The notes under the pieces are model-generated. The model was given only the letters and a program-made list of their open reading frames with translations, was not told where the DNA came from and ran no database searches. Shown piece by piece: positions 1 through 64,000 of a stretch of 64,000 nt of DNA. Both the position numbers and the translations under genes were made by a program. Source of the DNA: Elusimicrobiota bacterium (GTDB taxonomy: Bacteria > Elusimicrobiota > Elusimicrobia > 2-01-FULL-59-12); the NCBI GenBank assembly GCA_041660185.1, contig JBAZWU010000004.1, positions 96,878 to 160,877 on the forward strand, written 5' to 3'. Positions within the stretch are counted from its first letter, which is position 1. Each line of letters opens with the position of its first letter.

Positions 1-17
1 AGCCGGTAACGGTCGAG

Positions 18-215
18 ATGGTTATCGGTAACCTGACGGCCAACACCGCTAATGTAAAGCGCTTGCTCAAAGAAGCGATTACCAAACTGAGTCGTCCGCG
101 CGGCTGCGGGTGTGCCCAGGCGCTGCGATATGCGATCCTGACCGACCGGAAGCTGATCCCGGCGAAGATCAAGAGGGATTTGAGGCCGTTGATTGGGAAA
201 TACATTGAATCGTAG
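18..215 (+). CDS. hypothetical protein, C-terminal fragment; the 5' end may lie outside the window
   Basis: Open frame running from the window edge, with no recognisable motif. Confidence 0.25.
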   Translation: MVIGNLTANTANVKRLLKEAITKLSRPRGCGCAQALRYAILTDRKLIPAKIKRDLRPLIGKYIES

Positions 216-319
216 GGATGGCGGGCGCACAGCGGTGCGCCCTTACATTCCAGATGGTTCGCAAATACGATTAGCGATTCAAATACAATGGGATCGTAGG
301 GGCGCACCGCTGTGCGCCC
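212..319. repeat. REP family 1 doublet: two inverted copies of the hairpin GGGCGCAC-(CGCT/AGCG)-GTGCGCCC, each with a GTAGGG / CTTAC flank
   Basis: The 8-bp GC stem and 4-nt loop are visible directly. The same unit recurs at 15218, 37995, 45177 and 61096. Confidence 0.8.
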
Positions 320-341
320 GAACATCACATACAGTCCGGCC

Positions 342-1028
342 ATGATTAAAGCCATCATCTTCGATTTCGACAACACCCTCATGGACTTCATGAAAATGAA
401 GCGTGCGGCCGTCGAAGCAGCGGTGGATGCCATGATCGACGCCGGGCTCCCCTATGCGAAGACGGAGATGATCGACAAAATCTACAAGGTGTACTGGAAA
501 GAGGGGATCGAAGACCAGTTTATTTTCGACAAAGTTCTCACGGATGAGTTCGGCCGTATTGATTACAAAATTCTCGCTTCTGGGATCATCGGCTACCGCC
601 GGGCCAAGGACGCAGCCCTCACGCTTTATCCTCATGTCCACCTCACGCTCACGGGACTGGCCCGCATGGGTTTGAAAATGGCGGTCGTGTCGGACGCCCC
701 GCGTTTGCCGGTGTGGCTGCGTATCTGCGGTCTGGGGTTGCAGCATTACTTCGACGCGGTCGTGACGTTCGACGATGCCGGAGTCAAGAAGCCGGATGTT
801 CGTCCTTTTCGAATGGCGCTGGAGCGCCTCGGTTTGCAACCGAATGAAGCGCTGATGATCGGAGATTGGGCGGAGCGTGACGTGGTCGGCGCCAAAGCTG
901 CTGGCATGAAAGTCATCTTTGCCCGCTACGGGGACACGACCGGGACCCAGAACTCCGGCGCGGATTACGACATCGACGACATCGCCCGCCTCCTCGACAT
1001 CGCCCGCCAGGAAAACCGCAACTCTTAA
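342..1028 (+). CDS. HAD-superfamily hydrolase (phosphatase)
   Basis: N-terminal IIFDFDNTLMDF matches the HAD motif I (DxDxT). A C-terminal GDxxxD-like motif is present. The track start at 312 translates the REP, so Met at 342 is more likely. Confidence 0.8.
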   Translation: MIKAIIFDFDNTLMDFMKMKRAAVEAAVDAMIDAGLPYAKTEMIDKIYKVYWKEGIEDQFIFDKVLTDEFGRIDYKILASGIIGYRRAKDAALTLYPHVHLTLTGLARMGLKMAVVSDAPRLPVWLRICGLGLQHYFDAVVTFDDAGVKKPDVRPFRMALERLGLQPNEALMIGDWAERDVVGAKAAGMKVIFARYGDTTGTQNSGADYDIDDIARLLDIARQENRNS

Positions 1029-1095
1029 AGAAAATCGAGAATATTTGGGCGCCTTGTCCCTCTAAGATAATGAGAAACCTTGAAAAATTATCGAT

Positions 1096-1410
1096 ATGGG
1101 GTATAAAGTGCCATATAATAAGGCTGTCCTGCTCTTCAGGGAGAAATTTATTTATCCTGATGGAGCGCTTGTCGAAATGAAAGCCTGGGCGGTTCCAAAG
1201 AGTTCCGTCACGCCGGAGGGGTTCAAATATTCCCTCGTCTACATTGATCCGGCAGGAAAACGGATTCTAGGTTACGACAACAGCGAAATGAAGGGTCATC
1301 ATCGCCATGAAGGCAAAAGGGAAGCCGCCTTCATTTTTATCTCTGTGGATGATGTAGTCCGTCGGTTTCAGCAAGAGGTACTGGCATTGAGGAAACTTTA
1401 TGAAAGTTAA
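1096..1410 (+). CDS. TumE-like (DUF6516-like) toxin-antitoxin family protein
   Basis: About 100 aa with a GFKYSLVYIDxxGKRILGYDNxxxKGHHRHxGxxE core, as I recall it for TumE-type proteins. It overlaps the next gene by 11 nt. Confidence 0.5.
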   Translation: MGYKVPYNKAVLLFREKFIYPDGALVEMKAWAVPKSSVTPEGFKYSLVYIDPAGKRILGYDNSEMKGHHRHEGKREAAFIFISVDDVVRRFQQEVLALRKLYES

Positions 1411-1777
1411 ACGCGTCCTGATCAGCATCAAAAGTACGGAACAGGGTCTCAAGGAGTTCGCTCAAACATTGACCGCACTTCAAAAGGGTCGGATTCCGAA
1501 AAAGAGGCGCGGTGTTTATTTCGTCACGCTGGAGGCGATGCGGCGTGTTTTAACGCCAAAGCGGTTGGCATTGCTGCGGGTCATTCGAGAAAGCCATCCC
1601 AATTCAATTTATGAATTGGCCGGTCTGGTTAAGCGGGATATAAAAAACATTCAACACGACATTTCCTTGCTGGCCCGTGTCGGATTAGTCAGTTTGAATA
1701 AAAAGGCCGCTCCCCGGGAAACCGTTGTTCCCTCTGTCGGTTACGACAACCTCCAACTCCATATCCCTGTTATTTAG
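1400..1777 (+). CDS. small winged-HTH DNA-binding protein, the TumA/HVO_A0114-like partner
   Basis: 125 aa with a MarR-like HTH (LALLRVIRESHPNSIYELAGLVKRD). It is translationally coupled to the upstream gene. Confidence 0.45.
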   Translation: MKVKRVLISIKSTEQGLKEFAQTLTALQKGRIPKKRRGVYFVTLEAMRRVLTPKRLALLRVIRESHPNSIYELAGLVKRDIKNIQHDISLLARVGLVSLNKKAAPRETVVPSVGYDNLQLHIPVI

Positions 1778-3672
1778 TTTGCTGACCGGCCGGTGACGAA
1801 GCCGTCCGCCAATACTTCGGGCATTACGCCGCCATAATGGGACGCATCGGCCAGAACATACTCGTCTTTCACGGCATCCGCTGGGGCCCAGAACCAGCCT
1901 TGCGGATCCCAGATCTGCGCGAGGGAGTAGTGGTTGACGACTTGCTGAAAGGCCTGGGCGGCCTGGGGGTAGTCTTTTTTGATGTCCAGCACTTTGCCTT
2001 TGATAAAGCAGCAGGCAGCCACGTCGTTTAACGCCCAGAATTTGAAGATATTCCGGCGCTCCAGTTCCTTGCCGCTGTAGTCGATCACGCTGCCGAACTC
2101 GCGCATCTTGCGCTCCTGCAGTTGGACGGCAAATCCAGACCATTCATCAATCGTGGCCTGCGCCTGGGCCAGAGCCGCATCCAGATCGCCCCGGTTGAGG
2201 GCTCTCCAGGCCTGAAGGGTCATGTCTTCAGAAGTTCCGTAGAGAACAGTTGGCCGAGAGGGCCGTTGGGCAAGTTGCTCGTCGGCGGGTATGGGAATTT
2301 TTACTGCCACCACGTACGAAAGATCCGTGCCTGCGACTGGGTCGATCCCAAGCCCGGCAAAACAACGCCAAGCGGCCGCGATCAGCGATGAAGCAGGAGT
2401 TTGATCGCTGCTCAGCTGTGTCCGCCATCCGTCACGGAAGAATCGCCCGTTTGTAGCATAGGGATAGGCGGCTTGTCCGGGGATACGTGCCAGCGCGGCC
2501 TGGTCAAAGGATTCTGTCAGGCGGCGGATCTTGGCGCGCGCTTCGGAGGCCACGTCCCGGCGGCCCTCCCGGGCGGCCCAATCCGCGATCTGTCCCCAGG
2601 CCAGAATATACTGCCCGAGCCCTTCGTACCAGATCATCCGGTGCTTGTCTCGGGCCGAACGGCTGACCGATGCGGTTTCCTTGCGGCTTTTGTCCATCAT
2701 AAACGCGATATCCGCTTCCGCCTGATCCGTCGGATCCACTCCCAGGTGGTCGTCGATGGACACCTCGAATGATTTCTCGGCGGTTTTCATGAATTGGTAA
2801 GGGTCTATTCCCCGCGCGGCCAGGCGTTTAGGACCAATCGCCGAGAGAAACCACGTTGCCGTATCCAGGGCTTGTATCCGATCGGGTCCTCCCAGGGTGA
2901 TGCCTCGGATCAGCTTGTAGGTGTTTCGATTGAGTGCGGAGTTGAACAGCCAGCCCTCCACATGGTCACGCTCCTCGGTCAGCGCGACAAGCTCCTCTTT
3001 TTCGAGGCGCGGACAGCGCAGCAGCTCGGTCAGGAAGGCGTAGTAGCTGATGTTATTTTCCGTGGAAAGAACATTCGAGCCGGGAGCTCCGCTACCGGAA
3101 TCGCCAGAGGACATGGCGACCGCGCCGGCGCGATGCGGCACGCTCGTGCGGATCCAGTAGGCGATATCCAGCGCCAGGCGGGTAGCTTCCTCATCGTGGA
3201 GAGCATTCCCATAGCGGGCGGCAAAGAGTCCCACCCAGGCGTTCGGGCCTACGTGGACCGTCTTTTCAATGCCTTCGGTCCCGAAGTGGACGTTAAAGAA
3301 ATTGGCCAGCCCGTGGCGCCCGATATGCTCCTTCCGTTGAGGCGCCTCGTCCCAGGCGCGCCGGAAGAACTGCAAAATCTGTTTAGCGCGTTCGGTATCC
3401 CCCAGGTGTAAAGCCAGAAGGCCTACCGCCCCCTGGTCATAAGTAGAAGCCTGTTGAGCCATCTTCGCGTCAACGGAATCAGGGAAACTGGTAAACAGCC
3501 CTGTTTTTGGTTCCCAGTGGGTTTCCAGGATATGTCGGTAAATGTTGCTCAGATGGCCGACTGTAATAAGGGCGTCGCTCCTGCTCTTAGCGTATGCGCG
3601 AGTTAATACCACTAAAAATACGAAAGTAGCCAGTAAAATGGTGACGGCATGGGTCAAAGGACTCGTGCGCAT
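1774..3672 (-). CDS. hypothetical protein with an N-terminal signal/anchor, 632 aa
   Basis: Long ORF with a hydrophobic N-terminus. No motif I can assign with certainty. Confidence 0.7.
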   Translation of the reverse strand: MRTSPLTHAVTILLATFVFLVVLTRAYAKSRSDALITVGHLSNIYRHILETHWEPKTGLFTSFPDSVDAKMAQQASTYDQGAVGLLALHLGDTERAKQILQFFRRAWDEAPQRKEHIGRHGLANFFNVHFGTEGIEKTVHVGPNAWVGLFAARYGNALHDEEATRLALDIAYWIRTSVPHRAGAVAMSSGDSGSGAPGSNVLSTENNISYYAFLTELLRCPRLEKEELVALTEERDHVEGWLFNSALNRNTYKLIRGITLGGPDRIQALDTATWFLSAIGPKRLAARGIDPYQFMKTAEKSFEVSIDDHLGVDPTDQAEADIAFMMDKSRKETASVSRSARDKHRMIWYEGLGQYILAWGQIADWAAREGRRDVASEARAKIRRLTESFDQAALARIPGQAAYPYATNGRFFRDGWRTQLSSDQTPASSLIAAAWRCFAGLGIDPVAGTDLSYVVAVKIPIPADEQLAQRPSRPTVLYGTSEDMTLQAWRALNRGDLDAALAQAQATIDEWSGFAVQLQERKMREFGSVIDYSGKELERRNIFKFWALNDVAACCFIKGKVLDIKKDYPQAAQAFQQVVNHYSLAQIWDPQGWFWAPADAVKDEYVLADASHYGGVMPEVLADGFVTGRSAN

Positions 3673-3823
3673 ATTGATGACTCCTGGATATTAGTAATTG
3701 GTGTTCAGGAACTTCATGCGTATACACCGAAAGCAGCGTTGAGTCAATAGAAATGTTAATTCAAGTTAATATTTTTACAACTGTTAAATGACTATGGGAG
3801 GGTGTGCGACATCGCACATGTGC

Positions 3824-5014
3824 CTATTGGTGTGCTAAAAAGCAGCTTTTGGCTATCAAAACGCCTGCATAGGTTCCTATGACATTGCCGGCGATGGCCA
3901 GAAGGAGGCCAAGAGGGGCTAGTCGCGGTTGGTAAACGCCAGCAACAATTGGGGTTGAGGCGGTTCCTCCAATGTTGGCCTGGCTGGCGGTGACAAGGAA
4001 AAACATAGGGACATGGAAGAAATAACCATAGAGGGCTAAGAGCAGGGCGTGCATGAGAACCAACACATAGGCCATGACGATCAATAGAGGCGCCTGGAAA
4101 ATGTATTGGAGTCTTGCGTTGGAGCCCATGGCCGCCAGAAGCAGATAAAGACAAAAGTATCCCCATCGCGAAGCGCCATACTTTTCAAGCCGCGTGGCCG
4201 GGGTAAAAGACAAAAGAATTCCGATGGCGGTGACCAGCAGAAACGCCCACCCGGAGGCTGATAAGACGGAACTGCGATGAGGAAGGAGTTGGCCAAGTTT
4301 CAAGCAACCCGCGCCAACAACGATGCCAAGACCGATAAGCCAAAGGGCATGAAGGGGAGATGAATGGTGTTTTTCAGATGATGAGCCGACAATCGTTTCA
4401 ATCCGTTTGACGACATCATCCAGGGTGCTTCGATCCGCCTTGACCCATCGGTCCCATGGTTCCTGCCAGGCCGCAAGCGCCACGAGGATTCCCATCCAGG
4501 AGTAAGTGATAACGGTATCGACGATAACCATGGGAGCGAAAACCGCTTCTGGTGTCTGGAGCGCTTCTTTGACCGCAAGCATGTTGGCGCTTCCCCCGAT
4601 CCAGCTGGCGGAAAGAGCCCCTACCCCCTTCCATGTTTCAGGCGGGAGCCAGTGGACAAAAAGGCTGTAGGAAGCTACGGCACCGACAGTGATGCCGCCA
4701 GCGCCGACAGCCATGGACGATAAAGCGATCGGTCCCAATTTCAAGATGGCCGGGAGGTTGATATTCAACAGCAGCAAAACCAGACAAGCAGAAAGAACAT
4801 AAGTTGTTAGAAAATCATAAACCGGAGATTTCGTCGGAAGCAAGCCCGCGGTGGCCAGAAGCATCGGCAGAAAGTAACACCAGAAAGCGCTGGGCAGATA
4901 GTGGTAGAGCTTCTTAAAAGCCGGGACACGCTCGAGGAAGAGCACCCCGCTGACGAGCCCCAAAAGCGCAAAGAACAAAATAATTGTCGGCATGATCACT
5001 CCAGTGTGGCACAT
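3824..5014 (-). CDS. polytopic integral membrane protein (possibly DUF819/YjcL-like)
   Basis: About 12 hydrophobic segments over 396 aa. The family assignment is tentative. Confidence 0.7.
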   Translation of the reverse strand: MCHTGVIMPTIILFFALLGLVSGVLFLERVPAFKKLYHYLPSAFWCYFLPMLLATAGLLPTKSPVYDFLTTYVLSACLVLLLLNINLPAILKLGPIALSSMAVGAGGITVGAVASYSLFVHWLPPETWKGVGALSASWIGGSANMLAVKEALQTPEAVFAPMVIVDTVITYSWMGILVALAAWQEPWDRWVKADRSTLDDVVKRIETIVGSSSEKHHSSPLHALWLIGLGIVVGAGCLKLGQLLPHRSSVLSASGWAFLLVTAIGILLSFTPATRLEKYGASRWGYFCLYLLLAAMGSNARLQYIFQAPLLIVMAYVLVLMHALLLALYGYFFHVPMFFLVTASQANIGGTASTPIVAGVYQPRLAPLGLLLAIAGNVIGTYAGVLIAKSCFLAHQ

Positions 5015-5199
5015 GGGCGGTTCCGGCTTACCGACCCGTGGCGCGCGGTTTCTTTTTCGACGTCTCGGCTCAGACCAGCCCGCGAACTAGTGGAACGCTC
5101 CTGGAGGTCGCCTCTGGCGACCAAGCCAGCGCGGTCTGAGCCGTCTTCGCCGAGACATCGGAGAAACCGCAAGCCACTCTCGGAAAGCCGGAACCGCCC
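5015..5199. repeat. long-hairpin element, family LH, copy 1 (about 185 bp)
   Basis: The terminal inverted arms GGGCGGTTCCGGCTT / AAGCCGGAACCGCCC enclose a core that is about 85% identical to the copy at 14094-14288. Confidence 0.75.
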
Positions 5200-5219
5200 C
5201 TTCCCAGGGCCCTCTCACA

Positions 5220-6287
5220 TTACATTCCAATTCCTGGGCCGATGCCCCGGACCGAAAGATGGGGGCCGCGGATCGTAAAGCCTCCACGGAGCGGCCGTGA
5301 ATCCAGCAGGAAAACCGAGTCCAGATCCACCCAATCAAAGACGCCGGTGCCGCAGGCCAGATGAACGCTGGCCGCCAGGCCGAGTTTGGACTCCTCCATA
5401 CACCCGATGCTCAGTCGCTTTTTGAATCGTTTTGCTACGCGAATAATCTCCAGTGCTCCCAATATGCCGCTTTTTGCGATTTTGATGTTGACGCCGTCAG
5501 CAGCGCCGGTTTTAAAAACCCGTTCAGCGTCAGCCGCGGTTCGAACGGACTCATCAGCCAGGAGGGGGAGCCAGCATTGTTTTCTGAAGAGTCGCGCTGA
5601 ACGCAAGTCATGGCGGGGAAATGGTTGTTCAAAAAAGACCACGGGAATCTTCTCCTGGATGACTTGCTTGCCAAAGGCCAGCGCTTCCGAGAGCCGGAAC
5701 CCTTGATTCCCATCAGCGACAAGTTTGGTTCGGGGCGCCGCTTTTCGGACGGCTCGAACCCTTTCATGGTCTTTTTGAGCGTGACCGGAGAGCTTAACTT
5801 TGAGCCGCCGGAAACCGCGTCGCGTCGCGGCCTTGGCAGATCTGTAAAGGTCATCCGGCGATCCGACCGACAACGTGAAATCTGTTTCAATGATTGTTTT
5901 TTCTCCACCCAAAAAATGTGAGAGCGATTGACCGGTCCACCGCGTGTAAACATCCAGGAGCGCGCATTCCATTGCTGCCGTAGCAGTCGGATGCTTGGCG
6001 TGGTGTCGCCAACAGCGGGCAATAAGGGAACGATAGGTTTCAATCGGCTGCCCGCCTAAATCGTGCGCCATCGTTTGAAGGACGCGCTTCATGGTCTTTT
6101 GCGACTGGTCCGGCATGGCGATGGAAGAGGAAGCTTCCGCTTTCCCGCGCGTGCCATCGGATAAGCGGATAATTATCTGGACGTTATCGGTCCTGGTCTT
6201 ATGACCGGCCGCGGTGACAAAAGGGTTTTTCAGGGGGAAAGAGACAGGAATGATGTTGGTGGATTGAATAACTGGCAAAGACGTCAT
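5220..6287 (-). CDS. dipeptide epimerase (L-Ala-D/L-Glu epimerase-like), enolase superfamily
   Basis: Mandelate racemase/muconate lactonizing enzyme-type motifs are present (KVKLSG, ADGNQG, FEQP, the lysine region KIAKSG). Confidence 0.8.
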   Translation of the reverse strand: MTSLPVIQSTNIIPVSFPLKNPFVTAAGHKTRTDNVQIIIRLSDGTRGKAEASSSIAMPDQSQKTMKRVLQTMAHDLGGQPIETYRSLIARCWRHHAKHPTATAAMECALLDVYTRWTGQSLSHFLGGEKTIIETDFTLSVGSPDDLYRSAKAATRRGFRRLKVKLSGHAQKDHERVRAVRKAAPRTKLVADGNQGFRLSEALAFGKQVIQEKIPVVFFEQPFPRHDLRSARLFRKQCWLPLLADESVRTAADAERVFKTGAADGVNIKIAKSGILGALEIIRVAKRFKKRLSIGCMEESKLGLAASVHLACGTGVFDWVDLDSVFLLDSRPLRGGFTIRGPHLSVRGIGPGIGM

Positions 6288-7252
6288 TGCGGCAGATATC
6301 GGCCAAACGTGATAACGCGTTTTCCGACCACGTCGCCGGATTCGATTTCCTCTATCGGTTTACCGAATTTTTCCCGTCCGCGGATCCGGTGAACGACCTG
6401 ACTGGTTTGGGGGGCTTCGATCAGCCAGTCTTTTCCTTCGTAGAGAGAGACATGCGTAATTTTGTCCGGCTGATCCGCCCGGGCCGAAAAGATCAGATCC
6501 GCCGGCTGGAGCTGAGCGCGCCGGATTTTTTCAGCGCGCAGGTGTTGTTCCATGGAATCGCGCGGCACAATGACTCCGTTCAGCCGGTAGCTCAGATGCA
6601 CGAGGCCTGAACAATCCACTCCCGCTAGCCGCATCTGGCCGGTGGGGTCTGCGGGAGAGAGGCCTCCCCAGACATACGGATCTCCCACAAAAAGCAGCGC
6701 AGTCACCAGAATCTGTCGTCGCCACCGATGCGGCGGCCATTTTCCGGAAAGGGAATGCAACTGCTTAGAACGGACCCATCCGGTGCGGCCGTTGTAAAGG
6801 TCGATTTTCATCCAGCCGAGACGTTCCTGGAGCCGACAGACTTTTGCGCTCAGCGGCAGCCGTAGGAGGAGTGTGTCGCCGGGCCGGTCATAAACGGAAG
6901 CCCATTTTGCGCTCACAACATGGGTGGGTGGTTTCGAAACGGTTGCCGTGCTCAGCGACGTGGCCTGAACCCATCCCGGGTAGCCTTCCCAGCGGTTGTT
7001 GTGCGTAAACTCCGGCTGCTCCAACGCTTCGATGAACAGCCAGGTTCCGCTGGATTCCTTGACGACAACAGATTCGCCGAACAATACCTGGGTTTCCTGC
7101 CAATCGTCGGATTCTCCGGCTGTGGGCAAAAAAGGAGATCGTCGCACATCGGCGACCGGAGTTTGGACGACAGCGGTGTTGAAGGGTTGCGCCCGGATCG
7201 GGGAAATCCACAGAAGGCTACTCAACAGCATCGCAACCAGAAAGCGGTTCAT
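6284..7252 (-). CDS. NlpC/P60 (C40) cell-wall peptidase with an N-terminal signal peptide and SH3-like region
   Basis: C-terminal GDPYVWGG...GVDCSGLV...H motif with the catalytic Cys and His. It overlaps the epimerase gene by 4 nt. Confidence 0.8.
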   Translation of the reverse strand: MNRFLVAMLLSSLLWISPIRAQPFNTAVVQTPVADVRRSPFLPTAGESDDWQETQVLFGESVVVKESSGTWLFIEALEQPEFTHNNRWEGYPGWVQATSLSTATVSKPPTHVVSAKWASVYDRPGDTLLLRLPLSAKVCRLQERLGWMKIDLYNGRTGWVRSKQLHSLSGKWPPHRWRRQILVTALLFVGDPYVWGGLSPADPTGQMRLAGVDCSGLVHLSYRLNGVIVPRDSMEQHLRAEKIRRAQLQPADLIFSARADQPDKITHVSLYEGKDWLIEAPQTSQVVHRIRGREKFGKPIEEIESGDVVGKRVITFGRYLPQ

Positions 7253-7260
7253 TTTTCTCC

Positions 7261-7331
7261 GTCATCCCCCGCGGGTTCTGGCGGGGGATCTATGCATCAA
7301 TGATGGATCCGCCAGACGTCTGGCGGATGAC
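7261..7331. repeat. MITE-like element, family 4 (GTCATCCCC...GGGGATGAC terminal inverted repeats with two internal hairpins)
   Basis: The terminal inverted repeats and internal hairpins are visible. Its end lies within 10 nt of the NlpC/P60 start codon and contains the GGAG Shine-Dalgarno. Confidence 0.75.
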
Positions 7332-7460
7332 GACTGTACGACTCTCTTATAGCATGAGTCTTGAGCGCCTGTCACTTTCCTCCAGCCCGTTGACAAGCCC
7401 CAGAAAGTCTGCTATATATATAATCAGCAATACAAACAATATATACCACTGACTATTAGA

Positions 7461-7955
7461 ATGAAACCTCGACGATTGACGATCAACCCTTCCCAGCCGG
7501 TATCGGACCCGCTCCTTCCGCGGGGGCTGATGGCGCGCATCGGGTATTTGCTGAACCGGCCGGCGCTGCAGATCCGCCAGAGGGCGCAGGGGATCCTGTC
7601 GCCGATGGGGCTGATCCCTCCTCATGTGGCTGTTTTGTCGACTCTGCATACCGAAGGGCCTCTGACCCAGCGGGCCCTGGGGCAATGGTTGAAGATCGAT
7701 CCCACCACCATGGTGTGGTTGATCGACGCTCTCGAAAAGAAAGGAGTGGTTCGCCGGGACGCGCATCCCCAAGACCGCCGGGCCTATCTGATCAAGCTGA
7801 CGCCTTCGGGAGAGGCTCTTTTCCGCCAGGCCAACAAGCAGCTGGACCAGATGGACAAGGAATTTTTAGCGCCGTTATCGAAAAACGAGCAAGGCGATCT
7901 TCGGCGGTTGCTCATCAAGCTGTTTCGAAATTTGACCACACAGGGGTTTAAATGA
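7461..7955 (+). CDS. MarR-family transcriptional regulator
   Basis: wHTH region (LSTLHTEGPLTQRALGQWLKIDPTTMVWLIDALEKKGVVRRDAHPQDRR). Confidence 0.8.
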   Translation: MKPRRLTINPSQPVSDPLLPRGLMARIGYLLNRPALQIRQRAQGILSPMGLIPPHVAVLSTLHTEGPLTQRALGQWLKIDPTTMVWLIDALEKKGVVRRDAHPQDRRAYLIKLTPSGEALFRQANKQLDQMDKEFLAPLSKNEQGDLRRLLIKLFRNLTTQGFK

Positions 7956-7987
7956 AACGCCGAAAAGATGAAGGCCGCAACATCTCT

Positions 7988-8093
7988 ACCCTCACCCCGA
8001 CCCTCCCCCTCAACAGGGGGAGGGAGCCGATAGAGCGGAAGTCGTTCCTTCTCCCTGTTGAGGGAGAAGGTGGCCGGAGGCCGGATGAGGGGC
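7988..8093. repeat. MITE-like element, family 3 (ACCCTCACCCC... TIR), copy A with a degenerate right end
   Basis: The left arm matches the copies at 29471 and 32977, including the hairpins CCCTCCCC-loop-GGGGAGGG and CCCTCTCCC-TGTTGA-GGGAGAAGG. Confidence 0.65.
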
Positions 8094-8116
8094 GATACCC
8101 AGTCATTGTTTTTATT

Positions 8117-9430
8117 GTGGTATTGCTTTTGTCAGGCAACGCTGTCGCCGCTACGCCCCATTTTGCTTTGAGCCTGTCCAGCGCCGAAACCGCGGCGCTG
8201 GCGTACTCGCCCCGCCTGAAAGCCGCGGCGGAGCAGATCGCGGCCTCCCGTGATCGTGCGGACAGCCAGAGGGCGCTCCTGATCCCGCGATTAACACTGG
8301 ATGGTTCCTATAAATATGTGACGGAAGTGCCGGAGATGCGCGGCACGGCGTATGGGGCCCATCGAAACACCTCCATTGGGCCCACGCTCACCTGGACGCT
8401 CTGGGACCAGGGCGCCCTTTATAAGGGATGGCGAAGCCAGCTCTCCCTGGTGCAATCCCAGAAGGATGCGGAAGCTCTGGCGCGTAACCAGATACTACTG
8501 GGGTCGCGGCTTGCCTATTTTCAGGTGCAGCTGGCCCTGGAACAGGTGCGGCTCATCGGGGACTTTATGAACCTGGCGGAGTCCCAGTATCAGGACATCC
8601 GCAAGCGTTTGTCCGCGGGTTCGGCCAGCCGTGTGGACGCGTTGTCCGCCCATCAGGAGGTCCTCAGCCGCCGGAAGGATTTTCGCCAGGCGCAGGCGGA
8701 TCTGGCCTCTGCTTTGCATGAACTGCTGACACTCACCGGCAACACTACGTCCTATGACCTCTCCCGGGTCGTGGATGGGCGCGTGGCTTCTTCCTTGCCG
8801 GCTTATACCGGATCCCCGACCCTGCTTCTGGAGCTTGATCCCCTGTCACCTTGCCCGGTAGAGCTGGCCGCGGCGGCAAAGCGTGACTTTGATGCGGTGC
8901 ATCCGCAGCTCCGGATGTATTCGGATCAGGCCGAGGCGAACCGTTTAAGTGCCAAGAGCCTGTCCGCCGGGCGATGGCCGAAAATTCTGCTCTCCGGACG
9001 CTCCAGTTATGACTACCCCAACGGCCCGGTGCTGGAAACCGTCCAGCAGAACGCGGTGTCCTTGTCCGCCAGTGTTCCACTTTTCGAAGCCTCAAAAACC
9101 CAGCGGGAGACTGATGAGCAAAACCGGCGCGCGGCTGCGGCTGAGGCGACTCGCCAACAATCGTTTGATGAATTACGCCGGGATTGGTTTAAAGCCCGCG
9201 ATCAGTATGGGGCTCTGCGCGATCAGGAGGCTCTGGACCGGGAGTCTGTTTCTGAAACCGGGGAAATCAGCCGGCTCAAGTATCTCATGTATAAGGAGGG
9301 CGGCCTGACCTTCCTTGAAGTTGAAAACGCCAATCTGAAGGCGCTGCAGTCCAAGGTGACGGCGGCGCTGACGCAGGCCCAGATGCTCATCCGTTTGGCG
9401 ACGCTGGACAGCCTGTCCGCGCATCGGTGA
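8117..9430 (+). CDS. TolC-like outer-membrane efflux protein
   Basis: Outer-membrane factor-type repeat structure. The track ORF (from 7952) runs through the MITE, so a GTG/ATT start near 8105-8117 before the signal-like VLLLSGNAVAA is more plausible. Confidence 0.7.
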   Translation: MVLLLSGNAVAATPHFALSLSSAETAALAYSPRLKAAAEQIAASRDRADSQRALLIPRLTLDGSYKYVTEVPEMRGTAYGAHRNTSIGPTLTWTLWDQGALYKGWRSQLSLVQSQKDAEALARNQILLGSRLAYFQVQLALEQVRLIGDFMNLAESQYQDIRKRLSAGSASRVDALSAHQEVLSRRKDFRQAQADLASALHELLTLTGNTTSYDLSRVVDGRVASSLPAYTGSPTLLLELDPLSPCPVELAAAAKRDFDAVHPQLRMYSDQAEANRLSAKSLSAGRWPKILLSGRSSYDYPNGPVLETVQQNAVSLSASVPLFEASKTQRETDEQNRRAAAAEATRQQSFDELRRDWFKARDQYGALRDQEALDRESVSETGEISRLKYLMYKEGGLTFLEVENANLKALQSKVTAALTQAQMLIRLATLDSLSAHR

Positions 9431-9447
9431 TTTAAAGGAGTTTAATT

Positions 9448-10215
9448 ATGGCCATTGACGATGAAAACAAAACAAAAAAGAGTCCCTTGAAGAAAATTCT
9501 TCTCGTGGGAGTCCTTCTTGCCGCGGGTGTGGCGATCAAAATGATTTTCTTTCGCCATACCTTTCTCTACGCCGGGACGCTGGAGGCGACGAAGGTGGAT
9601 CTCTCCGCGCAATTGGCTTCGGCGATCGCCGCGGTGAAAGTTCAGGAGGGGGATACGGTGATGTCGGGACAAGAACTGGTGACCCTCACGTGTGACGATG
9701 TTAAGGTGGCGGCGGGTCTTGCCCGGGCCAATTACGATCGCAGCCTGCGCCTGTATAAATCCGGCACCGTTTCCCAGGAGGTCTGGGACCAGGTCCGCAG
9801 CCGGAAAGAGGATTCGGATGTCCGCATGAGCTGGTGTTCGGTCCAGTCTCCGATAAGCGGGACGGTGCTCAGCCGCTACCGCGAGCCTGGGGAGTGGGTC
9901 ACCCCCGGCACCAAACTTCTGACGCTCGCCAATATCCGAGAGATCTGGGCTTATATCTATGTCTCCCAGGCCGACGTGGCCCACCTTAAGCCCGGGATGA
10001 AGTTGAAGGGTACGCTTCCGGAGTTAAACAACCGCGAGTTTGAGGGGATGATTCTCAAGATCAATGATGAGGCGGAGTTTACCCCCAAGAATGTCCAGAC
10101 GCAGGCAGAGCGCACGCGTCTGGTCTTTGGTGTGAAAGTAAGTTTCCAGGAATCCAACACGGAAGAAATTTTAAAACCCGGCATGACCATCGAGGTGGCC
10201 CTTCCCAAGGGCTAG
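9448..10215 (+). CDS. HlyD-family membrane-fusion (periplasmic adaptor) protein
   Basis: N-terminal TM segment followed by a biotinyl-lipoyl-like segment and a beta-barrel domain. It sits between TolC and the ABC genes. Confidence 0.7.
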   Translation: MAIDDENKTKKSPLKKILLVGVLLAAGVAIKMIFFRHTFLYAGTLEATKVDLSAQLASAIAAVKVQEGDTVMSGQELVTLTCDDVKVAAGLARANYDRSLRLYKSGTVSQEVWDQVRSRKEDSDVRMSWCSVQSPISGTVLSRYREPGEWVTPGTKLLTLANIREIWAYIYVSQADVAHLKPGMKLKGTLPELNNREFEGMILKINDEAEFTPKNVQTQAERTRLVFGVKVSFQESNTEEILKPGMTIEVALPKG

Positions 10216-10221
10216 GATGTC

Positions 10222-10959
10222 GTGGATGATCCCTTTTCTATCACCGTCCAAAACGTCCAAAAAAACTTCGGACCTACCATTGCGCTGGCCAACGTCTCCC
10301 TGACGTTTGAGGCTGGGTTGATGCACGGGGTGATCGGCCCCGAAGGCGCGGGAAAAACAACCCTCATGCGTCTCCTTCTCGGGCTCATGAAACCCGGTTC
10401 CGGCCGCATCACGTACTCCCGCGGCGGCCGTCCGGTTGATTTTGAAGCCATCCGGGCGCAGGTCGCCTACATGCCCCAGCAGCAGAGCCTTTACTCCGAC
10501 CTTTCCATCGACGAGCACCTGGATTTTTTTCGAGCCCTCTACAGCATCCCGCCGGAAGCTTACCAGACCCGGCGTCAGGAGCTTCTGCATCTGACGCGCT
10601 TGACCGAGTTCATCCACCGGCCCGCCGGCCATTTGTCCGGCGGGATGTATAAAAAGCTCGGCCTGATGTGCGCGCTCCTGCGCTCGCCCCAGGCGATCCT
10701 GCTGGACGAGCCGACCAACGGCGTGGACCCGATCAGCCGGCGGGAGTTCTGGGACCTGCTGTATCGCCTCTCCGATCAGAAAATCCTGATTCTGGTAACC
10801 ACCGCCTACATGGATGAAGCGGAGCGCTGTTCGCGGGTGCATCTGATGGAACGGGGTCAGGTGGTAGCGGTCGGTGAGCCGCGGGAGCTTCTGGCCCGGG
10901 AAGGCGCTGCCGGCTTTGATGAATTGTTCATCCGGCGGGCGGCGGAGAAGAATCAATGA
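10222..10959 (+). CDS. ABC transporter ATP-binding protein
   Basis: Walker A GPEGAGKTT, signature LSGGM, Walker B ILLDEPT. Confidence 0.9.
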   Translation: MDDPFSITVQNVQKNFGPTIALANVSLTFEAGLMHGVIGPEGAGKTTLMRLLLGLMKPGSGRITYSRGGRPVDFEAIRAQVAYMPQQQSLYSDLSIDEHLDFFRALYSIPPEAYQTRRQELLHLTRLTEFIHRPAGHLSGGMYKKLGLMCALLRSPQAILLDEPTNGVDPISRREFWDLLYRLSDQKILILVTTAYMDEAERCSRVHLMERGQVVAVGEPRELLAREGAAGFDELFIRRAAEKNQ

Positions 10960-11876
10960 GCGACGTCACCGTAGACGTGCGTGAGCTAGTCGTCAAATTC
11001 GGGGATTTTACCGCGGTCAACCGGATTACCTTTGCCGTGAACCGCGGCGAGATTTTTGGTTTTCTGGGCGCCAACGGTGCCGGCAAGACCACGACGATCC
11101 GCGTGCTCTGCGGGCTTCTCCGGCCGACGTCTGGTGACGTTCGTGTGGCCGGCATCGGTTTCGATCATGGCGAACTCGCGATTAAATCCAAGGTCGGCTA
11201 CATGTCGCAGAAATTCACGCTCTATAACGATTTGACGGTCGGCGAGAACCTCGATTTTATCGCCAGCCTGCGGAAGCTGGACCGGGAGGTGTATTTAAAG
11301 CGGCGCCAGGAACTGTTCGATTTTATTTCCTTCGACCAATCGCCGGCGTCCATCGTTCAGGATCTTTCGGGCGGGATCAAACAGCAAGTCTCTCTGGCCG
11401 CTGCGCTGCTGCATGATCCGGAGATTGTGTTTCTGGATGAACCCACCGCCGGGGTGGCGCCCGCGGCGCGCGAGCGGTTCTGGCGGCTGATTCAGCGCCT
11501 GGCCGGTCTCGGCAAAACGGTCTTTGTGACGACTCACTACATGGATGAGGCGGAACAATGCGGACGAATCGCCCTGATGCGGGAGGGCAAGATCGTTGTC
11601 ACTGACAGCCCGGCCAACCTGAAAAAGACGTTATTCCCCAAAGCGGTCCTCGAGTTTGAACCGGCGGGGAATCTCAGCTTTTTGGAAATCGCCGCCCTGG
11701 AGCACCACGAAGCGTTTTCATTTTTTGAACCCTACGGCCGGCGGTTCCATGCGGCGATCGGAAGTGACGCCATCTGGGAAAAGGTCCGCCCGGAGTTTGA
11801 GAAAAAGTTTCATATCCGTCCCATCCCGCCTTCTCTGGAAGATGTATTTATCCGTGCGGTGGAGGGGGGATCATGA
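10956..11876 (+). CDS. ABC transporter ATP-binding protein (second ATPase)
   Basis: Walker A GANGAGKTT, signature LSGG, Walker B FLDEPT. There is an ATGA overlap with the upstream gene. Confidence 0.9.
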   Translation: MSDVTVDVRELVVKFGDFTAVNRITFAVNRGEIFGFLGANGAGKTTTIRVLCGLLRPTSGDVRVAGIGFDHGELAIKSKVGYMSQKFTLYNDLTVGENLDFIASLRKLDREVYLKRRQELFDFISFDQSPASIVQDLSGGIKQQVSLAAALLHDPEIVFLDEPTAGVAPAARERFWRLIQRLAGLGKTVFVTTHYMDEAEQCGRIALMREGKIVVTDSPANLKKTLFPKAVLEFEPAGNLSFLEIAALEHHEAFSFFEPYGRRFHAAIGSDAIWEKVRPEFEKKFHIRPIPPSLEDVFIRAVEGGS

Positions 11877-12994
11877 CTCCTTCCTTTGTGTGGGCGCGGG
11901 CCTGGGCGGTGGCGCGCAAGGAAGTGTTCCACATCCGGAGGGATCCCTTTACTCTCACGCTCGCTTTGGGCCTGCCGGTCCTGATGGTCCTGGTTTATGG
12001 TTTTGCCATGGACTTCAACGTGAAGAACGTTCCCTTGTCTGTCAGCGACTCCGACCGCACCCAGGCTTCCCGCCGGTTAATAGACTTGTTCACCAGCTCC
12101 CATTACTTTCTCGTCAATCCCTCCGGCTCGATGGCTGAGGCGGTTCAGGATGTGACGGCGGAGCACGCCAAAGCCTGTCTGATCATCCCGCCCCGTTTTG
12201 AAAAGGATCTCCTGGCCGGCCGGGGGGCTGAGGCGCAGATCCTTCTGGATGGAGCGGATAACTCCACCGTTGGACCGGTGGCGGGATATCTTAATGGGAT
12301 CCAGACAATGGCTTCTCAGCGGATCGGCGGTTTTGACCCCCCGAAGCTCTATGAACTCCGGACGCGCTTCCTCTTTAATCCGGAGCTCAACAGCCGGTGG
12401 TTCGTGATTCCGGGTCTGACGGTCGTGGTGATGGCGATTCTGTCCATCATGCTGACCGCCCTCACCGTGGCGCGCGAGTGGGAAAACGGTTCCATGGAGC
12501 TGCTGCTCTCAACGCCGATCCAGCCGCTGGAGATTATCGTCGGCAAGCTCGCTCCGTACGCGGTTCTGGGAATCACGGCCCAGGTGTTTGTGTACGTGAT
12601 CGCGCGGACGGTTTTCCAGGTGCCGTTTGTCGGGAACCTGGCTGTTTTCGCGCTGGGGTGTGTGCTGTGTCTGGGCACCTATCTGGCCCAGGGGATTTTA
12701 ATCTCCGTGATCGCGCGCAAGCCGCAGGTGGCAATGCAGTTTTCCATGCTCTCGGGGATGCTGCCGACCAACCTGCTCTCCGGATTCGTCTTCCCGATCG
12801 CCAGCATGCCGCTGGTCTTCCGTTATCTGACGATGATTTTTCCGGCGCGGTGGTTCATGACGATTTCCCGGGATACGTACCTCAAGGGATCCAGCCTGCT
12901 GGAACTGAGCGGGGCCTTCTTGATGTTGACACTTTTCTGCGGGGGGATGATCCTGGCGGCCACGCGCCGTTTTAAGAGAGACCTGGAACCATGA
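11873..12994 (+). CDS. ABC-2 type transporter permease
   Basis: Six-TM ABC-2 (YbhS/YbhR-like) layout. ATGA overlap. Confidence 0.8.
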   Translation: MTPSFVWARAWAVARKEVFHIRRDPFTLTLALGLPVLMVLVYGFAMDFNVKNVPLSVSDSDRTQASRRLIDLFTSSHYFLVNPSGSMAEAVQDVTAEHAKACLIIPPRFEKDLLAGRGAEAQILLDGADNSTVGPVAGYLNGIQTMASQRIGGFDPPKLYELRTRFLFNPELNSRWFVIPGLTVVVMAILSIMLTALTVAREWENGSMELLLSTPIQPLEIIVGKLAPYAVLGITAQVFVYVIARTVFQVPFVGNLAVFALGCVLCLGTYLAQGILISVIARKPQVAMQFSMLSGMLPTNLLSGFVFPIASMPLVFRYLTMIFPARWFMTISRDTYLKGSSLLELSGAFLMLTLFCGGMILAATRRFKRDLEP

Positions 12995-14094
12995 TCAACC
13001 GGACGCTCATCGGTTTTGTTAAAAAGGAGCTCACCCAGGCGCTGCGCGACCCGCGGATGAAATTCATTTTGTTTCTGGTTCCCACCGTCCAGTTGACGCT
13101 CTTCGGGGTGGCGATCTCCAGCGAAGTCAAAAACATCCGCCTGGCCGTGGTCTTTGATTCCAAAGACACGGTGATGCGCGACATTTATGAGCGAAGCCTC
13201 GCCAGCGGGTGGTTCATTCCGGCTCGGACATCGGGAGAGAATCCGTTTACGATGATTCAGGATGGGAAGGCGGATGCGGTGCTCTTGCCGCCGCCGGGCG
13301 GTTTCACGCGGGCCCTCGGGCGCGGAGATGCCAAACTGCAGCTCCTGGTGGAATCGACCAACGTCACCCAGGCGCAAGCGGTTGAAAATTATATGCAGGC
13401 CATTGTCCGGCAGACGGTGCGGGATGATCTTCGGCTCACGCTGCCGGAGCCTCCGATCCGCTTTGATGTTCGCGTCCTGTTCAACCCGTCGTTGCAGTCG
13501 GTCATCTTCATGGTGCCGGGCGTGATGTGCATGGTCATGCTGATGACCACGATGATTCTTACCAACGTGGCGATCGTACGCGAAAAAGAGATGGGCACGT
13601 TTGAAATGCTCATTTCCGCGCCGGTGTCCCGGGCCGAAGTCATCTACGGGAAAACGATTCCCTATGTCGTGATCGGCATGGCCGGACTGCCGCTCCTGTT
13701 AGGCGTCGCGATATTGGTGTTTCATGTCCCGATGAGGGGGTCCTTTTGGGTTCTGAGTGGGGCGTCATTGGCCTTTGTCTGTACAACGGTAGCGATCGGA
13801 ACGCTGATTTCTACCTTTTGCCAGAACCAGCAGCAGGCAAGCATGGCCGGCTTTCTGGTCATGTTCCCATTCTTGATGTTCTCGGGACTCTTTTTCCCGA
13901 TCGAAAATATGCCGGGGTCCATCCGGTGGATGGCGTATCTGGATCCGCTGGCCCATTACCTGGGTCTTTTGCGTAACATTATGCTCAAAGGCGGAGACGT
14001 CCGGTATGTGGGGGTGCACGTGGCTTCCCTGGCCGCCATGGCGGTGGCGAGTATTGTCATCAGCTTCCGGCGGTTCCATACCACGCTGGGGTAG
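12991..14094 (+). CDS. ABC-2 type transporter permease (paralogue)
   Basis: Homologous to the preceding permease. ATGA overlap. Confidence 0.8.
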   Translation: MINRTLIGFVKKELTQALRDPRMKFILFLVPTVQLTLFGVAISSEVKNIRLAVVFDSKDTVMRDIYERSLASGWFIPARTSGENPFTMIQDGKADAVLLPPPGGFTRALGRGDAKLQLLVESTNVTQAQAVENYMQAIVRQTVRDDLRLTLPEPPIRFDVRVLFNPSLQSVIFMVPGVMCMVMLMTTMILTNVAIVREKEMGTFEMLISAPVSRAEVIYGKTIPYVVIGMAGLPLLLGVAILVFHVPMRGSFWVLSGASLAFVCTTVAIGTLISTFCQNQQQASMAGFLVMFPFLMFSGLFFPIENMPGSIRWMAYLDPLAHYLGLLRNIMLKGGDVRYVGVHVASLAAMAVASIVISFRRFHTTLG

Positions 14095-14288
14095 GGAGGG
14101 AGCCGCCCTGGATTTCCGACCCGTGGCGTGCGGTTTCTTTTTCGGCGATTCGGCTCAGACCGCCCGCGAACTCGTGGAATGCTCCTGGAGTTCGCCTTTG
14201 GCGACCGAGCCAGCGCGGGCGTAAAGCGTCTTCGCCGAATCGCTTGAAACCGCAAGGCCACTCTCGTAAACCCAGGGCGGCTCCCTCC
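14094..14288. repeat. long-hairpin element, family LH, copy 2
   Basis: The core aligns to 5015-5199. The terminal arms differ (GGGAGCCGCCCTGG / CCAGGGCGGCTCCC) but still pair. The internal stem also carries compensatory changes (GATTCGGC/GCCGAATC versus GTCTCGGC/GCCGAGAC). Confidence 0.75.
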
Positions 14289-14308
14289 TCTTGAAGATAT
14301 ATGCATCC

Positions 14309-14504
14309 GGAGACCCAGGGAGGGGTCTGCTGGAGGCGACCCTCTGAGGCGCGACGGACCGGACCCGAGGTTATTGACCGGCGATGGCTGGTTCACCGAA
14401 GGTGAACTAAAAAGGGTATTCCCCTAGTTTCGCCGGGCTTCGGGTCCGGGACGGCGATAAACGCCGAAGCCTAGTCGCCGGAAGAAGGCCCCTCCCTGGG
14501 TCTC
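14309..14504 (+). ncRNA. candidate structured RNA or unique long-hairpin element (about 196 nt, closed by a perfect 17-bp stem)
   Basis: GGAGACCCAGGGAGGGG at 14309 pairs perfectly with CCCCTCCCTGGGTCTCC at 14488. Internal nested stems (CCGGACCCGA/TCGGGTCCGG, GTTCACC/GGTGAAC) give an extended imperfect hairpin. No second copy is present in the window. 6S RNA is one hypothesis. Confidence 0.3.
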
Positions 14505-14570
14505 CGGAAACGCTCCTTGCCAATGGTGAAGGGCGAAGAACCGGAATAGATTTGCTATAAAGGAAGCGGC

Positions 14571-15209
14571 ATGATTATTACGATTCTCTCTGACGCGGAA
14601 AGCTGGAAAAACGCCTACATCCCGGAACTGATTCACGATTTAAAAGCGCGGAAGCATCGCGTGCGATGGGTTCATCGCGCGGCAGATGTTCCACTTGGCG
14701 AACTGGCCTTTATTCTTGGATTTTTCCAGATCGTTCCCTCAAAAGTCCTCTCCCGGAATAAGCACAATCTGGTTGTCCACGAAAGTCGGTTGCCCAAAGG
14801 CCGGGGATGGTCTCCTATGACTTGGCAAGTGCTCGAAGGGTCTAACCGGATTCACCTGACGCTTTTTGAAGCGGTGGAAAAAGTGGACGCCGGGACCGTC
14901 TATCTGCGTGGAGAGGTTCCGCTCAAAGGGCATGAGCTCCTGGTGGAAATCCGCGAAAAGACCATTCGGGAAATGCTGCGGCTCTGCCGGACGTTTGTGA
15001 AACAATACCCGGCCCTGATCGCTCGCGGGAAGCCTCAGACAGGCCGGCCAACTTTTTACGCGCGGCGAAAAGCCTCTGACAGCCGGCTGGACCCCCGGAA
15101 ATCCATTGAAAAGCAGTTCAATCTTCTCCGCATGGTCGATAACGAAAGTTACCCGGCCTTCTTCGAACTCAAAGGCCACACCTACCGCCTCAAAATCGAA
15201 AAGAAATAA
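14571..15209 (+). CDS. formyltransferase-family protein (N-terminal formyl-transferase domain only)
   Basis: HESRLPKGRGWSP matches the HxSLLPxxRG formyltransferase catalytic motif. At 212 aa it lacks the Fmt C-terminal domain. Confidence 0.7.
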   Translation: MIITILSDAESWKNAYIPELIHDLKARKHRVRWVHRAADVPLGELAFILGFFQIVPSKVLSRNKHNLVVHESRLPKGRGWSPMTWQVLEGSNRIHLTLFEAVEKVDAGTVYLRGEVPLKGHELLVEIREKTIREMLRLCRTFVKQYPALIARGKPQTGRPTFYARRKASDSRLDPRKSIEKQFNLLRMVDNESYPAFFELKGHTYRLKIEKK

Positions 15210-15217
15210 TTGGATTC

Positions 15218-15241
15218 GTAGGGGCGCACCGCTGTGCGCCC
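15218..15241. repeat. REP family 1, single unit
   Basis: GTAGGGGCGCACCGCTGTGCGCCC lies immediately after the formyltransferase stop. Confidence 0.8.
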
Positions 15242-15909
15242 GCAGCTCTTGGTTTGCCCCGCGGTCTCTGGCGGCCCCGACCTCCCGTTGCCGTTTTGCT
15301 TGACGGGGCTGCACCGACTGTTTGACTCAACAGGTGGACGGTGCGGGGGGATCCATCAAGTGGTGCTCGGTGCGCCGCCCCGCACATCGCGCTCCAACCG
15401 GCCTGACAGCTCCGTCTTGTCCGCTCGAGCAGCCTGCGGAACTCAGCGCCAGAAGTCTGGCGCTTCAGACAGTCCTCGGCTGACCCGCTCTCGCTCCCAA
15501 GCCGCAGGCCTCACGTCGCGCTTCTGCGCAGGGCGGCCCCCTCGCAATAAAGATGATCCCTTTTGGGAACCACCGGCCGTTCTGTTGCGGGGGTCCGATT
15601 TTGACTTAACTGGTAGGTCGCCCTTACCGTTGGAGAACATACCGATTGTGACACGTTCGTACACCCTCCGAATGCCGAAGTATCATCACCGCCGATACGC
15701 CGCCGCCCTAACGGGCCGATAAACGGTGGTGTCGAACACCACACCAGCGGTGTGCTATCACCTGGATCCGCCATGATCTACGGAAAGACGATTTTACGTG
15801 AAATCACGTCGTTGATGGGCTCGCGTCGGAAATGGTGTAATCTTGACAGTTGTGTGTTGACCGGGAGGCGCTGGCGCGCTCTCGCGTAACCGTAGGAGGA
15901 TCAATAGCC

Positions 15910-16251
15910 ATGGATATCTTCCTGAGCCATAGTAACCACGCCGACGACTTGCCTCTGATTAATATGCTGTCATTGGCTTTTAAGGTGCTCGGAATCAATC
16001 TCCACGTTGTCGAACGAGCTCCGCGCCCCGGCAAAGCTATCGGAGAGAAGATCGTTCAGACAATGGACGCCTGCGACGAGGTGCTTGTCCTGTATACGAA
16101 TCATGCTCAGGGACGCCAAGATGTTGAGGCTGAAATCGGTTTGGCCAAGGCCAGCAGCAGGCCGGCTCCTCCCGTTTTCATTACGGAATTCCCGGCGAAT
16201 AAGCCAGCTCTCGTTCAGGGCTGTGAGGAGGGGGTGAGGGGACGGGGGTGA
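15910..16251 (+). CDS. standalone TIR-like (DUF1863/TIR_2-like) domain protein, about 113 aa
   Basis: Starts MDIFLSHSNHADD, then LVLYTNHAQ, a pattern typical of TIR-like folds. GGAGGA lies 8 nt upstream of the ATG. The track ORF starts earlier at 15850. Confidence 0.45.
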   Translation: MDIFLSHSNHADDLPLINMLSLAFKVLGINLHVVERAPRPGKAIGEKIVQTMDACDEVLVLYTNHAQGRQDVEAEIGLAKASSRPAPPVFITEFPANKPALVQGCEEGVRGRG

Positions 16252-16268
16252 GGGGACGTAGTTGCAGC
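16230..16268. repeat. REP family 2-like half element with an internal tandem duplication (GGGGGTGAGGGGACG x2, then AGGGGACGTAGTTGC)
   Basis: Matches the left arm of the family 2 elements at 48109, 56246 and 61638. Confidence 0.55.
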
Positions 16269-16380
16269 TTTGCATCTTCGATCGCTGCCCACCTGGTCAT
16301 CTGCCCGGCAATCACTCCCGCGCCAACAACCTAATTGCCTAAGAACGTCCCTGGTGTTCCCGTCAGATGGCGCCCGGAGA

Positions 16381-16480
16381 GGGTGTCTCACGAGGTGTCT
16401 CAAAGAGTGTCCCACTTTGCCAGAAGTGTCTCAAATGAGACACCTCCAAGAACGCATCTAAAATAAGACCAATTTGAATG
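16381..16480. promoter_or_regulatory. operator-like array: a perfect palindrome GTGTCTCA-AAT-TGAGACAC (16426-16443) plus at least 4 further GTGTCTCA-like half-sites
   Basis: The motif copies are visible directly. A TATAAT-containing AT-rich stretch at 16553-16566 follows, then the HTH gene. Confidence 0.55.
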
Positions 16481-16613
16481 TGGGGGTGTATCAAGGTGTT
16501 TCAGAGGTGTCTCACCGGTTGGGGGCATGGGGCGTTGTCTCCTTGCTGAATTGTCTATTATAATATACAGTCTTCAGGTTCCCTTACTAGATGGATTATC
16601 TCAGGAGAATCAC

Positions 16614-16931
16614 ATGAAACCAATGATCAATCATCGAAAATTCCTTCTTGAAGATCTGAAAGATCCGGCTGAAGCAGCCGGATACCTGAATGCTGTCCTG
16701 GAAACCGGACACCGGGACGCCTTTCTTTCTGCTTTACGGGATGTCGCGGCGGCGCAGGGGGGGCTTTCCAAGCTGGCTCGCCAAACCAAACTTCATCGCC
16801 AAACAATCCATCGCATGCTCTCCAAAAATGGCAACCCTGAAATCGTCAGCTTGGAAAAAGTCCTCGAAGCCATGGGCCTGCGGTTCTTTGTTGGTGTTAA
16901 CCCGTCTGCGAAACTTCCCCGAGCTGCCTGA
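16614..16931 (+). CDS. HigA-like 'addiction module antidote' HTH DNA-binding protein, orphan (no killer gene upstream)
   Basis: MKPMINHRKFLLEDLKDPAEAAGYLNAVLETG...LSKLARQTKLHRQTIHRML matches the antidote-protein family pattern. The Met at 16614 is in a good context. Confidence 0.6.
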   Translation: MKPMINHRKFLLEDLKDPAEAAGYLNAVLETGHRDAFLSALRDVAAAQGGLSKLARQTKLHRQTIHRMLSKNGNPEIVSLEKVLEAMGLRFFVGVNPSAKLPRAA

Positions 16932-16932
16932 A

Positions 16933-17508
16933 TCAGGGTTTTGGGGCGGGGAATTGGTCGATGGCTTTGTTGAGGGCCCGATTGAGCTCGGGATAATTGC
17001 AAGCCACGTCGCGCAGGTCTTCGAAACGGGAACGGCCTTCTTCCATTGCCTTGGCGGTGCTTCCTTCCTTCCGGACATAACCGTTAATAAAAAGAATTCC
17101 TGCCTGAACGTAAATCGTGGCGGCCTGGTGGCGTTCGGCGCGAAGTTTCTTGCGGGCGCTCTTGGTGCGGCGCCGAATCGTCATCAAGTCATCATACGCC
17201 TCCAGCGCGGTGTCGGAGGAGGCTTCAAATTCGCCTTTGTCCGAGAGGGCCTGCGCCCGCGCCAGCTCTTCGCGGGCCAGATCATAAGCGGGTTTTTCAG
17301 GGAAGTTGGTGACGGGTGTTACGGGTTGCGTCGACCGGTACAGCGCCGCGTTGCGGGGGATAATGCCTTTTTCCTCACCTTCCTCATCGGGGGGTGCGGA
17401 TTCCTCCTCCTGTCCCTGAGGCGCCGGAACAGGCGCGTCTTCTTCCGCGGCCCGGACAACGGGAGCCACGGCCATCAGCCAGAGGAAAGTCAGGAGCCAG
17501 CGGTTCAT
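16933..17508 (-). CDS. hypothetical secreted protein with an acidic Pro/Glu-rich linker
   Basis: Signal peptide LLTFLWLMAVAPVVRA. No recognisable domain. Confidence 0.55.
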   Translation of the reverse strand: MNRWLLTFLWLMAVAPVVRAAEEDAPVPAPQGQEEESAPPDEEGEEKGIIPRNAALYRSTQPVTPVTNFPEKPAYDLAREELARAQALSDKGEFEASSDTALEAYDDLMTIRRRTKSARKKLRAERHQAATIYVQAGILFINGYVRKEGSTAKAMEEGRSRFEDLRDVACNYPELNRALNKAIDQFPAPKP

Positions 17509-17613
17509 GCGAATGCGAGTATTATATAATCGGTGCCAACCTTTAGCACGATCGGCTGAATGCCGATCGTTTTGCTAATGGCCATCGCAACCATAGAAAA
17601 TAGGAGAGCGAAG

Positions 17614-19401
17614 GTGAAACGAACGTCTTATTGCGGCGATTTGCGCAAATCCCATTTCGGGCAACCCCAGATTCTCTGCGGATGGATCCATAGCCGGCGC
17701 GATCATGGCGGAGTCATCTTCTGCGATCTTCGCGACCGCTCCGGTCTCGTGCAGATCGTCTTCCGTCCCGAGAAAAAAGATCTTTTTGCCAAGGCCCAGG
17801 ACCTGGGAAATGAATATGTGGTCCAGGTCAGCGGGAAAGTTCTGGAACGGCCGGCGGGTACGCGCAACGCCAATATTCCGACCGGTGATGTTGAAATCGA
17901 TGTGGAAAGCCTGGACGTCCTCAATACCTCCAAGCCATCGCCTTTTGAAATTTCCGAATATTCCGAAGCGGGGGAGGAAACCCGCCTGCGCTACCGGTTT
18001 TTAGATTTACGGCGCCCGCCGCTTCAGAAGAATATTCTGCGCCGGCACCAAATCGCCCAGGCGATCCGCAGCCATCTCGCCCAGGATGGTTTTATCGAGA
18101 TCGAAACGCCTTTTCTGACGAAATCAACGCCGGAAGGTGCGCGCGATTTTCTGGTGCCTTCCCGTTTGTCCCCTGGATCGTTCTATGCGCTTCCCCAGAG
18201 CCCCCAGCTTTTTAAACAGATCCTGATGGTGGCGGGCTATGACAAATACTTCCAGGTTGCCCGCTGCTTCCGCGATGAAGACTTGCGTGCGGATCGCCAG
18301 CCCGAATTTACCCAGGTTGATCTCGAGATGTCTTTCGTCGACGAAGAGGATGTCCAGCGGGCGGTGGAAGGTTTTGTGAAAGAGGCTTTTCAGGTCGCGT
18401 CGGGCCAGCCGTTCCCCGGTCCTGTTCCGCATCTTTCTTATGAGGAGGTCCTGAACCGCTTTGGTTCGGATGCGCCGGATATGCGTTACGGAATGGAGCT
18501 GGCGGATTTTTCCGAAACGGTTCGCGGCTGCGGCTTCCAGGTATTTGCCAAGACGGTCGGGCAGGGGGGAACGGTCCGGGGGATTACCGTACCGCGTGGG
18601 GCGGTCTTCTCCCGCAAAGAGACCGACGATCTCACCCAGTGGGCGAACACCCTCGGTGCCAAGGGGCTTGCCTGGATCAAATGGACGGCCAGCGGCCCCG
18701 AGTCGCCCATCGCTAAATTTTTCAAGCCCGCGGAACTGCAGGCCATCCGCGAAAAGGCCCAGGCCCAGGAAGGCGACATCACCTTTTTTGTGGCGGATGC
18801 GTCGGCGGTGGCGTACAAGATTCTCGGTCTTTTGCGTCGGCGGATGGCGGAAAGCCAGAAATTGATTCCCGGAGGGCAGTGGAAATTCCTCTGGGTGGAG
18901 AAATTCCCTTCGTTTGAATGGGATGAAGAGACGAAACGCTGGAACGCGGTGCACCATCCGTTCACTGCGCCTCGCCAGGAGGATTGGGGAAAAATCCGGA
19001 GCGTCTTGGAATCCAAAGCCTGGACTCCGGGGCAGAACCAACTGCAGGAAGTCCGTGCAAGAGCCTATGACCTGATTCTGAACGGCGTTGAGATCGGTGG
19101 AGGAAGCATCCGTATTCACTCCACTGCTGACCAGGACCTGATTTTCCGGTTGCTGCAGATCCCTCCGGAAACCGCGCAGCTTCAGTTTGGATTTTTGCTG
19201 GAGGCCCTGGCTTACGGCGCTCCTCCTCATGGCGGATTTGCGCTGGGACTTGACCGGTTTGTCGCGCTTCTGGCCGGAGAGCCTTCGATCCGGGATGTAA
19301 TCGCTTTCCCGAAGACCCAAAAAGGAGTCGATTTGATGTCCAATGCTCCTTCACCAGTTTCACCAATACAATTAAGAGAATTAGGGATCAAATTATCGTA
19401 G
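17614..19401 (+). CDS. aspS: aspartate--tRNA ligase
   Basis: Class II aaRS motifs (FRDEDLRADRQPEFTQVD, GGGSIR). The N-terminus aligns to E. coli AspRS from a GTG at 17614 with AGGAGAG 5 nt upstream. The track start at 17560 is probably too early. Confidence 0.9.
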   Translation: MKRTSYCGDLRKSHFGQPQILCGWIHSRRDHGGVIFCDLRDRSGLVQIVFRPEKKDLFAKAQDLGNEYVVQVSGKVLERPAGTRNANIPTGDVEIDVESLDVLNTSKPSPFEISEYSEAGEETRLRYRFLDLRRPPLQKNILRRHQIAQAIRSHLAQDGFIEIETPFLTKSTPEGARDFLVPSRLSPGSFYALPQSPQLFKQILMVAGYDKYFQVARCFRDEDLRADRQPEFTQVDLEMSFVDEEDVQRAVEGFVKEAFQVASGQPFPGPVPHLSYEEVLNRFGSDAPDMRYGMELADFSETVRGCGFQVFAKTVGQGGTVRGITVPRGAVFSRKETDDLTQWANTLGAKGLAWIKWTASGPESPIAKFFKPAELQAIREKAQAQEGDITFFVADASAVAYKILGLLRRRMAESQKLIPGGQWKFLWVEKFPSFEWDEETKRWNAVHHPFTAPRQEDWGKIRSVLESKAWTPGQNQLQEVRARAYDLILNGVEIGGGSIRIHSTADQDLIFRLLQIPPETAQLQFGFLLEALAYGAPPHGGFALGLDRFVALLAGEPSIRDVIAFPKTQKGVDLMSNAPSPVSPIQLRELGIKLS

Positions 19402-19486
19402 TGGCGGACGGCTGTCTGCCGGGATATCCACCCGTAGCGGGTCGACAGCCGTCGACCCCTACATCGTTGACCCTTTCGTCGAACAA

Positions 19487-19924
19487 ATGCTAAATTCCCT
19501 CGGGATGAAGCCACGGCTGACCGTCCTCTTCTTGGCCCTCTTTTTACTGAGCGCCTCCGTTGTCTGGTCCGAGAATCAACCCGGTTCTGAATTCCCTGCC
19601 TACGAGCCACCCCGTATAGAAGATTTTCCGGCCGCCCCCGCTCCGGCCACATCGGGTGAGTCCGCTCCTCCGTCTGAACCCTCAGCTCCCGAGCCAGCGG
19701 CTGAGGTCACGCCACCTCCGGCGATGCAGGAATACCGGGTGTGGATCTGGCAGGAAAACGGCGACAGTCTTTCCATGATCGCGAAGAAACTGTACGGCGA
19801 TCCGCAGAAGTGGCGTTTGATTTATCTGGCGAACAAAGACGTGATTAAAGATCCCAATAAAATTTATCCCAAGCAAAAACTCAAGATTCCGCCGGCCGAT
19901 TGGATTCCGGACAACGGGTTATAA
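19487..19924 (+). CDS. LysM-domain secreted protein
   Basis: Signal peptide, Pro/Ala-rich linker, C-terminal LysM (YRVWIWQENGDSLSMIAKKLYGD...YPKQKLKIP). Confidence 0.75.
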   Translation: MLNSLGMKPRLTVLFLALFLLSASVVWSENQPGSEFPAYEPPRIEDFPAAPAPATSGESAPPSEPSAPEPAAEVTPPPAMQEYRVWIWQENGDSLSMIAKKLYGDPQKWRLIYLANKDVIKDPNKIYPKQKLKIPPADWIPDNGL

Positions 19925-20845
19925 ATGGTCACCCGGAAAATTCATCTCATCGATTCACGGGAAGCGCTGTCGTTATTGGGCCAGCAGGACCAGAATCTAC
20001 GAGCGCTCGAGCAGACCTATGGAGTCCAGATTTTTGGCCGGGGGCATATCGTGTCGGTGCGCGGCGCGCCCGGGAAGGTGGAGAAAACGCTCGAAGCCAT
20101 TGAGAGCCTGCGGCAAAACCTCGGTCAGCCAGACGCATCGTCTTCTTTTCAGGGGCCTGCGGAACAGGCCGGCGAGGCCGCTTTCACGAACAGCTTCGGT
20201 CGGTCCATCCATTCGAAAACGGCCAACCAGCGGCGTTACGTGGAACTGATGACGGCTAACGATCTGGTCATCGCCATCGGCCCGGCCGGCACCGGCAAAA
20301 CGTATCTGGCCGTGGCGAGCGCTCTGGCGGCGCTGAAAGCCGGCCGGGTCACGAAGATCGTTTTGACCCGCCCGGTCGTGGAAGCAGGGGAAAAACTCGG
20401 ATTTCTGCCCGGCGATTTTTATGAAAAGGTCAATCCGTATCTTCGTCCGCTCTATGATGCCTTTTACGCCATGTTGGGCCCGGACCGTTTCCGGCTTTAT
20501 CGCGACGAAGAAACCATCGAGATCGTTCCGCTGGCTTATATGCGCGGGCGCACGCTGGAAAATGCGTTTGTCATTCTAGATGAAGCGCAAAACGCGACCG
20601 CTGAGCAAATGAAAATGTTTCTGACGCGCATGGGGCTGGGGTCCAAGGCGGTGGTCAACGGGGATATCACCCAGATTGACCTGGCCAATCGCCGGCAGTC
20701 GGGCCTGGTCAACTTGCCGATTATTTTAAAAGGCACACCGGGGATCGAGTTCATCCATTTTACCGAGGTGGACGTGGTCCGGCACCGCCTGGTGAAAGAA
20801 ATCTTGAAGGCGTATGACGATTGGGAAAAACGGGGAGAGTCCTAA
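19925..20845 (+). CDS. phoH: PhoH-like ATPase (YbeZ)
   Basis: Walker A GPAGTGKTYLAVA and the PhoH C-terminal region. Confidence 0.9.
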   Translation: MVTRKIHLIDSREALSLLGQQDQNLRALEQTYGVQIFGRGHIVSVRGAPGKVEKTLEAIESLRQNLGQPDASSSFQGPAEQAGEAAFTNSFGRSIHSKTANQRRYVELMTANDLVIAIGPAGTGKTYLAVASALAALKAGRVTKIVLTRPVVEAGEKLGFLPGDFYEKVNPYLRPLYDAFYAMLGPDRFRLYRDEETIEIVPLAYMRGRTLENAFVILDEAQNATAEQMKMFLTRMGLGSKAVVNGDITQIDLANRRQSGLVNLPIILKGTPGIEFIHFTEVDVVRHRLVKEILKAYDDWEKRGES

Positions 20846-22405
20846 ATGATCATCGGCTCCTGGTGGTTGGCGGGATTCCGCCGTTTGCTCCAGTCCTTGT
20901 TAAACTGGGTCGACTCCCTTCTTGAAAAAAGTCCCCGCAAAGAGCGATTGCCTTTCCTCTGGCGGGAAGTGCATGTGCCGACGCCGCTCGTCGCCGTGGG
21001 TGCGGCCGCCATCCTTTTCCTCGTGTTGTTACCCGAAACCGTCAGTACGCAGGGGTTTACCTTATCGCGCATCGCCGCGCTGATCGGCCTTCTGGCGCTC
21101 CTGGTCCTTTTCTTTGTCGTTTATTTCCGGTTCGACTTACCCCAATTTTTGAATGATGATGAAGCCGTTTTTTTAACGGGCCTCTGCGTTGTTCTGGGTG
21201 TTATTCTCATCGAAATCGTGCTGGCTTTTCCTCAGCAGATCTCGCCGTTTGCGGTTCCGCTGGGGGCCGTCGCGATCCTGGTGACCCTGCTGCTGCATAT
21301 CCGGCTGGCGCTGGTGATCAGCATGGTGCTTTCCCTCGTGGCAGGGGTGTTGAATCAATCCTCCTTTGATACGATTTTTGTTTCCTTTTTCTCCTCCTGC
21401 GCCGCCATGCTGGCGGCCTATCGGGTCCGGACGCGGGGCGATATCACGCGCGCCGGGTTCCATGTGGCGTGGGTGACCTTCCTGACGATGTATGGCCTCG
21501 ACCTGTTTCGGGGGGTTGGCCATAGCCTGGTGCTGAAGGACCTGCAATGGGGGCTTGTGAATGGATTCTTCTGCGCCGCCATCCCGCTCGGTTTGTTGCC
21601 TGTCCTGGAATCTTTCTTCTCGCGCATTACGCCCATTACGCTCCTGGAAGTCGGCGATTTCAACCGTCCGCTCCTGCGCCGGCTGATGCTGGAAGCGCCC
21701 GGAACCTATCACCATACCTTGCTGGTTGCGGCGCTGGCGGAACAGGCGGCCGAGGCCATCGGCGCCAATTCGCTTTTGTGCCGGGTGGGGATGTATTACC
21801 ACGATATCGGCAAGCTCCTGCATCCCGAATATTTCATTGAAAATCAGCTGATCCGCCGCAGCATCAGTGAAAAACCGGGCCATCACGACAAACTGAATCC
21901 GTCCATTTCAAGCCTCGTCATCATGGCCCATGTCAAAGACGGCATGGCCTTGGCGCGGTCCAATAAGGTGCCGGAGGAAGTGGTTCGCTTTATTCCGGAG
22001 CACCACGGGACGAGCCTCATCAAATATTTCTACATGCGCCAATTGGAGCAGGAAAACGAGGAAGAGTCGTTGTCCCCGGAATCCTTCCGTTATCCGGGGC
22101 CCCGGCCGCATTCCAAAGAGACGGTCATCGGCATGCTGGCGGATTCCGCGGAGGCGGCCAGTCGGACGGTGGAAGAACCGACCTACGAACGGTTGAAGGA
22201 CCTGGTCGAGAAAATCGTGCAGAGCAAATTTCAAGATGGCCAATTCGATGAAGCGCCGGTGACGCTGGAAGATTTGCGTAAAATCATTGTCAGTTTTGCC
22301 CACTCCCTGAGCGCGATGTACCATGTGCGCATCGAGTATCCGGAGATGCCCGAAAACGAACCTTCCTCGCCTTTCCGGGCCGAACCGCCTCTCAGTACGG
22401 AATGA
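20846..22405 (+). CDS. 7TM receptor with intracellular HD phosphohydrolase domain (YqfF-like)
   Basis: Seven hydrophobic helices then an HD motif (HHTLLVAALAE...YYHDIGK). Confidence 0.8.
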   Translation: MIIGSWWLAGFRRLLQSLLNWVDSLLEKSPRKERLPFLWREVHVPTPLVAVGAAAILFLVLLPETVSTQGFTLSRIAALIGLLALLVLFFVVYFRFDLPQFLNDDEAVFLTGLCVVLGVILIEIVLAFPQQISPFAVPLGAVAILVTLLLHIRLALVISMVLSLVAGVLNQSSFDTIFVSFFSSCAAMLAAYRVRTRGDITRAGFHVAWVTFLTMYGLDLFRGVGHSLVLKDLQWGLVNGFFCAAIPLGLLPVLESFFSRITPITLLEVGDFNRPLLRRLMLEAPGTYHHTLLVAALAEQAAEAIGANSLLCRVGMYYHDIGKLLHPEYFIENQLIRRSISEKPGHHDKLNPSISSLVIMAHVKDGMALARSNKVPEEVVRFIPEHHGTSLIKYFYMRQLEQENEEESLSPESFRYPGPRPHSKETVIGMLADSAEAASRTVEEPTYERLKDLVEKIVQSKFQDGQFDEAPVTLEDLRKIIVSFAHSLSAMYHVRIEYPEMPENEPSSPFRAEPPLSTE

Positions 22406-22884
22406 AAAAATCGTCATTGACCGTGGACGTCACGCTGATCCGATCGGCGCGTGTCCCCGCCGGAGCCTGTTCCATGAAAGACCTGGAAGGCCTGGCGGGT
22501 TTTGTGCTCTCGGCCGAACAAGCCGCGGGACGGGTGACGCTGGCCCTGGAGATGACCCGGCCCGTTCGCATCCATCAGTTGAACCGGCGTTTTCGCGGGG
22601 TGGACCGTCCGACGGACGTGATAGCCTTCCGCAGCGAAGTGGAACCCCTCTCCCGACCAGAGTGTCGGGAGAGGGGCTTTCAGGGCGACATCGCCATTAA
22701 CGTGTCGCAGGCCGCCCGCCAGGCTAAGGCCATGGGGCATTCCTTAAAACGGGAAATCCGTACCCTGTGGATTCATGGTATCCTGCATTTAATGGGATAC
22801 ACCGATTACGCCCCGGTGCCCCGGCGCCGGATGTTTCAGCGGCAGAATGACTTGTTGCGGCGGTGGGAGAAAAAGAACCAGTGA
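22402..22884 (+). CDS. ybeY: rRNA maturation endoribonuclease YbeY
   Basis: HGILHLMGYTD zinc-binding motif. It sits in the conserved phoH-ybeY-corC order. Confidence 0.85.
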   Translation: MKKSSLTVDVTLIRSARVPAGACSMKDLEGLAGFVLSAEQAAGRVTLALEMTRPVRIHQLNRRFRGVDRPTDVIAFRSEVEPLSRPECRERGFQGDIAINVSQAARQAKAMGHSLKREIRTLWIHGILHLMGYTDYAPVPRRRMFQRQNDLLRRWEKKNQ

Positions 22885-23906
22885 ACGAAATTCTTTGGGC
22901 AATCGTTTTCAGCGCTTTTTTCTTTGTCTTGTCGATGTTCTTTTCGGCCGCCGAGACCGGGCTCGTGTCGTTGTCCCGTCCTCGCCTGAAAAAATTAATT
23001 TCACAGAAACCTGAGCTGGCGGAAACCTTTACGTCCTGGTTGGCCTCCCCGCAGTATCTGTTAACGACACTCCTCATCGGAAGTACGCTCTGCGATGTGC
23101 TCACCACCATCCTCGCGACCCATGCCGTATTTGTGGCGTTCCCTCAATGGAGGCAGGGTTTGGTGGCTACGGGACTTTGGCTGATATTGACCCTGGTTCT
23201 TTTCATTTTCACGGATCTTTTCCCTAAAAGTCTGGCCCGTCATTACCCGCAACGCGTGACCGTGGCATCCTTGCGCTGGACGAGCGCTCTGGCGAAGCTG
23301 TTCACCCCCGGCATCCGGCTGGGGATGGCGTTCTTCGGCCGATTGTTTCCGGCCCTCCAGGGAGCGCCGGTGGGGCGCATGTCCGTCTATTCTTTGGAAG
23401 AGCTCCGGGACATGATTCGGGCGAGCGCCATGCATGGGACCATGGGGCAACGGTCGTCTCAAATGATGGAACGCGTGTTGGCGCTTAATCGGACACAGGT
23501 CGCCCAAATCATGACTCCCTTCGAGAAAATCGATATGGTGAATCTGGGGATGGATCCCGAGCGCATTCTCGACCAGATTGCGGAAGCGGGTCGGACGCGC
23601 GTGCCGGCTTACCGCGCCAATGCCAGGAAGATCGGAGGTTTTTTGCATATGAAAGATCTCCTGATGGCCTGGCGGGGGTTATTGCCCGTGAAATTGGATC
23701 TGCTCATGCGCCAACCCCTGTTTATTCCATCGACGACGCCGGCCGGAGACCTTTTGGAAGAGTTCCGCAAGGGGACCTCTCATCTGGCAGTTGTTGTCAA
23801 TGAAGGGGGCGAGTGTCTGGGGATTGTGACGCTGGAAGACGTGCTGGAAGAAGTGGTGGGGGAAATTCTGGACGAATACGATCTGGAGAACCCCCGAGGA
23901 ACCTGA
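22863..23906 (+). CDS. DUF21-CBS (CorC/HlyC-type) membrane protein
   Basis: N-terminal 4-TM DUF21 domain, a CBS pair, then a CorC_HlyC C-terminus. Confidence 0.8.
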   Translation: MGEKEPVNEILWAIVFSAFFFVLSMFFSAAETGLVSLSRPRLKKLISQKPELAETFTSWLASPQYLLTTLLIGSTLCDVLTTILATHAVFVAFPQWRQGLVATGLWLILTLVLFIFTDLFPKSLARHYPQRVTVASLRWTSALAKLFTPGIRLGMAFFGRLFPALQGAPVGRMSVYSLEELRDMIRASAMHGTMGQRSSQMMERVLALNRTQVAQIMTPFEKIDMVNLGMDPERILDQIAEAGRTRVPAYRANARKIGGFLHMKDLLMAWRGLLPVKLDLLMRQPLFIPSTTPAGDLLEEFRKGTSHLAVVVNEGGECLGIVTLEDVLEEVVGEILDEYDLENPRGT

Positions 23907-24922
23907 TGAGCCTTATTGGGCAATCGATTCTATTTTTAATGTGTCTCTTTGGGGCGGCCTTTTTTTCCGCGACAGAGACGGCGCTGACCAGCCTGTCTCT
24001 ATCCGCCTGGCAACGGCTCCAGCGGAATAAACCGCAGGTGGAGCCGACCTATGTGCTTTGGTCGGGGGATCCAAGCCTGGTGATGGCGACCATCCTTTTC
24101 GGGAACACGTTGTCATGCCTTGGCGCGAGCATTCTGGTCAGCTTGATGACCAAACAGCTGACGGATGCCGCGCATTTTTCAACGGGTATTTTTTTGCTGG
24201 CCAGTTCTTTCTTTGCCGGGACCACCATCCTGATTGCCGGCGAAATACTGCCGAAGCTCTATGCGCGGCATTATCAGGAGCGCGTGTTGGGCTGGGTGGC
24301 CCGGCCGCTGGCGCTGGTCACGCGCGCCCTGCGGCCCGGTCTGCGCGGGGTGGCGGCTTTGGCGGATTTGTTGCGCAAGGCCTTCTCCAGCCATCCGTCC
24401 GAACCCCAGATTACGGCAGAAGAGCTTCGCCTGATGCTGTCCGATCCCGGTTCGGAAGGACTTGTTCCGGCCACGCGCCGGATTCTTTCCAATATTATCG
24501 CTTTTGACCAGGTGAAAGTCCGCCAGGTCATGATCCCACGGGAGCATGTTGTGGCTGTACGAATGGAGCAGAACCAGGAGCGCGTGTTTGAGCATATTGT
24601 TTGCTCCGGTTTTTCCCGTGTGCCCGTCTATTTTGGCAGCATTGACAACATTTTGGGGATCGTCTATGCTAAGGACCTCTTGACCGAATGGCGAAATTCC
24701 GGGCTTCTCGTCCTGGAAGACCTTCTGAGGCCGGCTTACCGTATCGCATCCGACGCACCCTTATCGGTCCTGCTGCAGGCCTTCCGACAGGGTCATCACA
24801 TGGCCATTATCACGGATGCGCTGGGCCGGACCCAGGGGCTTGTGACCATTGAAGATGCGGTGGAGGCGATCGTGGGGGATATCGCGGACGAGTTCGACCA
24901 GCCGCCCAGCACGCTCTTATGA
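23906..24922 (+). CDS. DUF21-CBS membrane protein (tandem paralogue)
   Basis: Same architecture as the preceding gene. Met at 23906 (MSLIGQSILF) is preferred over the overlapping track start at 23813. Confidence 0.75.
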   Translation: MSLIGQSILFLMCLFGAAFFSATETALTSLSLSAWQRLQRNKPQVEPTYVLWSGDPSLVMATILFGNTLSCLGASILVSLMTKQLTDAAHFSTGIFLLASSFFAGTTILIAGEILPKLYARHYQERVLGWVARPLALVTRALRPGLRGVAALADLLRKAFSSHPSEPQITAEELRLMLSDPGSEGLVPATRRILSNIIAFDQVKVRQVMIPREHVVAVRMEQNQERVFEHIVCSGFSRVPVYFGSIDNILGIVYAKDLLTEWRNSGLLVLEDLLRPAYRIASDAPLSVLLQAFRQGHHMAIITDALGRTQGLVTIEDAVEAIVGDIADEFDQPPSTLL

Positions 24923-25578
24923 TCCAGAATCTCCGGGCAATTGTGCTCTGGTCGCGGCGCAGCCGGGACGCCGATAAAGTCATCGGTTTTTTCACGCGGG
25001 AAAAAGGGCGTCTCACCGTGCGGGCGACGAGCGCCGCGCGCTCCATCGCCAAATTCGCGGCCTTAACCGAACCGTTTGTCGAGAGCGACGTCGCGATTTA
25101 TTCAAACCCGGATCACGGATGGGGAAAACTGGTCGGCGGACGACTGATGCGAAGTTTCCCGGCGTTGCGGACGGACATGGGCCGCAGCACCGCGGCCGCG
25201 TGGGTCTGCGAAATCGTGTCCCGCCTGACGCCCGAGGAACAACCGAGTCCGGAAAAGTACAATCTGTTGGCGGAGACGCTGACCGCGCTGGAAACCGCTT
25301 CCCGTTTTTCCGTTGTCCGGTTGGCTTTTGCCGTCCGTTTTTTGAGTTATGCCGGGTTTGGTCTTGACCACCGGACCGCCTGGCAGGAGCTGCAGCAGCG
25401 GCATCCGGATTGGGCTCAGGCTCTGGCGGAGATCCCGCTGGCCTCTTTGGGAGAGTCGCAGTGGAATGCTCCCGCGGTGACGGCGCTGGAGCAGCTGGCC
25501 GGGATGATTGTTTCGGATCACTTGAACCGGCCGTTGTCGGTCAACCGCTTCCGGCAAATGACAGGAGTCCAGATTTAG
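24919..25578 (+). CDS. recO: DNA repair protein RecO
   Basis: N-terminal OB fold, AIVLWSRRSRDADKVIGFFTREKGRL. ATGA overlap with the upstream gene. Confidence 0.8.
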   Translation: MIQNLRAIVLWSRRSRDADKVIGFFTREKGRLTVRATSAARSIAKFAALTEPFVESDVAIYSNPDHGWGKLVGGRLMRSFPALRTDMGRSTAAAWVCEIVSRLTPEEQPSPEKYNLLAETLTALETASRFSVVRLAFAVRFLSYAGFGLDHRTAWQELQQRHPDWAQALAEIPLASLGESQWNAPAVTALEQLAGMIVSDHLNRPLSVNRFRQMTGVQI

Positions 25579-25586
25579 ACGGGATC

Positions 25587-25669
25587 GTCATTCCCGGCGG
25601 TCTCTGGCCGGGAATCCACCGTGCCGTATAACGATGATGGGTCCCCCGCCAGTGGCCGCGGGGGATGAC
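25587..25669. repeat. MITE-like element, family 4
   Basis: GTCATTCCC...GGGGATGAC terminal inverted repeats with two internal hairpins, lying between recO and glyQ. Confidence 0.75.
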
Positions 25670-25704
25670 GACGGAGTGGCAAACGGAGAACTTCTTTAAT
25701 TTCA

Positions 25705-26565
25705 ATGACCTTTCAAGAAATCATTCTGACGCTTCATAAATACTGGGCGAAACAAGGCTGTCTCCTCTGGCAACCCTACGACATCGAAAAAGGAGCCGGC
25801 ACCTTCAACCCGGCTACTTTTTTGGAGTGCCTCACGCCTCACCCGTGGAAAGTGGCTTATGTCGAACCCAGCCGCCGCCCAGCCGACGGACGGTACGGAG
25901 AAAACCCCAACCGGCTCCAGCATTACTACCAGTACCAGGTCGTTCTGAAACCCGCTCCGGCCAACATCCAATCGCTTTATCTGGCCTCCTTGCGCGCCAT
26001 CGGAATCGATCCCAAACAGCACGATATCCGTTTCGTTGAAGACGACTGGGAATCCCCGACCTTGGGCGCCTGGGGATTGGGATGGGAAGTGTGGCTGGAC
26101 GGCATGGAAATCACCCAGTTCACCTACTTCCAGGAGATCGGCGGGGTGAAACTGGACCCGATCTCGGTGGAGATTACGTACGGGCTCGAGCGGTTGGCCA
26201 TGTATTCCCAGAAGAAAAACAATGTCTACGATATTCTCTGGGCCCCCAAAGTCACGTATGGCCAGATGCACAAGGCCGATGAACAGCAGTTTTCAAAATA
26301 CAACTTTGAAGTGGCGAACGTGGACTTGTTGAAAGAATCCTTCGCGAATTATGAGGCGGAGGCGCGGCGATTATTGGACGCCGAACTGGTCCGGCCGGCG
26401 TATGAACAGGTCATGAAGTGTTCGCACGCGTTCAACCTGCTCGATGCCCGGGGGGCGATTTCCGTCTCCGAGCGTGTGACGTATATCGCGCGGGTGCGGG
26501 CCCTGGCCTGCCGGGTGGCCCAGGCCTATGTGAAACCGTTTGTGGAGGCGGCCAAACCCGCATGA
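25705..26565 (+). CDS. glyQ: glycine--tRNA ligase alpha subunit
   Basis: Highly conserved N-terminus ([19 protein letters not shown]...QPYD). Confidence 0.95.
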
Positions 26566-28652
26566 ACACGAAAGACGCGCTTCTAGAGATCGGTTGCGAA
26601 GAGCTTCCCGCTTCCTTTGTCCCGCTCGGGATCGAGCAGTTGCAGAAGATTGCCGATACATCCTTAAAGGACCACCAGCTTTCCTGCCAATCGATCCACG
26701 TCTATGGGACGCCCCGCCGCTTGGCGGTGGTTCTCAAAGGCCTGGCGGATCATTCGGAGGATCAAACAAAAGTCATTTCGGGTCCCCCTGCAGAAATGGC
26801 GAAAGATGCCTCCGGCGAGTGGACACCGGCGACTCTTGGATTTGCGCGCAAGCAGGGGGTTCATCCGGATTCTCTAACGATTTCAAACGGCAAACTGAGC
26901 GCGACCCTCCATATCCCCGGAGTGCCCACCCGCCAGCTCCTGGCGCAGCTTTTTCCGGAATGGATCCGGCGGCTGCAGTTTCCTAAGTCCATGGTCTGGG
27001 AACCGAGTGGTTTCCGTTTCCCTCGTCCCATCCGCTGGCTGACGGCGGTGTATGCGCACGTCCCCGTTTCTTTTTCCATCGCCGGCGTCCGTTCCGGCAA
27101 GTGGACGGTCGGGTTGGTCCTTTATTCGAGTAAAAAAATCGTCGTGGCCCAGCCGGGAGCGTACGTCAGCCTCTTGAAGAACCAGTGTGTTCTGGTGGAA
27201 CCTTTGGCGCGGGTGGAAGCGATCCGCAAACTGGCCGAGCAGGCGGCGCGAAGGCTCCACGGCCGCGCTCTCATTCGGGAAAGCCTTCTGGAGCAGGTGT
27301 CCAATCTCCTGGAGCACCCCAGCGCGATCCTCGGCAATTTTGATCCAGCGTACTTGGCTCTCCCGGCGGAAGTGCTCATCACCTGTCTGGAGCATCATCA
27401 AAAATTCTTTCCGGTGGCCGAGGCCGCCTCAGATACTCTGCTGCCGCACTTTGTCGGCATCCGTAACGGGATGTCCGTCAATATGGAGGTGGTGCGCGAA
27501 GGGTATGAGCGCGTCCTGGCCGCCCGCCTGGCGGATGCCCGGTTCTTTTTCGATCACGACCGGAAAATGCCTCTGGTTTCGAAAATGGAAGCGCTCCGAG
27601 GCGTCCTCTTCCAGAGCAAGCTGGGCAATCTGTTTGAAAAGAAAGAGCGCGTGAAACAGCTCTTGCAGGTGATCGGGAGTTTCCTGGGAGGAGCTCCCTG
27701 GTTGGCGCAAGCCGAACGCGCGGCGGATTTGTGCAAGGCGGATCTGGTGACCGATATGGTCCGCGAATTTCCGGAGCTGCAGGGCATCATGGCGCGGCTT
27801 TATGCGCAGGCCGATGGGGAAGATCCGGCGGTGGCGCAGGCCCTGGAGCAGCATTATTGGCCGATCACGCTCAGCGGGGTTTTGCCCACCACCGATGTGG
27901 CGACCGCCGTGGCGTTAGCCGATAAGCTGGATACGCTGGCCGGGGATTTCGCGGTCGGGCTGATCCCCAGCGGTTCAGCCGATCCGTATGGCTTGCGCCG
28001 GGCCGCCGGGGGAGTGCTGCGTCTCCTGGAAGAACGATCCTGGCCGCTTTCTCTCGAGAAACTGATCGAAAAGGCGTGTGATCTTCAACCGGAGAACGTC
28101 CGCGCCCAGGCCGTCGAAGCGGCTCCAAAGCTGGTTCAATTCATGAAGCAGCGCTGGTCCGCGTTGTTGGAGGAACGAGGATATAAGTTTGACGAGATCG
28201 ATGCGGTCCTGACCGCCGGGGTCGGCCAGGTCCGGGAGACCTTGGACCGGCTCAAGGCCCTGCATGAGCTTCGGTCTCAAAAAGAATTTGAGCCGTTGTC
28301 TGTCGCGTTCAAGCGGAGCATCAACATTGTCCGTCAGGCGGATAAGAGCCTGCCCATCCACGACGGAGCGGCGCCGCTGCAGGCGGATCTGCTCCGGGAA
28401 CCTTGCGAACAGGCCTTGTATCAGGCGATTGAATCAACGGAATCCCTGGTGGCCCATCATGTCGAGTCCCGCGCCTATCGGGAGGCGCTGGCGTCCCTCG
28501 TCTGCCTGCGCGACCCCCTCGATGGTTTTTTCAACGGCGTGATGGTGATGGCGGAAGACCCCGCGCTCCGCGCCAACCGGCTCGCGCTCCTGGGGCGGCT
28601 GGTCCGCTTGTTCTCGCGAATCGCTGATTTCTCCAAACTTCAAAATGCATGA
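26562..28652 (+). CDS. glyS: glycine--tRNA ligase beta subunit
   Basis: [19 protein letters not shown] start with an ATGA overlap onto glyQ. The track ORF at 26418 over-extends upstream. Confidence 0.9.
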
Positions 28653-29460
28653 CGTTTGGCTTATCTTTTCCAACATCGTTTTGCCGATGGGCGCCGGCCT
28701 TACCTTTTTTGCGTTAGCCCGCTACGCGTCGCATGTCGCTCCGATGCGGTTTCTGGTGACGGGAGATACCACGTACCGTGGCGCGGCCTGGGGGTTCTTC
28801 TTTTTCGGAGTTTATTTGATCAGCCGTCCCCTGCAGGTTCTGCTGGGTCCTCTTCCGATGCCTTCCGTGGTTACCTGTATCCGGGAATTCTGCATGATGG
28901 GGATTTTCGCTCCCGCCATCTTTGTGGCGATGATGAGCCTCTGCTTCGGGAGCGAGAATATCCCGCGCAAACTGATCGTCTGGATCTTTGGAGTGGGACT
29001 GGTGCTGGGGTTCTCCTATGTGGTCCTCGAGCCGCAGGCGATTCGCGGCTCCGAGATCATCTTCTGGATCGGCAATTATCCGGCCTACGACGGGACCTGG
29101 TTTCTGAACGGGGACCCGCGCAGCCAGGCCCTGATTTCGATTATTTATGTGATCCAGTTCATTGATCCGGTTCTTCTGCTGTTCCTGGCCGGGGTCATTG
29201 TTTTCCGGCACGCCCGGCATTACCCGCCCGCGAAAAAGGTGGTGTATGACAACATGCCGAAAAAACTCTACCTGCTTTCCGCCGCGGTTTTTGCCTTTCC
29301 CATGGGCATGTTTATCGCCGGTGTTTTGGGCCTTTTCTTTCACATCCGTTTCCAATGGTGGCTCTACTATCTGGGTGCCCTGATCTCCGGGTTAATCGAA
29401 TCGGTGAGCCTCAGCCTTCCTCTGCGGAAAGATGTTCAAGTCAGCGAACACGCCCGATAA
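28645..29460 (+). CDS. hypothetical integral membrane protein
   Basis: About 8 hydrophobic segments. No recognisable motif. Confidence 0.6.
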   Translation: MHDVWLIFSNIVLPMGAGLTFFALARYASHVAPMRFLVTGDTTYRGAAWGFFFFGVYLISRPLQVLLGPLPMPSVVTCIREFCMMGIFAPAIFVAMMSLCFGSENIPRKLIVWIFGVGLVLGFSYVVLEPQAIRGSEIIFWIGNYPAYDGTWFLNGDPRSQALISIIYVIQFIDPVLLLFLAGVIVFRHARHYPPAKKVVYDNMPKKLYLLSAAVFAFPMGMFIAGVLGLFFHIRFQWWLYYLGALISGLIESVSLSLPLRKDVQVSEHAR

Positions 29461-29470
29461 CATCAGACAA

Positions 29471-29585
29471 ACCCTCACCCCAACCCTCTCCCTCAGCAGG
29501 GAGAGGGGGGATGATATTTTCTGACGCTCCCTCCCCCTGTTGAGGGGGAGAGCCGGCCTGCCGACCGGCAGGCAGGGGTGAGGGT
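29471..29585. repeat. MITE-like element, family 3, complete copy
   Basis: ACCCTCACCCC... / ...GGGGTGAGGGT terminal inverted repeats with internal hairpins. Confidence 0.75.
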
Positions 29586-29657
29586 CGATGTAACGATTCC
29601 TGATTTCCTTTCGAAAAATCCATTGCATTTGATAGGAACCCCTCTATACTTCCCAGT

Positions 29658-30011
29658 GTGTTGGTGTCTGTCCGCAATCAAACAAGGGGGACGGAACTCG
29701 CCGGCCGTGTCCGGATAGCTTCCTCTCTGTTGGACCGTGTCGTCGGGCTTTTACGGACGCCGCGGCTGGAGCCGGGAACAGGGATTTGGCTCAAACCCTG
29801 CCGGTCGGTGCATACATGGTTTATGCGTTATCCCATTGACGTTCTCTTCCTGGATTCGGACGGACGGGTTCTTCATCAGGGGACTCTGAAGCCCTGGCGG
29901 TTCTCCCGCTGGGTCAGCCGTTCGCAGAGCGTCCTGGAATTGTCCGCCGGGACGCTGGACCTGACGGGAACTCAAACGGGAGACCGGCTTGAGATGAAGG
30001 AGCGGACCTAA
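29658..30011 (+). CDS. DUF192-family protein
   Basis: IWLKPCRSVHTWFMRYPIDVLFLDSDGRV matches the DUF192 pattern. Confidence 0.6.
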   Translation: MLVSVRNQTRGTELAGRVRIASSLLDRVVGLLRTPRLEPGTGIWLKPCRSVHTWFMRYPIDVLFLDSDGRVLHQGTLKPWRFSRWVSRSQSVLELSAGTLDLTGTQTGDRLEMKERT

Positions 30012-30014
30012 ATT

Positions 30015-31778
30015 ATGGCCTCCTCCGGGAACAAAGGAACCGCCAATCCTCGAGGGATTATTGATCTTCTCGTCAACCGCAAGCTGGCCACGGAGGCCCA
30101 GCTCCAGCCGGCGACAGAGGAATCCCGCAAATCCGAAAAGCCGATCCAACAGATTATCGTCGACAGCAAGATCCTTGAGAAAAACGTCATTTTAAAAGCG
30201 CTCTCGGAAGAATGGCGCATCAAAGCCGTCAACCTGAGCGACATGGAAGTGGACATGGATGTGGTCAAAGCCATCCCCGAGGCCACCGCTCGCCGGCATC
30301 ATGCCGTTCCGTTTGCCAAAGAAGACAACGTTCTTTTTCTGGCCATGATGGATCCCCGCGATTTCTTTGCGATTGAGGACATCCAGCTGCGAACCGGTTT
30401 TGAGGTCCAGCCCTATCTGGCGCTTCCCGCGGACGTCGATGCGCTGTTGGACAAGGCGTATGGATCCACGACCGTTGCCAACGAGGTCAGCGTTGAAGAC
30501 ATTATCAAAGGCGTCGCGGCTTCGAATACGGGCGGAGGGGATGATGAGTTGCTGGTCGGCCAACCCGAAGAATTGTCGGATGTGGCGGATGTTTCCGCCG
30601 ACGCCCCGGAAGTCGAAAAACTGGTGAATGCCATTATTCTCGGAGCGCTTCAGCAAAAAGCCTCCGATATTCATATCGAGCCTTTCGAAAAACGGCTGCT
30701 TCTGCGCTACCGGGTCGACGGCAATCTGCGGGAGGCGCCCTTTGCCCTGCCCTATACCTACCGGAACGCGCTTCTGGCCAAGATCAAGATCATGACCAAT
30801 CAGATGGACATCACCGAACACCGCAAGCCGCAGGATGGACGCATCCAGGTGACGGCCAAAGGCAAGCCCATTGAATTTCGCGTCAATGTGGTCCCGACCG
30901 TGTTCGGCGAATCGTGCGTCATGCGGGTGCTCGATCGCGCGTCGATCCAGGTGGAAATGGGGAAAATGGGGTTCCTTCCGGATACGCTTAAAACGTTTCA
31001 GGATATTTTGCAGCGGCCCTACGGGCTGGTGCTCGTCTGCGGTCCAACGGGTTCGGGAAAATCCACCACGCTCTACGCGGCGCTGAATTCCATTAATACG
31101 TCAGATGTCAAAATCCTGACGGCGGAAAATCCGGTAGAGTACAACCTGAACGGCATCGTGCAGGTCAACATTAATCAGGAAATCGGATTTGATTTTGCGA
31201 CGGCCCTGCGGTCCTTCCTGCGGCAGGACCCCGATATCATCATGGTTGGTGAAATCCGCGATAAAGAAACGGCCCAGATCGCCATGGAAGCCGCCATGAC
31301 CGGCCATCTGGTGTTTTCGACCATCCATACGAACGATGCGCCCAGCGCGGTGGCCCGTCTGCATGAGATGGGGGTCCCCAACTTTCTGGTCGCCTCGACG
31401 ATTGAAGCCGTGCTGGCTCAGCGCCTGGTCCGGCGCATCTGCAAAGACTGCAAAGAGCCGATTCCCATGACCGCCGAACATAAAAAGCTATTCGACGAAT
31501 ATCACATCGATATTTCCAAGGCGCAGTTGTTCAAAGGCAAGGGTTGCGGAACGTGCAATTTAATGGGATACAAAGGCCGGTTGGGGATCCACGAACTCCT
31601 GGTGATGAACAACGATATCCGCACCCTGTGCTTGAAAGAGGCCGCTTCCGGTCCGATCCGCGAACTGGCCATCAAGGCCGGGATGCGCGGGTTGTTTGAG
31701 GATGGACTCCGAAAAGTGGTGATGGGGCTCACGACGGTTGAGGAAGTGCTCGCCGTGTCCATGGGGGCCGGGAGCTGA
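30015..31778 (+). CDS. GspE/PilB-family secretion ATPase (type IV pilus / type II secretion)
   Basis: Two N-terminal GSPII_E_N-like regions, Walker A GPTGSGKSTT, Asp and His boxes, a tetracysteine motif (CKDC...CGTC). Confidence 0.9.
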   Translation: MASSGNKGTANPRGIIDLLVNRKLATEAQLQPATEESRKSEKPIQQIIVDSKILEKNVILKALSEEWRIKAVNLSDMEVDMDVVKAIPEATARRHHAVPFAKEDNVLFLAMMDPRDFFAIEDIQLRTGFEVQPYLALPADVDALLDKAYGSTTVANEVSVEDIIKGVAASNTGGGDDELLVGQPEELSDVADVSADAPEVEKLVNAIILGALQQKASDIHIEPFEKRLLLRYRVDGNLREAPFALPYTYRNALLAKIKIMTNQMDITEHRKPQDGRIQVTAKGKPIEFRVNVVPTVFGESCVMRVLDRASIQVEMGKMGFLPDTLKTFQDILQRPYGLVLVCGPTGSGKSTTLYAALNSINTSDVKILTAENPVEYNLNGIVQVNINQEIGFDFATALRSFLRQDPDIIMVGEIRDKETAQIAMEAAMTGHLVFSTIHTNDAPSAVARLHEMGVPNFLVASTIEAVLAQRLVRRICKDCKEPIPMTAEHKKLFDEYHIDISKAQLFKGKGCGTCNLMGYKGRLGIHELLVMNNDIRTLCLKEAASGPIRELAIKAGMRGLFEDGLRKVVMGLTTVEEVLAVSMGAGS

Positions 31779-31779
31779 T

Positions 31780-32961
31780 ATGACGGATCACCTTTCCATC
31801 GTTTGTTCCCATTGCAAAAAGCCGCTGGCGGAGGAGGCCAATTTCTGCCACCTCTGCGGGGCGCCCACCGGCACCGCCAGCTGGCAGACCACGGACGGTC
31901 AAACCAACTTTGTTCAAGGGCTCCTGAATCTCGCCCGGGGCCTGACCTCGACGCTGGATGTCGATGCGCTCCTGAAACGGATCGGTCAATCCGCTGAACA
32001 CATGTTTTTGTGCGAAGCGTCTGCCCTCATGCTGCTGGATGAAGACAAGGGCCATCTTTACTTCAAAGTGGCGACCGGAGAAAAGGGCGGCGTGGTGACC
32101 CGTTTCCGCGTGAAAGTCGGGGAGGGAATCGCCGGATGGGTCGCCGAAAAACGGGAACCCGTCATGATTAACGACGTGAAATCCGATACGCGGTTCTCCG
32201 GGCAGTTCGACCAGGCATCCGGTTTTATCACCCGGTCGGTGCTCTGCGTTCCCATGCTCGCGGCCGGAGAGCTTGTCGGGGTTCTGGAAATCCTGAACAA
32301 GAAAGATCCCGCCGGTTTCTCCGAAGCGGACCGCAGCCTTTTGGAGAGTCTGGCCGGACTGGCGGCCCTGGCGATCGCCAACGCCAGGCTTCTAGGAGGG
32401 TTTCGTAATTTCTACAGCAACATGATCGAAATTCTGATCAGCGCCATTGAGGCGCGGGACGCCCGGATGGCGGGCCATTGCTGGCGGGTGGCCCAGCGGG
32501 CCAGCTCCCTCGGGCGGCGTCTGGGGCTGGAGGGGCAGGTCCTGAAAGATCTTTATTATTCGGCCCTGCTGCATGACATCGGGTTCTTAAAGGTTGCCGG
32601 CAGCTGGAATATGGCGCGCATCCTGGTCATGGAAAGCCCGCATATGGAGCAGACGCATCCCCTGATCGGCGCTGAAATGATTCGAGGGATCGATATCCTG
32701 AAAGGCGCCGCCGCCTTGATCCCTTTTCATCATGAATGTTATGACGGATCCGGTTCCCCGCGGGGGCTCCGGAACGACGATATCCCTTTAGGCGGTCACA
32801 TCCTGTCGGTCATTGAACACTGCGAAGAGATGCGCATGAACGGTTATTCCGTCGAGCAGGTCTTGGCGGCGCTGGAAGAGAAATCCGGGAAAGAATTCCA
32901 TCCGGAGGTGGCGCAAGCTTACCGGGACGTCCTGAGCGCCGAAGAAGCCAAGCCGATATAA
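31780..32961 (+). CDS. zinc-ribbon–GAF–HD-GYP signalling protein (likely c-di-GMP phosphodiesterase)
   Basis: N-terminal CSHCKK...CHLCG, a GAF domain, then the HD-GYP-like stretch HDIGF...HHECYDGSGSPRGL. Confidence 0.7.
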   Translation: MTDHLSIVCSHCKKPLAEEANFCHLCGAPTGTASWQTTDGQTNFVQGLLNLARGLTSTLDVDALLKRIGQSAEHMFLCEASALMLLDEDKGHLYFKVATGEKGGVVTRFRVKVGEGIAGWVAEKREPVMINDVKSDTRFSGQFDQASGFITRSVLCVPMLAAGELVGVLEILNKKDPAGFSEADRSLLESLAGLAALAIANARLLGGFRNFYSNMIEILISAIEARDARMAGHCWRVAQRASSLGRRLGLEGQVLKDLYYSALLHDIGFLKVAGSWNMARILVMESPHMEQTHPLIGAEMIRGIDILKGAAALIPFHHECYDGSGSPRGLRNDDIPLGGHILSVIEHCEEMRMNGYSVEQVLAALEEKSGKEFHPEVAQAYRDVLSAEEAKPI

Positions 32962-32976
32962 TTTTACCCTCACCCC

Positions 32977-33066
32977 AGCCCTCCCCCTCCGCAGGGGGAG
33001 GGAGCATCAGATTCTTTACAGCCATCATCCCCTCTCCCTGTTGAGGGAGAGGGTCAGGGTGAGGGT
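32977..33066. repeat. MITE-like element, family 3
   Basis: ACCCTCACCCCAGCCC / GGGTCAGGGTGAGGGT terminal inverted repeats. Confidence 0.75.
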
Positions 33067-33101
33067 GATAAGCTCCCCAGATCCCCCTCCGTCAAAGCCT
33101 T

Positions 33102-33110
33102 TGGTATAAT
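33102..33110 (+). promoter_or_regulatory. extended -10 promoter element TGGTATAAT upstream of mdh
   Basis: TGnTATAAT is present. It places the family 4 hairpin at 33122-33153 inside the mdh 5' UTR. Confidence 0.4.
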
Positions 33111-33121
33111 TCCTTAATGTC

Positions 33122-33153
33122 GTCATCCCCCGCCAGAACCCGCGGGGGATGAC
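33122..33153. repeat. family 4 element, short single-hairpin form (GTCATCCCCCGCC...GCGGGGGATGAC)
   Basis: The same termini as the longer copies enclose one hairpin. Confidence 0.65.
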
Positions 33154-33178
33154 GAGAGGCAGTCGAAAGGAAGTCATC

Positions 33179-34105
33179 ATGCGTAAAAAAGTGGCTGTTG
33201 TGGGGGCCGGGAATGTCGGATCAACCGTCGCGGCCTGGTTGGCGGAGAAAGCGTTTTTTGATGTTGTTCTGCTGGATGTGGTTGAGGGAATGCCGCGCGG
33301 AAAGGCGTTGGATCTTCTCGAGATGGGCCCGGTCATCGGTTCCGATACGAAGATCATCGGGACCAATGACTATGGCCCGGCCGCGGGCTCCGATCTTTTT
33401 ATCGTCACCGCCGGCATCGCCCGCAAAGCGGGCATGAGCCGGGACACTTTGCTCAAGACGAACACAGACATTATCAAGACCGTGGCGGAACAGATAAAAA
33501 AGGTTTCCCCTGAAGCGTTCGTCATCGTGGTTTCCAATCCCCTGGACGTGATGTGCTACGTGATGAAGCAGGTGACCGGTTTTCCCCGCCAGCGGGTCAT
33601 CGGCATGGCTGGGGTGCTGGATTCGGCGCGCCTGTCCGCTTTTATCGCTCAGGAGCTTCACGTGTCGGTAAAAAACGTTTATGCCTGCGTCCTGGGCGGG
33701 CATGGCGATGCGATGGTGCCGCTGCCCCGCTATACCACGGTTTCCGGCATCCCGATTTCCGAACTACTCCCGAAGGAAAAGATCGATGCCCTTTTGAAGC
33801 GTACGCGGGAAGGTGGAGCGGAAATCATCTCTTTGCTCAAGACCAGCAGCGCGTTCTATGCTCCCAGCGCGTCCGCGGTTCAGATGGCGGAAGCCATTCT
33901 CTTCGACCGGCAGCATATTCTGCCTTCCTCGGTCTGGCTCCAGGGCGAGTATGGCCTTCAGGATGTCTATGTGGGGGTCCCCGCGAAACTGGGCGGTAAA
34001 GGCCTTGAGGAAATCATGCAACTCCATTTGACTCCTGAGGAACAGGCCGCCCTTTCCAAATCAGCCGAAACGGTGCGGACTCTCCAGAAAGCGACCGGTG
34101 TTTGA
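33179..34105 (+). CDS. mdh: malate dehydrogenase (LDH-like family)
   Basis: KVAVVGAGNVGST Rossmann motif and an LDH/MDH fold. AAGGAAG lies before the ATG at 33179. Confidence 0.8.
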   Translation: MRKKVAVVGAGNVGSTVAAWLAEKAFFDVVLLDVVEGMPRGKALDLLEMGPVIGSDTKIIGTNDYGPAAGSDLFIVTAGIARKAGMSRDTLLKTNTDIIKTVAEQIKKVSPEAFVIVVSNPLDVMCYVMKQVTGFPRQRVIGMAGVLDSARLSAFIAQELHVSVKNVYACVLGGHGDAMVPLPRYTTVSGIPISELLPKEKIDALLKRTREGGAEIISLLKTSSAFYAPSASAVQMAEAILFDRQHILPSSVWLQGEYGLQDVYVGVPAKLGGKGLEEIMQLHLTPEEQAALSKSAETVRTLQKATGV

Positions 34106-34106
34106 C

Positions 34107-34922
34107 ATGGCGATGACCTCCAAAGAACGGCGGCTCCACCATCAGTCCGCGGGCCTGTTGCTGGCCATCGATGTCGGCAATACCCATATTACCATCGGCC
34201 TGTTCCGGGATTCCGACCGGCTGCGAACATGGCGTCTTCATACCAATCGGCATGCCACGGCGGATGAACTGGGGCTGCTCTTCCTGGGTTTGCTGAAAAA
34301 CACCGTCCGGCAGGACGATCAGGTGAAGGGGGTGGCCCTGGCCAGCGTTGTCCCGGCACTGGACGTTCCGCTGGAACAGGCGTCACGAACCTATCTGCAC
34401 CAGGTCCCGGTCGTTGTGGGCGGCGGGGCTGATCTGGGGATCAAAAATCTTTACAAAAAACCTGAGGAAGTCGGCGCTGACCGGCTGGTCAATGCGGTAG
34501 CGGTGCACGCGTTGTTTAAAAAGGCCGCTATTGTCGTGGATTTCGGGACCGCCACCACGTTGGATTGCGTTAGCGCGCGCGGGGAATATCTCGGCGGGGC
34601 CATCTGCCCGGGGATGGAACTCGCCGGAGAATGGCTGGCCAGTCACACGGCTAAACTCCCTCGAGTAGCCTTCTCCGAGGCCCCTTCAAACGCGTTGGGG
34701 CGGACCACAAAAGAAAGCTTGCAAAGCGGACTTTTTTTCGGTTACATAGGTCTGGTTGAAGGCCTGCTGCAACGCCTAATTAAGGAAATGAACGGGCAAC
34801 CTGTTGTGGTGGCGACGGGGGGACTTTCTCCCGTGATAGGCCCTCATCTGAAAAAGGTCTCCCGAATTCTCCCGAATTTGACGCTGGAAGGTCTTCGATT
34901 GATCTGGGAACGGAATCGGTAA
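34107..34922 (+). CDS. coaX: type III pantothenate kinase
   Basis: LLLAIDVGNTHITIGLF and the DFGTATT ASKHA motifs. Confidence 0.85.
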   Translation: MAMTSKERRLHHQSAGLLLAIDVGNTHITIGLFRDSDRLRTWRLHTNRHATADELGLLFLGLLKNTVRQDDQVKGVALASVVPALDVPLEQASRTYLHQVPVVVGGGADLGIKNLYKKPEEVGADRLVNAVAVHALFKKAAIVVDFGTATTLDCVSARGEYLGGAICPGMELAGEWLASHTAKLPRVAFSEAPSNALGRTTKESLQSGLFFGYIGLVEGLLQRLIKEMNGQPVVVATGGLSPVIGPHLKKVSRILPNLTLEGLRLIWERNR

Positions 34923-34964
34923 TAGCTGATCGGTCCGTATTTATCTACCAAGGAGAACACCCAC

Positions 34965-36011
34965 ATGAAACTGATCCGTGTATTCGTTGTTTTGTGTTGT
35001 TTCGGTCTTTTTGTTCCTGTTGCGCAAGCGGCCGTGCCGATTACCGATGTCAATACAGCCCTCGGTCAGGTGACGGCGGATTCCGTTCTGGTCAGCCAGT
35101 GGTTCTCGGATCAATTCCGCTATGTGATTCCGTTTAATGCCACGACCGGCATGGTTGTTCCCAAGCAGCTCAAAATTTGGGGAATTGAGCTGGGGATAGA
35201 AGGCGCGGTCTCCGGCACCAAGGTGGATATGGAGGGTTTGCGGAACCTGCCGACGAACCTTGTGGACACTCAACAAGTTGATAATTTCGATCGCTTTCCT
35301 TTCCCGGCGATTATCGCGCATGCCAAAGTCGGGCTTCCGTTTGGTTTAGACGCGGGGATTCGCCTGGGAGGGATTCCTAAAACGACCATCGGCGAAAACA
35401 AGAGTGCGACGGCTACGGAAGAAGCTGAAAACACCAAAGTCACATTGAAGAATCGCATCTTTGGAATCGATGTCCGGAAAAAAATCGTGGAAGAGGGAGT
35501 GGGAAAACCCGGTGTGACCGTGGGGCTCAATTTCACGCGAGTCAGTGGGTCCATTGACGCCACGAAGGACTTCAAAACCAGCGACAATGCAACCGTGACG
35601 ATCGCGGAAGGTTACACCGCTGATTATACGTCCACCCTTGACGCGACGGGGGGCATCCGTTCGGAGTGGGACATGAACAGCTTTGGCGTTCAGGCGATCG
35701 TGAACAAGCAGATCCTGTTCATGAATCCTTACCTCGGGGCCAGCGCCAATCTCAACTCAGGTTCTGTGTCAACGGCCATTGATACCGCCGGTACGCTGAC
35801 TCTGACGAATCCACTTATTCCGGCGGATACCGTCACTCAGGCGGTCAGTACGCGGGGAGTCGGAAGCGCCAGCGCCAATAAATGGGATGTTCGCGGTCTG
35901 GCCGGGATTGAGTTCAGCATCCTGCCTTTCACGAAGCTGGGCTTGCAGGGCGAGTTTGCCGGGACGAAAAATCTTGGCGCTTCCCTCGGGCTCCGCGTGC
36001 AGTTCCGCTAA
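34965..36011 (+). CDS. hypothetical exported protein, probably an outer-membrane beta-barrel
   Basis: Signal peptide, alternating amphipathic strands, terminal LRVQFR. Confidence 0.55.
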   Translation: MKLIRVFVVLCCFGLFVPVAQAAVPITDVNTALGQVTADSVLVSQWFSDQFRYVIPFNATTGMVVPKQLKIWGIELGIEGAVSGTKVDMEGLRNLPTNLVDTQQVDNFDRFPFPAIIAHAKVGLPFGLDAGIRLGGIPKTTIGENKSATATEEAENTKVTLKNRIFGIDVRKKIVEEGVGKPGVTVGLNFTRVSGSIDATKDFKTSDNATVTIAEGYTADYTSTLDATGGIRSEWDMNSFGVQAIVNKQILFMNPYLGASANLNSGSVSTAIDTAGTLTLTNPLIPADTVTQAVSTRGVGSASANKWDVRGLAGIEFSILPFTKLGLQGEFAGTKNLGASLGLRVQFR

Positions 36012-36021
36012 GATCACTGAC

Positions 36022-36160
36022 GTCATCCCCGAGTGACCCTGTCCCGTCACTTGTCGACGTTCTTGGTGGTCGGGACGGCCCCGACAATGTGACCTCACTA
36101 GAGGACGGGGCTGTCGGGGATCCATCCTTCGATTCCCCGCCAGAGACCGCGGGGAATGAC
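36022..36160. repeat. MITE-like element, family 4, long variant
   Basis: Starts 10 nt after the upstream stop codon. GTCATCCCC / GGGGAATGAC termini. Confidence 0.75.
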
Positions 36161-36284
36161 GATGTTTTTGTTAGGCCCCGGTTGCCAGACACTTGGCGAC
36201 CGGGGCTTTTACACCTTTTTACACTCAATCCTTTCCGTTGACATTTTCGCGATTCGGGGGTAAATAAAATCCGTTGCGAGGATT

Positions 36285-37982
36285 ATGAGACAAAGGCAAA
36301 AGCTCAATAATAGGAAGCTCCCACGCAGACCGCTTGCTCTTTATGGGGTAAGGGGTCTGCTCTCGTTTTATCTGGCCGGTTGTTTGTCGCTGGCGGCCTG
36401 GGCGGCCCCGACGGGGCGTGTGGATGTGCTTCGAGGCCAGGCGGACAAGCGGCTTCCGGGAGTCGTCCAGTGGGAGGCCGTTCAACCCGGAGATAAACTG
36501 GAAGAAGGCACCACCGTCCGCACCGGGGATCAGTCCGAACTCCAGATTCTCACCGGCAGAGGCCATCGTTTTGTCGTTAAGTCCGCAACGCTTTTCGAGC
36601 TTACCAGCCTCCAGGACGACCAGACCAAAGGACGCCTGGAAACAGGCCGGGTTTTGTCCAAAGTCAAACGCCTCCGCGAGAAGGAACAATTTTCTATTCA
36701 AACCCCTGCCGCGGTCTGTGCCGTCCGCGGGACCGAATTTGAGACAGCGGCTGGAGAGCGGGGAACATGGGTATTCGTCTACCGCGGGGTGGTCGGTGTC
36801 ATGGCCTCCGGTGCCGGGGGCGAAACGGCTCTTCGGGCGGGACAAATGACAGCCGTTCACGACGGCACGATCGAATTGCCGCGGCCCATTCCTCAGCAGG
36901 GTCTCTCCGGCAGGGATTCCGCTCTGGCTCGTGACGCCCGGCATGAAGTGGCGCTCGACATGACGCGGAACCAGGTGATTGCCGCGGCCGCCGAGGAACG
37001 GCGCCTGGCCGAGTATCAGGAAGGCAAAAGCATGACCGATGTGGAAGGGAAACGAGTTCGTCTGGAAGAGTACATTGTCCGCTCAGCCCCCAATCAATTT
37101 AAGCTGGTTGTCTTGAACGAACGGGCTCAGTCTCAGCTGGATTACTTCTATTACAAGGGAACCTTTAATAAGGATTTGCCGACGGATCTTTCTGTGGCGC
37201 TGAAAGACCTTTCCGGAAAAATCGGGGCCTCCGCTCCGGAGTATTACCTGACCGCTTATGAAATGGCCCAATCCAACACTCAGGACTCGGTCCATGACAC
37301 CGCGACGGGAGGGCACCTCGTCAAAGTCACCCAGGATGGAGAAGGCAACTATATTCTCAGCGACCCCTCGGACCCCGACAATACTCGCACGATAGAGGCG
37401 GCTGAGCTTCAAACGGATGTGAACAATGAAATTTCTTACAAGATTTATAACCCGCTGACGGACAGCTTCTCTGTTGTTTCGGAAGCTCAGAAGGACGCGT
37501 CAAACCAATTTGGTGTCTATCTCCCGGAGAACGAAACCTACAGAGACCTGGTGCCGGCGGATACGATTTGGAAAACCCGTTTTAATACCTATGAGCATGC
37601 GCTGAATAATGTCGTGAAGATGTCTTATGCCAAGTCTTCCGGGATCACGAATGTGCTCGCCTCCGCTCAAGACGCCAGCTGGACCTATGCCGGCGGGTTT
37701 TATTTCCCCGTGGTCACGACCGTTGCCGGCCAGATCGACTCCATCGTGACCAACTACTACGGCGACGGAACATTTGAGTCTTACCGGACGGTACTCATCG
37801 ACGATAACGGCGCCGTCGCTCCGACCAGCGCGTTCTCCGGCGTATCGACGGGATCCGCCTACCGGGGAGAGCTGCTGAAGTGGAACTATGAACAGCAGGT
37901 TACGGCCAGCGAATTTGAGGGGAGAAAGATTGATCTCGTGGTGGAGCCGAAAATATTCATCAAGAGCGGATTGATTCAATGA
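36285..37982 (+). CDS. FecR-domain secreted protein
   Basis: Signal peptide and a FecR-like region (QWEAVQPGDKLEEGTTVRTGDQSELQI...). Confidence 0.55.
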   Translation: MRQRQKLNNRKLPRRPLALYGVRGLLSFYLAGCLSLAAWAAPTGRVDVLRGQADKRLPGVVQWEAVQPGDKLEEGTTVRTGDQSELQILTGRGHRFVVKSATLFELTSLQDDQTKGRLETGRVLSKVKRLREKEQFSIQTPAAVCAVRGTEFETAAGERGTWVFVYRGVVGVMASGAGGETALRAGQMTAVHDGTIELPRPIPQQGLSGRDSALARDARHEVALDMTRNQVIAAAAEERRLAEYQEGKSMTDVEGKRVRLEEYIVRSAPNQFKLVVLNERAQSQLDYFYYKGTFNKDLPTDLSVALKDLSGKIGASAPEYYLTAYEMAQSNTQDSVHDTATGGHLVKVTQDGEGNYILSDPSDPDNTRTIEAAELQTDVNNEISYKIYNPLTDSFSVVSEAQKDASNQFGVYLPENETYRDLVPADTIWKTRFNTYEHALNNVVKMSYAKSSGITNVLASAQDASWTYAGGFYFPVVTTVAGQIDSIVTNYYGDGTFESYRTVLIDDNGAVAPTSAFSGVSTGSAYRGELLKWNYEQQVTASEFEGRKIDLVVEPKIFIKSGLIQ

Positions 37983-37994
37983 TCAACAGGATTT

Positions 37995-38073
37995 GTAGGG
38001 GCGGACCGCTGTCCGCCCGAATATTGGATTTCATGAGGGTCCTGAGGGCGGGCGCACATCGGTGCGCCCCGAC
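37995..38073. repeat. REP family 1 doublet with a compensated variant stem (GGGCGGAC...GTCCGCCC)
   Basis: Intercistronic, between the FecR-like gene and the beta-barrel gene. Confidence 0.8.
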
Positions 38074-38080
38074 ATTTCTC

Positions 38081-39259
38081 ATGATCATTTCATGTGCCTT
38101 CCCCGTTATGGCGGTTGAGGTGAAACCCGTCGTCAACGCCCAACTTCTGGGCGGCCAGTATTTCTACAACGGTTCAGACAATGCGTTTGGTGCGGTGGCA
38201 TCGCTTTCAGCGGCTCCTTATATGCAGTTTAACGATCGGTGGAGCCTGGTCCCGCTTTACAGCGGTTCCTATAAAGGGACCAAGCAAGTCACCGACCTGG
38301 TGGGCGGGGGAACCCTGTTCCAGGAATCACAGGACCATACCGGCTCGCTCAAAGCCATCCGGTCATTTGCCAATGGCCTCAAGCTCAAGGCGGTGGGCGC
38401 CTATGGCGCGGAATTCCTGCGAGAGACCGTCGACGAAAAGTGGGGGAAGGGTCTTTATGATAACCGCCGCCTTTCGGGTGGAGCAGAGAGCGAGTGGTCC
38501 TGGGATAAAGAACGGTATGTCCGGTTGGCCTATGACTATTACACGATTCGATTTCCAAACTACGCCAGCCTGGAATCCCAGGGATCGTCGATGGGATTAG
38601 GCCGGGAGCTCAATGCCCCCGACGTGCTGGACAATAAGAACCATGCGCTGACTCTTGGAGGCCAGGCCGGCCTTCCCGGCAATGGATTTGCGGAGGCGGC
38701 GTTCAGCCAGACCTGGCGCCGTTTCGGTTCCCAGCACCTCGTGGACCTCTCGGGCGATCTGATTTCCGAGCTTCGCGGCGATCAGATCCAGACCGCTTCT
38801 CTCCAGGGAACCTGGCCCGTTTTACTGGATTCCAATTTGAAACTCTTTACGAGCGTTGGCTACAGCCGGAGCCGTGTTTATTCGAATCAGAACCACTACG
38901 ATGCGCAAAAGGTGGTATTTAACCCCAATTACTATGCCTATATCCAGCAGTCGATCTCAAACCAATGGACCTTGGCGGTCGGCGAGGATCCTTGGACGAT
39001 CGGCTTGAACTGGACGGTGTCCCGTCAAAAATATGCGGACCGGTTGACCCAGGATGCGTTGGGAAATTATGAAACGGGTCGCACGCGTGTCGATGGGGCC
39101 AGTATCGGTTTGCAGTTTGCCTATCCGATTGCGGCGGGGTTCCGGCTAAACGCCTTGACTCAACTGGGGTGGAGCGACTCCAACAATCACAACAACCAGG
39201 TCTATCAGTACCACTACAACACCCAGACCTATTTGATGGGATTCAGCTATGCCTATTAA
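38081..39259 (+). CDS. outer-membrane beta-barrel protein
   Basis: Signal peptide MIISCAFPVMA, C-terminal GFSYAY aromatic terminus. The track start at 37979 translates the REP. Confidence 0.6.
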   Translation: MIISCAFPVMAVEVKPVVNAQLLGGQYFYNGSDNAFGAVASLSAAPYMQFNDRWSLVPLYSGSYKGTKQVTDLVGGGTLFQESQDHTGSLKAIRSFANGLKLKAVGAYGAEFLRETVDEKWGKGLYDNRRLSGGAESEWSWDKERYVRLAYDYYTIRFPNYASLESQGSSMGLGRELNAPDVLDNKNHALTLGGQAGLPGNGFAEAAFSQTWRRFGSQHLVDLSGDLISELRGDQIQTASLQGTWPVLLDSNLKLFTSVGYSRSRVYSNQNHYDAQKVVFNPNYYAYIQQSISNQWTLAVGEDPWTIGLNWTVSRQKYADRLTQDALGNYETGRTRVDGASIGLQFAYPIAAGFRLNALTQLGWSDSNNHNNQVYQYHYNTQTYLMGFSYAY

Positions 39260-42200
39260 GTTGAAAAAAGGATTAGTTACCTTCTTTTTCGCGCTGACGG
39301 CGCTCTCGTCCGCTTATGCGAGTTCCGGTGTCGGAACCGCCACGGTGGTTCCGGCCAATGCAACGGGCGGGAGTGTGCTCACCGCCACCGTCACCTATAC
39401 GGTCCCGGCGGGAGGTATAGCTGTCGGTGGCAAGGTGGAAGTCGTCCTGCCATTGGGTTGGTACCCGTATCCGCAGACCACGGATTCGCTGATGGATGGC
39501 TACACCACGATCGCCACAACGGCTTCGGCCTCCTTAACACTGACTGTTTTGACGTCGTCGCCGGTGGCGGTGGCGAGAGTTGTGAGCGGTTCGGTCCCCC
39601 CGGCCACCCAGCTGGCCTTTCTCTTTAACCGCATCCATCCCACTTGTCCGATGCCGGGTCAAACACAGACCGCCTGGACCGTAAAGAGCGCCATGGCGTC
39701 CACGGATACGCTTTCCGAAATAGCCAGCCAGCCGATTCACAATTTTGTTGGCGGTTCCGCTCAATGGATCAGTTACTCCCAGTGGGATCAGGTCATGGTC
39801 GCGGCCAATCAGCCTTCTTCGGCTCTCGTCCTTCAGGCCTGGGACAATTGCGGAAAGCCGGCGGCGTTGGACTCGGAGTTGACCGTCAACCTGTCCGGGT
39901 TGGCCCGGGATATGAATACGTATATGGATGCCACCGATACGGGAGCACAGTTCGCCGCCACGTCCGGTTTTGCCGCCGCTATCACCTCGGCCACCATCCC
40001 GGCGCTCAGTAATTCGGCAACCTTTTATTACAGGACGTCAACGGTTGGCAGTAATCTCTGGATTCGCGGCGATTATTTGAATCCGCAGGGAGGATGGCCT
40101 CAGCAGCTCTGGCGGTCCGTCACCTCGCTGGCGGCGGCGCCTTCCCTGGGCAGTCCCTCGGTGGATTCCGGGGCGGCGGTTCCCGGGCAGAAGACCCTCA
40201 CATTGAGCCCTGACGGCAGCGGCACCAACAACGGGGTGTATATCCGGTTCTCCCCGTCCGATTCCCAGTTGATGTGGCGTGTCCAGATCTCCAGTAACGG
40301 ATTTCAGACCAATGTTTTCGAGCGATCGGGCAACGGAGATCCAAACAGCACCCTCTATTGGGATGGCCGGGACTATATGTATTCCAATCGCATCGTCCCG
40401 AACGGAACCTATACCGTTCGAATTGAAATCCCCGGGTTGATCATCGACACATCATTGTCGATCACGGTGCAGACCTCCCAAATTTCGGGAACCGTTACCG
40501 TCGGCGGAACGCCGGTCTCGGGGGCGAACGTGTATGCCCAGGGCGCCAACACCCCCGGATACAGCTTCACCACGACAGACGGCAACGGGAATTATGTGCT
40601 TCCCGGGCTGCGGGCCGGCTATCAATACAACCTGTATGCCAATTACATGACAGCGGCTCAGGCCCTGGTGGCCGGACAGCTGAATAATATAGCGGCTCCG
40701 GCGACAGGGCAGAATTTTGCTCTTTCAACGCCGGCGATTTTCCGGATCAATGCCGTGGCGTCCAGTTCCCGCTCGGTTTCCAGTTACGGGTATCTGAATA
40801 TCCACCCGGCCGATTACACCCGGAACTACTCCGGCAATGTGCGGCTTTTGGCCGGCACCATGACGTCGGACAACGGCGATTCCTTCAGCCCCTCCAGTTG
40901 GACCCTGGTGGCGGTCGAACCGGGAACGTACGTCATCCGTCTTAATATCGACGGGTTTGGAGCGGACGAGGTCACGCAGACGGTTTCCACCGGACAGACC
41001 GCTGACGTCATCCTCCCGTTGACGACCAAGGCTTCCCTGTATGGCAGGGTCCAGTTCCCGGCGGCGCTGACGGAATCCGCCTGGGTTTCCGTGGACGGCA
41101 CGAAACAGGGAAATAGTTATTCCACGGTCTGGGGCGGCGCCTATCTGGAGGCCGGGCAGTCCAGCGGCATATTCTCAATTTTCGGGGTGGATACCGGCGT
41201 CTATGCTTTCCGCGCCCGCACATCCGGATATGCCTCGGCCGTATTGAACAATGTGACCGTTCCTTCTACGGGTATCGGAAATCCCGCCACCGGGGGCCTG
41301 GATTTCCCTGAATTTTCTCAGGGAGGCCATATCACCGGGACCCTGGCCATTAATGGAGACACCTCGGAGTGGAGTTCGTTGAATGTGTGGCTCAGCGCGT
41401 ATTCTCAAGCCCTGGGTCAAAATGAATTTACGCAAGTTTCGCTCACCACCACAACGACGACGACCTCAGCGACCTACTTCATCCGGGGGCTTGCCGATGG
41501 AGCGTACGTCGTTTATCCGCCCTATTTGCAGGGATTTCAGCCGCCGTCCTGGGGACCGCAGTCGGTCACCGTGTCCGGAGGGGTCGGTAATTTAAATTTG
41601 ACGCTCACGCGCAACAGTGCGGCGCTGGCGGGGTCTGTGACGCTTCCAGCCGGGCAGACCGATTACTCGAATGTCCATCTGTCCCTGAACGGGCCTCAAT
41701 CGCAAGAGGTGGATTTGACCTCGGGACCGTCGTATACGGTCAGTCACTTGTCGCCGGGTTTCTATTCGCTCACCGCCACTTATAGAACCACGGGCGCACA
41801 GATTCGCACGAACTTCCCGGTGGCCAATGGCCAAACCGTCACGCAAAACCTGAATTTGAGCGCCGCGACGCGCCGCATTTCCGGAACCATTTCCATCCAA
41901 AGCGCCTTTTCCGTCCGCGGATCCAGCGGGAGCCTGGTCTCCATTAATACGATTGCCGATCTTCTCTCCAATGCCACGAACCAGACGCTCTATATCGGGG
42001 GCTATAGCGGGACCTCCGTGGTTTCGACATCGACGGCGCGCGTGGAAGCTTTCCCGAAAACCTTTTACTCGTATAACGAGAATAACCGGACCGGTTTCAG
42101 TAATTATTTCTCCGTCGGCGGATATAACTATGGGGTGATCGACTCCAGCGGGAATTACTCGATCCCGGGCCTTTCCGCCGGATTGTGGGAAGTGAATGTG

Positions 42201-45143
42201 TATCCCTATATCGACGGGGGACTGACGGCCAATGTAGCCACGCTCAAGCGGGTGCTGACGGTTTCTAACAGCGATGTGAGCGGCATTGATTTTCCGCTCA
42301 GCAGCGGCTATTCCGTTGCCGGGACCATCAGCCTTCCTTCCGGTGTGACGGATGCCCGTCCCTTCAAGGTGCAGGTCTTAAGCACCCGGGGCGACTTGAT
42401 CCAATCGACGCAGATCAATGTGGGCGTGGCAGGAACCCCGGCTTCTTCGGCGGCTTATGAAATAACCAGCCTGCCGTCCGGGAACTACACCCTGCTCGTT
42501 CAGGACTATGACACCTATGACATGAATCTCATGCAGAACGTCGTCAAGTATGTGTCCAGGCCGGTCCCGTTCACCATTGCCTCGGCAAACAAGGCGGGGG
42601 TGGATGTTACCCTGGGAAGGGCCGCCAGCCTGATCGGCCGGATTGGAATTGAAGGCAGCAATACCGACGGCACGCCGAATATTACAGTGATCACGTCCAG
42701 CAATACCAATCTTCTTCCCAGCAACTTCAGCATTTATACCCGTACCGATCCCTGGGTTCCCGGAGGCGAGGGAAATGCACTCTATGGGAATAACGGGAAG
42801 ATCGCTTTTGACTCGAACAATCAATTCCGCGTCAACGGACTGGTCCCCGGAACGTACAACGTTTACTTTAAGCAGGATTCCTACAGCCTGTCTGTTCAAG
42901 GAGCGGGCAGTATGAATCTGGCGGCTTACACGAAAGGATCGGTGGTGGTGGCCGAAGGCCAGACCGTGGATCTGGGCACGATTTCCTTGAAGCAGGGCCT
43001 TTCCTTATCGGGTACGGTGACCGATCAGAGCGGTACCGCGCTGGGCAATATTACGGTGCGGGCGGAGCCGTCCACGGATCAGCACGGAGATAACAACACC
43101 GAGACGTATACCGATGCGGCCGGACGCTTCACGCTGACCGGGTTGGATCCGAGCAAGCGCATTTACAACATTATCGCGGCGCCGCGCCCCTATCCCAGCG
43201 AACAAAAAACACCATTTTCATATGGAGCCGTTGTGAAAAAAGCGGTGGATGTCACCCTGATTCCGTCTCCGGCATTGGCTTTTGTTCTTCCTCCCGCCAC
43301 GGCGTCGTTCGCGGGCCGGGTTCGCACCGTCGATGATGGGGCCTTCTCCTACCCCGACGGGGATAAGGAAATGGGGTTCCCGGTGGCCGCGGTCTACCTG
43401 CATTTGCAGGGGGCGGCCGAGGACGATAACCCGATGGGCTGGAGCAACGCGACCGGTTTAGACGGGAACTTTTCGATTCCCAACATCGTTGCCGGCACCT
43501 ACGACATCACCGTGATGTCCCTCGGCTACCGGCCGCTCAAGTTGACCGGCGTGATCCTGTCCCGTGGGGTGGCCAGGGATCTGGGAACGCTCACGCTGCA
43601 GAAAGGACCGCAGCTGACGGTCACGCTGGCCAAACCGGATGGCACCAGCGTCAATACCAATGATATACGCATGGCCGTGGCGGTCACTCCGGATATGTCG
43701 AGCCTCATTTTTAGCCAGATCGACAGCGACGCCAACACCGGGGATATCCGGTTCATCAAATTTGGCGGTTTCGAATTGAGCCCCAAGACCTACAACATTC
43801 TCTTCTTTGATAACCAGGACAACATGAGCTCGCCGGTCGATGGACGCGGTATTGTCTTTTCCGCGAACACGGATGTGCTCTCCAAAGCGATAACCCTCCA
43901 GCCTTCGGCTCCGTTCGCGTATGCCCATGTGAAAAAGTCAGGGAATGCTTTCAGCATCACCTATTACCTCAGCCGTCCGCTTCGAAGTCGCGGAGACGAC
44001 CAGGACGCGACGCAGTGGATGAATCTGCTGTCCGGAGCCGGAACGCTTTCCGGACATTCTCTCAGCGGAGACCGCCGGGAATTTACCGTTCTCTATACGC
44101 CGGCGCCCAGAGAGCAAAACGCCCGGATCCGCTTCCGCGCCAACAGTGTGGACATCGATCCCAGCACCGGCGTGGAGTACCTGTTGAGCAAAACCATCAC
44201 GTTGCTCCTGGGCCACAAATCCATGGTGGAAAGCAACATTAATTCGGCTTTAGGCGGCAGCCTTTCACTGGTCACGGACGACGACCCCTCCACTATCGCT
44301 ATCCCGTCGAACGCCCTTCGGACCAGTACCGGAGCGGCCGTGGATTCCGGAACCTCCTACGCCTTTTCCTTTACCGCCACAGATGATGAAACATCCCTCA
44401 GCAGCAGCGGGCGCGCCGGGATGCGTAGCGCCGCTCTCGGAAGCTTAATGGCTCGGGGTTCAGGCGCCTTTGTTTCAGAGGCCTATGCGGCGATGGGCGC
44501 GGCCCGTGCGAGCGCGGCAATCAATCCGCTGAGCTCTTTCTATTCCGTCCTGCTGCCGGCGGGGTTGTCCCACACATTGAATCAAACCGCCTATTTAACG
44601 CTCAGCTACGATTCGTCGGCGGACCCGAATCTAATCAATATCTATTACTTTGACGGGACCCGGTATCTGCTGGAATCCAATCAGCGTTCGGTCGATCTGG
44701 TGAACCGTACGATTACCGTCGGGGTAAGCCACTTCTCGACGTTTGTCGTCCTGGAAAACAGCGCGCCGATCGTTGTGGTGGACGGGGACAGCGCTTCCGG
44801 CGGAGAAATCGAAGTGTTTAACTTCCCGAATCCTTTTGATTTGCAGACCAAAATCAAAACGCTGACCCACGGCGGAACAACTACCTCGCTGAGCACGGAC
44901 GGAACCATCATCCGGTACAAGTTCCCGGCTTCCAAGGCGGGTTCCGCGTCGATAGATATTTATGACGTGGCAGGGCAGAAGGTCCGCTCGATCAGTTTGG
45001 GCGCGCCCACCGCGGATGTTTACCACTATGTGGCTTGGGACGGCCGGAACGATGCCGGCAATAAAGTGGCCAGCGGCGTCTACATCGGGATATTGAAAGT
45101 CGGCGGGGAGAAGAAATTCTGGAAGATGGCGGTCATTAAATGA
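39249..45143 (+). CDS. giant (1964 aa) cell-surface protein with repeated carboxypeptidase-regulatory-like/Ig-like domains and a T9SS-type C-terminal sorting domain
   Basis: Signal peptide, many GT(V/I)TD..G...(A/V)-type beta-sandwich repeats. The C-terminus NFPNPFD...IDIYDVAGQKV...SGVYIGILKVGG matches Por_Secre_tail/FlgD-Ig. Confidence 0.8.
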   Translation: MPIKLKKGLVTFFFALTALSSAYASSGVGTATVVPANATGGSVLTATVTYTVPAGGIAVGGKVEVVLPLGWYPYPQTTDSLMDGYTTIATTASASLTLTVLTSSPVAVARVVSGSVPPATQLAFLFNRIHPTCPMPGQTQTAWTVKSAMASTDTLSEIASQPIHNFVGGSAQWISYSQWDQVMVAANQPSSALVLQAWDNCGKPAALDSELTVNLSGLARDMNTYMDATDTGAQFAATSGFAAAITSATIPALSNSATFYYRTSTVGSNLWIRGDYLNPQGGWPQQLWRSVTSLAAAPSLGSPSVDSGAAVPGQKTLTLSPDGSGTNNGVYIRFSPSDSQLMWRVQISSNGFQTNVFERSGNGDPNSTLYWDGRDYMYSNRIVPNGTYTVRIEIPGLIIDTSLSITVQTSQISGTVTVGGTPVSGANVYAQGANTPGYSFTTTDGNGNYVLPGLRAGYQYNLYANYMTAAQALVAGQLNNIAAPATGQNFALSTPAIFRINAVASSSRSVSSYGYLNIHPADYTRNYSGNVRLLAGTMTSDNGDSFSPSSWTLVAVEPGTYVIRLNIDGFGADEVTQTVSTGQTADVILPLTTKASLYGRVQFPAALTESAWVSVDGTKQGNSYSTVWGGAYLEAGQSSGIFSIFGVDTGVYAFRARTSGYASAVLNNVTVPSTGIGNPATGGLDFPEFSQGGHITGTLAINGDTSEWSSLNVWLSAYSQALGQNEFTQVSLTTTTTTTSATYFIRGLADGAYVVYPPYLQGFQPPSWGPQSVTVSGGVGNLNLTLTRNSAALAGSVTLPAGQTDYSNVHLSLNGPQSQEVDLTSGPSYTVSHLSPGFYSLTATYRTTGAQIRTNFPVANGQTVTQNLNLSAATRRISGTISIQSAFSVRGSSGSLVSINTIADLLSNATNQTLYIGGYSGTSVVSTSTARVEAFPKTFYSYNENNRTGFSNYFSVGGYNYGVIDSSGNYSIPGLSAGLWEVNVYPYIDGGLTANVATLKRVLTVSNSDVSGIDFPLSSGYSVAGTISLPSGVTDARPFKVQVLSTRGDLIQSTQINVGVAGTPASSAAYEITSLPSGNYTLLVQDYDTYDMNLMQNVVKYVSRPVPFTIASANKAGVDVTLGRAASLIGRIGIEGSNTDGTPNITVITSSNTNLLPSNFSIYTRTDPWVPGGEGNALYGNNGKIAFDSNNQFRVNGLVPGTYNVYFKQDSYSLSVQGAGSMNLAAYTKGSVVVAEGQTVDLGTISLKQGLSLSGTVTDQSGTALGNITVRAEPSTDQHGDNNTETYTDAAGRFTLTGLDPSKRIYNIIAAPRPYPSEQKTPFSYGAVVKKAVDVTLIPSPALAFVLPPATASFAGRVRTVDDGAFSYPDGDKEMGFPVAAVYLHLQGAAEDDNPMGWSNATGLDGNFSIPNIVAGTYDITVMSLGYRPLKLTGVILSRGVARDLGTLTLQKGPQLTVTLAKPDGTSVNTNDIRMAVAVTPDMSSLIFSQIDSDANTGDIRFIKFGGFELSPKTYNILFFDNQDNMSSPVDGRGIVFSANTDVLSKAITLQPSAPFAYAHVKKSGNAFSITYYLSRPLRSRGDDQDATQWMNLLSGAGTLSGHSLSGDRREFTVLYTPAPREQNARIRFRANSVDIDPSTGVEYLLSKTITLLLGHKSMVESNINSALGGSLSLVTDDDPSTIAIPSNALRTSTGAAVDSGTSYAFSFTATDDETSLSSSGRAGMRSAALGSLMARGSGAFVSEAYAAMGAARASAAINPLSSFYSVLLPAGLSHTLNQTAYLTLSYDSSADPNLINIYYFDGTRYLLESNQRSVDLVNRTITVGVSHFSTFVVLENSAPIVVVDGDSASGGEIEVFNFPNPFDLQTKIKTLTHGGTTTSLSTDGTIIRYKFPASKAGSASIDIYDVAGQKVRSISLGAPTADVYHYVAWDGRNDAGNKVASGVYIGILKVGGEKKFWKMAVIK

Positions 45144-45176
45144 TCAGGGGAATGGTATCGGCCATCCATCGGATTT

Positions 45177-45240
45177 GTAGGGGCGCACCGCCTGTGCGCC
45201 CGCCATTGGATTGTCCGGGCGGACAGCGGTCCGCCCCTAC
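45177..45240. repeat. REP family 1 doublet
   Basis: Lies between the giant-protein stop and the PorV-like start. Confidence 0.8.
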
Positions 45241-45247
45241 AGTTCTC

Positions 45248-46222
45248 ATGTTCCTCATGTTATTCGTCGGATCTGCGGCCCTCGCCAACGACAACACCGG
45301 CACCTCCGGCGCTGTTTTCCTGAAGATCGGTCCGGGCGCCAGACCGGTAGCGATGGGCGAAGCCTACACAGGTGTGGCCGATGACATTCATTCCATCTAT
45401 TGGAACCCGGCCGGACTCGGGTTCTTAAAGCGTCCCGAGTTGACCGGCATGCACATGCAGTATTTCCAGGCGATCAAATACGAATTTGCGGCTTTCGCTT
45501 ACCCGACGGAGTCCCAAGGGACCTGGGGATTTGCCGTGACCAATCTGCATACGGACGACCTCGAGGCCCGAACAGAGGATACGGATGCGTCTCTGGGGCA
45601 GTTCAGCGCCAATGACAGCGCGTATTGGCTCAGCTACGCGTATCCGGTGTCTTCCAGGCTTTCGGTGGGCGCCAATCTGAAATATATCCGGCAGACGCTC
45701 AACGATGTTCAGGCCAATGCCTACGCGACAGACGGCGGTCTTCTGTATGACACGGCCTGGCATGACCTGCGCCTGGGCGCTTCGATGCAGAACCTCGGCA
45801 GCCGCGTGAAGTTCGTATCGGAGTCGGATCCGCTTCCCTTGACCTTCCGTCTCGGCGCCAGCGCTCCCGTTCCCCTCGTGAGCCGGAACCTGCGTCTGGC
45901 CTCGGATTTGATCATGCCGCGCGACCATGCCATGGGAGTGGCTGTCGGCGGGGAGTACACCGGCCGGTTAATGGACGGTCTGAGTTATCAGGTTCGTTCC
46001 GGTTACCGGACGGACAGCGACGTGGAGGGCTTGAGCGGTGTGGCGGCCGGCGGCGGATTGACCTTTGGACGCGTCAGCTTTGATTTCGCCTGGGTTCCCT
46101 TTGGAGAGCTGGGCAACACCTACCGCTACGCCATTCATATCAAGTTCGGCGCAGGAGACGTGGAAGCGCAACCCAACCTGCAGATGCAGAAAGCCCGGGC
46201 GGACGACCCGCTCATGCTATAA
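45248..46222 (+). CDS. PorV-like (UPF0164-like) outer-membrane beta-barrel
   Basis: N-terminal GTSGAVFLKIGPGARPVAMGEAYTGVADDIHSIYWNPAGL signature. The track start at 45140 translates the REP. Confidence 0.55.
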   Translation: MFLMLFVGSAALANDNTGTSGAVFLKIGPGARPVAMGEAYTGVADDIHSIYWNPAGLGFLKRPELTGMHMQYFQAIKYEFAAFAYPTESQGTWGFAVTNLHTDDLEARTEDTDASLGQFSANDSAYWLSYAYPVSSRLSVGANLKYIRQTLNDVQANAYATDGGLLYDTAWHDLRLGASMQNLGSRVKFVSESDPLPLTFRLGASAPVPLVSRNLRLASDLIMPRDHAMGVAVGGEYTGRLMDGLSYQVRSGYRTDSDVEGLSGVAAGGGLTFGRVSFDFAWVPFGELGNTYRYAIHIKFGAGDVEAQPNLQMQKARADDPLML

Positions 46223-46269
46223 TCTCTTCACTGCGACGTCATTCTCACCAATGGTGTCCGTAAACTCTT

Positions 46270-48102
46270 ATGACTAAACCGCGCCGGGCAGATGTTCGAA
46301 ATATCGCCATTATTGCGCACGTCGACCACGGGAAGACGACGTTGGTCGACGCCTTGCTCCAGCAGACCGGTGAATTCAAGGTCAAGCAGGATGCGGCCCA
46401 GGAAATGGTTCTGGACTCAAATGAGCTGGAACGCGAGCGCGGCATTACCATTTTGGCCAAATGCACTTCGGTCCCCTATAACGGAATCACCATCAACATC
46501 GTAGATACCCCCGGCCACGCGGATTTCGGCAGCGAGGTGGAGCGCATCCTGAAGATGGTGGACGGCGTGCTTCTGCTCGTGGACGCCAAAGACGGCCCCA
46601 TGCCGCAGACCCGGTTTGTTTTGAAGAAGTCGCTTGATCTGGGGCTTTGCCCGATTGTGGTCATCAATAAGATCGATGTGCCCGAGGCCGCTCCGGCGGA
46701 AGCGCTGAACCACACGTTCGACCTGTTCGTCAACCTTGGCGCGACCGATCCGCAGTTGGATTTTCCGATTATCTACGCGTCCGGCCGTCAGGGCTGGGCA
46801 ACGCTGGATTTGAAGACGCCTTCCAAAGACATGAAACCCCTGTTTGAAACCATCGTCAAACATGTCCCTCCGCCGCTGGCATTCGCGAATCAACCGCTTC
46901 AGATGCTGATCACCATGCTGGACTACAGCGATTTTGTCGGCCGCATCGGCATCGGACGCATCACCAGCGGATCCCTGACCAAGGGCCAGTCTGTAGTGCT
47001 CGTGCGTCCGGAAGGGAATGTTTCTTTCCGTGTGACCCAGCTGCAGAGTTTCTTTGGCCTGTCGCGACGGGATGTGGAAACCGCCCAGGCCGGGGACATC
47101 GTGGCGGTGGCCGGATGCGCGGACGTGACGGTGGGGCATACCTTTGCGTCGACGGAGAACCCGGTGGCGTTGCCGCCGCTGCAGATCGACGAACCAACCC
47201 TTTCCATGGATGTCCTGGTAAACGACAGCCCCTTTGCAGGGCAGGATGGGGTGTTTTTGACCACCCGCCAGCTTCGGGAACGTCTTCAGCGGGAGCAGGA
47301 AACGAACGTGGGCCTGCTCATTGAGGAAGTTGGAACCACCGGAGTATTTAAGGTGTCCGGGCGGGGGGAATTGCACCTCTCCATCCTCGTGGAGACCATG
47401 CGCCGTGAAGGATTTGAGCTGGCGGTGTCGCGGCCCGTGGTCATTTACAAAGAAGAAGACGGAAAGGTCCTGGAGCCGGCTGAATACCTGATCGTGGATG
47501 TCCATACCGATTATCAAGGCGCGGTACTGGAATCCCTTGGGCAGCGCGGTGCTGAGATGAAGAACATGGTGGTGGAGGGGACAGACCGGCTCCGGTTGGA
47601 GTATGTCATCACCGCCCGGGCGCTGATTGGATTTAAGAATGAACTTTTGACCCGCACGCGCGGCACCGGTATTATGCATCACAGTTTTTTCGGCTATATT
47701 CCTAAACAAGCGGAGATCTCCATCCGCCAGAATGGCGTCATGATCGCCAAGGAAGCGGGAGACACCACCGCGTATGCGCTTGAGAATCTTCAAGAGCGGG
47801 GCAAGCTGTTTATCGGCCCAACGGTGCCGGTTTACGAAGGCATGATCATCGGCGAGTATTCCCGCGACGTGGATGTGGTCGTCAACCCCTGCAAGAAAAA
47901 GCCGATGAGCAACATGCGGGCCTCCGGCTCGGACGATATGATCATGCTGACCCCGCACCGGACCCTGAGCCTGGAACAAGCCATCGAGTTTATCGGCCCG
48001 GACGAGCTGGTAGAAGTCACTCCCAGGAACCTCCGCCTGCGCAAAAAGCTCCGCGGATCCTCCAACCGCCGCAAAGCCGGCAGCACCGAAGCAGGAGCGT
48101 AA
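46270..48102 (+). CDS. typA: translational GTPase TypA/BipA
   Basis: G1 AHVDHGKTT, DTPGHADF, NKID, EF-G-like domains. Confidence 0.95.
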   Translation: MTKPRRADVRNIAIIAHVDHGKTTLVDALLQQTGEFKVKQDAAQEMVLDSNELERERGITILAKCTSVPYNGITINIVDTPGHADFGSEVERILKMVDGVLLLVDAKDGPMPQTRFVLKKSLDLGLCPIVVINKIDVPEAAPAEALNHTFDLFVNLGATDPQLDFPIIYASGRQGWATLDLKTPSKDMKPLFETIVKHVPPPLAFANQPLQMLITMLDYSDFVGRIGIGRITSGSLTKGQSVVLVRPEGNVSFRVTQLQSFFGLSRRDVETAQAGDIVAVAGCADVTVGHTFASTENPVALPPLQIDEPTLSMDVLVNDSPFAGQDGVFLTTRQLRERLQREQETNVGLLIEEVGTTGVFKVSGRGELHLSILVETMRREGFELAVSRPVVIYKEEDGKVLEPAEYLIVDVHTDYQGAVLESLGQRGAEMKNMVVEGTDRLRLEYVITARALIGFKNELLTRTRGTGIMHHSFFGYIPKQAEISIRQNGVMIAKEAGDTTAYALENLQERGKLFIGPTVPVYEGMIIGEYSRDVDVVVNPCKKKPMSNMRASGSDDMIMLTPHRTLSLEQAIEFIGPDELVEVTPRNLRLRKKLRGSSNRRKAGSTEAGA

Positions 48103-48108
48103 GGGCGC

Positions 48109-48139
48109 TAGGGGCTAGGGGACGTAGTTGCCTTGTTGC
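48109..48139. repeat. REP family 2 arm (TAGGGGCTAGGGGACGTAGTTGCC), left flank of the transposase
   Basis: Inverted relative to the arm at 49182-49207. Confidence 0.75.
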
Positions 48140-48178
48140 TTTCCCAGCGAATAAATCCACCCTAAAGCTATCTAAGAA

Positions 48179-49189
48179 GTGATGCCTCGCCAGCCCCGAA
48201 TCGAATCCCCTGGCCTTCTCTGCCACGTCATCGTTCGCGGCATTGAACGCCGCTGCATATTTCCTGCGGCTAACGATTATGGTGATTTCGTTGCGCGTAT
48301 GGCTCGTCTCTTTGGTCAAACCCGGACACCTTGCTTCGCCTGGGCACTCATGCCTAACCATATACATTTGCTTCTCATGATGGGGCTAACCAAGATCTCC
48401 AAGGTCATGCAACGCCTTCTGACCGGGTATGCGGTCAATTTCAATATTCGCTATCAGCGCACCGGGCATCTCTTCCAAAACCGCTATAAATCCATTCTCT
48501 GCAAGGAGGAAACATATTTCTTGAGACTTGTCCGCTACATTCATTTGAACCCCGTTCGGGCCGGACTTGTTAGGACTCCTCAAGACTTAGCTTCTTACCC
48601 TTGGACCGGACACGCCGCTGTTCTGGAAACCCAAAGGAATTCTTGGCAGGATGTGAATGGGGTTTTGGGGCGATTTGGTTCAAACAGAGCCACTGCCATA
48701 GCTGGCTATGAACGGTTCGTCTTGGAAGGGTGGGAGGAACCTCACCGGGATGAACTGGAAGGCGGTGGACTCCTTCGGAGCCTGGGTGGTGTGGGGGGTG
48801 CCTTAGCAGCGGCTCGGGATAACAACCGACAGATGTCAGACGTTCGCGTTTTAGGTGACGGTGACTTTGTCGAAGAAGTACTTCGGCAAGCCGATATCAG
48901 GGATCAAGCGAATAACGGATTCAAGGCCGTTTCGTTGGAGATGCTAATGCAAAAGATCGCAAAAGAGTTCAAAATCGATGCGCGGACGATTCAACTAAAG
49001 CGTCGGGAACGGAAAATTTCCAAGGCAAAGTCCATACTTATATTTGCAGCCGTGGAATGGCTTGGAAAACCATTGAAAGAAATAGCTGCTTTGACAAAAA
49101 TGTCAGCAGGTTGTGCCAGCCGGGCCATGCGCCGCGGTCAGGTGCTGGCGGAACAACTCAGCTTGGCAGCTGGATTCAAAAGGCAATAA
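48179..49189 (+). CDS. REP-associated tyrosine transposase (RAYT; IS200/IS605-like Y1 HUH) fused to a DnaA-C-like HTH domain
   Basis: HUH motif MPNHIHLL, a catalytic-Tyr region (QNRYKS) and the family N-terminus (LCHVIVRG...). The C-terminal KSILIFAAVEWLGKPLKEIAALTKMS resembles DnaA domain IV. The stop codon lies inside the right REP. Confidence 0.8.
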   Translation: MMPRQPRIESPGLLCHVIVRGIERRCIFPAANDYGDFVARMARLFGQTRTPCFAWALMPNHIHLLLMMGLTKISKVMQRLLTGYAVNFNIRYQRTGHLFQNRYKSILCKEETYFLRLVRYIHLNPVRAGLVRTPQDLASYPWTGHAAVLETQRNSWQDVNGVLGRFGSNRATAIAGYERFVLEGWEEPHRDELEGGGLLRSLGGVGGALAAARDNNRQMSDVRVLGDGDFVEEVLRQADIRDQANNGFKAVSLEMLMQKIAKEFKIDARTIQLKRRERKISKAKSILIFAAVEWLGKPLKEIAALTKMSAGCASRAMRRGQVLAEQLSLAAGFKRQ

Positions 49190-49207
49190 GGCAACTACGT
49201 CCCCTAC
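49182..49207. repeat. REP family 2 arm (GGCAATAAGGCAACTACGTCCCCTAC), right flank of the transposase
   Basis: Reverse complement of the left-arm consensus. Confidence 0.75.
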
Positions 49208-49345
49208 GCCCTTCGTTCAAGTTGAGCCCTTCTCCCCAGAAGAAACGCATCTTAAATTCAGCACGATTCAATCATTTTTGTTCAAAATGGCGCCGAGGCG
49301 GTTTTTCCTTGAAAACTTCTCTTTGCGGGGGTAAGGGAGAACACA

Positions 49346-49750
49346 ATGGGGCAAAAGCTGACCATCCTGCTTTTCCTGGCCGTTGTCCTGGGCGCTTTCA
49401 GCGCCCCTTCCTTTTCCGCCTCCTCCTGCGGCGATCAGGGTTTGGGCTGCAGCCAGGAAGAGAAGTGTTGCGAGCATACCGTGGCCAGCTTCACTAATGA
49501 CGGCGCCAGCATGCCTCCCTACATGGACGGGAAATGCGTCCCCAAAGGGCAAAGCTGCAGCGAGTTCTGGTGCGGCAACCAGCACTGCGAAAGCGGGTTT
49601 TTCGGTGTCCCAACCGTTTGCTGCGTCAATAACACCCCTGGTCTCGTGGTCGCCTATCAATGTGCCCACTCGGAACTGAGCTGCCCAGGCAACACCCAGC
49701 AACTGACCATCCGCCCTCCCACCATCACCTCCGGTCTTCGTAACAACTAA
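49346..49750 (+). CDS. small secreted cysteine-rich protein (12 Cys in about 110 mature residues)
   Basis: Signal peptide LTILLFLAVVLGAFSAPSFSA. CC and CxxxC spacing (KCC, WCGNQHC, VCC). Confidence 0.55.
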   Translation: MGQKLTILLFLAVVLGAFSAPSFSASSCGDQGLGCSQEEKCCEHTVASFTNDGASMPPYMDGKCVPKGQSCSEFWCGNQHCESGFFGVPTVCCVNNTPGLVVAYQCAHSELSCPGNTQQLTIRPPTITSGLRNN

Positions 49751-49822
49751 TAAGGATCACCCCCATCTGCCTTTTGTATTCTTTGAGTCCAGGAAACTGT
49801 ATGGGCTCCGAAAAGACTGAAC

Positions 49823-50659
49823 ATGATTAAAATATTGATCTTGTGCGTGTTGGTGGGAGTACTGGGGTGGGGGCTTCTGTCGATGGAACGCCGGAGCCTG
49901 TATTTTCCGGATCGCCGGCTCGTCGCCACGCCGGCCGTCTATCGGCTGGCCTACGAAGATCTTCATCTGACGGCCTCTGACGGCGTCAGAATACACGGTT
50001 GGTTCATCCCGGCATCCAAGGCGCCATCCTCCCGAATCAACGCTCCTCTGGCCATCCTGCTTTGTCACGGTAATGCCGGTAATGTCAGCCATCGACTGGA
50101 TAAACTTTCGAGACTTCACCTCCTTGGTGTCAATGTCCTTCTCTTTGATTATCGGGGGTATGGACTGAGCGAAGGAAAACCTTCGGAAAAGGGAACCTAC
50201 CTGGATGCCGAGGCGGCTTACCGTTATTTGACGGATGTCCGGAAGATACCGCCGGATCAAATCGTGCTTTATGGGGAGTCTTTGGGTTGTGCGGTAGCCA
50301 CGGAAATGGCGATGCGGCATCCTTCAGCGAGTGGGCTCATTCTGGAGAGTCCTTTTACATCAACCGTGGCCATGGCCAACATCGTCCTGCCCTGGTTCCC
50401 GGCCAGCTGGATCATCCGCAACCGGTATGACAGTCTTTCTAAAATCCCACGTCTGAACATGCCTCTGCTCATCCTGCACAGTCCTCACGATGAGATCGTC
50501 CCCTTCCATATGGGCCAGGCGCTTTATGCCGCGGCCCCCTAACCCAAAACATTCGTCGAATTGACCGGCGGCCACAACGAAGGCTACCTGGAAGCCGGCG
50601 AAAAATATCCCGAAGCCATATATAATTTCTGCCGTGACAGGCGGAATAGAGTACAGTGA
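49823..50659 (+). pseudogene. alpha/beta hydrolase interrupted by an in-frame TAA (50540-50542) upstream of the catalytic His
   Basis: Nucleophile elbow GESLGCAV and an Asp region are present. The frame continues after the TAA as PKTFVELTGGHNEGY..., which includes the GGHN catalytic histidine. Confidence 0.5.
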
Positions 50660-50669
50660 TAGGACGCTG

Positions 50670-52289
50670 ATGAAAAAACGCGAGAAAAAATCCTTCTGGG
50701 CCCTGCTAGTGGTGCAGTTCTTCGGGGCGTTTAACGACAACCTGCTGAAGGTGCTGGTCCAGTTGTCGATCGTGGCCTGGGTGTTTGACGCCGGCATGCG
50801 GGAGCAGCTGGTGATCCTTGTGACCGTGGTTTTTGTGGCGCCCTTTCTTATTTTTTCCATGCTGGCAGGGCGCGTTTCCGACCGCTATGGGAAGCCCGCG
50901 GTGATCCGGGGGGTTCAGGTCTGGCAATTGGTTGTTGTTTTTGTGGCGGTCGCGAGCGTGCTGGCCAAAAGCATTCCTATCATGATGGCGTCCATTTTTC
51001 TTCTTTCCATGCAGGCCACCTTCTTCAGCCCGGCCAAGTACGGGGTGATGCCTGAGCTGATGGGCGAGGGGGAACTCTCGGATGGAAACGGCCTCCTGAA
51101 CTCCGGCACTTTTCTGGCCATTCTGATCGGCACGGTGGCGGGTACCTTCCTGGTCGGATACCGGTTTGTGGCCTGCGGGTTTTTAATTCTGGGGGCTCTG
51201 GGAGGCCTGATTGGAAGCTTCTTTATGGAAAAGCTTCCGGCGGCCAAGCCGGACGAATCCTGGGCGTGGAACCCTCTCGCCGATCTGATCGCCAATTGGA
51301 AAATCATCCGTCAGGACCGGACACTGGCGCGCAGCATTATGGCCATCAATTACTTCTGGTTTATGGGATCCATCCTGGTCACCATCTATGCTCTCTATGC
51401 CAAGGACATGATGCGTGCCAATGAGGAAGTGGCGGGTTTCCTGCTGATCTCGGTGACCATCGGGATCGCGCTGGGCAGCTTCCTGGCGGGGCGGTGGTCT
51501 CGCGGGAAAGTGGAACTGGGTCTTGTTCCTCTTGGGGCGCTGGGGATGAGCTTTTTTGGATTGGATCTGTACCGGGCCTGGCATTCGCTGCCGCATGCGC
51601 TGGTCGATTTCTTCATGCTCGGGTTCTGCGGCGGCCTCTACGAAATCCCTTTGAACGCGCTGATCCAGTGGAGGAGTCCGGCGGGCGAGCGCGGGCGGGT
51701 GTTGGCTACGCAAAACTTCCTTTCCTTCGTGGCGATCCTGATCGGGGCGATCTTTCTCTGGGTCCTTGGCACGCCGCTGGGCTTAAATCCGGCGCAAATC
51801 TTCCTCGCGTTGGGCATTACTTCGCTTATGGGGACCGCGATTGTTTATAGCGTCCAGCCGGCGGCCGGGGTACGGTTTTTGCTCTACGTTTTAACGAGTT
51901 ATTTTTACCGGATGGATATCGTCAATGGGGATCGTGTTCCGGCCCGGGGGCCGGCGCTTCTGGTCGCCAAACACCACCCGCCGGATGATTGTTTTTTGAT
52001 CGGCATTTCCGTCCCCCGCCTGGTGCGTTTTCTCGCCAGCGATTCCGATTACCAGGCACATCCTTGGCGCTGCCTGTTGCGGGCGATGAAAGCGGTTCCT
52101 TCTCAAGCGGAGGCGAGGAAAGCGCTTCAGGAGGGAGAAGTCGTTTGTGTCTTTGTTGAAAATGGGGATTGTTCTGGCCAGTGGAAAGGGATTATTTCAG
52201 GTTTAGATGTGCCCGTGATTCCCGTGATGTTGAATGAGAAAAGCAGCTCCAAACACGTTGCCGTTGTATTTGGCGACCCGCCGAAGTAA
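50670..52289 (+). CDS. MFS transporter (LplT-like) fused to a C-terminal PlsC-type acyltransferase-like domain
   Basis: About 12 TM segments followed by a KHHPPDD (H-x4-D) acyltransferase motif. Confidence 0.65.
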   Translation: MKKREKKSFWALLVVQFFGAFNDNLLKVLVQLSIVAWVFDAGMREQLVILVTVVFVAPFLIFSMLAGRVSDRYGKPAVIRGVQVWQLVVVFVAVASVLAKSIPIMMASIFLLSMQATFFSPAKYGVMPELMGEGELSDGNGLLNSGTFLAILIGTVAGTFLVGYRFVACGFLILGALGGLIGSFFMEKLPAAKPDESWAWNPLADLIANWKIIRQDRTLARSIMAINYFWFMGSILVTIYALYAKDMMRANEEVAGFLLISVTIGIALGSFLAGRWSRGKVELGLVPLGALGMSFFGLDLYRAWHSLPHALVDFFMLGFCGGLYEIPLNALIQWRSPAGERGRVLATQNFLSFVAILIGAIFLWVLGTPLGLNPAQIFLALGITSLMGTAIVYSVQPAAGVRFLLYVLTSYFYRMDIVNGDRVPARGPALLVAKHHPPDDCFLIGISVPRLVRFLASDSDYQAHPWRCLLRAMKAVPSQAEARKALQEGEVVCVFVENGDCSGQWKGIISGLDVPVIPVMLNEKSSSKHVAVVFGDPPK

Positions 52290-52300
52290 TTTTGGGCGTC

Positions 52301-52326
52301 AAAAAACCCCGAAATCTCTTTCGGGG
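52301..52326 (-). terminator. rho-independent terminator of the cold-shock gene
   Basis: On the minus strand a CCCCGAAAGAGATTTCGGGG hairpin is followed by a TTTTTT run. It also lies just after the MFS gene. Confidence 0.6.
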
Positions 52327-52407
52327 TTCTCCACCACAAACCGCTGGTAGACCCGCCTTCGCTAAAAGCTATGGCGAGAATGATGCGTTTAGAATGTCAA
52401 TGGAAGG

Positions 52408-52617
52408 TTAGGAAACCTTCTTAACGTTGGCGGCTTTCGGACCCTTTTCGGAGGGTACGATGTCGAATTCGACCGCGTCATTCTCCGCTAGGCTTTTAAA
52501 GCCCTCGGCTGCAATTGCGGAGAAATGCACGAACACATCCGCAGTTCCATCTTCCGGAGTGATAAAGCCGAATCCCTTAGCGTCATTGAACCACTTCACT
52601 TTGCCTCTTGTACTCAC
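52408..52617 (-). CDS. cold-shock protein (CspA family)
   Basis: [20 protein letters not shown]...[11 protein letters not shown] motifs. A GTG start with GAGGT 7 nt upstream. The track ORF (to 52830) over-extends into the long 5' leader. Confidence 0.85.
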
Positions 52618-52772
52618 GTTAGTTAATACCTCAACTGTTTCAAATTCCCCGATACATTGGGGGGCCATCTCGTGAACATCTTGAGACGGACCGTCATAAA
52701 GCATACTACATTCCATTTGAAATACAAGCCCTTTTTTAGGCTTTTTCGTGATAGGGAAGGCAAAAATATACC

Positions 52773-55700
52773 TTGCAGAAAATTTCCCGCCTTTTACAAT
52801 TAAGGGCAATGAGTATTTTTGATCCGGCAAACTATACCTTTTCTTGGTACACCATCCCCCACCTGATCAGTGGAGCGTTGTTCATCGTTCTCGGGATCAT
52901 CACACTCGTCAGGGAACGCTTTTCTCTGGTGGCCCTTTCTTTCTTTATCTTAACCTTTGGCGTTGGCACTTGGCAGTTGGGGGATGCCGTGCTTTATTCA
53001 GTCAACAATCCCCATACAGCGCTTCTCGTGTGCCGCGTGGCGCTTTCCGGGACAGTCTTCACCCCCATTGGCGTGTATTTCACAGCGCTGACGATCGCTC
53101 AACAACAACACCGTTACCGGCTGTCGATCTGGATCCACAGCCTTCTGTGTCCCGTCTGGGTATGGCTCTTCACCAATACGGATTTCCTGATAAACAACAC
53201 CTACCATTACTCCTGGGGATACTATTCAAAGTTCTCTAAGTTCATCGTGGTTTTTATCATCTATATGGCGGTCCTGTTCTTCAGGATGTTCCGCATGCTC
53301 TGGGAAGGCCGCCAGCAGGCCGTTCAAGAAAAACAAAAGAAACGCCTGACCGCACTCTTCGTCGCTTTTAGTATCGGTTACATCGGCGTTCTCGACTTTA
53401 TTGCGGGCTTCGGCATCCCGCTTTACACCTTTGGCTGGTTCCCCACCCTGTTGCTCGTCATCCTTTGCACACGGACCATCCGTCTCTACCGGTTGGTCGA
53501 TATCACACCGTCCTTTGCTGTTCACCAGATTATTCGCACCATGGCGGAGTCTCTTCTGATTGTGGACCGTGAAGGGATTATCCGTGTGGCCAACCCCTCT
53601 GCCAGTGCCCTTTTTGGACTGCCGCAGGAACCGCTTGTCGGGGCTCCCTTTCAAAAGATCAGTCAGCAACTGTTATCTTTTCAGGAATTGGAGTCTCTGA
53701 TTCACCGGGGACCGTTACGAGACCGCGAAATTGTGATTCCTTCACCGGATGGCCAGAAGCGCTATCTGAGCGTCTCGGTTTCCATCGTTCAGGATGAGGC
53801 CCACCAGCCCGCGGCTTTCGTCATTCTGGCGAAGGATATCACGGAGCTTGAACGGGCAAAAAAATCCGCCGAAGAAGCCAACCGCGCCAAAAGCACCTTC
53901 CTGGCCACCATGAGCCATGAGATCCGCACGCCCATGAACGCCATTATCGGCATGGCCGGGCTGTTGCTGGACGCTCCGCTGCGTCCGGAGGAGCATGAAT
54001 ATGCCTCGATCGTGCGCAACTCCAGCCATGCGCTGCTGGACATCATCAATGACATTCTCGATTTCTCCAAGATTGAAGCCGGCAAACTGACTTTTGAAAC
54101 GCTGGATTTTGATCTGCATCAGCCGGTTGAAAATGTCGGGGAACTGCTGGCGGCCCGAGCCCAGGAAAAAGATGTTGAACTGGCCACCTTTATTCATCCC
54201 AATGTGCCGACCGCGCTTCGGGGAGATCCCGGCCGGCTGCGCCAGATTCTGATCAATCTGGTGGGCAATGCCATTAAGTTTACGGAGAAAGGCGAGGTGG
54301 TTTTGCGGGTCCGGAAAGAGCAGGAGACCGATCAAGCCGTCACGCTGCGTTTTCTGGTCAGCGACACCGGCATCGGCATCTCGCCGGAAACCCAAAAACG
54401 CCTCTTCCAGTCTTTCACGCAGGCGGACGGCTCCACGACCCGCAAATACGGAGGCACCGGCTTAGGCCTGGCCATCAGCAAGCGACTGACCGAGATGATG
54501 GGCGGACAGATCGGCGTGAACAGCTTCCCCGGGCAAGGGTCGACGTTCTGGTTTACGGCTGTTTTTCAAAAGCAGGCCCAGCCCGCGGCCTCCCCGGCGT
54601 CCTCGCCGGACGTTTTGAAAGATGTCCGGATCCTGCTGGTGGACGATAACTCGACCAACCGCAGGATTTTGCAGGAGCAGTTGGCTCCCTGCGGCGTGAA
54701 AACAGGAGAAGCGGTCAACGGAAAAGAAGCCCTGCGGCTCCTGCAGGAGGCGGGGGCCGCCAGGACTCCTTTTGCCATCGCGATCCTGGACATGCATATG
54801 CCTGAAATGGACGGCCTGGCCCTGGCCCGGGCGATCAAATCGAACCCCGCGCTGGTAGGTGTTCATTTAGTGATGATGTCATCCGTGGGCCATCGCCTGC
54901 CGGAAGCGGCCGGAATCGAGCGCTGGCTGACAAAGCCCGTTAAAAAGGCCGACCTGCTGAACACGCTGGCCGCTGTCTTGACGGGTGAGTCTGGGCCGGA
55001 AAAGGCCTCCCTCGCCCCTCGTTCTTTATCGAGTAAGAGCCGGACCCCCAAGCGCGCCCGCATCCTCCTGGTGGAGGACAACACGTCCAACCAGAAGGTC
55101 GCCCTTCAACTTCTGGGCAAGCTGGGATACAAAGCCGATACCGTCGCCGATGGGAAGGAGGCTTTGGAAGCCCTCGACCGGATCCGTTATGACCTTGTCC
55201 TCATGGACTGCCAGATGCCCGTGATGGACGGGTATCAAGCCACCGCTGAAATTCGCGCCCGCGAAGCCAGCCAGATGCCCGCCAACACTGCCGGCGGGTG
55301 GTCGCCGGAAGTCTGGAGACTGTCTGGCGGGAAACATATCCCCGTAATCGCTTTGACCGCGAACGTTCTGACGGGGGACCGGGAAAAGTGTCTGCATGCG
55401 GGGATGGATGATTACCTGCCCAAGCCCATTGATTTCACTCAGCTGGAGGAGGCATTGGAACGCTGGATTCCTGTCAAGATTTTGCTGGCCGAAGACAACC
55501 TGGCGAATCAGAAGATCACCCTGCACCTGTTGGAAAAAATTGGTTTTCAAGCGGAAACGGTGGCCAATGGGCACGAAGCACTCTCGGCCCTGGCCCGCAC
55601 GTCATATGACCTGGTGCTGATGGACTGTCAGATGCCGGAGATGGACGGCTTCGAAACCACCCGGCAGATCCGGCAAAAAGAAGACACCGCGGATCACCTC

Positions 55701-56249
55701 CCGATCATCGCCCTGACCGCCAGCGATCTGGAAAGCGACAAACAAGCCTGCCTGGCCGCGGGGATGGATGACGGCCTGTCTAAACCCATCAATGAAGCCG
55801 ACCTCCGGCGAGCGTTTGCGCGATGGCTGCCGATGAAGCACCTGGCCGCCGAAACACCTGTGTCTTCGTCTTCTCCTTCGACCCGCAACGATCCGCTGGA
55901 TCTCAAGCGCCTCTACAACTTTACCCGAGGCGACACCGAGATCGTCAAGAAGGTGTTAGGACTTTATCTTCAGGAAACCACCAAACGATTGGGACGGCTG
56001 GAGACAGCCATTCGTGAGGGGGATGCAAAGCAAGTGAGGATGGAAGCCCATGGTTGTTTGGGATCGAGCCTGAACTATGGCGCCACCGGTTTGACCAGTC
56101 CTTTCCGGGAGCTGGAACAAATGGGGGAAAAGGGCCAGTTGGATCGAGCCGCCGAAGTATATGCCGACATTCAAAATGAATTTGAAAAGGTCAAAGTATT
56201 CCTGAAAAGTTATTTCGAGTCCAACGCCTCCGGCCCGCAAAAAGCATAG
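52773..56249 (+). CDS. hybrid sensor histidine kinase: 7TM sensor, PAS, HisKA/HATPase, three receiver domains, C-terminal Hpt
   Basis: H-box [10 protein letters not shown], then N, G1 and G2 boxes. Three D-containing REC domains ([27 protein letters not shown]). An Hpt-like region (EAHGCLGSS). Confidence 0.85.
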
Positions 56250-56339
56250 GGGACGTAGAAAGCATAGGGGACGTAGTTGCCTTATTGCCTTTTGTCGCCA
56301 ATAAGGTAAATAAGGCAATAAGGCAACTACGTCCCCTAT
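56246..56339. repeat. REP family 2, complete inverted pair (ATAGGGGACGTAG...CTACGTCCCCTAT) with a left-arm duplication
   Basis: Lies between the kinase stop and the stop of the minus-strand ATPase gene. Confidence 0.8.
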
Positions 56340-56343
56340 GACC

Positions 56344-57495
56344 TTAATTCAGAAGCTTGTTACTCCAGAGCTGTTCCATGAACACCTGCCAGGGCAGGAC
56401 CTCCACGGAACCGATGCGGCGAGGGGCGGGATCCCTGGAAACGACAATCTGGCGCTGAACAGAGTATTCTTCGGCGAAAGCTTTCAAGCCTCGCCAGTGA
56501 CGCTCATCCGCCAATTCCGTTGATTTAACTTCTACGGCGATTTGGGCGTCTCCAAGAATAAAATCGACTTCATACCCGGACGTGGTCCGCCAATACGACA
56601 GCGGATAACGCAAACCGGAATAGTGCGCATGCGCCCGGAGTTCCATCGCCATCCAATGTTCAAAAGCTTTGCCGAAGGCTTCGCTCCTTGGCTCGATGGT
56701 CCCACGACGCAACAGCGTATTGGCCAGTCCGACGTCGAAAAAGTAGAACTTGGAAGCCTGAACGGTACGGCGTTTGGGTCGTTTGAGATAGGCGGGTAAT
56801 TCCCAGCCGATCAGCGTGTCGTTCAAAATGTCGAAGTAGCTTCTGACCGTCGGAGCTGACACGCCGCAGTCGCGCGCCACATTGCTGTACTGGAGCGCCT
56901 CTCCACAGCTGAAGGCCGCGGCGTCCAGAAATCGCGAGAAGGCCGGCAGATTGCGCGTCAACGCCTCGGCCATGACTTCTTCTTTTAGATAGTCGCCGAC
57001 ATAAGCGTGCCAGCGCAAGCCCGCATCGTCCGCCAGATAATGCCGCGGCAGGAGCCCCTGATTCAGGGCCCGTTCAAGATTAAAATCAGGGATCTCCGGA
57101 TAAACCAGCGGGAACAGTTCGTAGCGGATCGCTCGCCCGCCCAACAGATTGGCGGCGCCGTGTTTCAGCTTTCGTGCGCTTGAACCGCAGAGGATGAACC
57201 GGATCCGCTCGTTGACAATAAGCCATTGCACTTCATCGAGAAGAGTTGGGAGCTTCTGTACTTCATCAATGATAACGATCCGCTCCCGACGCCGTGGATC
57301 AGCGAGTATATTCTCGCGAAGACTGGCGGGACGTCGGCTGAAATGCTCGAATTGATCAGACAATAGGAGGTCAACATAATTGGCATCCGGCAGAAGTCCG
57401 CGCAACAGAGTGCTTTTTCCTGTTTGGCGAGGGCCCCACAAGAAGCACGAATCGTTCGATATTTCAGGCAGATTTTGTATTCTTTTAAAATTCAT
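56344..57495 (-). CDS. AAA+ ATPase with a DUF4143-type C-terminal domain
   Basis: Walker A GPRQTGKST, Walker B VIIDEVQ, a restriction-endonuclease-like C-terminal region. Confidence 0.75.
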   Translation of the reverse strand: MNFKRIQNLPEISNDSCFLWGPRQTGKSTLLRGLLPDANYVDLLLSDQFEHFSRRPASLRENILADPRRRERIVIIDEVQKLPTLLDEVQWLIVNERIRFILCGSSARKLKHGAANLLGGRAIRYELFPLVYPEIPDFNLERALNQGLLPRHYLADDAGLRWHAYVGDYLKEEVMAEALTRNLPAFSRFLDAAAFSCGEALQYSNVARDCGVSAPTVRSYFDILNDTLIGWELPAYLKRPKRRTVQASKFYFFDVGLANTLLRRGTIEPRSEAFGKAFEHWMAMELRAHAHYSGLRYPLSYWRTTSGYEVDFILGDAQIAVEVKSTELADERHWRGLKAFAEEYSVQRQIVVSRDPAPRRIGSVEVLPWQVFMEQLWSNKLLN

Positions 57496-57584
57496 GAATA
57501 TGCAATATTCTGCTTTCGATATTCATGAATGTCAATAGCAAAATTTTAATTCGAATGCCGATGGAAAACGTACAATAATTATCT

Positions 57585-59645
57585 ATGCCGCGGGAGCCGA
57601 TGTTTGATGCCCATTTTGAGAAGTTCCTTGACTTAATTGATCAGGAACGGAAAGCCGAACAGGCTGAAAACGAGCGCAAGCTGGATTTGCTGCCGGTTCA
57701 GGCGCGTGAGGCGCTGGGCAAGGCCATCACCCGCCTGGTGGTGGTCCGCGAAGACTTCGGCGTCGGAGGGCATCCCTTATGGGTCCTCTCCCGCCCTTCC
57801 GCCGGAGAAGAATACTCCCCGTTCCAGGCGCTGAACCAAGGCGACCTGGTCAATCTCACCTTTGCAGAGAATCCCGAAAACCGGATCAAAGGCACGCTCT
57901 ACGATGTGGATCAATTCGAAGTCACCGTGGCGCTGAACGGCCCGATGCTGGATGAAGCGCCCAAGGGAAAATGTCAGCTCGATATCCTGGGAAGTGAAGC
58001 GACGTACAAGCGGATGAAGAAGGCGCTGAACACGGTGATGAGCGCCGACAAACCGTCTGTGGAACATCTCCGTGATGTTTTAATGGGAAAAGAGAAACCT
58101 TCCTATCAGGGATACGAAAGTATTTTCCCGTCATCCCCGAGTGTCTCTGTCGGGGATCCATCATGCCGTCTGACAGCCTGTCTGGATTCCCCGCCAGTGA
58201 CCGCGGGGAATGACGCAAGAGAAACGACCACAAGAGACGATGGAGGTGCTCCTCGCAATGACATCTCTTTCTTTAACCTCCGCCTGAATCCTTACCAGCG
58301 GGAAGCCGTTGAAAAAGCGCTGGCCGCGCAGGATGTCGCGGTGGTGCATGGCCCCCCCGGCACGGGAAAGACGACCGTCCTCGTGGAGATCGTCCAGCAG
58401 GCGGTGGCCCGCGGCGCGCGTGTGCTGGCTTCGGCCCCGAGCAATATCGCGGTGGATAACCTGCTGGAGAAGCTGCTGGACACCGGCTTACGGGTGGTCC
58501 GGATGGGACATCCGGCGCGCATTCTGGATTCTCTGCGGCATGCCACGCTCTCGGCTCTGGTGACCGAACATGATGATCAGCGCCACATTCAGGAATTGGA
58601 CCAGCAGCGCGAGCGCCTGATCCGCCAGCTCCACCGCGGCCGCGGCATGGAATGGGCGGAGCGAAAGCAGATCCAGCGCGAGATCCAGGCGCTCTGGCAG
58701 GAGGCGCGAGACATCGAGTTCGGCATCGGCAAACAGATCCTGGCGCAGGCGGATGTCGTCCTGGCCACGCACGGCGGCATCGCCAAGCCGATCCTCAAAA
58801 AACCGTTCGATCTCCTGATCATGGATGAAGCGTCCCAGGCCACCGAACCCCTCTCGTGGATTCCCATTCTCCAGGCGAAGAAAGTCATCATCGCCGGCGA
58901 TCCGCTGCAGCTGCCTCCGACGATCTATTCCGAAGAGACCAAAAAACAGGGCCTGGGCGTGACCCTTATGGAGCGCCTCCAGAAAATCCTTCCGCCGGAG
59001 GGGCAGACGCTCTTGCGCATCCAGTACCGGATGCATGAAACCATCATGGGTTTTTCCTCCCGGCAGTTCTATGACGGGAAGCTGGAGGCCGACGACTCGG
59101 TGCGGCGGCACACCGCCTCCGAGATGCCGGATGTGACGACCAACGCGCTGACGCAGAACCCCCTGATGTTCGTGGACACCGCGGGCGCCGGCTACGAAGA
59201 GTCCTGGAATGAACTGCTCGAGAGCCGTGAAAACGAGGGCGAAGCGAAACTCGCGCTCTATTTGTATCAGCAGCTGCGCGAAAGCGGGATCGTAGCCCGG
59301 GCCATGGCGCTGCTCACGCCGTATGTGGCGCAGGCGCGTTTGTTGCGGAACCTCGTCGGCCCTGACCGTTCGATCGAGATCGGCAGCATCGACGGCTTCC
59401 AGGGGCGCGAAAAGGAAGTAGTGATCCTGTCGCTGGTCCGGAGCAACCACCGCGGGGAAGTCGGTTTTCTCGGCGACACGCGGCGCATGAACGTGGGCAT
59501 GACGCGCGCCCGGCGCCTGCTGATCGTCCTAGGGGACTCCACGACCCTGGCCCGGCACCCGTTTTATAACCAGTTCATCGAATACGCCGATGCCCACGAG
59601 GCCCATCATTCCGCCTGGGAATGGATAAACGAAGCGCGGTTTTGA
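57585..59645 (+). CDS. superfamily 1 (Upf1/DNA2/IGHMBP2-like) helicase carrying an in-frame family 4 MITE insertion
   Basis: Motifs LNPYQREAV, GPPGTGKT, DEASQ, GDPLQLPP, QYRMHETI, GFQGREK. Residues SPSVSVGDPSCRLTACLDSPPVTAGND are the translation of the repeat. Confidence 0.8.
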   Translation: MPREPMFDAHFEKFLDLIDQERKAEQAENERKLDLLPVQAREALGKAITRLVVVREDFGVGGHPLWVLSRPSAGEEYSPFQALNQGDLVNLTFAENPENRIKGTLYDVDQFEVTVALNGPMLDEAPKGKCQLDILGSEATYKRMKKALNTVMSADKPSVEHLRDVLMGKEKPSYQGYESIFPSSPSVSVGDPSCRLTACLDSPPVTAGNDARETTTRDDGGAPRNDISFFNLRLNPYQREAVEKALAAQDVAVVHGPPGTGKTTVLVEIVQQAVARGARVLASAPSNIAVDNLLEKLLDTGLRVVRMGHPARILDSLRHATLSALVTEHDDQRHIQELDQQRERLIRQLHRGRGMEWAERKQIQREIQALWQEARDIEFGIGKQILAQADVVLATHGGIAKPILKKPFDLLIMDEASQATEPLSWIPILQAKKVIIAGDPLQLPPTIYSEETKKQGLGVTLMERLQKILPPEGQTLLRIQYRMHETIMGFSSRQFYDGKLEADDSVRRHTASEMPDVTTNALTQNPLMFVDTAGAGYEESWNELLESRENEGEAKLALYLYQQLRESGIVARAMALLTPYVAQARLLRNLVGPDRSIEIGSIDGFQGREKEVVILSLVRSNHRGEVGFLGDTRRMNVGMTRARRLLIVLGDSTTLARHPFYNQFIEYADAHEAHHSAWEWINEARF
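58130..58214. repeat. MITE-like element, family 4, located inside the helicase ORF
   Basis: GTCATCCCC...GGGGAATGAC with the same internal hairpins as the intergenic copies. Only the gene frame is free of stop codons. Confidence 0.8.
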
Positions 59646-59758
59646 TAGGATAGCAACGCTCAAATGCCCTTCGACTTCGCTCAGGGCTATGGTGAGTGGA
59701 GCCCTTCGACAGGCTCAGGGTGCTGAGCGAAAGTCGAAGCACAAAGCGGAATCGAACC

Positions 59759-61099
59759 ATGCCGAAAACATTCATCCTCGACACGAACGTCCTCATCCAC
59801 GATCCGGAAGCTCTATTTACATTTGAAGGCAGTACCGTTGTTATCCCGCTCACGGTTGTTGAAGAGCTGGACGGTTTAAAGCGGGGACACGATACCCGCA
59901 GCCGGAACGCCCGCTCAGTGTCCCGTTACTTGAACGATCTCCGCCAGCACGGCAAGCTGTCCGAAGGAGTTCCGCTCGAACATGGAGGGCGTCTGCGGGT
60001 CGAAGTGGCCGCGCACGCCGCTCTTCCTCCGCTTTTTGCTGATCACTCAAAGGACAACTCCATTTTGGGAACCGCGCTGGCCCTGTCGCAAAAGGGCGAA
60101 AGCGTTGTTTTCATCACCAAGGACATCAACCTGCGCATCAAGGCCGAAGCCATCGGCCTGACCGCCGAAGATTACGAAAAAGAAAAAGTCTCTCCGGACC
60201 AGCTCTACTCCGGGTGGCGGGACCTGCTGGTCCCCTCGTCTCAGATCGATCAATTTTTCAAAACCAAACGCCTGGACCCGCCTCCCTTGAAGCCGGTGCC
60301 GGGATCACCGGACGGCACCGTGGTGAAGTGGATGCCCAATGAAATGGCGATTTTGCACAGCCAGGAGGGGGATTCGCAAAGCGCTTTGGTCCGATACGAC
60401 GCCAAGACCCAGAAAATGCTTCCACTGCTTCATGCCAATGCCAAGCCGTGGGGGCTCAAGCCCCAGAACACCGAGCAGAAGTTCGCGCTGGAGCTTCTCC
60501 TGGATCCCAAGGTGGAGCTGGTATCCCTCGTGGGGGTCCCCGGAGCCGGCAAAACGCTTCTAGCCCTGGCCGCGGCTCTGGAGCAGATCCTGACGGAAAA
60601 AACCTACCGCCGGCTGCTCGTGGCGCGGCCGGTGATCGCGGTCGGGCAGGATATCGGTTTTCTCCCCGGCACGAAAGAAGATAAGCTGGAAAGCTGGATG
60701 GGGGCCATCTACGACAACCTGAATTTCCTCATGGACAATCCCGACAACCCGGGGACGGCTGACGAGGAAGAAGGATCGTTGTTTGAATCCGGCAAGATTG
60801 TGGTGGAAGCGGTAACGTTTATGCGGGGCCGCAGCCTGCCGAACCAGTTCATCATCATCGACGATGCCCAGAACCTGACGCCCCACGAAATGAAGACGGT
60901 CATCTCCCGCGTCGGCCAGGGATCCAAGATCGTGGTGACCGGAGATCCCTATCAGATCGACAATCCCTACCTGGATTCGGCGTCCACGGGGCTGGCGAAC
61001 CTGGTTGAAAAATTCAAAGGCCAGCTCGTTTACGGCCACATGACCTTCTCGAAGATTGAGCGCAGCACGCTGGCGGCGCTGGCCTCCGATTTGTTGTAG
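59759..61099 (+). CDS. PIN-domain–PhoH-like ATPase (YlaK/PhoH2-type)
   Basis: N-terminal PIN (ILDTNVLIHD...), Walker A GVPGAGKTLLA, a PhoH C-terminal region. The stop codon TAG is the GTAG of the downstream REP. Confidence 0.8.
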   Translation: MPKTFILDTNVLIHDPEALFTFEGSTVVIPLTVVEELDGLKRGHDTRSRNARSVSRYLNDLRQHGKLSEGVPLEHGGRLRVEVAAHAALPPLFADHSKDNSILGTALALSQKGESVVFITKDINLRIKAEAIGLTAEDYEKEKVSPDQLYSGWRDLLVPSSQIDQFFKTKRLDPPPLKPVPGSPDGTVVKWMPNEMAILHSQEGDSQSALVRYDAKTQKMLPLLHANAKPWGLKPQNTEQKFALELLLDPKVELVSLVGVPGAGKTLLALAAALEQILTEKTYRRLLVARPVIAVGQDIGFLPGTKEDKLESWMGAIYDNLNFLMDNPDNPGTADEEEGSLFESGKIVVEAVTFMRGRSLPNQFIIIDDAQNLTPHEMKTVISRVGQGSKIVVTGDPYQIDNPYLDSASTGLANLVEKFKGQLVYGHMTFSKIERSTLAALASDLL

Positions 61100-61211
61100 G
61101 GGCGCACCGCTGTGCGCCCGCCCATCCAATTCAGTGTGAATACCCTAACATCATTCTGCTCCGATGTTTTCATCTAACGTCTTGATCGGGCGCACAGCGG
61201 TGCGCCCCTAC
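61096..61211. repeat. REP family 1 doublet (68-bp spacer)
   Basis: GTAGGGGCGCACCGCTGTGCGCCC ... GGGCGCACAGCGGTGCGCCCCTAC. Confidence 0.85.
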
Positions 61212-62663
61212 ATTCTCACGTTGATCGTCCTGGGAATCGGCACCTTCCTCCGCTTCCATGCCCTGGACCGTCAAAGCCTCTGGGACGATGAGATGTCCAC
61301 GCTCCAGACGATCTCAACCCCTCGGAGTGAGTTGATTCATCGTTTCCAGACCTACGAAATCCACCCGCCGCTGTATTTCTTTCAGATGAAGCTCTGGCAA
61401 AAAGCCGGGGCACGCTCGCTGGTCAATTTCCGCGCCAACTCGGCTTGCTGGGGCACGCTGTCCCTGCTTTTGATCTTCCTTCTGGGGCGCCGTTACGGCG
61501 GGCCCTGGGCCGGTTTGTGGGCGAGCGCCTATGCGGCTTTTTCACCCTATCACTTGTCCTACAGCCAGGAAATCCGTCCGTATGCGTTGGCCATCGTGAT
61601 CGCGTTGGCTGCGCTGTTAGTCTTGGAACAAGTGGTTATAGGGGACGTAGTTGCCTTTTTGCCTTATTGGCGAAAAAAAACAATAAGGCAAAAAGGCAAC
61701 TACGTCCCCTATGTTCCCTATGTTTCTTTATGGGTGATCCTTACGATCCTCTGGACCGCCCAGTTTTTCACGCATTACTGGGGCGCCTTTGTAGTATCCG
61801 CGCAAGCCCTCTATGCCTGGACGCGGCTGCTGGAGCGCCCGGCACGGATGCGGCTCCTCCGATCCGTGCTGATCGCGGGGGGATTGTTCTGCCTCTGGCT
61901 ACCGATTCTGTTGGCCCAGATGGAGGTTGTTCCAGCGCTGTCTTTCTGGGTGCCTCGCTTTTCATTCGCCAGTCTTTTGCAAACGTTCGGGGCGTTCAGC
62001 GGAATCTACTTTAATATGGCCTCCAGCACGTTTTACCTGCCCACGGTTACCGGCATTTTTGCTCTGCTGGCGCTGGCGCACGGCTTGGCGCTCGTGCACG
62101 GGCTTCGCCGCGGTCCCTCCGCGTTACGGTACTGGCTGTGTGTCGGACTGGCGATTCCCTGCCTGATCAGTCTCTGGAAACCAGCCATTTTTCTCTGGTA
62201 CCGCTACACGTTCCATCTGTACCCGGCTTTTTGCCTCCTGTTGGTTCTGGGGGCCTTGCGATGGCGGCCGCGCGCTCTGGGGATTCTGCTGCTCGCCACC
62301 TGCCTGGGGACGCAACTCTGGGGAAGCGCGATCTATTTTACCCGGTGGCAGAAGGCCAACCCGAAAGCGGTTGTTTCCTATATCCACTGGCTCCGGCAGC
62401 CGGAATCGATCGTGGTCCGGCCTTTTTACTTTGCCAGGCTTTTTCAGTTTTATGACCAGGGGACCCTTCCGGTCATCGACCAGCACCTGCTGGACAGCGT
62501 GGAGAAGCGCGCGGCGCTGAAGGGGAAGAAGATCATCCTGGTCGCTTTTAATGTCCCGTATGACCCGGTGACGGACGCCCTGCTCAGTGAATTTAAGGTG
62601 GTCTCCGCGCAAAATTTCCCGGGCCTGGCGCGTCTGGGGATCACCGTCTATCAGCTGGAATAG
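61164..62663 (+). CDS. GT39/GT83-like (ArnT/PMT-type) membrane glycosyltransferase-family protein carrying an in-frame REP family 2 insertion
   Basis: Multi-TM protein with an N-terminal DDE-type loop (RQSLWDDEMSTLQ). The track start at 61164 translates the REP1, so the true start is probably near 61216. The repeat element sits at 61638-61712. Confidence 0.6.
   Translation: MFSSNVLIGRTAVRPYILTLIVLGIGTFLRFHALDRQSLWDDEMSTLQTISTPRSELIHRFQTYEIHPPLYFFQMKLWQKAGARSLVNFRANSACWGTLSLLLIFLLGRRYGGPWAGLWASAYAAFSPYHLSYSQEIRPYALAIVIALAALLVLEQVVIGDVVAFLPYWRKKTIRQKGNYVPYVPYVSLWVILTILWTAQFFTHYWGAFVVSAQALYAWTRLLERPARMRLLRSVLIAGGLFCLWLPILLAQMEVVPALSFWVPRFSFASLLQTFGAFSGIYFNMASSTFYLPTVTGIFALLALAHGLALVHGLRRGPSALRYWLCVGLAIPCLISLWKPAIFLWYRYTFHLYPAFCLLLVLGALRWRPRALGILLLATCLGTQLWGSAIYFTRWQKANPKAVVSYIHWLRQPESIVVRPFYFARLFQFYDQGTLPVIDQHLLDSVEKRAALKGKKIILVAFNVPYDPVTDALLSEFKVVSAQNFPGLARLGITVYQLE
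61638..61712. repeat. REP family 2 complete inverted pair inside the GT39-like ORF (75 bp)
   Basis: ATAGGGGACGTAGTTGCCTTTTTGCC...GGCAACTACGTCCCCTAT. It is translated as VIGDVVAFLPYWRKKTIRQKGNYVPYV. Confidence 0.8.
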
Positions 62664-62708
62664 CGGGCCTGATCGACGCCGGAAGCGGGTATAATTAGTT
62701 TACAGCCC

Positions 62709-62804
62709 GTCATCCCCGGTCGTCACCCCCGAATGTCTCTGTCGGGGGTCTAAGCAGCCGTTACGTCAGGAGTAGATTCCCCGCCAACGACCGCGGGGAA
62801 TGAC
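62709..62804. repeat. MITE-like element, family 4
   Basis: Its right terminus GGGGAATGACAGAGG supplies the Shine-Dalgarno 5 nt before the ATG of the next gene. Confidence 0.75.
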
Positions 62805-62813
62805 AGAGGAAAA

Positions 62814-63929
62814 ATGGATATTAAACGCATCGATGAGGTGGAGTTCCTTCAGCTGAAAGAGGAGTGGAACACCCTCTTAGGCCGGAGTTCTGCCGATAAT
62901 GTATTTCTCCGCTGGGAGTGGATGTACACCTGGTGGGAGATTTTCAAAAAACAGCGGACGCTGTTTATCCTGACGGTCCGGCACGAAGGCCGTCTCGTTG
63001 GGGTTGCCCCTTTTTATATAGAACCCGCGATTTTCCCGATGCCCCGTCGTCTCCGCTTCTGCTCAGAGGAACTGTCTCCCGATTACATGGACATTATCGC
63101 GGAGAGGGGGCAGGAAGCGGGAGTCCTGTCAGGGATCGTAAAATTCATCCGGCAGTGCGGCCGCGAGTGGGATGTCATCGCGTTGGACAATCTGCTCGAG
63201 GGGTCTCTTCTCCTGAGCGATCTTTCTCTCTTCAGCGATTATGCGGTCGTCAAAGAGGCCACCCATGTCTGCCCCTATGTGAAAATCACCGGTTCTTTCG
63301 ATGAATATTATAAGGCCCGGCCGGAACTCGTCAGCTTCAAGCTTGTCAAGAAACTGAATAAACTGCGCGATCAAATGAATGTCGTTCACCGCATTATCCG
63401 CGACGAAGACGTTCTTTCCAAAGGAATTGACGATTTATTTGATCTGCATGAAAAAAGGGCCGGAGACAAGCACATGCATTCCAGTTTTCTCTCGGCCGAC
63501 ATCAAACGGTTCCACCAGGACGTCAGCCGTCTCTTTCTGAAAGAGGGACTGCTGAATTTCCATTTTCTCTACAGCGGAGACACCCCCGTCACCGCCCGCT
63601 ATGGGTTCATTTACAAGAACAAAGCCTATTGCTATCAGAACGGTTTTGATCCAGAGTGGAAAAAGTGGAGCGTTGGCGCTGTCCTGACACTCCTCGTCAT
63701 TGAACAGGCTTTTAAAGACAGGCTGGATGAATTCGATTTTTTAAAAGGGGCCGAAAGCTACAAGAGTCTCTGGTCCAACGGAGTACGCGAGGAAATGCTG
63801 CTGATTATTTTTAACGGGAGCCTGCGCGGTTCTTTATGCCGGAAGATGGCTGATCTGAAATCCGCTTTAAGAAGCGCGAAACACGTCGTACTGCATCCCT
63901 CAATGCGGGGACCCCACCCTCCGGCGTAA
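62814..63929 (+). CDS. GNAT-fold acetyltransferase-like protein (FemAB/CelD/BioF2-like, Acetyltransf_6-type)
   Basis: N-terminal WNTLLGRSSADNVFLRWEWMYTWWEIF is typical of this family. Confidence 0.55.
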   Translation: MDIKRIDEVEFLQLKEEWNTLLGRSSADNVFLRWEWMYTWWEIFKKQRTLFILTVRHEGRLVGVAPFYIEPAIFPMPRRLRFCSEELSPDYMDIIAERGQEAGVLSGIVKFIRQCGREWDVIALDNLLEGSLLLSDLSLFSDYAVVKEATHVCPYVKITGSFDEYYKARPELVSFKLVKKLNKLRDQMNVVHRIIRDEDVLSKGIDDLFDLHEKRAGDKHMHSSFLSADIKRFHQDVSRLFLKEGLLNFHFLYSGDTPVTARYGFIYKNKAYCYQNGFDPEWKKWSVGAVLTLLVIEQAFKDRLDEFDFLKGAESYKSLWSNGVREEMLLIIFNGSLRGSLCRKMADLKSALRSAKHVVLHPSMRGPHPPA

Positions 63930-64000
63930 CGCTTTCCGGCAGATCGCTGAGGTTTGGTTCATGAGCTTGTGCCAGGTAAATTCCGCAACGTCCGTGGCCA

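What the first reader, a model, noticed from the sequence alone, without database searches (positions are those of the whole stretch)
58130..58214. Family 4 MITE-like palindromic element embedded in-frame in a Upf1-like SF1 helicase
The same element that occurs intergenically at 7261, 25587, 33122, 36022 and 62709 sits between the N-terminal domain and motif Q/I of the helicase. It is translated as SPSVSVGDPSCRLTACLDSPPVTAGND. Of the three forward frames only the gene's frame is free of stops. The helicase motifs I-VI downstream are all intact. This is the second intragenic, frame-preserving repeat in the same 64 kb. That points to a systematic phenomenon, for example insertions surviving only when in-frame in linkers.
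Basis: seen in the sequence. Interest (0 to 1): 0.7.

Follow-up and report, generated by a model that had tools for sequence, protein, structure and literature searches.

The report
Mobile hairpin repeat translated inside helicase
An 87-base mobile palindromic repeat, related to the hairpin repeats that a small single-strand DNA nuclease recognises in Neisseria, has landed in frame in a floppy linker of a helicase gene of an uncultured Elusimicrobiota bacterium, and in this bacterial group about 30% of such repeats sit inside working genes in the same way.

Summary
Window 58129-58215 is an 87-nt copy of a repeat with five intergenic copies in the window. It lies in frame in a 686-aa IGHMBP2/Upf1-like helicase and encodes residues 183-210.

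It is an insertion. In about 97 of 119 orthologues this linker is 20-22 aa, and the closest one (P0002) has an empty site. AlphaFold2 places the insert in a disordered loop between the 1B/stalk module and domain 1A.

The element is a doublet of two inverted hairpins with YGTCAT...ATGACR ends and no target duplication. Each arm resembles the Neisseria NTS (Ssn-related motif).
- In a related metagenome contig the same arms are perfect inverted repeats around a 97-aa GIY-YIG nuclease gene.
- Homologues of that gene in two Elusimicrobia MAGs are flanked by canonical NTS.

The phenomenon is systematic.
- 41 of 137 assessable copies (30%) lie in frame inside long ORFs. Nine of nine tested hosts are conserved genes such as MutS, PriA and DnaX.
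- The same helicase linker received repeats many times independently: 17 parsimony changes involving two main repeat families.

Verdict: a new variant of a known kind. It behaves like the Rickettsia palindromic elements and looks Ssn/NTS-linked. The insert is most likely a tolerated passenger.

The parts
58129..58215 (+). 87-nt doublet element (family 4). It is translated in frame as part of helicase residues 182-211; the core peptide is SSPSVSVGDPSCRLTACLDSPPVTAGND.
   Evidence: It folds as one long hairpin: DNA -25 kcal/mol (z=-5.0), RNA -47.5 kcal/mol (z=-5.1).
58129..58159 (+). Left arm: CGTCAT + hairpin CCCCGA/TCGGGG + ATCC.
   Evidence: The same arm type is present in many related copies.
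58182..58215 (-). Right arm. Read on the minus strand it is CGTCATTCCCCGCGGTCACTGGCGGGGAATCCAG, which resembles the NTS/SRM hairpin.
   Evidence: it matches the published SRM pattern once one extra loop base is allowed. It closely resembles the inverted repeats that flank the GIY-YIG gene in L085, with the same termini and stem and differences only in the loop.
58216..58248 (+). 33 nt encoding ARETTTRDDGG. These residues are also absent from the closest orthologue. Origin unexplained.
57585..59645 (+). Host gene: an IGHMBP2/SMUBP-2-like SF1B helicase of 686 aa. Domain layout: 1B barrel 13-119, AAA_11 234-450, AAA_12 458-652.
7260..7332 (.). Intergenic family copy. Its second arm is degenerate. 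It ends 8 nt before the start codon of the minus-strand ORF 6284-7252.
25586..25670 (.). Intergenic family copy (doublet). The stem variant is TCCCGGC/GCCGGGA.
33121..33154 (.). Intergenic solo hairpin of the family. A mechanically listed ORF (33149-34105) overlaps its last few bases; the likely start of that gene, read from the sequence, lies further downstream.
36021..36161 (.). Intergenic family copy. Extra sequence is nested inside the loop of its left arm.
62708..62805 (.). Intergenic family copy with a duplicated left terminus. It ends 9 nt before ATG 62814.

Best explanation
The segment is a non-autonomous mobile repeat. It consists of two inverted NTS-like hairpins (YGTCAT-stem-loop-stem-ATCC) joined head to head.

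The family is abundant in a clade of environmental Elusimicrobiota. Its arms are the terminal inverted repeats of a unit that carries a single-domain GIY-YIG (Ssn-like) nuclease gene.

Shown:
- One copy entered the normally 20-aa disordered linker between the 1B/stalk module and RecA-like domain 1A of an IGHMBP2-like helicase.
- The copy is 87 nt, which is 29 codons.
- The frame it landed in is the only stop-free forward frame.

Inferred:
- The gene stayed open, and the extra roughly 29-40 residues are carried as a tolerated surface loop. In other words the insert is a passenger that survived purifying selection and not a functional module.
- Spread works through the hairpin formed in single-stranded DNA, which is recognised and cut by an Ssn-type GIY-YIG nuclease, or less likely by a Y1 transposase.
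- The repeated hits in this linker reflect permissiveness of the site more than targeting.
For: Insertion, not native sequence:
- About 97 of 119 orthologues have a 20-22-aa linker, and the sister P0002 is empty.

Tolerated loop:
- pLDDT is 31-37 over residues 177-224, while the flanking domains are confident.
- IGHMBP2 4B3F aligns on both sides, with 6 residues in place of 52.

Repeat family:
- Six copies in the window.
- 41 stretches in GTDB genomes, 40 of them from Elusimicrobiota MAGs, and 36 from a single MAG.
- At least 120 stretches in metagenome contigs.

Hairpin under selection:
- Stems vary with both sides changing together: CCCCGA/TCGGGG, CCCCGGC/GCCGGGG, CCCCTGC/GCAGGGG, CCTCGGC/GCCGAGG.

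Link to the Ssn/NTS system:
- The published NTS is CGTCATTCCCGCGMAVGCGGGAATCYRG, with an NTS-ssnA-NTS gene architecture (PMC11893778).
- L085 carries a 97-aa GIY-YIG ORF (PF01541, E=1e-14) between perfect inverted family-4 arms.
- Homologues of that ORF, 73-77% identical, in Elusimicrobia MAG loci L172 and L173 are flanked by NTS-type hairpins: canonical NTS (at most 1 mismatch) around the L172 gene; a GCCCGC-stem variant around the L173 gene, with canonical NTS about 0.8-1 kb upstream.
- L085 shares genes at 70-75% amino-acid identity with an Elusimicrobiota MAG locus.

Selection on frame:
- Only the gene's forward frame is open.
- Element length mod 3 (classes 0/1/2) is 11/21/1 for intragenic copies against 23/27/20 for intergenic copies, p=0.006.

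Systematic:
- 41 of 137 copies are in frame within ORFs, and 9 of 9 hosts tested are conserved genes.
Against: - No GIY-YIG gene is present in the 64-kb window, so the partner enzyme of this genome has not been seen.
- The strict published SRM pattern gives 0 hits. The arms have one loop base too many.
- Membership of the L085 protein in cd10448, and its homology to Neisseria SsnA, could not be tested directly.
- Ssn has been shown to be a nuclease, not a transposase.
- No empty site at nucleotide resolution was obtained. P0015 and P0018 are only about 85% identical in DNA, and the linker does not align.
- Two length classes mod 3 occur among in-frame copies, so the exact boundaries of the inserted DNA are not settled.
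- The 33 nt after the element are unexplained.
- There is no expression or protein evidence.
Confidence: 0.8

Rival explanations
1. The element is a REPIN in the strict sense, copied by a RAYT (REP-associated Y1 tyrosine transposase) and not linked to a GIY-YIG nuclease.
For: - It is an inverted doublet that folds into one long hairpin.
- It has no target-site duplication.
- The window encodes a Y1_Tnp + DnaA_C protein at 48179-49186.
Against: - That Y1 gene is flanked by a different repeat, TAGGGGACGTAGTTGCC.
- The family-4 arms start with CGTCAT, not the GTAG of classical REPs (the GTAG rule is from my own knowledge).
- The only gene found between inverted family-4 arms is a GIY-YIG gene.
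- No other Y1 gene turned up in about 1 Mb of fetched loci.
Confidence: 0.12
2. The intragenic copies are kept because they do something. They could be Ssn target sites that modulate recombination or transformation of the genes that carry them, as NTS does in Neisseria. Alternatively they could act as linker extensions or mRNA hairpins that tune helicase expression.
For: - NTS hairpins modulate the integration of transforming ssDNA.
- The intragenic copy has both hairpins intact.
- P0015 and P0018 are 93% identical in protein, but they diverge sharply just around the insertion.
- The RNA hairpin is strong, -47.5 kcal/mol.
Against: - The inserts differ in family, position, length and peptide among orthologues, and most orthologues have none.
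- The peptide is predicted to be disordered.
- Copies are still depleted in genes relative to what I assume is a typical coding density of about 85-90% (30%).
Confidence: 0.1
3. The recurrent hits in this linker come from target preference of the insertion machinery (local DNA structure or sequence), not from tolerance of the protein.
For: - 17 state changes are inferred in one 20-aa linker among 119 orthologues.
- There are four family-4 insertions on separate branches (P0001, P0012, P0014, P0018) plus a further family-4 insert in metagenome locus L110 that was not placed on the tree and resembles P0018's.
- A conserved pyrimidine lies 5' and a purine 3' of every copy.
Against: - Two main, apparently unrelated repeat families, family 4 and the CCCTCTCCC..GGGAGAGGG family, both use the site.
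- The linker sequence itself is not conserved.
- No flank motif is seen beyond positions -3 to +2.
Confidence: 0.15
4. The segment is native helicase sequence or an assembly chimera, not an insertion.
For: The exact protein is known from a single contig only, and it is not on record in the contig index.
Against: - Both flanks are collinear with the orthologues over the full length.
- Five intergenic copies of the element lie in the same window.
- The same kind of in-frame insert is seen in many independent assemblies.
Confidence: 0.02

Closest known systems
Rickettsia palindromic elements (RPEs): protein-coding palindromes (Ogata et al. 2000 and 2002, as summarised in PMC10969869)
   Same: - Short palindromic repeats are inserted in frame in many unrelated conserved genes.
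- The inserts are absent from orthologues.
- They sit where the fold tolerates them.
- A large fraction of copies is intragenic.
   Different: - Different sequence family and size: 63-115 nt here against about 150 bp for RPEs as first reported.
- The hosts are environmental Elusimicrobiota, not obligate intracellular alpha-proteobacteria.
- The arms are NTS-like and flank a GIY-YIG gene.
- Sequence homology to RPEs was not tested.
Neisseria NTS/dRS3 and Ssn-related motifs (SRM), with the GIY-YIG ssDNA nuclease Ssn (PMC11893778)
   Same: - 5' CGTCAT, then a G+C-rich hairpin, then ATC(C) after the palindrome.
- A roughly 95-aa single-domain GIY-YIG gene is flanked by inverted copies (L085, L172).
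- Canonical NTS sequences are present in Elusimicrobia MAG loci L172 and L173.
   Different: - The arms are joined as inverted doublets.
- The stem and loop are longer, so the strict SRM pattern fails by one loop base.
- 30% of copies are intragenic, against 2% reported for N. meningitidis.
- No ssn gene lies in this window, and no enzymology exists for this lineage.
REPINs and RAYTs (PMC3116915, PMC3337134)
   Same: - Two inverted hairpin repeats form one long hairpin.
- No target duplication.
- Most copies are extragenic.
- A single-copy enzyme gene is flanked by the repeats.
   Different: - The flanked gene is GIY-YIG, not a Y1 transposase.
- There is no 5' GTAG.
- The RAYT-like gene in the window belongs to a different repeat family.
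Bacterial MITEs such as Correia and ERIC (review PMC10969869)
   Same: - Terminal inverted repeats, small size, non-autonomous.
- Occasional in-frame fusions with ORFs.
   Different: - No target-site duplication.
- No DDE-transposase parent element was seen.
Human IGHMBP2/SMUBP-2 helicase, PDB 4B3F (the host protein)
   Same: - Same domain order: stalk/1B barrel, then 1A, then 2A.
- E=7e-115 over residues 226-683, plus a match to 1B.
   Different: - The linker is 52 residues instead of 6, because of the repeat.
- The bacterial protein lacks the R3H and zinc-finger tail (from my own knowledge, not tested here).

Membership tests
NTS / Ssn-related motif (SRM) repeats | A hairpin repeat with a conserved 5' (C)GTCAT flank and a C immediately 3' of the palindrome (ATC). 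| tested here: met
   Both arms of the window element and 127 related arms have YGTCAY-stem-loop-stem-A(T/C)C. The motif comes from PMC11893778.
NTS / Ssn-related motif (SRM) repeats | Matches the published degenerate pattern HGTCWYN(0-2)YYVSBRHN(0-5)WNVSBRGN(0-2)RNCYNB. | tested here: not met
   0 hits in the window against 0.4-0.5 expected. Allowing a loop of up to 6 bases gives 5 family arms plus 1 other hit against 0.87 expected.
NTS / Ssn-related motif (SRM) repeats | A single-domain GIY-YIG gene of about 94 aa flanked on both sides by the repeat (NTS-ssn-NTS). | tested here: inconclusive
   Met in the related contig L085, where perfect inverted family-4 arms lie at 8184-8215 and 8655-8690 around the ORF at 8314-8604. 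Also met in L172 with canonical NTS and in L173 with a GCCCGC-stem variant. No GIY-YIG gene lies in the 64-kb window itself.
NTS / Ssn-related motif (SRM) repeats | The nuclease belongs to CDD family cd10448 and is a homologue of N. meningitidis SsnA. | not testable with these tools
   Only Pfam PF01541 could be scored. No SsnA chain is in the PDB. There is indirect support: homologues at 73-77% identity are flanked by canonical NTS.
NTS / Ssn-related motif (SRM) repeats | The hairpin is bound and cut only as single-stranded DNA. | not testable with these tools
   This needs enzymology.
Rickettsia-type protein-coding palindromic elements | A repeat inserted in frame in unrelated conserved genes and absent from their orthologues. 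| tested here: met
   Helicase. Other hosts include MutS, PriA, DnaX, a CCA-adding-type enzyme, SQS_PSY, cyclophilin, a PD-(D/E)XK nuclease and a methyltransferase. 41 of 137 copies are intragenic.
Rickettsia-type protein-coding palindromic elements | The insert lies where the fold tolerates it (surface or loop). | tested here: met
   AlphaFold2 gives pLDDT below 50 for 177-224, between confident domains. The position corresponds to a gap in the alignment to 4B3F. This is a prediction only.
Rickettsia-type protein-coding palindromic elements | Sequence homology to the RPE families. | not tested
   No RPE sequences were compared.
REPIN/RAYT | Two inverted REPs forming one long hairpin. | tested here: met
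   (z about -5).
REPIN/RAYT | A Y1 (RAYT) gene flanked by the same repeat. | tested here: not met
   The Y1_Tnp ORF at 48179-49186 is flanked by a different repeat. No other Y1 gene was found in the fetched loci.
MITE (derivative of a DDE insertion sequence) | Terminal inverted repeats plus a target-site duplication. | tested here: not met
   Terminal inverted repeats are present. Direct repeats of 2-4 nt at the flanks occur in 0-1 of 127 copies.
Upf1-like SF1B helicase, IGHMBP2 subgroup (host gene) | A 1B barrel plus AAA_11/AAA_12 core with intact motifs. | tested here: met
   Pfam: SMUBP-2_HCS1_1B, AAA_11 and AAA_12. 4B3F matches with E=7e-115. The invariant GPPGTGKT and DEASQ motifs are present.

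The most novel reading that the evidence does not exclude
Ssn/NTS-type hairpin repeats, so far described as almost exclusively extragenic, may be a general source of protein-coding palindromes.

In one clade of free-living Elusimicrobiota about 30% of copies are translated inside housekeeping proteins. A single helicase linker has been colonised again and again by this family and by a second repeat family.

That pattern would mean one of two things. Either insertion is guided to particular ssDNA-exposed sites, or such inserts are retained because Ssn cutting at intragenic hairpins shapes recombination and gene mosaicism. It might also unify the Rickettsia RPE phenomenon with the Ssn system.
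Probability: 0.25. Interest if true: 0.8.

Novelty: new variant of a known kind. Interest (0 to 1): 0.6.

Why it matters
In-frame palindromic repeats in genes are best known from Rickettsia, where their high frequency has been regarded as unusual. This finding shows the same behaviour at comparable frequency in an unrelated, environmental phylum.

It also ties the repeat to the recently described Ssn/NTS system, whose repeats were reported to avoid genes. That gives a concrete candidate enzyme to test.

The helicase linker offers a natural experiment on which protein sites tolerate insertions: many independent hits in one linker.

There is a practical warning for annotation as well. Odd low-complexity segments such as SSPAVSGGGS...GMT or PSP..GEG in proteins predicted from MAGs are translated repeats.

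Tried and rejected
- Rfam at gathering threshold over the whole window gave no family.
- tblastn with E. coli RayT and YhbQ sequences recalled from memory, used only as leads. RayT gave one weak hit, which Pfam then confirmed as Y1_Tnp but which belongs to another repeat family. YhbQ gave nothing real; the L041 hit is an aminotransferase.
- The strict SRM pattern gave 0 hits.
- A search for a target-site duplication found none.
- An empty site at nucleotide resolution was sought by aligning P0015 (no insert) with P0018 (insert). The DNA is only about 85% identical and the linker does not align.
- Source-contig look-up for the window's own protein: not on record.
- A PDB search for an SsnA structure returned only the UPF0213 protein 1ZG2 at E=0.02.
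- The supplementary tables of the Ssn paper are not held, and Ogata 2002 is not held.
- I considered whether the 33 nt after the element are a decayed second arm. The resemblance is limited to GATGGA...AATGAC, and the AATGAC aligns with native orthologue sequence, so no claim is made.
- A first automatic delimitation of doublets, which required the two arms to be alike, was too strict and was replaced.
Full report
**1. The observation**

Window 58129-58215 reads CGTCAT-CCCCGAGTGTCTCTGTCGGGG-ATCC-ATCATGCCGTCTGACAGCCTGTCT-GGATT-CCCCGCCAGTGACCGCGGGG-AATGACG. It lies in ORF 57585..59645 (+, 686 aa) and encodes SSPSVSVGDPSCRLTACLDSPPVTAGND, residues 183-210.

With at most one mismatch, the terminus CGTCATCCCC occurs only at these six places. 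The five other copies fall between the long ORFs.

Of the three forward frames of the 87-nt element, only the gene's frame is free of stops. As single-stranded DNA or RNA the element folds into one long hairpin, with z about -5 against shuffles. Rfam has no family for it.

**2. The host gene**

Pfam finds the SMUBP-2/HCS1 1B domain (13-119), AAA_11 (234-450) and AAA_12 (458-652). The best solved relative is human IGHMBP2 (4B3F), E=7e-115. It aligns in two blocks, query 10-173 and query 226-683. Six human residues stand where this protein has 52.

An AlphaFold2 model built on 34 orthologues has mean pLDDT 80.6. Its only long low-confidence stretch is 177-224 (pLDDT 31-37). This stretch lies between the stalk helix 157-166 and the first helix of domain 1A at 236-247.

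**3. It is an insertion**

The exact protein comes from an Elusimicrobiota MAG.

- Among 119 orthologues, the stretch from R163 to N231 is 20-22 residues in about 97 and 67 here.
- The nearest relative, P0002 (about 80% identical), reads LRDVLMGEAKPSYGAPAGPVAIDGLAFFN against ...KPSYQGYESIFP[element]ARETTTRDDGGAPRNDISFFN here.
- The refuting condition, the same segment in unrelated homologues, is not met.
- About 11 residues after the element are also extra, and I cannot explain them.

**4. The linker is a recurrent sink**

About 20 orthologues carry other inserts at this spot. DNA fetched for several of them shows palindromic repeats of two kinds.

- Family-4-like doublets: L002/P0014 (CGTCAC-CCTGG..CCAGGG...CCTGGC..GCCAGG-ATGACG) and L049/P0018 (ACGTCATTCCCCGCAGCCACTGGCGGGGAATCCATGGATCCCCTGCCAGCGACCGCAGGGGATGACG). 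P0012 also belongs here; its peptide VIPAKAGIQ is what a canonical NTS hairpin encodes.
- A second family of the CCCTCTCCC..GGGAGAGGG type, seen in L004, L047, L048 and L050. It also occurs intergenically in the window at 7974-8071, 29457-29553 and 32952-33054.
- A further helicase orthologue with a family-4 insert turned up in the metagenome scan: L110...LREVFMGTVPISSSPAVAGRGSMDSPPEAAGNDDVVWFN....

On a neighbour-joining tree built without the linker columns, the root state is 'no insert' and Fitch parsimony needs 17 changes. The four family-4 carriers each sit next to insert-free sisters. These are independent events, not one old insertion.

**5. The phenomenon is systematic**

A scan of one genome per GTDB species with the arm pattern CCCCGCCANNNNCCGCGGGGRATGAC found 41 stretches. 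Forty are from Elusimicrobiota MAGs, 36 from a single MAG (JBGPLV01), and one is from a Fimbriimonadales MAG.

I counted copies at least 300 nt from a contig end and asked for a stop-free frame running at least 80 codons beyond each side.

| Source | In-frame copies | Copies assessed |
|---|---|---|
| Window | 1 | 6 |
| Genome loci | 15 | 41 |
| Metagenome loci | 25 | 90 |
| Total | 41 (30%) | 137 |

- The encoded peptides are stereotyped: SSSPAVSGGGSM...GMT in one orientation and ...SMDSPPxxAGND in the other.
- All nine host ORFs submitted to Pfam are conserved genes, most with domain matches on both sides of the insert. They are MutS, squalene/phytoene synthase, PolyA_pol/CCA-type nucleotidyltransferase, PriA, Methyltransf_28, a PD-(D/E)XK nuclease protein with two copies, a double cyclophilin, DnaX and a pyridine-nucleotide oxidoreductase.
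- Some inserts lie within the span of a single Pfam domain match, so 'linkers only' is too narrow.
- Element length (GTCA..TGAC) mod 3, classes 0/1/2, is 11/21/1 for intragenic copies against 23/27/20 for intergenic ones, chi-square p=0.006. This fits selection for frame. The presence of two classes shows that the exact inserted bases are not yet defined.
- There is no target-site duplication. The base before the element is always a pyrimidine, and the base after it is almost always a purine.

**6. What the element is**

A literature search on the motif led to the description of the Ssn nucleases (PMC11893778). According to that paper:

- The Neisseria NTS is CGTCATTCCCGCGMAVGCGGGAATCYRG.
- It forms a hairpin in ssDNA and is bound and cut by SsnA, a 94-aa single-domain GIY-YIG protein.
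- The ssnA gene sits between NTS copies.
- Binding depends most on the C just after the palindrome, and cutting depends on the three bases before it.

The window's right arm, read on the minus strand, is CGTCATTCCCCGCGGTCACTGGCGGGGAATCCAG. It has the same flanks as the NTS and a longer stem-loop. The strict published SRM pattern gives no hit in the window. With one more loop base allowed it picks up five family arms and one other site, against 0.87 expected.

Three loci connect the family to a GIY-YIG gene:

- **L085 (metagenome contig).** A 97-aa ORF (PF01541, E=1e-14) lies between perfect inverted copies of the family-4 arm: CGTCATTCCCCGCGGTAGCTGGCGGGGAATCC at 8184-8215 and its complement at 8655-8690. 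L085 shares genes at 70-75% amino-acid identity with an Elusimicrobiota MAG locus.
- **L172 and L173 (Elusimicrobia MAGs).** Homologues of the L085 protein, 73-77% identical, occur here. The L172 gene is flanked by canonical NTS with at most one mismatch. The L173 gene is flanked by a GCCCGC-stem variant, and L173 has canonical NTS about 0.8-1 kb upstream.
- **Stem variation.** Across 118 distinct arms the stem sequence changes while both sides stay complementary. There is a caveat: a 5-bp complement was part of how the arms were picked, although 127 of the anchors examined passed that filter.

I therefore read family 4 as an Elusimicrobiota variant of the NTS/SRM repeats, arranged as REPIN-like inverted doublets that look like the two ends of a GIY-YIG-carrying unit with the gene removed.

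The window itself has no GIY-YIG gene. It does have a Y1 transposase-like ORF (48179-49186; Y1_Tnp + DnaA_C), but that one is flanked by a different repeat.

**7. How it most likely works**

Shown:
- The repeat is a family member.
- It is an insertion.
- It is in frame and in the only open forward frame.
- It sits in a predicted disordered linker.
- The helicase core is intact.
- Such in-frame copies are common in this lineage.

Inferred:
- Copies spread through a single-stranded hairpin intermediate handled by an Ssn-type nuclease. Ssn is proven only as a nuclease, and the paper itself merely raises the mobile-element analogy.
- Insertions that break a frame or a fold are removed by selection, which leaves copies in tolerant sites.
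- The helicase insert is a passenger loop.

Rivals:
- RAYT-driven REPIN. There is no matching Y1 gene.
- A retained function in recombination or expression. This is possible, but the inserts are heterogeneous and mostly absent from orthologues.
- Target preference as the cause of the hot spot. It is weakened by two main, apparently unrelated families using a non-conserved linker.
- Artefact or native sequence. This is contradicted.

**8. Comparison and novelty**

The behaviour matches the Rickettsia palindromic elements (summarised in PMC10969869). The sequence and gene association match the Ssn/NTS system. The doublet form matches REPINs.

In the searchable literature I found nothing that links GIY-YIG/Ssn repeats to in-frame insertions, and nothing that describes such repeats in Elusimicrobiota. 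This is a new variant of a known kind, not a new category.

**9. Limits**

- One assembly only for this gene.
- No expression data.
- The partner enzyme is not seen in this genome.
- cd10448 membership is untested.
- The insertion boundaries and the extra 33 nt are unresolved.

Noticed in passing
window 48179-49189 (+), with 48116-48155 and 49180-49219: A 336-aa ORF with Pfam Y1_Tnp (IS200-like) plus a DnaA C-terminal helix-turn-helix. It is flanked by inverted copies of TAGGGGACGTAGTTGCCTT, so this is a RAYT-like gene with its own repeat family, distinct from family 4.
   Followed up: partly
window 61639-61724, inside ORF 61164-62663 (+): A doublet of the RAYT-associated repeat (TAGGGGACGTAGTTGCC...GGCAACTACGTCCCCTA) lies in frame in a 499-aa membrane-protein-like ORF, encoding IGDVVAFLPYWRKKTIRQKGNYVPYVPYV. 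Another doublet of this family lies at 56265-56351 (its position relative to ORFs was not checked).
   Followed up: partly
window 7974-8071, 29457-29553, 32952-33054; loci L004, L047, L048, L050: A third repeat family (CCCTCACCCC..CCCTCCCCC..GGGGGAGGG, nested palindromes). When translated it gives PSP..GEG peptides. About 13 helicase orthologues carry PSP/GEG-type inserts in the same linker; four of them were confirmed at DNA level to be this kind of repeat.
   Followed up: partly
window 219-335, 15218-15257, 37995-38085, 61096-61135: A fourth family, GTAGGGGCGCACCGCTGTGCGCCC. It has the 5' GTAG typical of classical REP sequences. The copy at 61096 overlaps the last bases of ORF 59696-61099.
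   Followed up: no
window 58216-58248: 33 nt (ARETTTRDDGG) directly after the element are also absent from the closest orthologue. They match nothing else that I looked at.
   Followed up: partly
window 36021-36161: This family-4 copy has about 70 nt of further palindromic sequence nested inside the loop of its left arm.
   Followed up: no
window 7260-7332, 33121-33154, 62708-62805: Intergenic copies end a few bases before ribosome-binding sites or start codons: ...ATGACGGAGAAAAATG for the minus-strand gene 6284-7252, and ...AATGACAGAGGAAAAATG for 62814. They may therefore shape 5' UTR structure or be co-transcribed within operons.
   Followed up: no
L171 (P0015) versus L049 (P0018): Two helicase orthologues are 93% identical in protein, and almost identical over the last 430 residues. 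They diverge sharply in the roughly 30 residues around the insertion site, flanks included. This recalls the raised diversity reported next to dRS3/NTS repeats in Neisseria.
   Followed up: partly
L006, L033, L023, L043, L110 and other loci: Many hosts of in-frame copies are DNA-metabolism proteins: MutS, PriA, DnaX, a PD-(D/E)XK nuclease protein with two copies, and the helicase several times. I did not test whether this exceeds what long multi-domain proteins would give by chance.
   Followed up: no
L030 1828-1853 (Fimbriimonadales MAG): The only hit of the arm pattern outside Elusimicrobiota in the genome collection. It is also an in-frame doublet, in a 1215-aa ORF. It could reflect transfer or mis-binning.
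   Followed up: no
proteins P0121-P0240: The roughly 96-aa GIY-YIG protein is 67-86% identical across Elusimicrobia, Gallionellaceae-type Betaproteobacteria, Gammaproteobacteria and Syntrophorhabdus. It is often found on very short contigs. This suggests recent horizontal spread and breakage of assemblies at repeats.
   Followed up: no

Follow-up and report, generated by a model that had tools for sequence, protein, structure and literature searches.

Repeats that reside within coding sequences while keeping the reading frame open are uncommon, as the preliminary description of the locus presented here had noted, but they are already documented in other bacteria (PMC3733652). The closest described examples are the "REP-decorated proteins," in which intragenic dimers of GTAG/CGTC REPs encode 20–30 extra residues (Di Nocera, De Gregorio and Rocco, 2013, BMC Genomics 14:522; PMC3733652), and it has been suggested that such dimers occupy flexible linkers or loops, inactivating insertions being purged. 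TIRtrons, discussed in the same work, are genes for tyrosine transposases (TIRYT), of four sequence groups, flanked by long terminal inverted repeats (TIRs) that are not REPs, with dimers of the TIRs dispersed elsewhere (PMC3733652). Also related is the REPIN-RAYT system (Bertels and Rainey, 2011, PMC3116915; Bertels et al., 2017, PMC5581495), whose REP units, in their classical form, are short 5' GTAG-tagged hairpins, and whose REPINs are abundant and overwhelmingly extragenic. The classic precedent is presented by the Rickettsia palindromic elements (RPEs; Ogata et al., 2000), which, according to later summaries (PMC10969869, PMC3733652), are 100–150 bp in length, reside in-frame in conserved genes whose orthologues do not possess them, are found in reduced intracellular genomes and have no known transposase. 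The palindrome described here, 75 bp of mobile DNA residing in-frame in a gene for a membrane glycosyltransferase of family GT39, is a real, further example of this phenomenon.

The window, that is the whole 64-kb stretch of DNA analyzed, originates from a MAG of the Elusimicrobiota, and its positions 61638–61712 (plus strand) are occupied by what we call a REP2 dimer, a REPIN-like miniature element of 75 nt. Its two arms (61638–61669 and 61681–61712), of 32 nt each, are 100% complementary and are separated by an 11-nt loop (61670–61680, GCGAAAAAAAA), thus presenting the inverted units, the short spacer and the single long hairpin (32+11+32 nt) typical of REPINs. The complete inverted pair proposed earlier within the ORF at 61164–62663 is therefore real, and it starts on a codon boundary, its first codon being codon 159 of the ORF; the junctions are at 61637/61638, after GAACAAGTGGTT, and at 61712/61713, before GTTCCCTATGTT. 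As 75 nt correspond to 3 x 25 and the frame is free of stops, the element is translated as 25 residues (amino acids 159–183), IGDVVAFLPYWRKKTIRQKGNYVPY; the number of extra residues given in the preliminary description stands, while the peptide quoted there, at 27 letters, included one flanking V at each side. In either orientation the element can be read through in frames 1 and 3 (four of the six frames), the stops being in frame 2. The predicted folding energy is −61.9 kcal/mol for the RNA (z = −14, matched by none of 200 shuffled sequences) and −37.9 kcal/mol for single-stranded DNA (z = −15), and the GC content is 41%, versus 57% for the window. A search of Rfam with the element identified no curated RNA family, all matches being below threshold and to generic models of miRNA hairpins, and a terminator scan did not call the element as a terminator.

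The arm sequence recurs within the window at 48116–48134 (plus strand), at 49188–49206 (minus strand) and in a second dimer at 56263–56340, with a chance expectation of 0; the identity across these three other loci extends over 19–29 nt, and the window encodes six full REP2 units overall. The second dimer, possessing perfect 29-nt arms and a 20-nt centre, is intergenic, located between a convergent histidine-kinase gene (ending at 56249) and a minus-strand ATPase gene (ending at 56344). The asymmetric centre CCTTATTGGCGA is common to both dimers, in opposite orientations, which implies that it is the dimer that replicates as a unit. The two dimers differ in sequence, with one of the differences mirrored in both arms (T in the GT39 copy, A in the intergenic copy).

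Each of the dimers is accompanied by a partial copy of its own end. The hexamer CCCTAT (61716–61721, plus strand), located 3 nt past the insert, is a partial direct copy of the 3' end of the element (in the order CCCCTAT, GTT, CCCTAT), and an extra partial copy of the REP2 terminus, CATAGGGGACGTAG (56245–56260), adjoins the intergenic dimer. These end copies (CCCTAT and CTACGTCCCCTAT) are found on one side only at both dimers, with the same polarity. Judging from these two cases, CCCTAT may represent a target motif or an insertion footprint. Insertion in the IS200/IS605 family is polar and dependent on a target motif. The one-sided end copies of constant polarity recall such insertion, and MITEs derived from IS200/IS605 elements present a further likeness, as non-autonomous hairpin elements presumably mobilized by a Y1 HUH transposase. 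In contrast to the latter, the transposase found here belongs to a RAYT-like branch with a DnaA_C-like helix-turn-helix (HTH) domain, and TnpB is absent.

The gene for this transposase (48179–49189, plus strand, 336 aa; RAYT-like, or "TIRYT") is bracketed by REP2 units of approximately 30 nt in inverted orientation, the left one (48116–48139, plus strand) 40 nt upstream of the ORF and the right one (49179–49206, minus strand) overlapping the stop codon. The predicted protein possesses the motifs of a Y1/HUH tyrosine transposase, including the HUH motif (NHIHLL) and the tyrosine motif (YIHLNPV), along with the DnaA_C-like HTH at the C-terminus. It scores 36.5 bits against the Pfam model Y1_Tnp, above the cutoff of 23, and 63.7 bits against the NCBIfam model REP_Tyr_transpos, below the cutoff of 80. 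It has at least 7996 homologues, several of which are named RayT (JGI naming), while a sequence search of the PDB produced no match. A contig from another metagenome (L071) encodes a transposase of 59% identity with nearly identical units on its flanks, and positions 46654–49416 of the window are 100% identical to a further contig (L072). The transposase gene is 12 kb from the insertion in the GT39 gene, and the inserted element, the transposase gene and the intergenic sibling copy are all within 14 kb. Membership in a dispersed family of palindromic repeats, as originally proposed, is thus borne out by copies elsewhere in the window, including those flanking the cognate transposase gene.

The term REP, which the preliminary description had applied to this family, is appropriate with regard to a dispersed repeat, but not with regard to a classical REP. 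The single units flanking the transposase gene fail to fold (z = +0.4 and +0.3), and GTAG is present within the REP2 unit but without an adjoining hairpin. As the single units are not self-palindromic, they are best described as terminal inverted repeats of the transposase gene, of the TIRtron type. The gene is flanked by long non-REP inverted repeats, and dimers are dispersed at 56263–56340 and 61638–61712. The TIR core GGGGACGT agrees in only six of eight positions with GGGGWSAS, a feature of only some TIRtrons (PMC3733652). The likeness to TIRtrons includes a Y1 gene with non-palindromic inverted repeats of approximately 30 nt and dimers elsewhere at moderate or low copy number, and the likeness to REPIN-RAYT includes an inverted doublet folding into a long hairpin and an apparently single-copy Y1 transposase gene flanked by the units. 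Unlike in REPIN-RAYT, the units here are not hairpins, the copies identified are few, and one of them is intragenic. The copy number of the family appears to be low in what was searched: a scan of metagenomes for the repeat identified seven loci, three of them from the source sample, while a 17-mer scan of genome contigs (596 Gb) was uninformative, as its 68 single matches, in unrelated taxa, are close to the approximately 69 estimated by chance.

The gene carrying the insert (61164–62663, plus strand, 499 aa) encodes a GT39/PMT_2 membrane glycosyltransferase of the GT-C fold, identical to the NCBI protein MFA5975527.1 (Elusimicrobiota MAG; named glycosyltransferase family 39), and translation may truly begin farther downstream than the ATG, with the in-frame GTG of "VRPY" as one candidate. 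Foldseek matched the predicted structure with Pmt4, STT3, ArnT and PglB (probability 1.00, TM-scores of approximately 0.5), indicative of the GT-C fold, and the acidic motif by which the first extracytoplasmic loop of this fold is marked is represented by a nearly invariant W40-D41-D42-E43; a PDB sequence search with the GT39 profile produced no match. With the insert present, the Pfam PMT_2 match covers residues 67–158 and scores 25.0 bits, short of the 26.1-bit cutoff, and the alignment breaks exactly at the insertion point (residue 158). When the 25 residues are deleted, the match spans the junction (67–218) at 28.8 bits, above the cutoff. The frame continues for 316 residues past the insert, with every invariant residue of the orthologue family kept, in agreement with the earlier statement of a coherent downstream frame of more than 300 aa. 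Around the start codon of the gene, in the window as well as in two orthologues, GTAG-type REPs are present.

The AlphaFold model of the protein is of high confidence (mean pLDDT 92.3, pTM 0.91), with pLDDT decreasing only in the blocks that cover residues 161–190 (53, 48, and 71). The insert is thus the sole internal segment of low confidence, located between the helices at 140–159 and 187–203, which conforms to the original placement in a loop between hydrophobic segments, and it is predicted to reside where the fold would tolerate it, between two transmembrane helices. By homology with the topology of ArnT, this is the loop between TM4 and TM5, and from counts of charged residues along with this topology we infer that the loop is cytoplasmic. 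Counting helices forward from TM1 would make the loop periplasmic, and this alternative was rejected, as it would also make the conserved loops and the C-terminal domain cytoplasmic and leave the loops rich in arginine on the outer side.

Approximately 60 orthologues, at most 60% identical to the host protein and syntenic with respect to a PIN/PhoH gene upstream, could be aligned, and none possesses the 25 residues, the nearest relatives (P0002 and P0012) encoding short unrelated loops at this site. Together with the restored PMT_2 match, this supports the claim of an insertion into the gene. The host gene itself is represented in one assembly only, the best protein in the database being otherwise no more than 60% identical, and, with no closely related empty-site allele among the orthologues, the exact sequence prior to insertion is inferred. 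The position of the insert is not unique to this genome: 14 of 59 orthologues encode at least eight extra residues in the same loop (fewer than eight in the remaining 45), and this one loop has received 14 of the family's 23 long internal insertions. All internal insertions of eight or more residues are in three K/R-rich loops, predicted to be cytoplasmic, and none are in the predicted periplasmic loops. In each of the seven long-loop orthologues for which DNA was retrieved, the loop is encoded by strongly palindromic DNA, of at least four unrelated sequence types besides REP2, thus at least five families in all. Some relatives with filled and empty loops are as close as 75–77% identity, and one clade retains shortened remnants (...GLPLQ). 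As these palindromes are of unrelated types, the TM4–TM5 loop is permissive and has undergone repeated colonization. At the DNA level, the orthologues P0014 (filled) and P0027 (empty) are too diverged for their alignment to define insertion boundaries, and the protein alignment and the tree were used instead. A BLAST search for further copies of the loop elements of the orthologues, in their own short contigs, returned a single 13-nt match (L077). At the latter locus, a related GTAG doublet can be seen by eye at the start codon.

Of the systems described above, the REP-decorated proteins present the closest likeness, with palindromic dimers in ORFs of known proteins and 20–30 residues added (PMC3733652). 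However, the units found here are not GTAG/CGTC-tagged self-palindromes, and they reside in an Elusimicrobiota MAG, where the gene hit encodes a polytopic membrane enzyme, whereas that study stresses genes for DNA replication and repair; in addition, here the cognate transposase is encoded on the same contig, and a single loop has been hit by several families. With the RPEs, the locus shares mobile palindromes residing in-frame, orthologues free of them, and sites predicted to be tolerated by the fold. It differs from them in the length of 75 nt and in the linked transposase gene.

Most probably, then, the insert is a mobile dimer derived from the TIRs of the RAYT-like transposase gene that has inserted in-frame into a loop of the GT39 enzyme. 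The 75-bp palindrome would be a non-autonomous element, composed of the terminal inverted repeats of the gene at 48179–49189, whose product would move such dimers in trans, as single-stranded hairpins, by analogy with IS200/IS605 elements and REPINs. As the single units do not form palindromes by themselves and the RAYT score (NCBIfam) is below the cutoff, the activity of this transposase on REP2 dimers is assumed from the same analogy. One dimer would have landed between codons 158 and 159, adding to the loop between the two transmembrane helices an extension of 25 residues, net-positive and probably disordered; as the loop is naturally variable and tolerant, the fold would be kept, and the decorated protein is presumably made and active. 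The in-frame state would then be a matter of survivorship rather than design: at other positions in the gene, or in the stop-containing frame, an insertion would have destroyed the gene and been lost, leaving the in-frame copy. Selection for frame-preserving copies, one of the two possibilities raised in the preliminary description, does not characterize the family, as the other dimer measures 76 nt between the same boundaries. The notion that both dimers are multiples of three was likewise dropped, since it depends on the choice of boundaries, identical boundaries resulting in 76 and 75 nt.

As to alternative explanations, the one that survives best, while still unlikely, is that the GT39 gene is a fresh casualty, the insertion being recent, the enzyme misfolded or not made, and the frame open by a two-in-three chance; the 32-bp stem in the mRNA could block ribosomes or attract RNase III. 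The perfect arms, the stability of the RNA stem (−61.9 kcal/mol), the presence of the insert in a single genome and the PMT_2 score below the curated cutoff are all in line with such a scenario, as is the fact that two of three frames are open, which makes the open frame weak evidence of selection. However, 13 other orthologues retain long inserts in this loop, with palindromic DNA in all seven for which DNA was retrieved, and these, along with the remnants in one clade, indicate that tolerance of such insertions by the loop extends over evolutionary time. The arms of the intergenic dimer are also perfect, yet its sequence differs from that of the GT39 copy, including the one mirrored change, and thus perfect arms need not mean youth. 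The remaining part of the protein also keeps the invariant residues and a model of high confidence. Perfect arms could still point to a very recent event, whose tolerance by the protein selection has not yet had time to test.

We are somewhat more skeptical of the proposal that the hairpin is functional and has been selected repeatedly, as a translational pause between helices, as a determinant of stability or RNase III cleavage, or as a site where one family replaces another. The colonization of one loop by at least five unrelated palindromic families, the concentration of long insertions at this site (14 of 23) and the GTAG-type REPs around the start codon in the window and in two orthologues would be expected in this case, but approximately three quarters of the orthologues (45 of 59) have no long insert there, the element resembles neither a terminator nor any curated RNA family, and two other predicted cytoplasmic loops are also hit while predicted periplasmic loops never are, as a simple tolerance filter would produce. 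Similarly doubtful is the related idea that the TM4–TM5 loop is a preferred or selected landing site, which draws on the same families, representing at least seven events, and on the REPs around the start codon. If true, a strong DNA or RNA hairpin at this position would have a function: it could pace translation or membrane insertion, set the half-life of the mRNA via RNase III, or serve as a self-renewing intragenic site in which repeat families replace one another.

A false joining of a repeat into the gene during metagenome assembly appears very improbable. The source is indeed a MAG, with the protein encoded on one contig only, the sole source for both junctions, and the insertion site is beyond the reach of L072 and L074, JGI contigs that are identical to the window elsewhere. 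However, a complete 75-nt dimer is located exactly on a codon boundary, with in-frame gene sequence on both sides and both flanks aligning with orthologues, while false joins at repeats normally link unrelated loci and do not restore one gene. Finally, the notion of a native conserved loop with a fortuitous likeness to the repeat, for which no supporting point was found, can practically be dismissed, as it is refuted by the alignment in which all orthologues lack the 25 residues, by the perfect DNA palindrome with its 19–29 nt of identity to three other loci, and by the search of 1.84 billion representative proteins, in which the peptide was found in no other protein, the two matches being chance ones to unrelated repetitive proteins.

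In conclusion, this locus presents a clean case of a transposase-linked palindromic repeat that is now part of a conserved membrane enzyme, in a little-studied phylum, the Elusimicrobiota. At the practical level, such inserts lower domain scores below curated cutoffs, PMT_2 being the case in point, and the segments they add appear as spurious "novel" peptides in catalogues of metagenomic proteins. With one loop colonized often and the predicted periplasmic catalytic loops never, the family provides a natural map of insertion tolerance in GT-C enzymes, useful for engineering tags or reporters into them, and it illustrates that selfish repeats can add coding sequence.

The glycosyltransferase family 39 (GT39) gene at 61164-62663 (+ strand) carries, at 61638-61712, a dimer of the REP2 repeat family (arms and centre ATAGGGGACGTAGTTGCCTTTTTGCCTTATTG-GCGAAAAAAAA-CAATAAGGCAAAAAGGCAACTACGTCCCCTAT in the window sequence), which, among the palindromic repeats of the window, is the only copy placed deep inside a long ORF. 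Its 32-nt arms are 100% complementary, with 11 nt between them (repeat finder), and it folds at -61.9 kcal/mol as RNA (z = -14, with none of 200 shuffles equaling it) and at -37.9 kcal/mol as single-stranded DNA (z = -15), far beyond chance, so the preliminary description had placed the pair correctly. It is possible that such a hairpin is functional, but the data do not require a function. As 61638 - 61164 = 474 = 158 x 3, the insert begins exactly at codon 159 of the 499-aa frame and, being 75 nt long, is read through as 25 residues (IGDVVAFLPYWRKKTIRQKGNYVPY, net charge +4), as had been proposed.

The ORF product has an identical NCBI entry, MFA5975527.1, named [quoted passage not shown] Pfam PMT_2 matches its residues 67-158 (profile 2-93 of 160), ending exactly at the insertion point, at 25.0 bits, below the curated 26.1; removal of the 25 residues extends it to 67-218 (profile 2-150) and raises the score to 28.8 bits, above this cutoff. 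About 60 GT39 orthologues were found, the closest 58-60% identical, with orthology supported by conservation of the upstream PIN/PhoH-like gene in the four orthologue loci that have upstream sequence. The 25 residues stand opposite gaps in all other aligned sequences, which marks them as an insertion rather than native sequence, and the nearest relatives (proteins P0002 and P0012) have short, unrelated loops; no close empty-site allele was found among the orthologues. All invariant and nearly invariant family residues are retained, and the AlphaFold model (63 sequences; mean pLDDT 92.3, pTM 0.91) has the insert, between helices 140-159 and 187-203, as its sole internal low-confidence stretch (53, 48, and 71 for blocks 161-170, 171-180, and 181-190). 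Foldseek groups the model with GT-C enzymes (Pmt4, STT3, ArnT, PglB). Together, these predictions indicate that the element sits within a loop of a membrane glycosyltransferase of the GT-C type and leaves the predicted fold undisturbed, in agreement with the earlier contention that the gene has not been broken and that the insert falls between hydrophobic segments.

The side of the membrane was assessed by counting helices back from the C-terminal domain, which, to our knowledge, is extracytoplasmic in all GT-C enzymes, and by loop charge across 59 orthologues. Loops 218-233, 313-320, and 363-372 are K/R-rich in these and would be cytoplasmic. Loops 133-141, 202-208 (THYWG), and 243-296, which are conserved, would lie on the outer side. 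By the same count and charges, the insertion loop, which would correspond to the TM4-TM5 loop in the 13-TM topology of ArnT, is probably cytoplasmic. Its short versions are basic too, typically ERRS or ERRA, and the net positive charge of the inserted peptide fits the positive-inside rule.

The same loop is filled in other orthologues as well. At least 8 extra residues are present at the site in 14 of the 59, and in all seven long-loop orthologues with DNA fetched these are encoded by strongly palindromic DNA. Three loci (L077, L080, and L083, encoding P0015, P0003, and P0051) have GC-rich hairpins paired in GTAG...CTAC doublets, as in classical REPINs, L076 (P0006) has a CCCCGG/GCCGGC double hairpin, L078 (P0014) and L082 (P0050) have C/G-tract palindromes, and L081 (P0021) has a further palindrome type; folding of L084 (P0027), an empty-loop relative, reveals no structure at the site. 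Neighbour joining places the filled P0014 and P0015 within groups of empty-loop relatives that share 75-77% identity with them, and one clade holds both full and shortened (...GLPLQ) forms of a GTAG doublet. The palindrome types and the nesting of filled among empty relatives show that at least five unrelated element types have landed in one GT39 loop, in several independent events. Every other internal insertion of 8 residues or more lies in one of two further loops predicted to be cytoplasmic, behind residue 222 in 3 sequences and behind residues 366-371 in 5, and none was found in predicted periplasmic loops of the 59 orthologues. Examples in the orthologue alignment are HPPRVQAGDPWVPP in P0008, P0023, and P0035 and TSDAKVRTSDV in P0014; the sole such insert folded (L078, 11021-11098) is palindromic, at -33.9 kcal/mol. 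The simplest reading is that of a tolerance filter: repeats insert widely, and survivors are found only in dispensable cytoplasmic loops.

A GT39 gene recently killed by the insertion would agree with the perfect arms and with the presence of this gene in one genome only, but it is improbable, as similar inserts persist in orthologues and a sibling REP2 dimer in the window is equally perfect yet different in sequence. An assembly artefact, conceivable for a site covered by one assembly only, is unlikely, the insert being complete and on a codon boundary, with the gene continuing in frame beyond it.

In the insert, frames 1 and 3 are stop-free in both orientations, leaving four of the six reading frames open, and thus a 75-nt copy inserted into any gene would keep the downstream frame, avoiding a stop two times in three. 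The sibling dimer, when bounded the same way, is 76 nt, so the REP2 family as such is not constrained to multiples of three, and the suggested selection for frame-preserving copies holds as survivorship only, not as a property of the family.

This sibling, matched by a 29-mer from the insert arm (chance expectation 0), is a perfect 29+20+29 dimer at 56263-56340, located between a histidine-kinase stop (56249) and a convergent ATPase stop (56344). The two dimers, in opposite orientations in the window, have a common asymmetric centre, made up of CCTTATTGGCGA and an A-rich stretch after it, which indicates that whole dimers were copied rather than single units, as in the REPIN idea of Bertels and Rainey. 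Set in the same intrinsic orientation, each of the two carries, just beyond its 3' side, an incomplete direct repeat of its own terminus: ...CCCCTAT, GTT, and CCCTATG for the GT39 dimer (copy at 61716-61722), and ...CCCCTATG, CTTT, and CTACGTCCCCTATG for the intergenic one (56245-56260, other strand). As a lead from two cases, these may represent a target motif or the footprint of a polar, IS200/IS605-like insertion. A G-rich stretch at 16225-16268, ending in GAGGGGACGTAGTTGC, matches the REP2 core at 15 of 19 positions (4 mismatches); it could be a degenerate single unit or a coincidental match. A 19-mer taken from the arm hit seven loci among the JGI metagenome contigs. The L069 contig (Ga0172379_10195883, 1427 nt), which comes from the source metagenome and lies outside the window, contains a single REP2 unit accompanied by a partial outer copy, as well as a unit like those of the separate, GTAG-type REP1 family, and probably represents a further locus of this genome.

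In the metagenome locus L072, two inverted REP2 units, 1.07 kb apart, surround a 336-aa ORF. This locus is 100% identical to window positions 46654-49416, which places a Y1/HUH transposase gene in the window at 48179-49189, between REP2 units at 48116-48134 (+) and 49188-49206 (-). Against Pfam Y1_Tnp (IS200-like transposase), its product scores 36.5 bits and so exceeds the cutoff of 23. Two further scores stay under their cutoffs: 63.7 bits (E = 1.7e-17) for NCBIfam "REP-associated tyrosine transposase" (equivalog cutoff 80) and 27.6 bits for a C-terminal DnaA_C-like helix-turn-helix (cutoff 31.5). NHIHLL (HUH motif) and RYIHLNPV (tyrosine motif) can be read in the protein sequence. At least 7996 homologues are present at E <= 1e-10, many from Elusimicrobiota and several with the source name "REP element-mobilizing transposase RayT"; the two-domain architecture is common to thousands of ~335-aa homologues. 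In L071, from another metagenome, a 59%-identical transposase has nearly identical flanking units, and thus the repeat-transposase pairing is conserved; the terminal inverted repeat (TIR) matches that of the window at 27 of 28 nt, a higher conservation than that of the protein. TAGGGG- or AAGGG-like motifs lie just outside the transposase-flanking units of the window. The single units have no fold of their own (z = +0.4 and +0.3) and so behave as TIRs, not as classical self-palindromic REPs, which refines the original designation as a REP element. By analogy with IS200/IS605 TnpA and the E. coli TnpA-REP, the transposase linked to REP2 would act in trans on the folded single-stranded dimer.

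The window is repeat-rich. A GTAG-type doublet (GTAGGGGCGCACCGCTGTGCGCCC; 61095-61120 and 61187-61212), of the classical type and different from REP2, straddles the GT39 ORF start, its first GTAG providing the TAG stop of the upstream PIN/PhoH gene (end 61099) and its second unit supplying the residues GRTAVRPY of the annotated N-terminus. A stem predicted at -74 kcal/mol encloses the ATG, making the true start and the translation efficiency of GT39 uncertain. GTAG repeats are found around start codons in L077 and L080 too. Further REP1 copies are at 222-320, 19398-19462, 37981-38024, and 45167-45250; several border long open frames on the 5' side and probably fall within untranslated leaders that an ORF caller would count as N-terminal coding sequence. 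A tblastn search of the window detected no second RAYT gene, one for REP1. The stretches at 8000-8071, 32966-33066, 14095-14288, and 5038-5177 hold at least two other palindromic families, one of C/G-tract ACCCTC...GAGGGT elements and one of GAAACCGC... elements.

As to known systems, the REP2 arrangement of a transposase with flanking units and dispersed dimers matches the "TIRtrons," tyrosine-transposase genes with long flanking TIRs and dispersed TIR dimers (Di Nocera et al., 2013, PMC3733652). Intragenic REPs are known in several species, above all in Opitutus terrae and Rickettsia conorii, and are probably neutral, being positioned in flexible linkers or loops (PMC3733652), and the Rickettsia RPEs are classic in-frame palindromic insertions (PMC3733652, PMC10969869). 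The finding is real and its initial interpretation is supported, but the event type is already documented and the novelty is modest. Within a non-exhaustive literature search, neither PMC3733652 nor PMC10969869 describes unrelated families repeatedly colonizing a single loop in an orthologue group, or insertions confined to those loops of a GT-C enzyme that are predicted to be cytoplasmic. The main points of interest are the linkage to a transposase on the same contig and the recurrent use of one loop in the orthologues.
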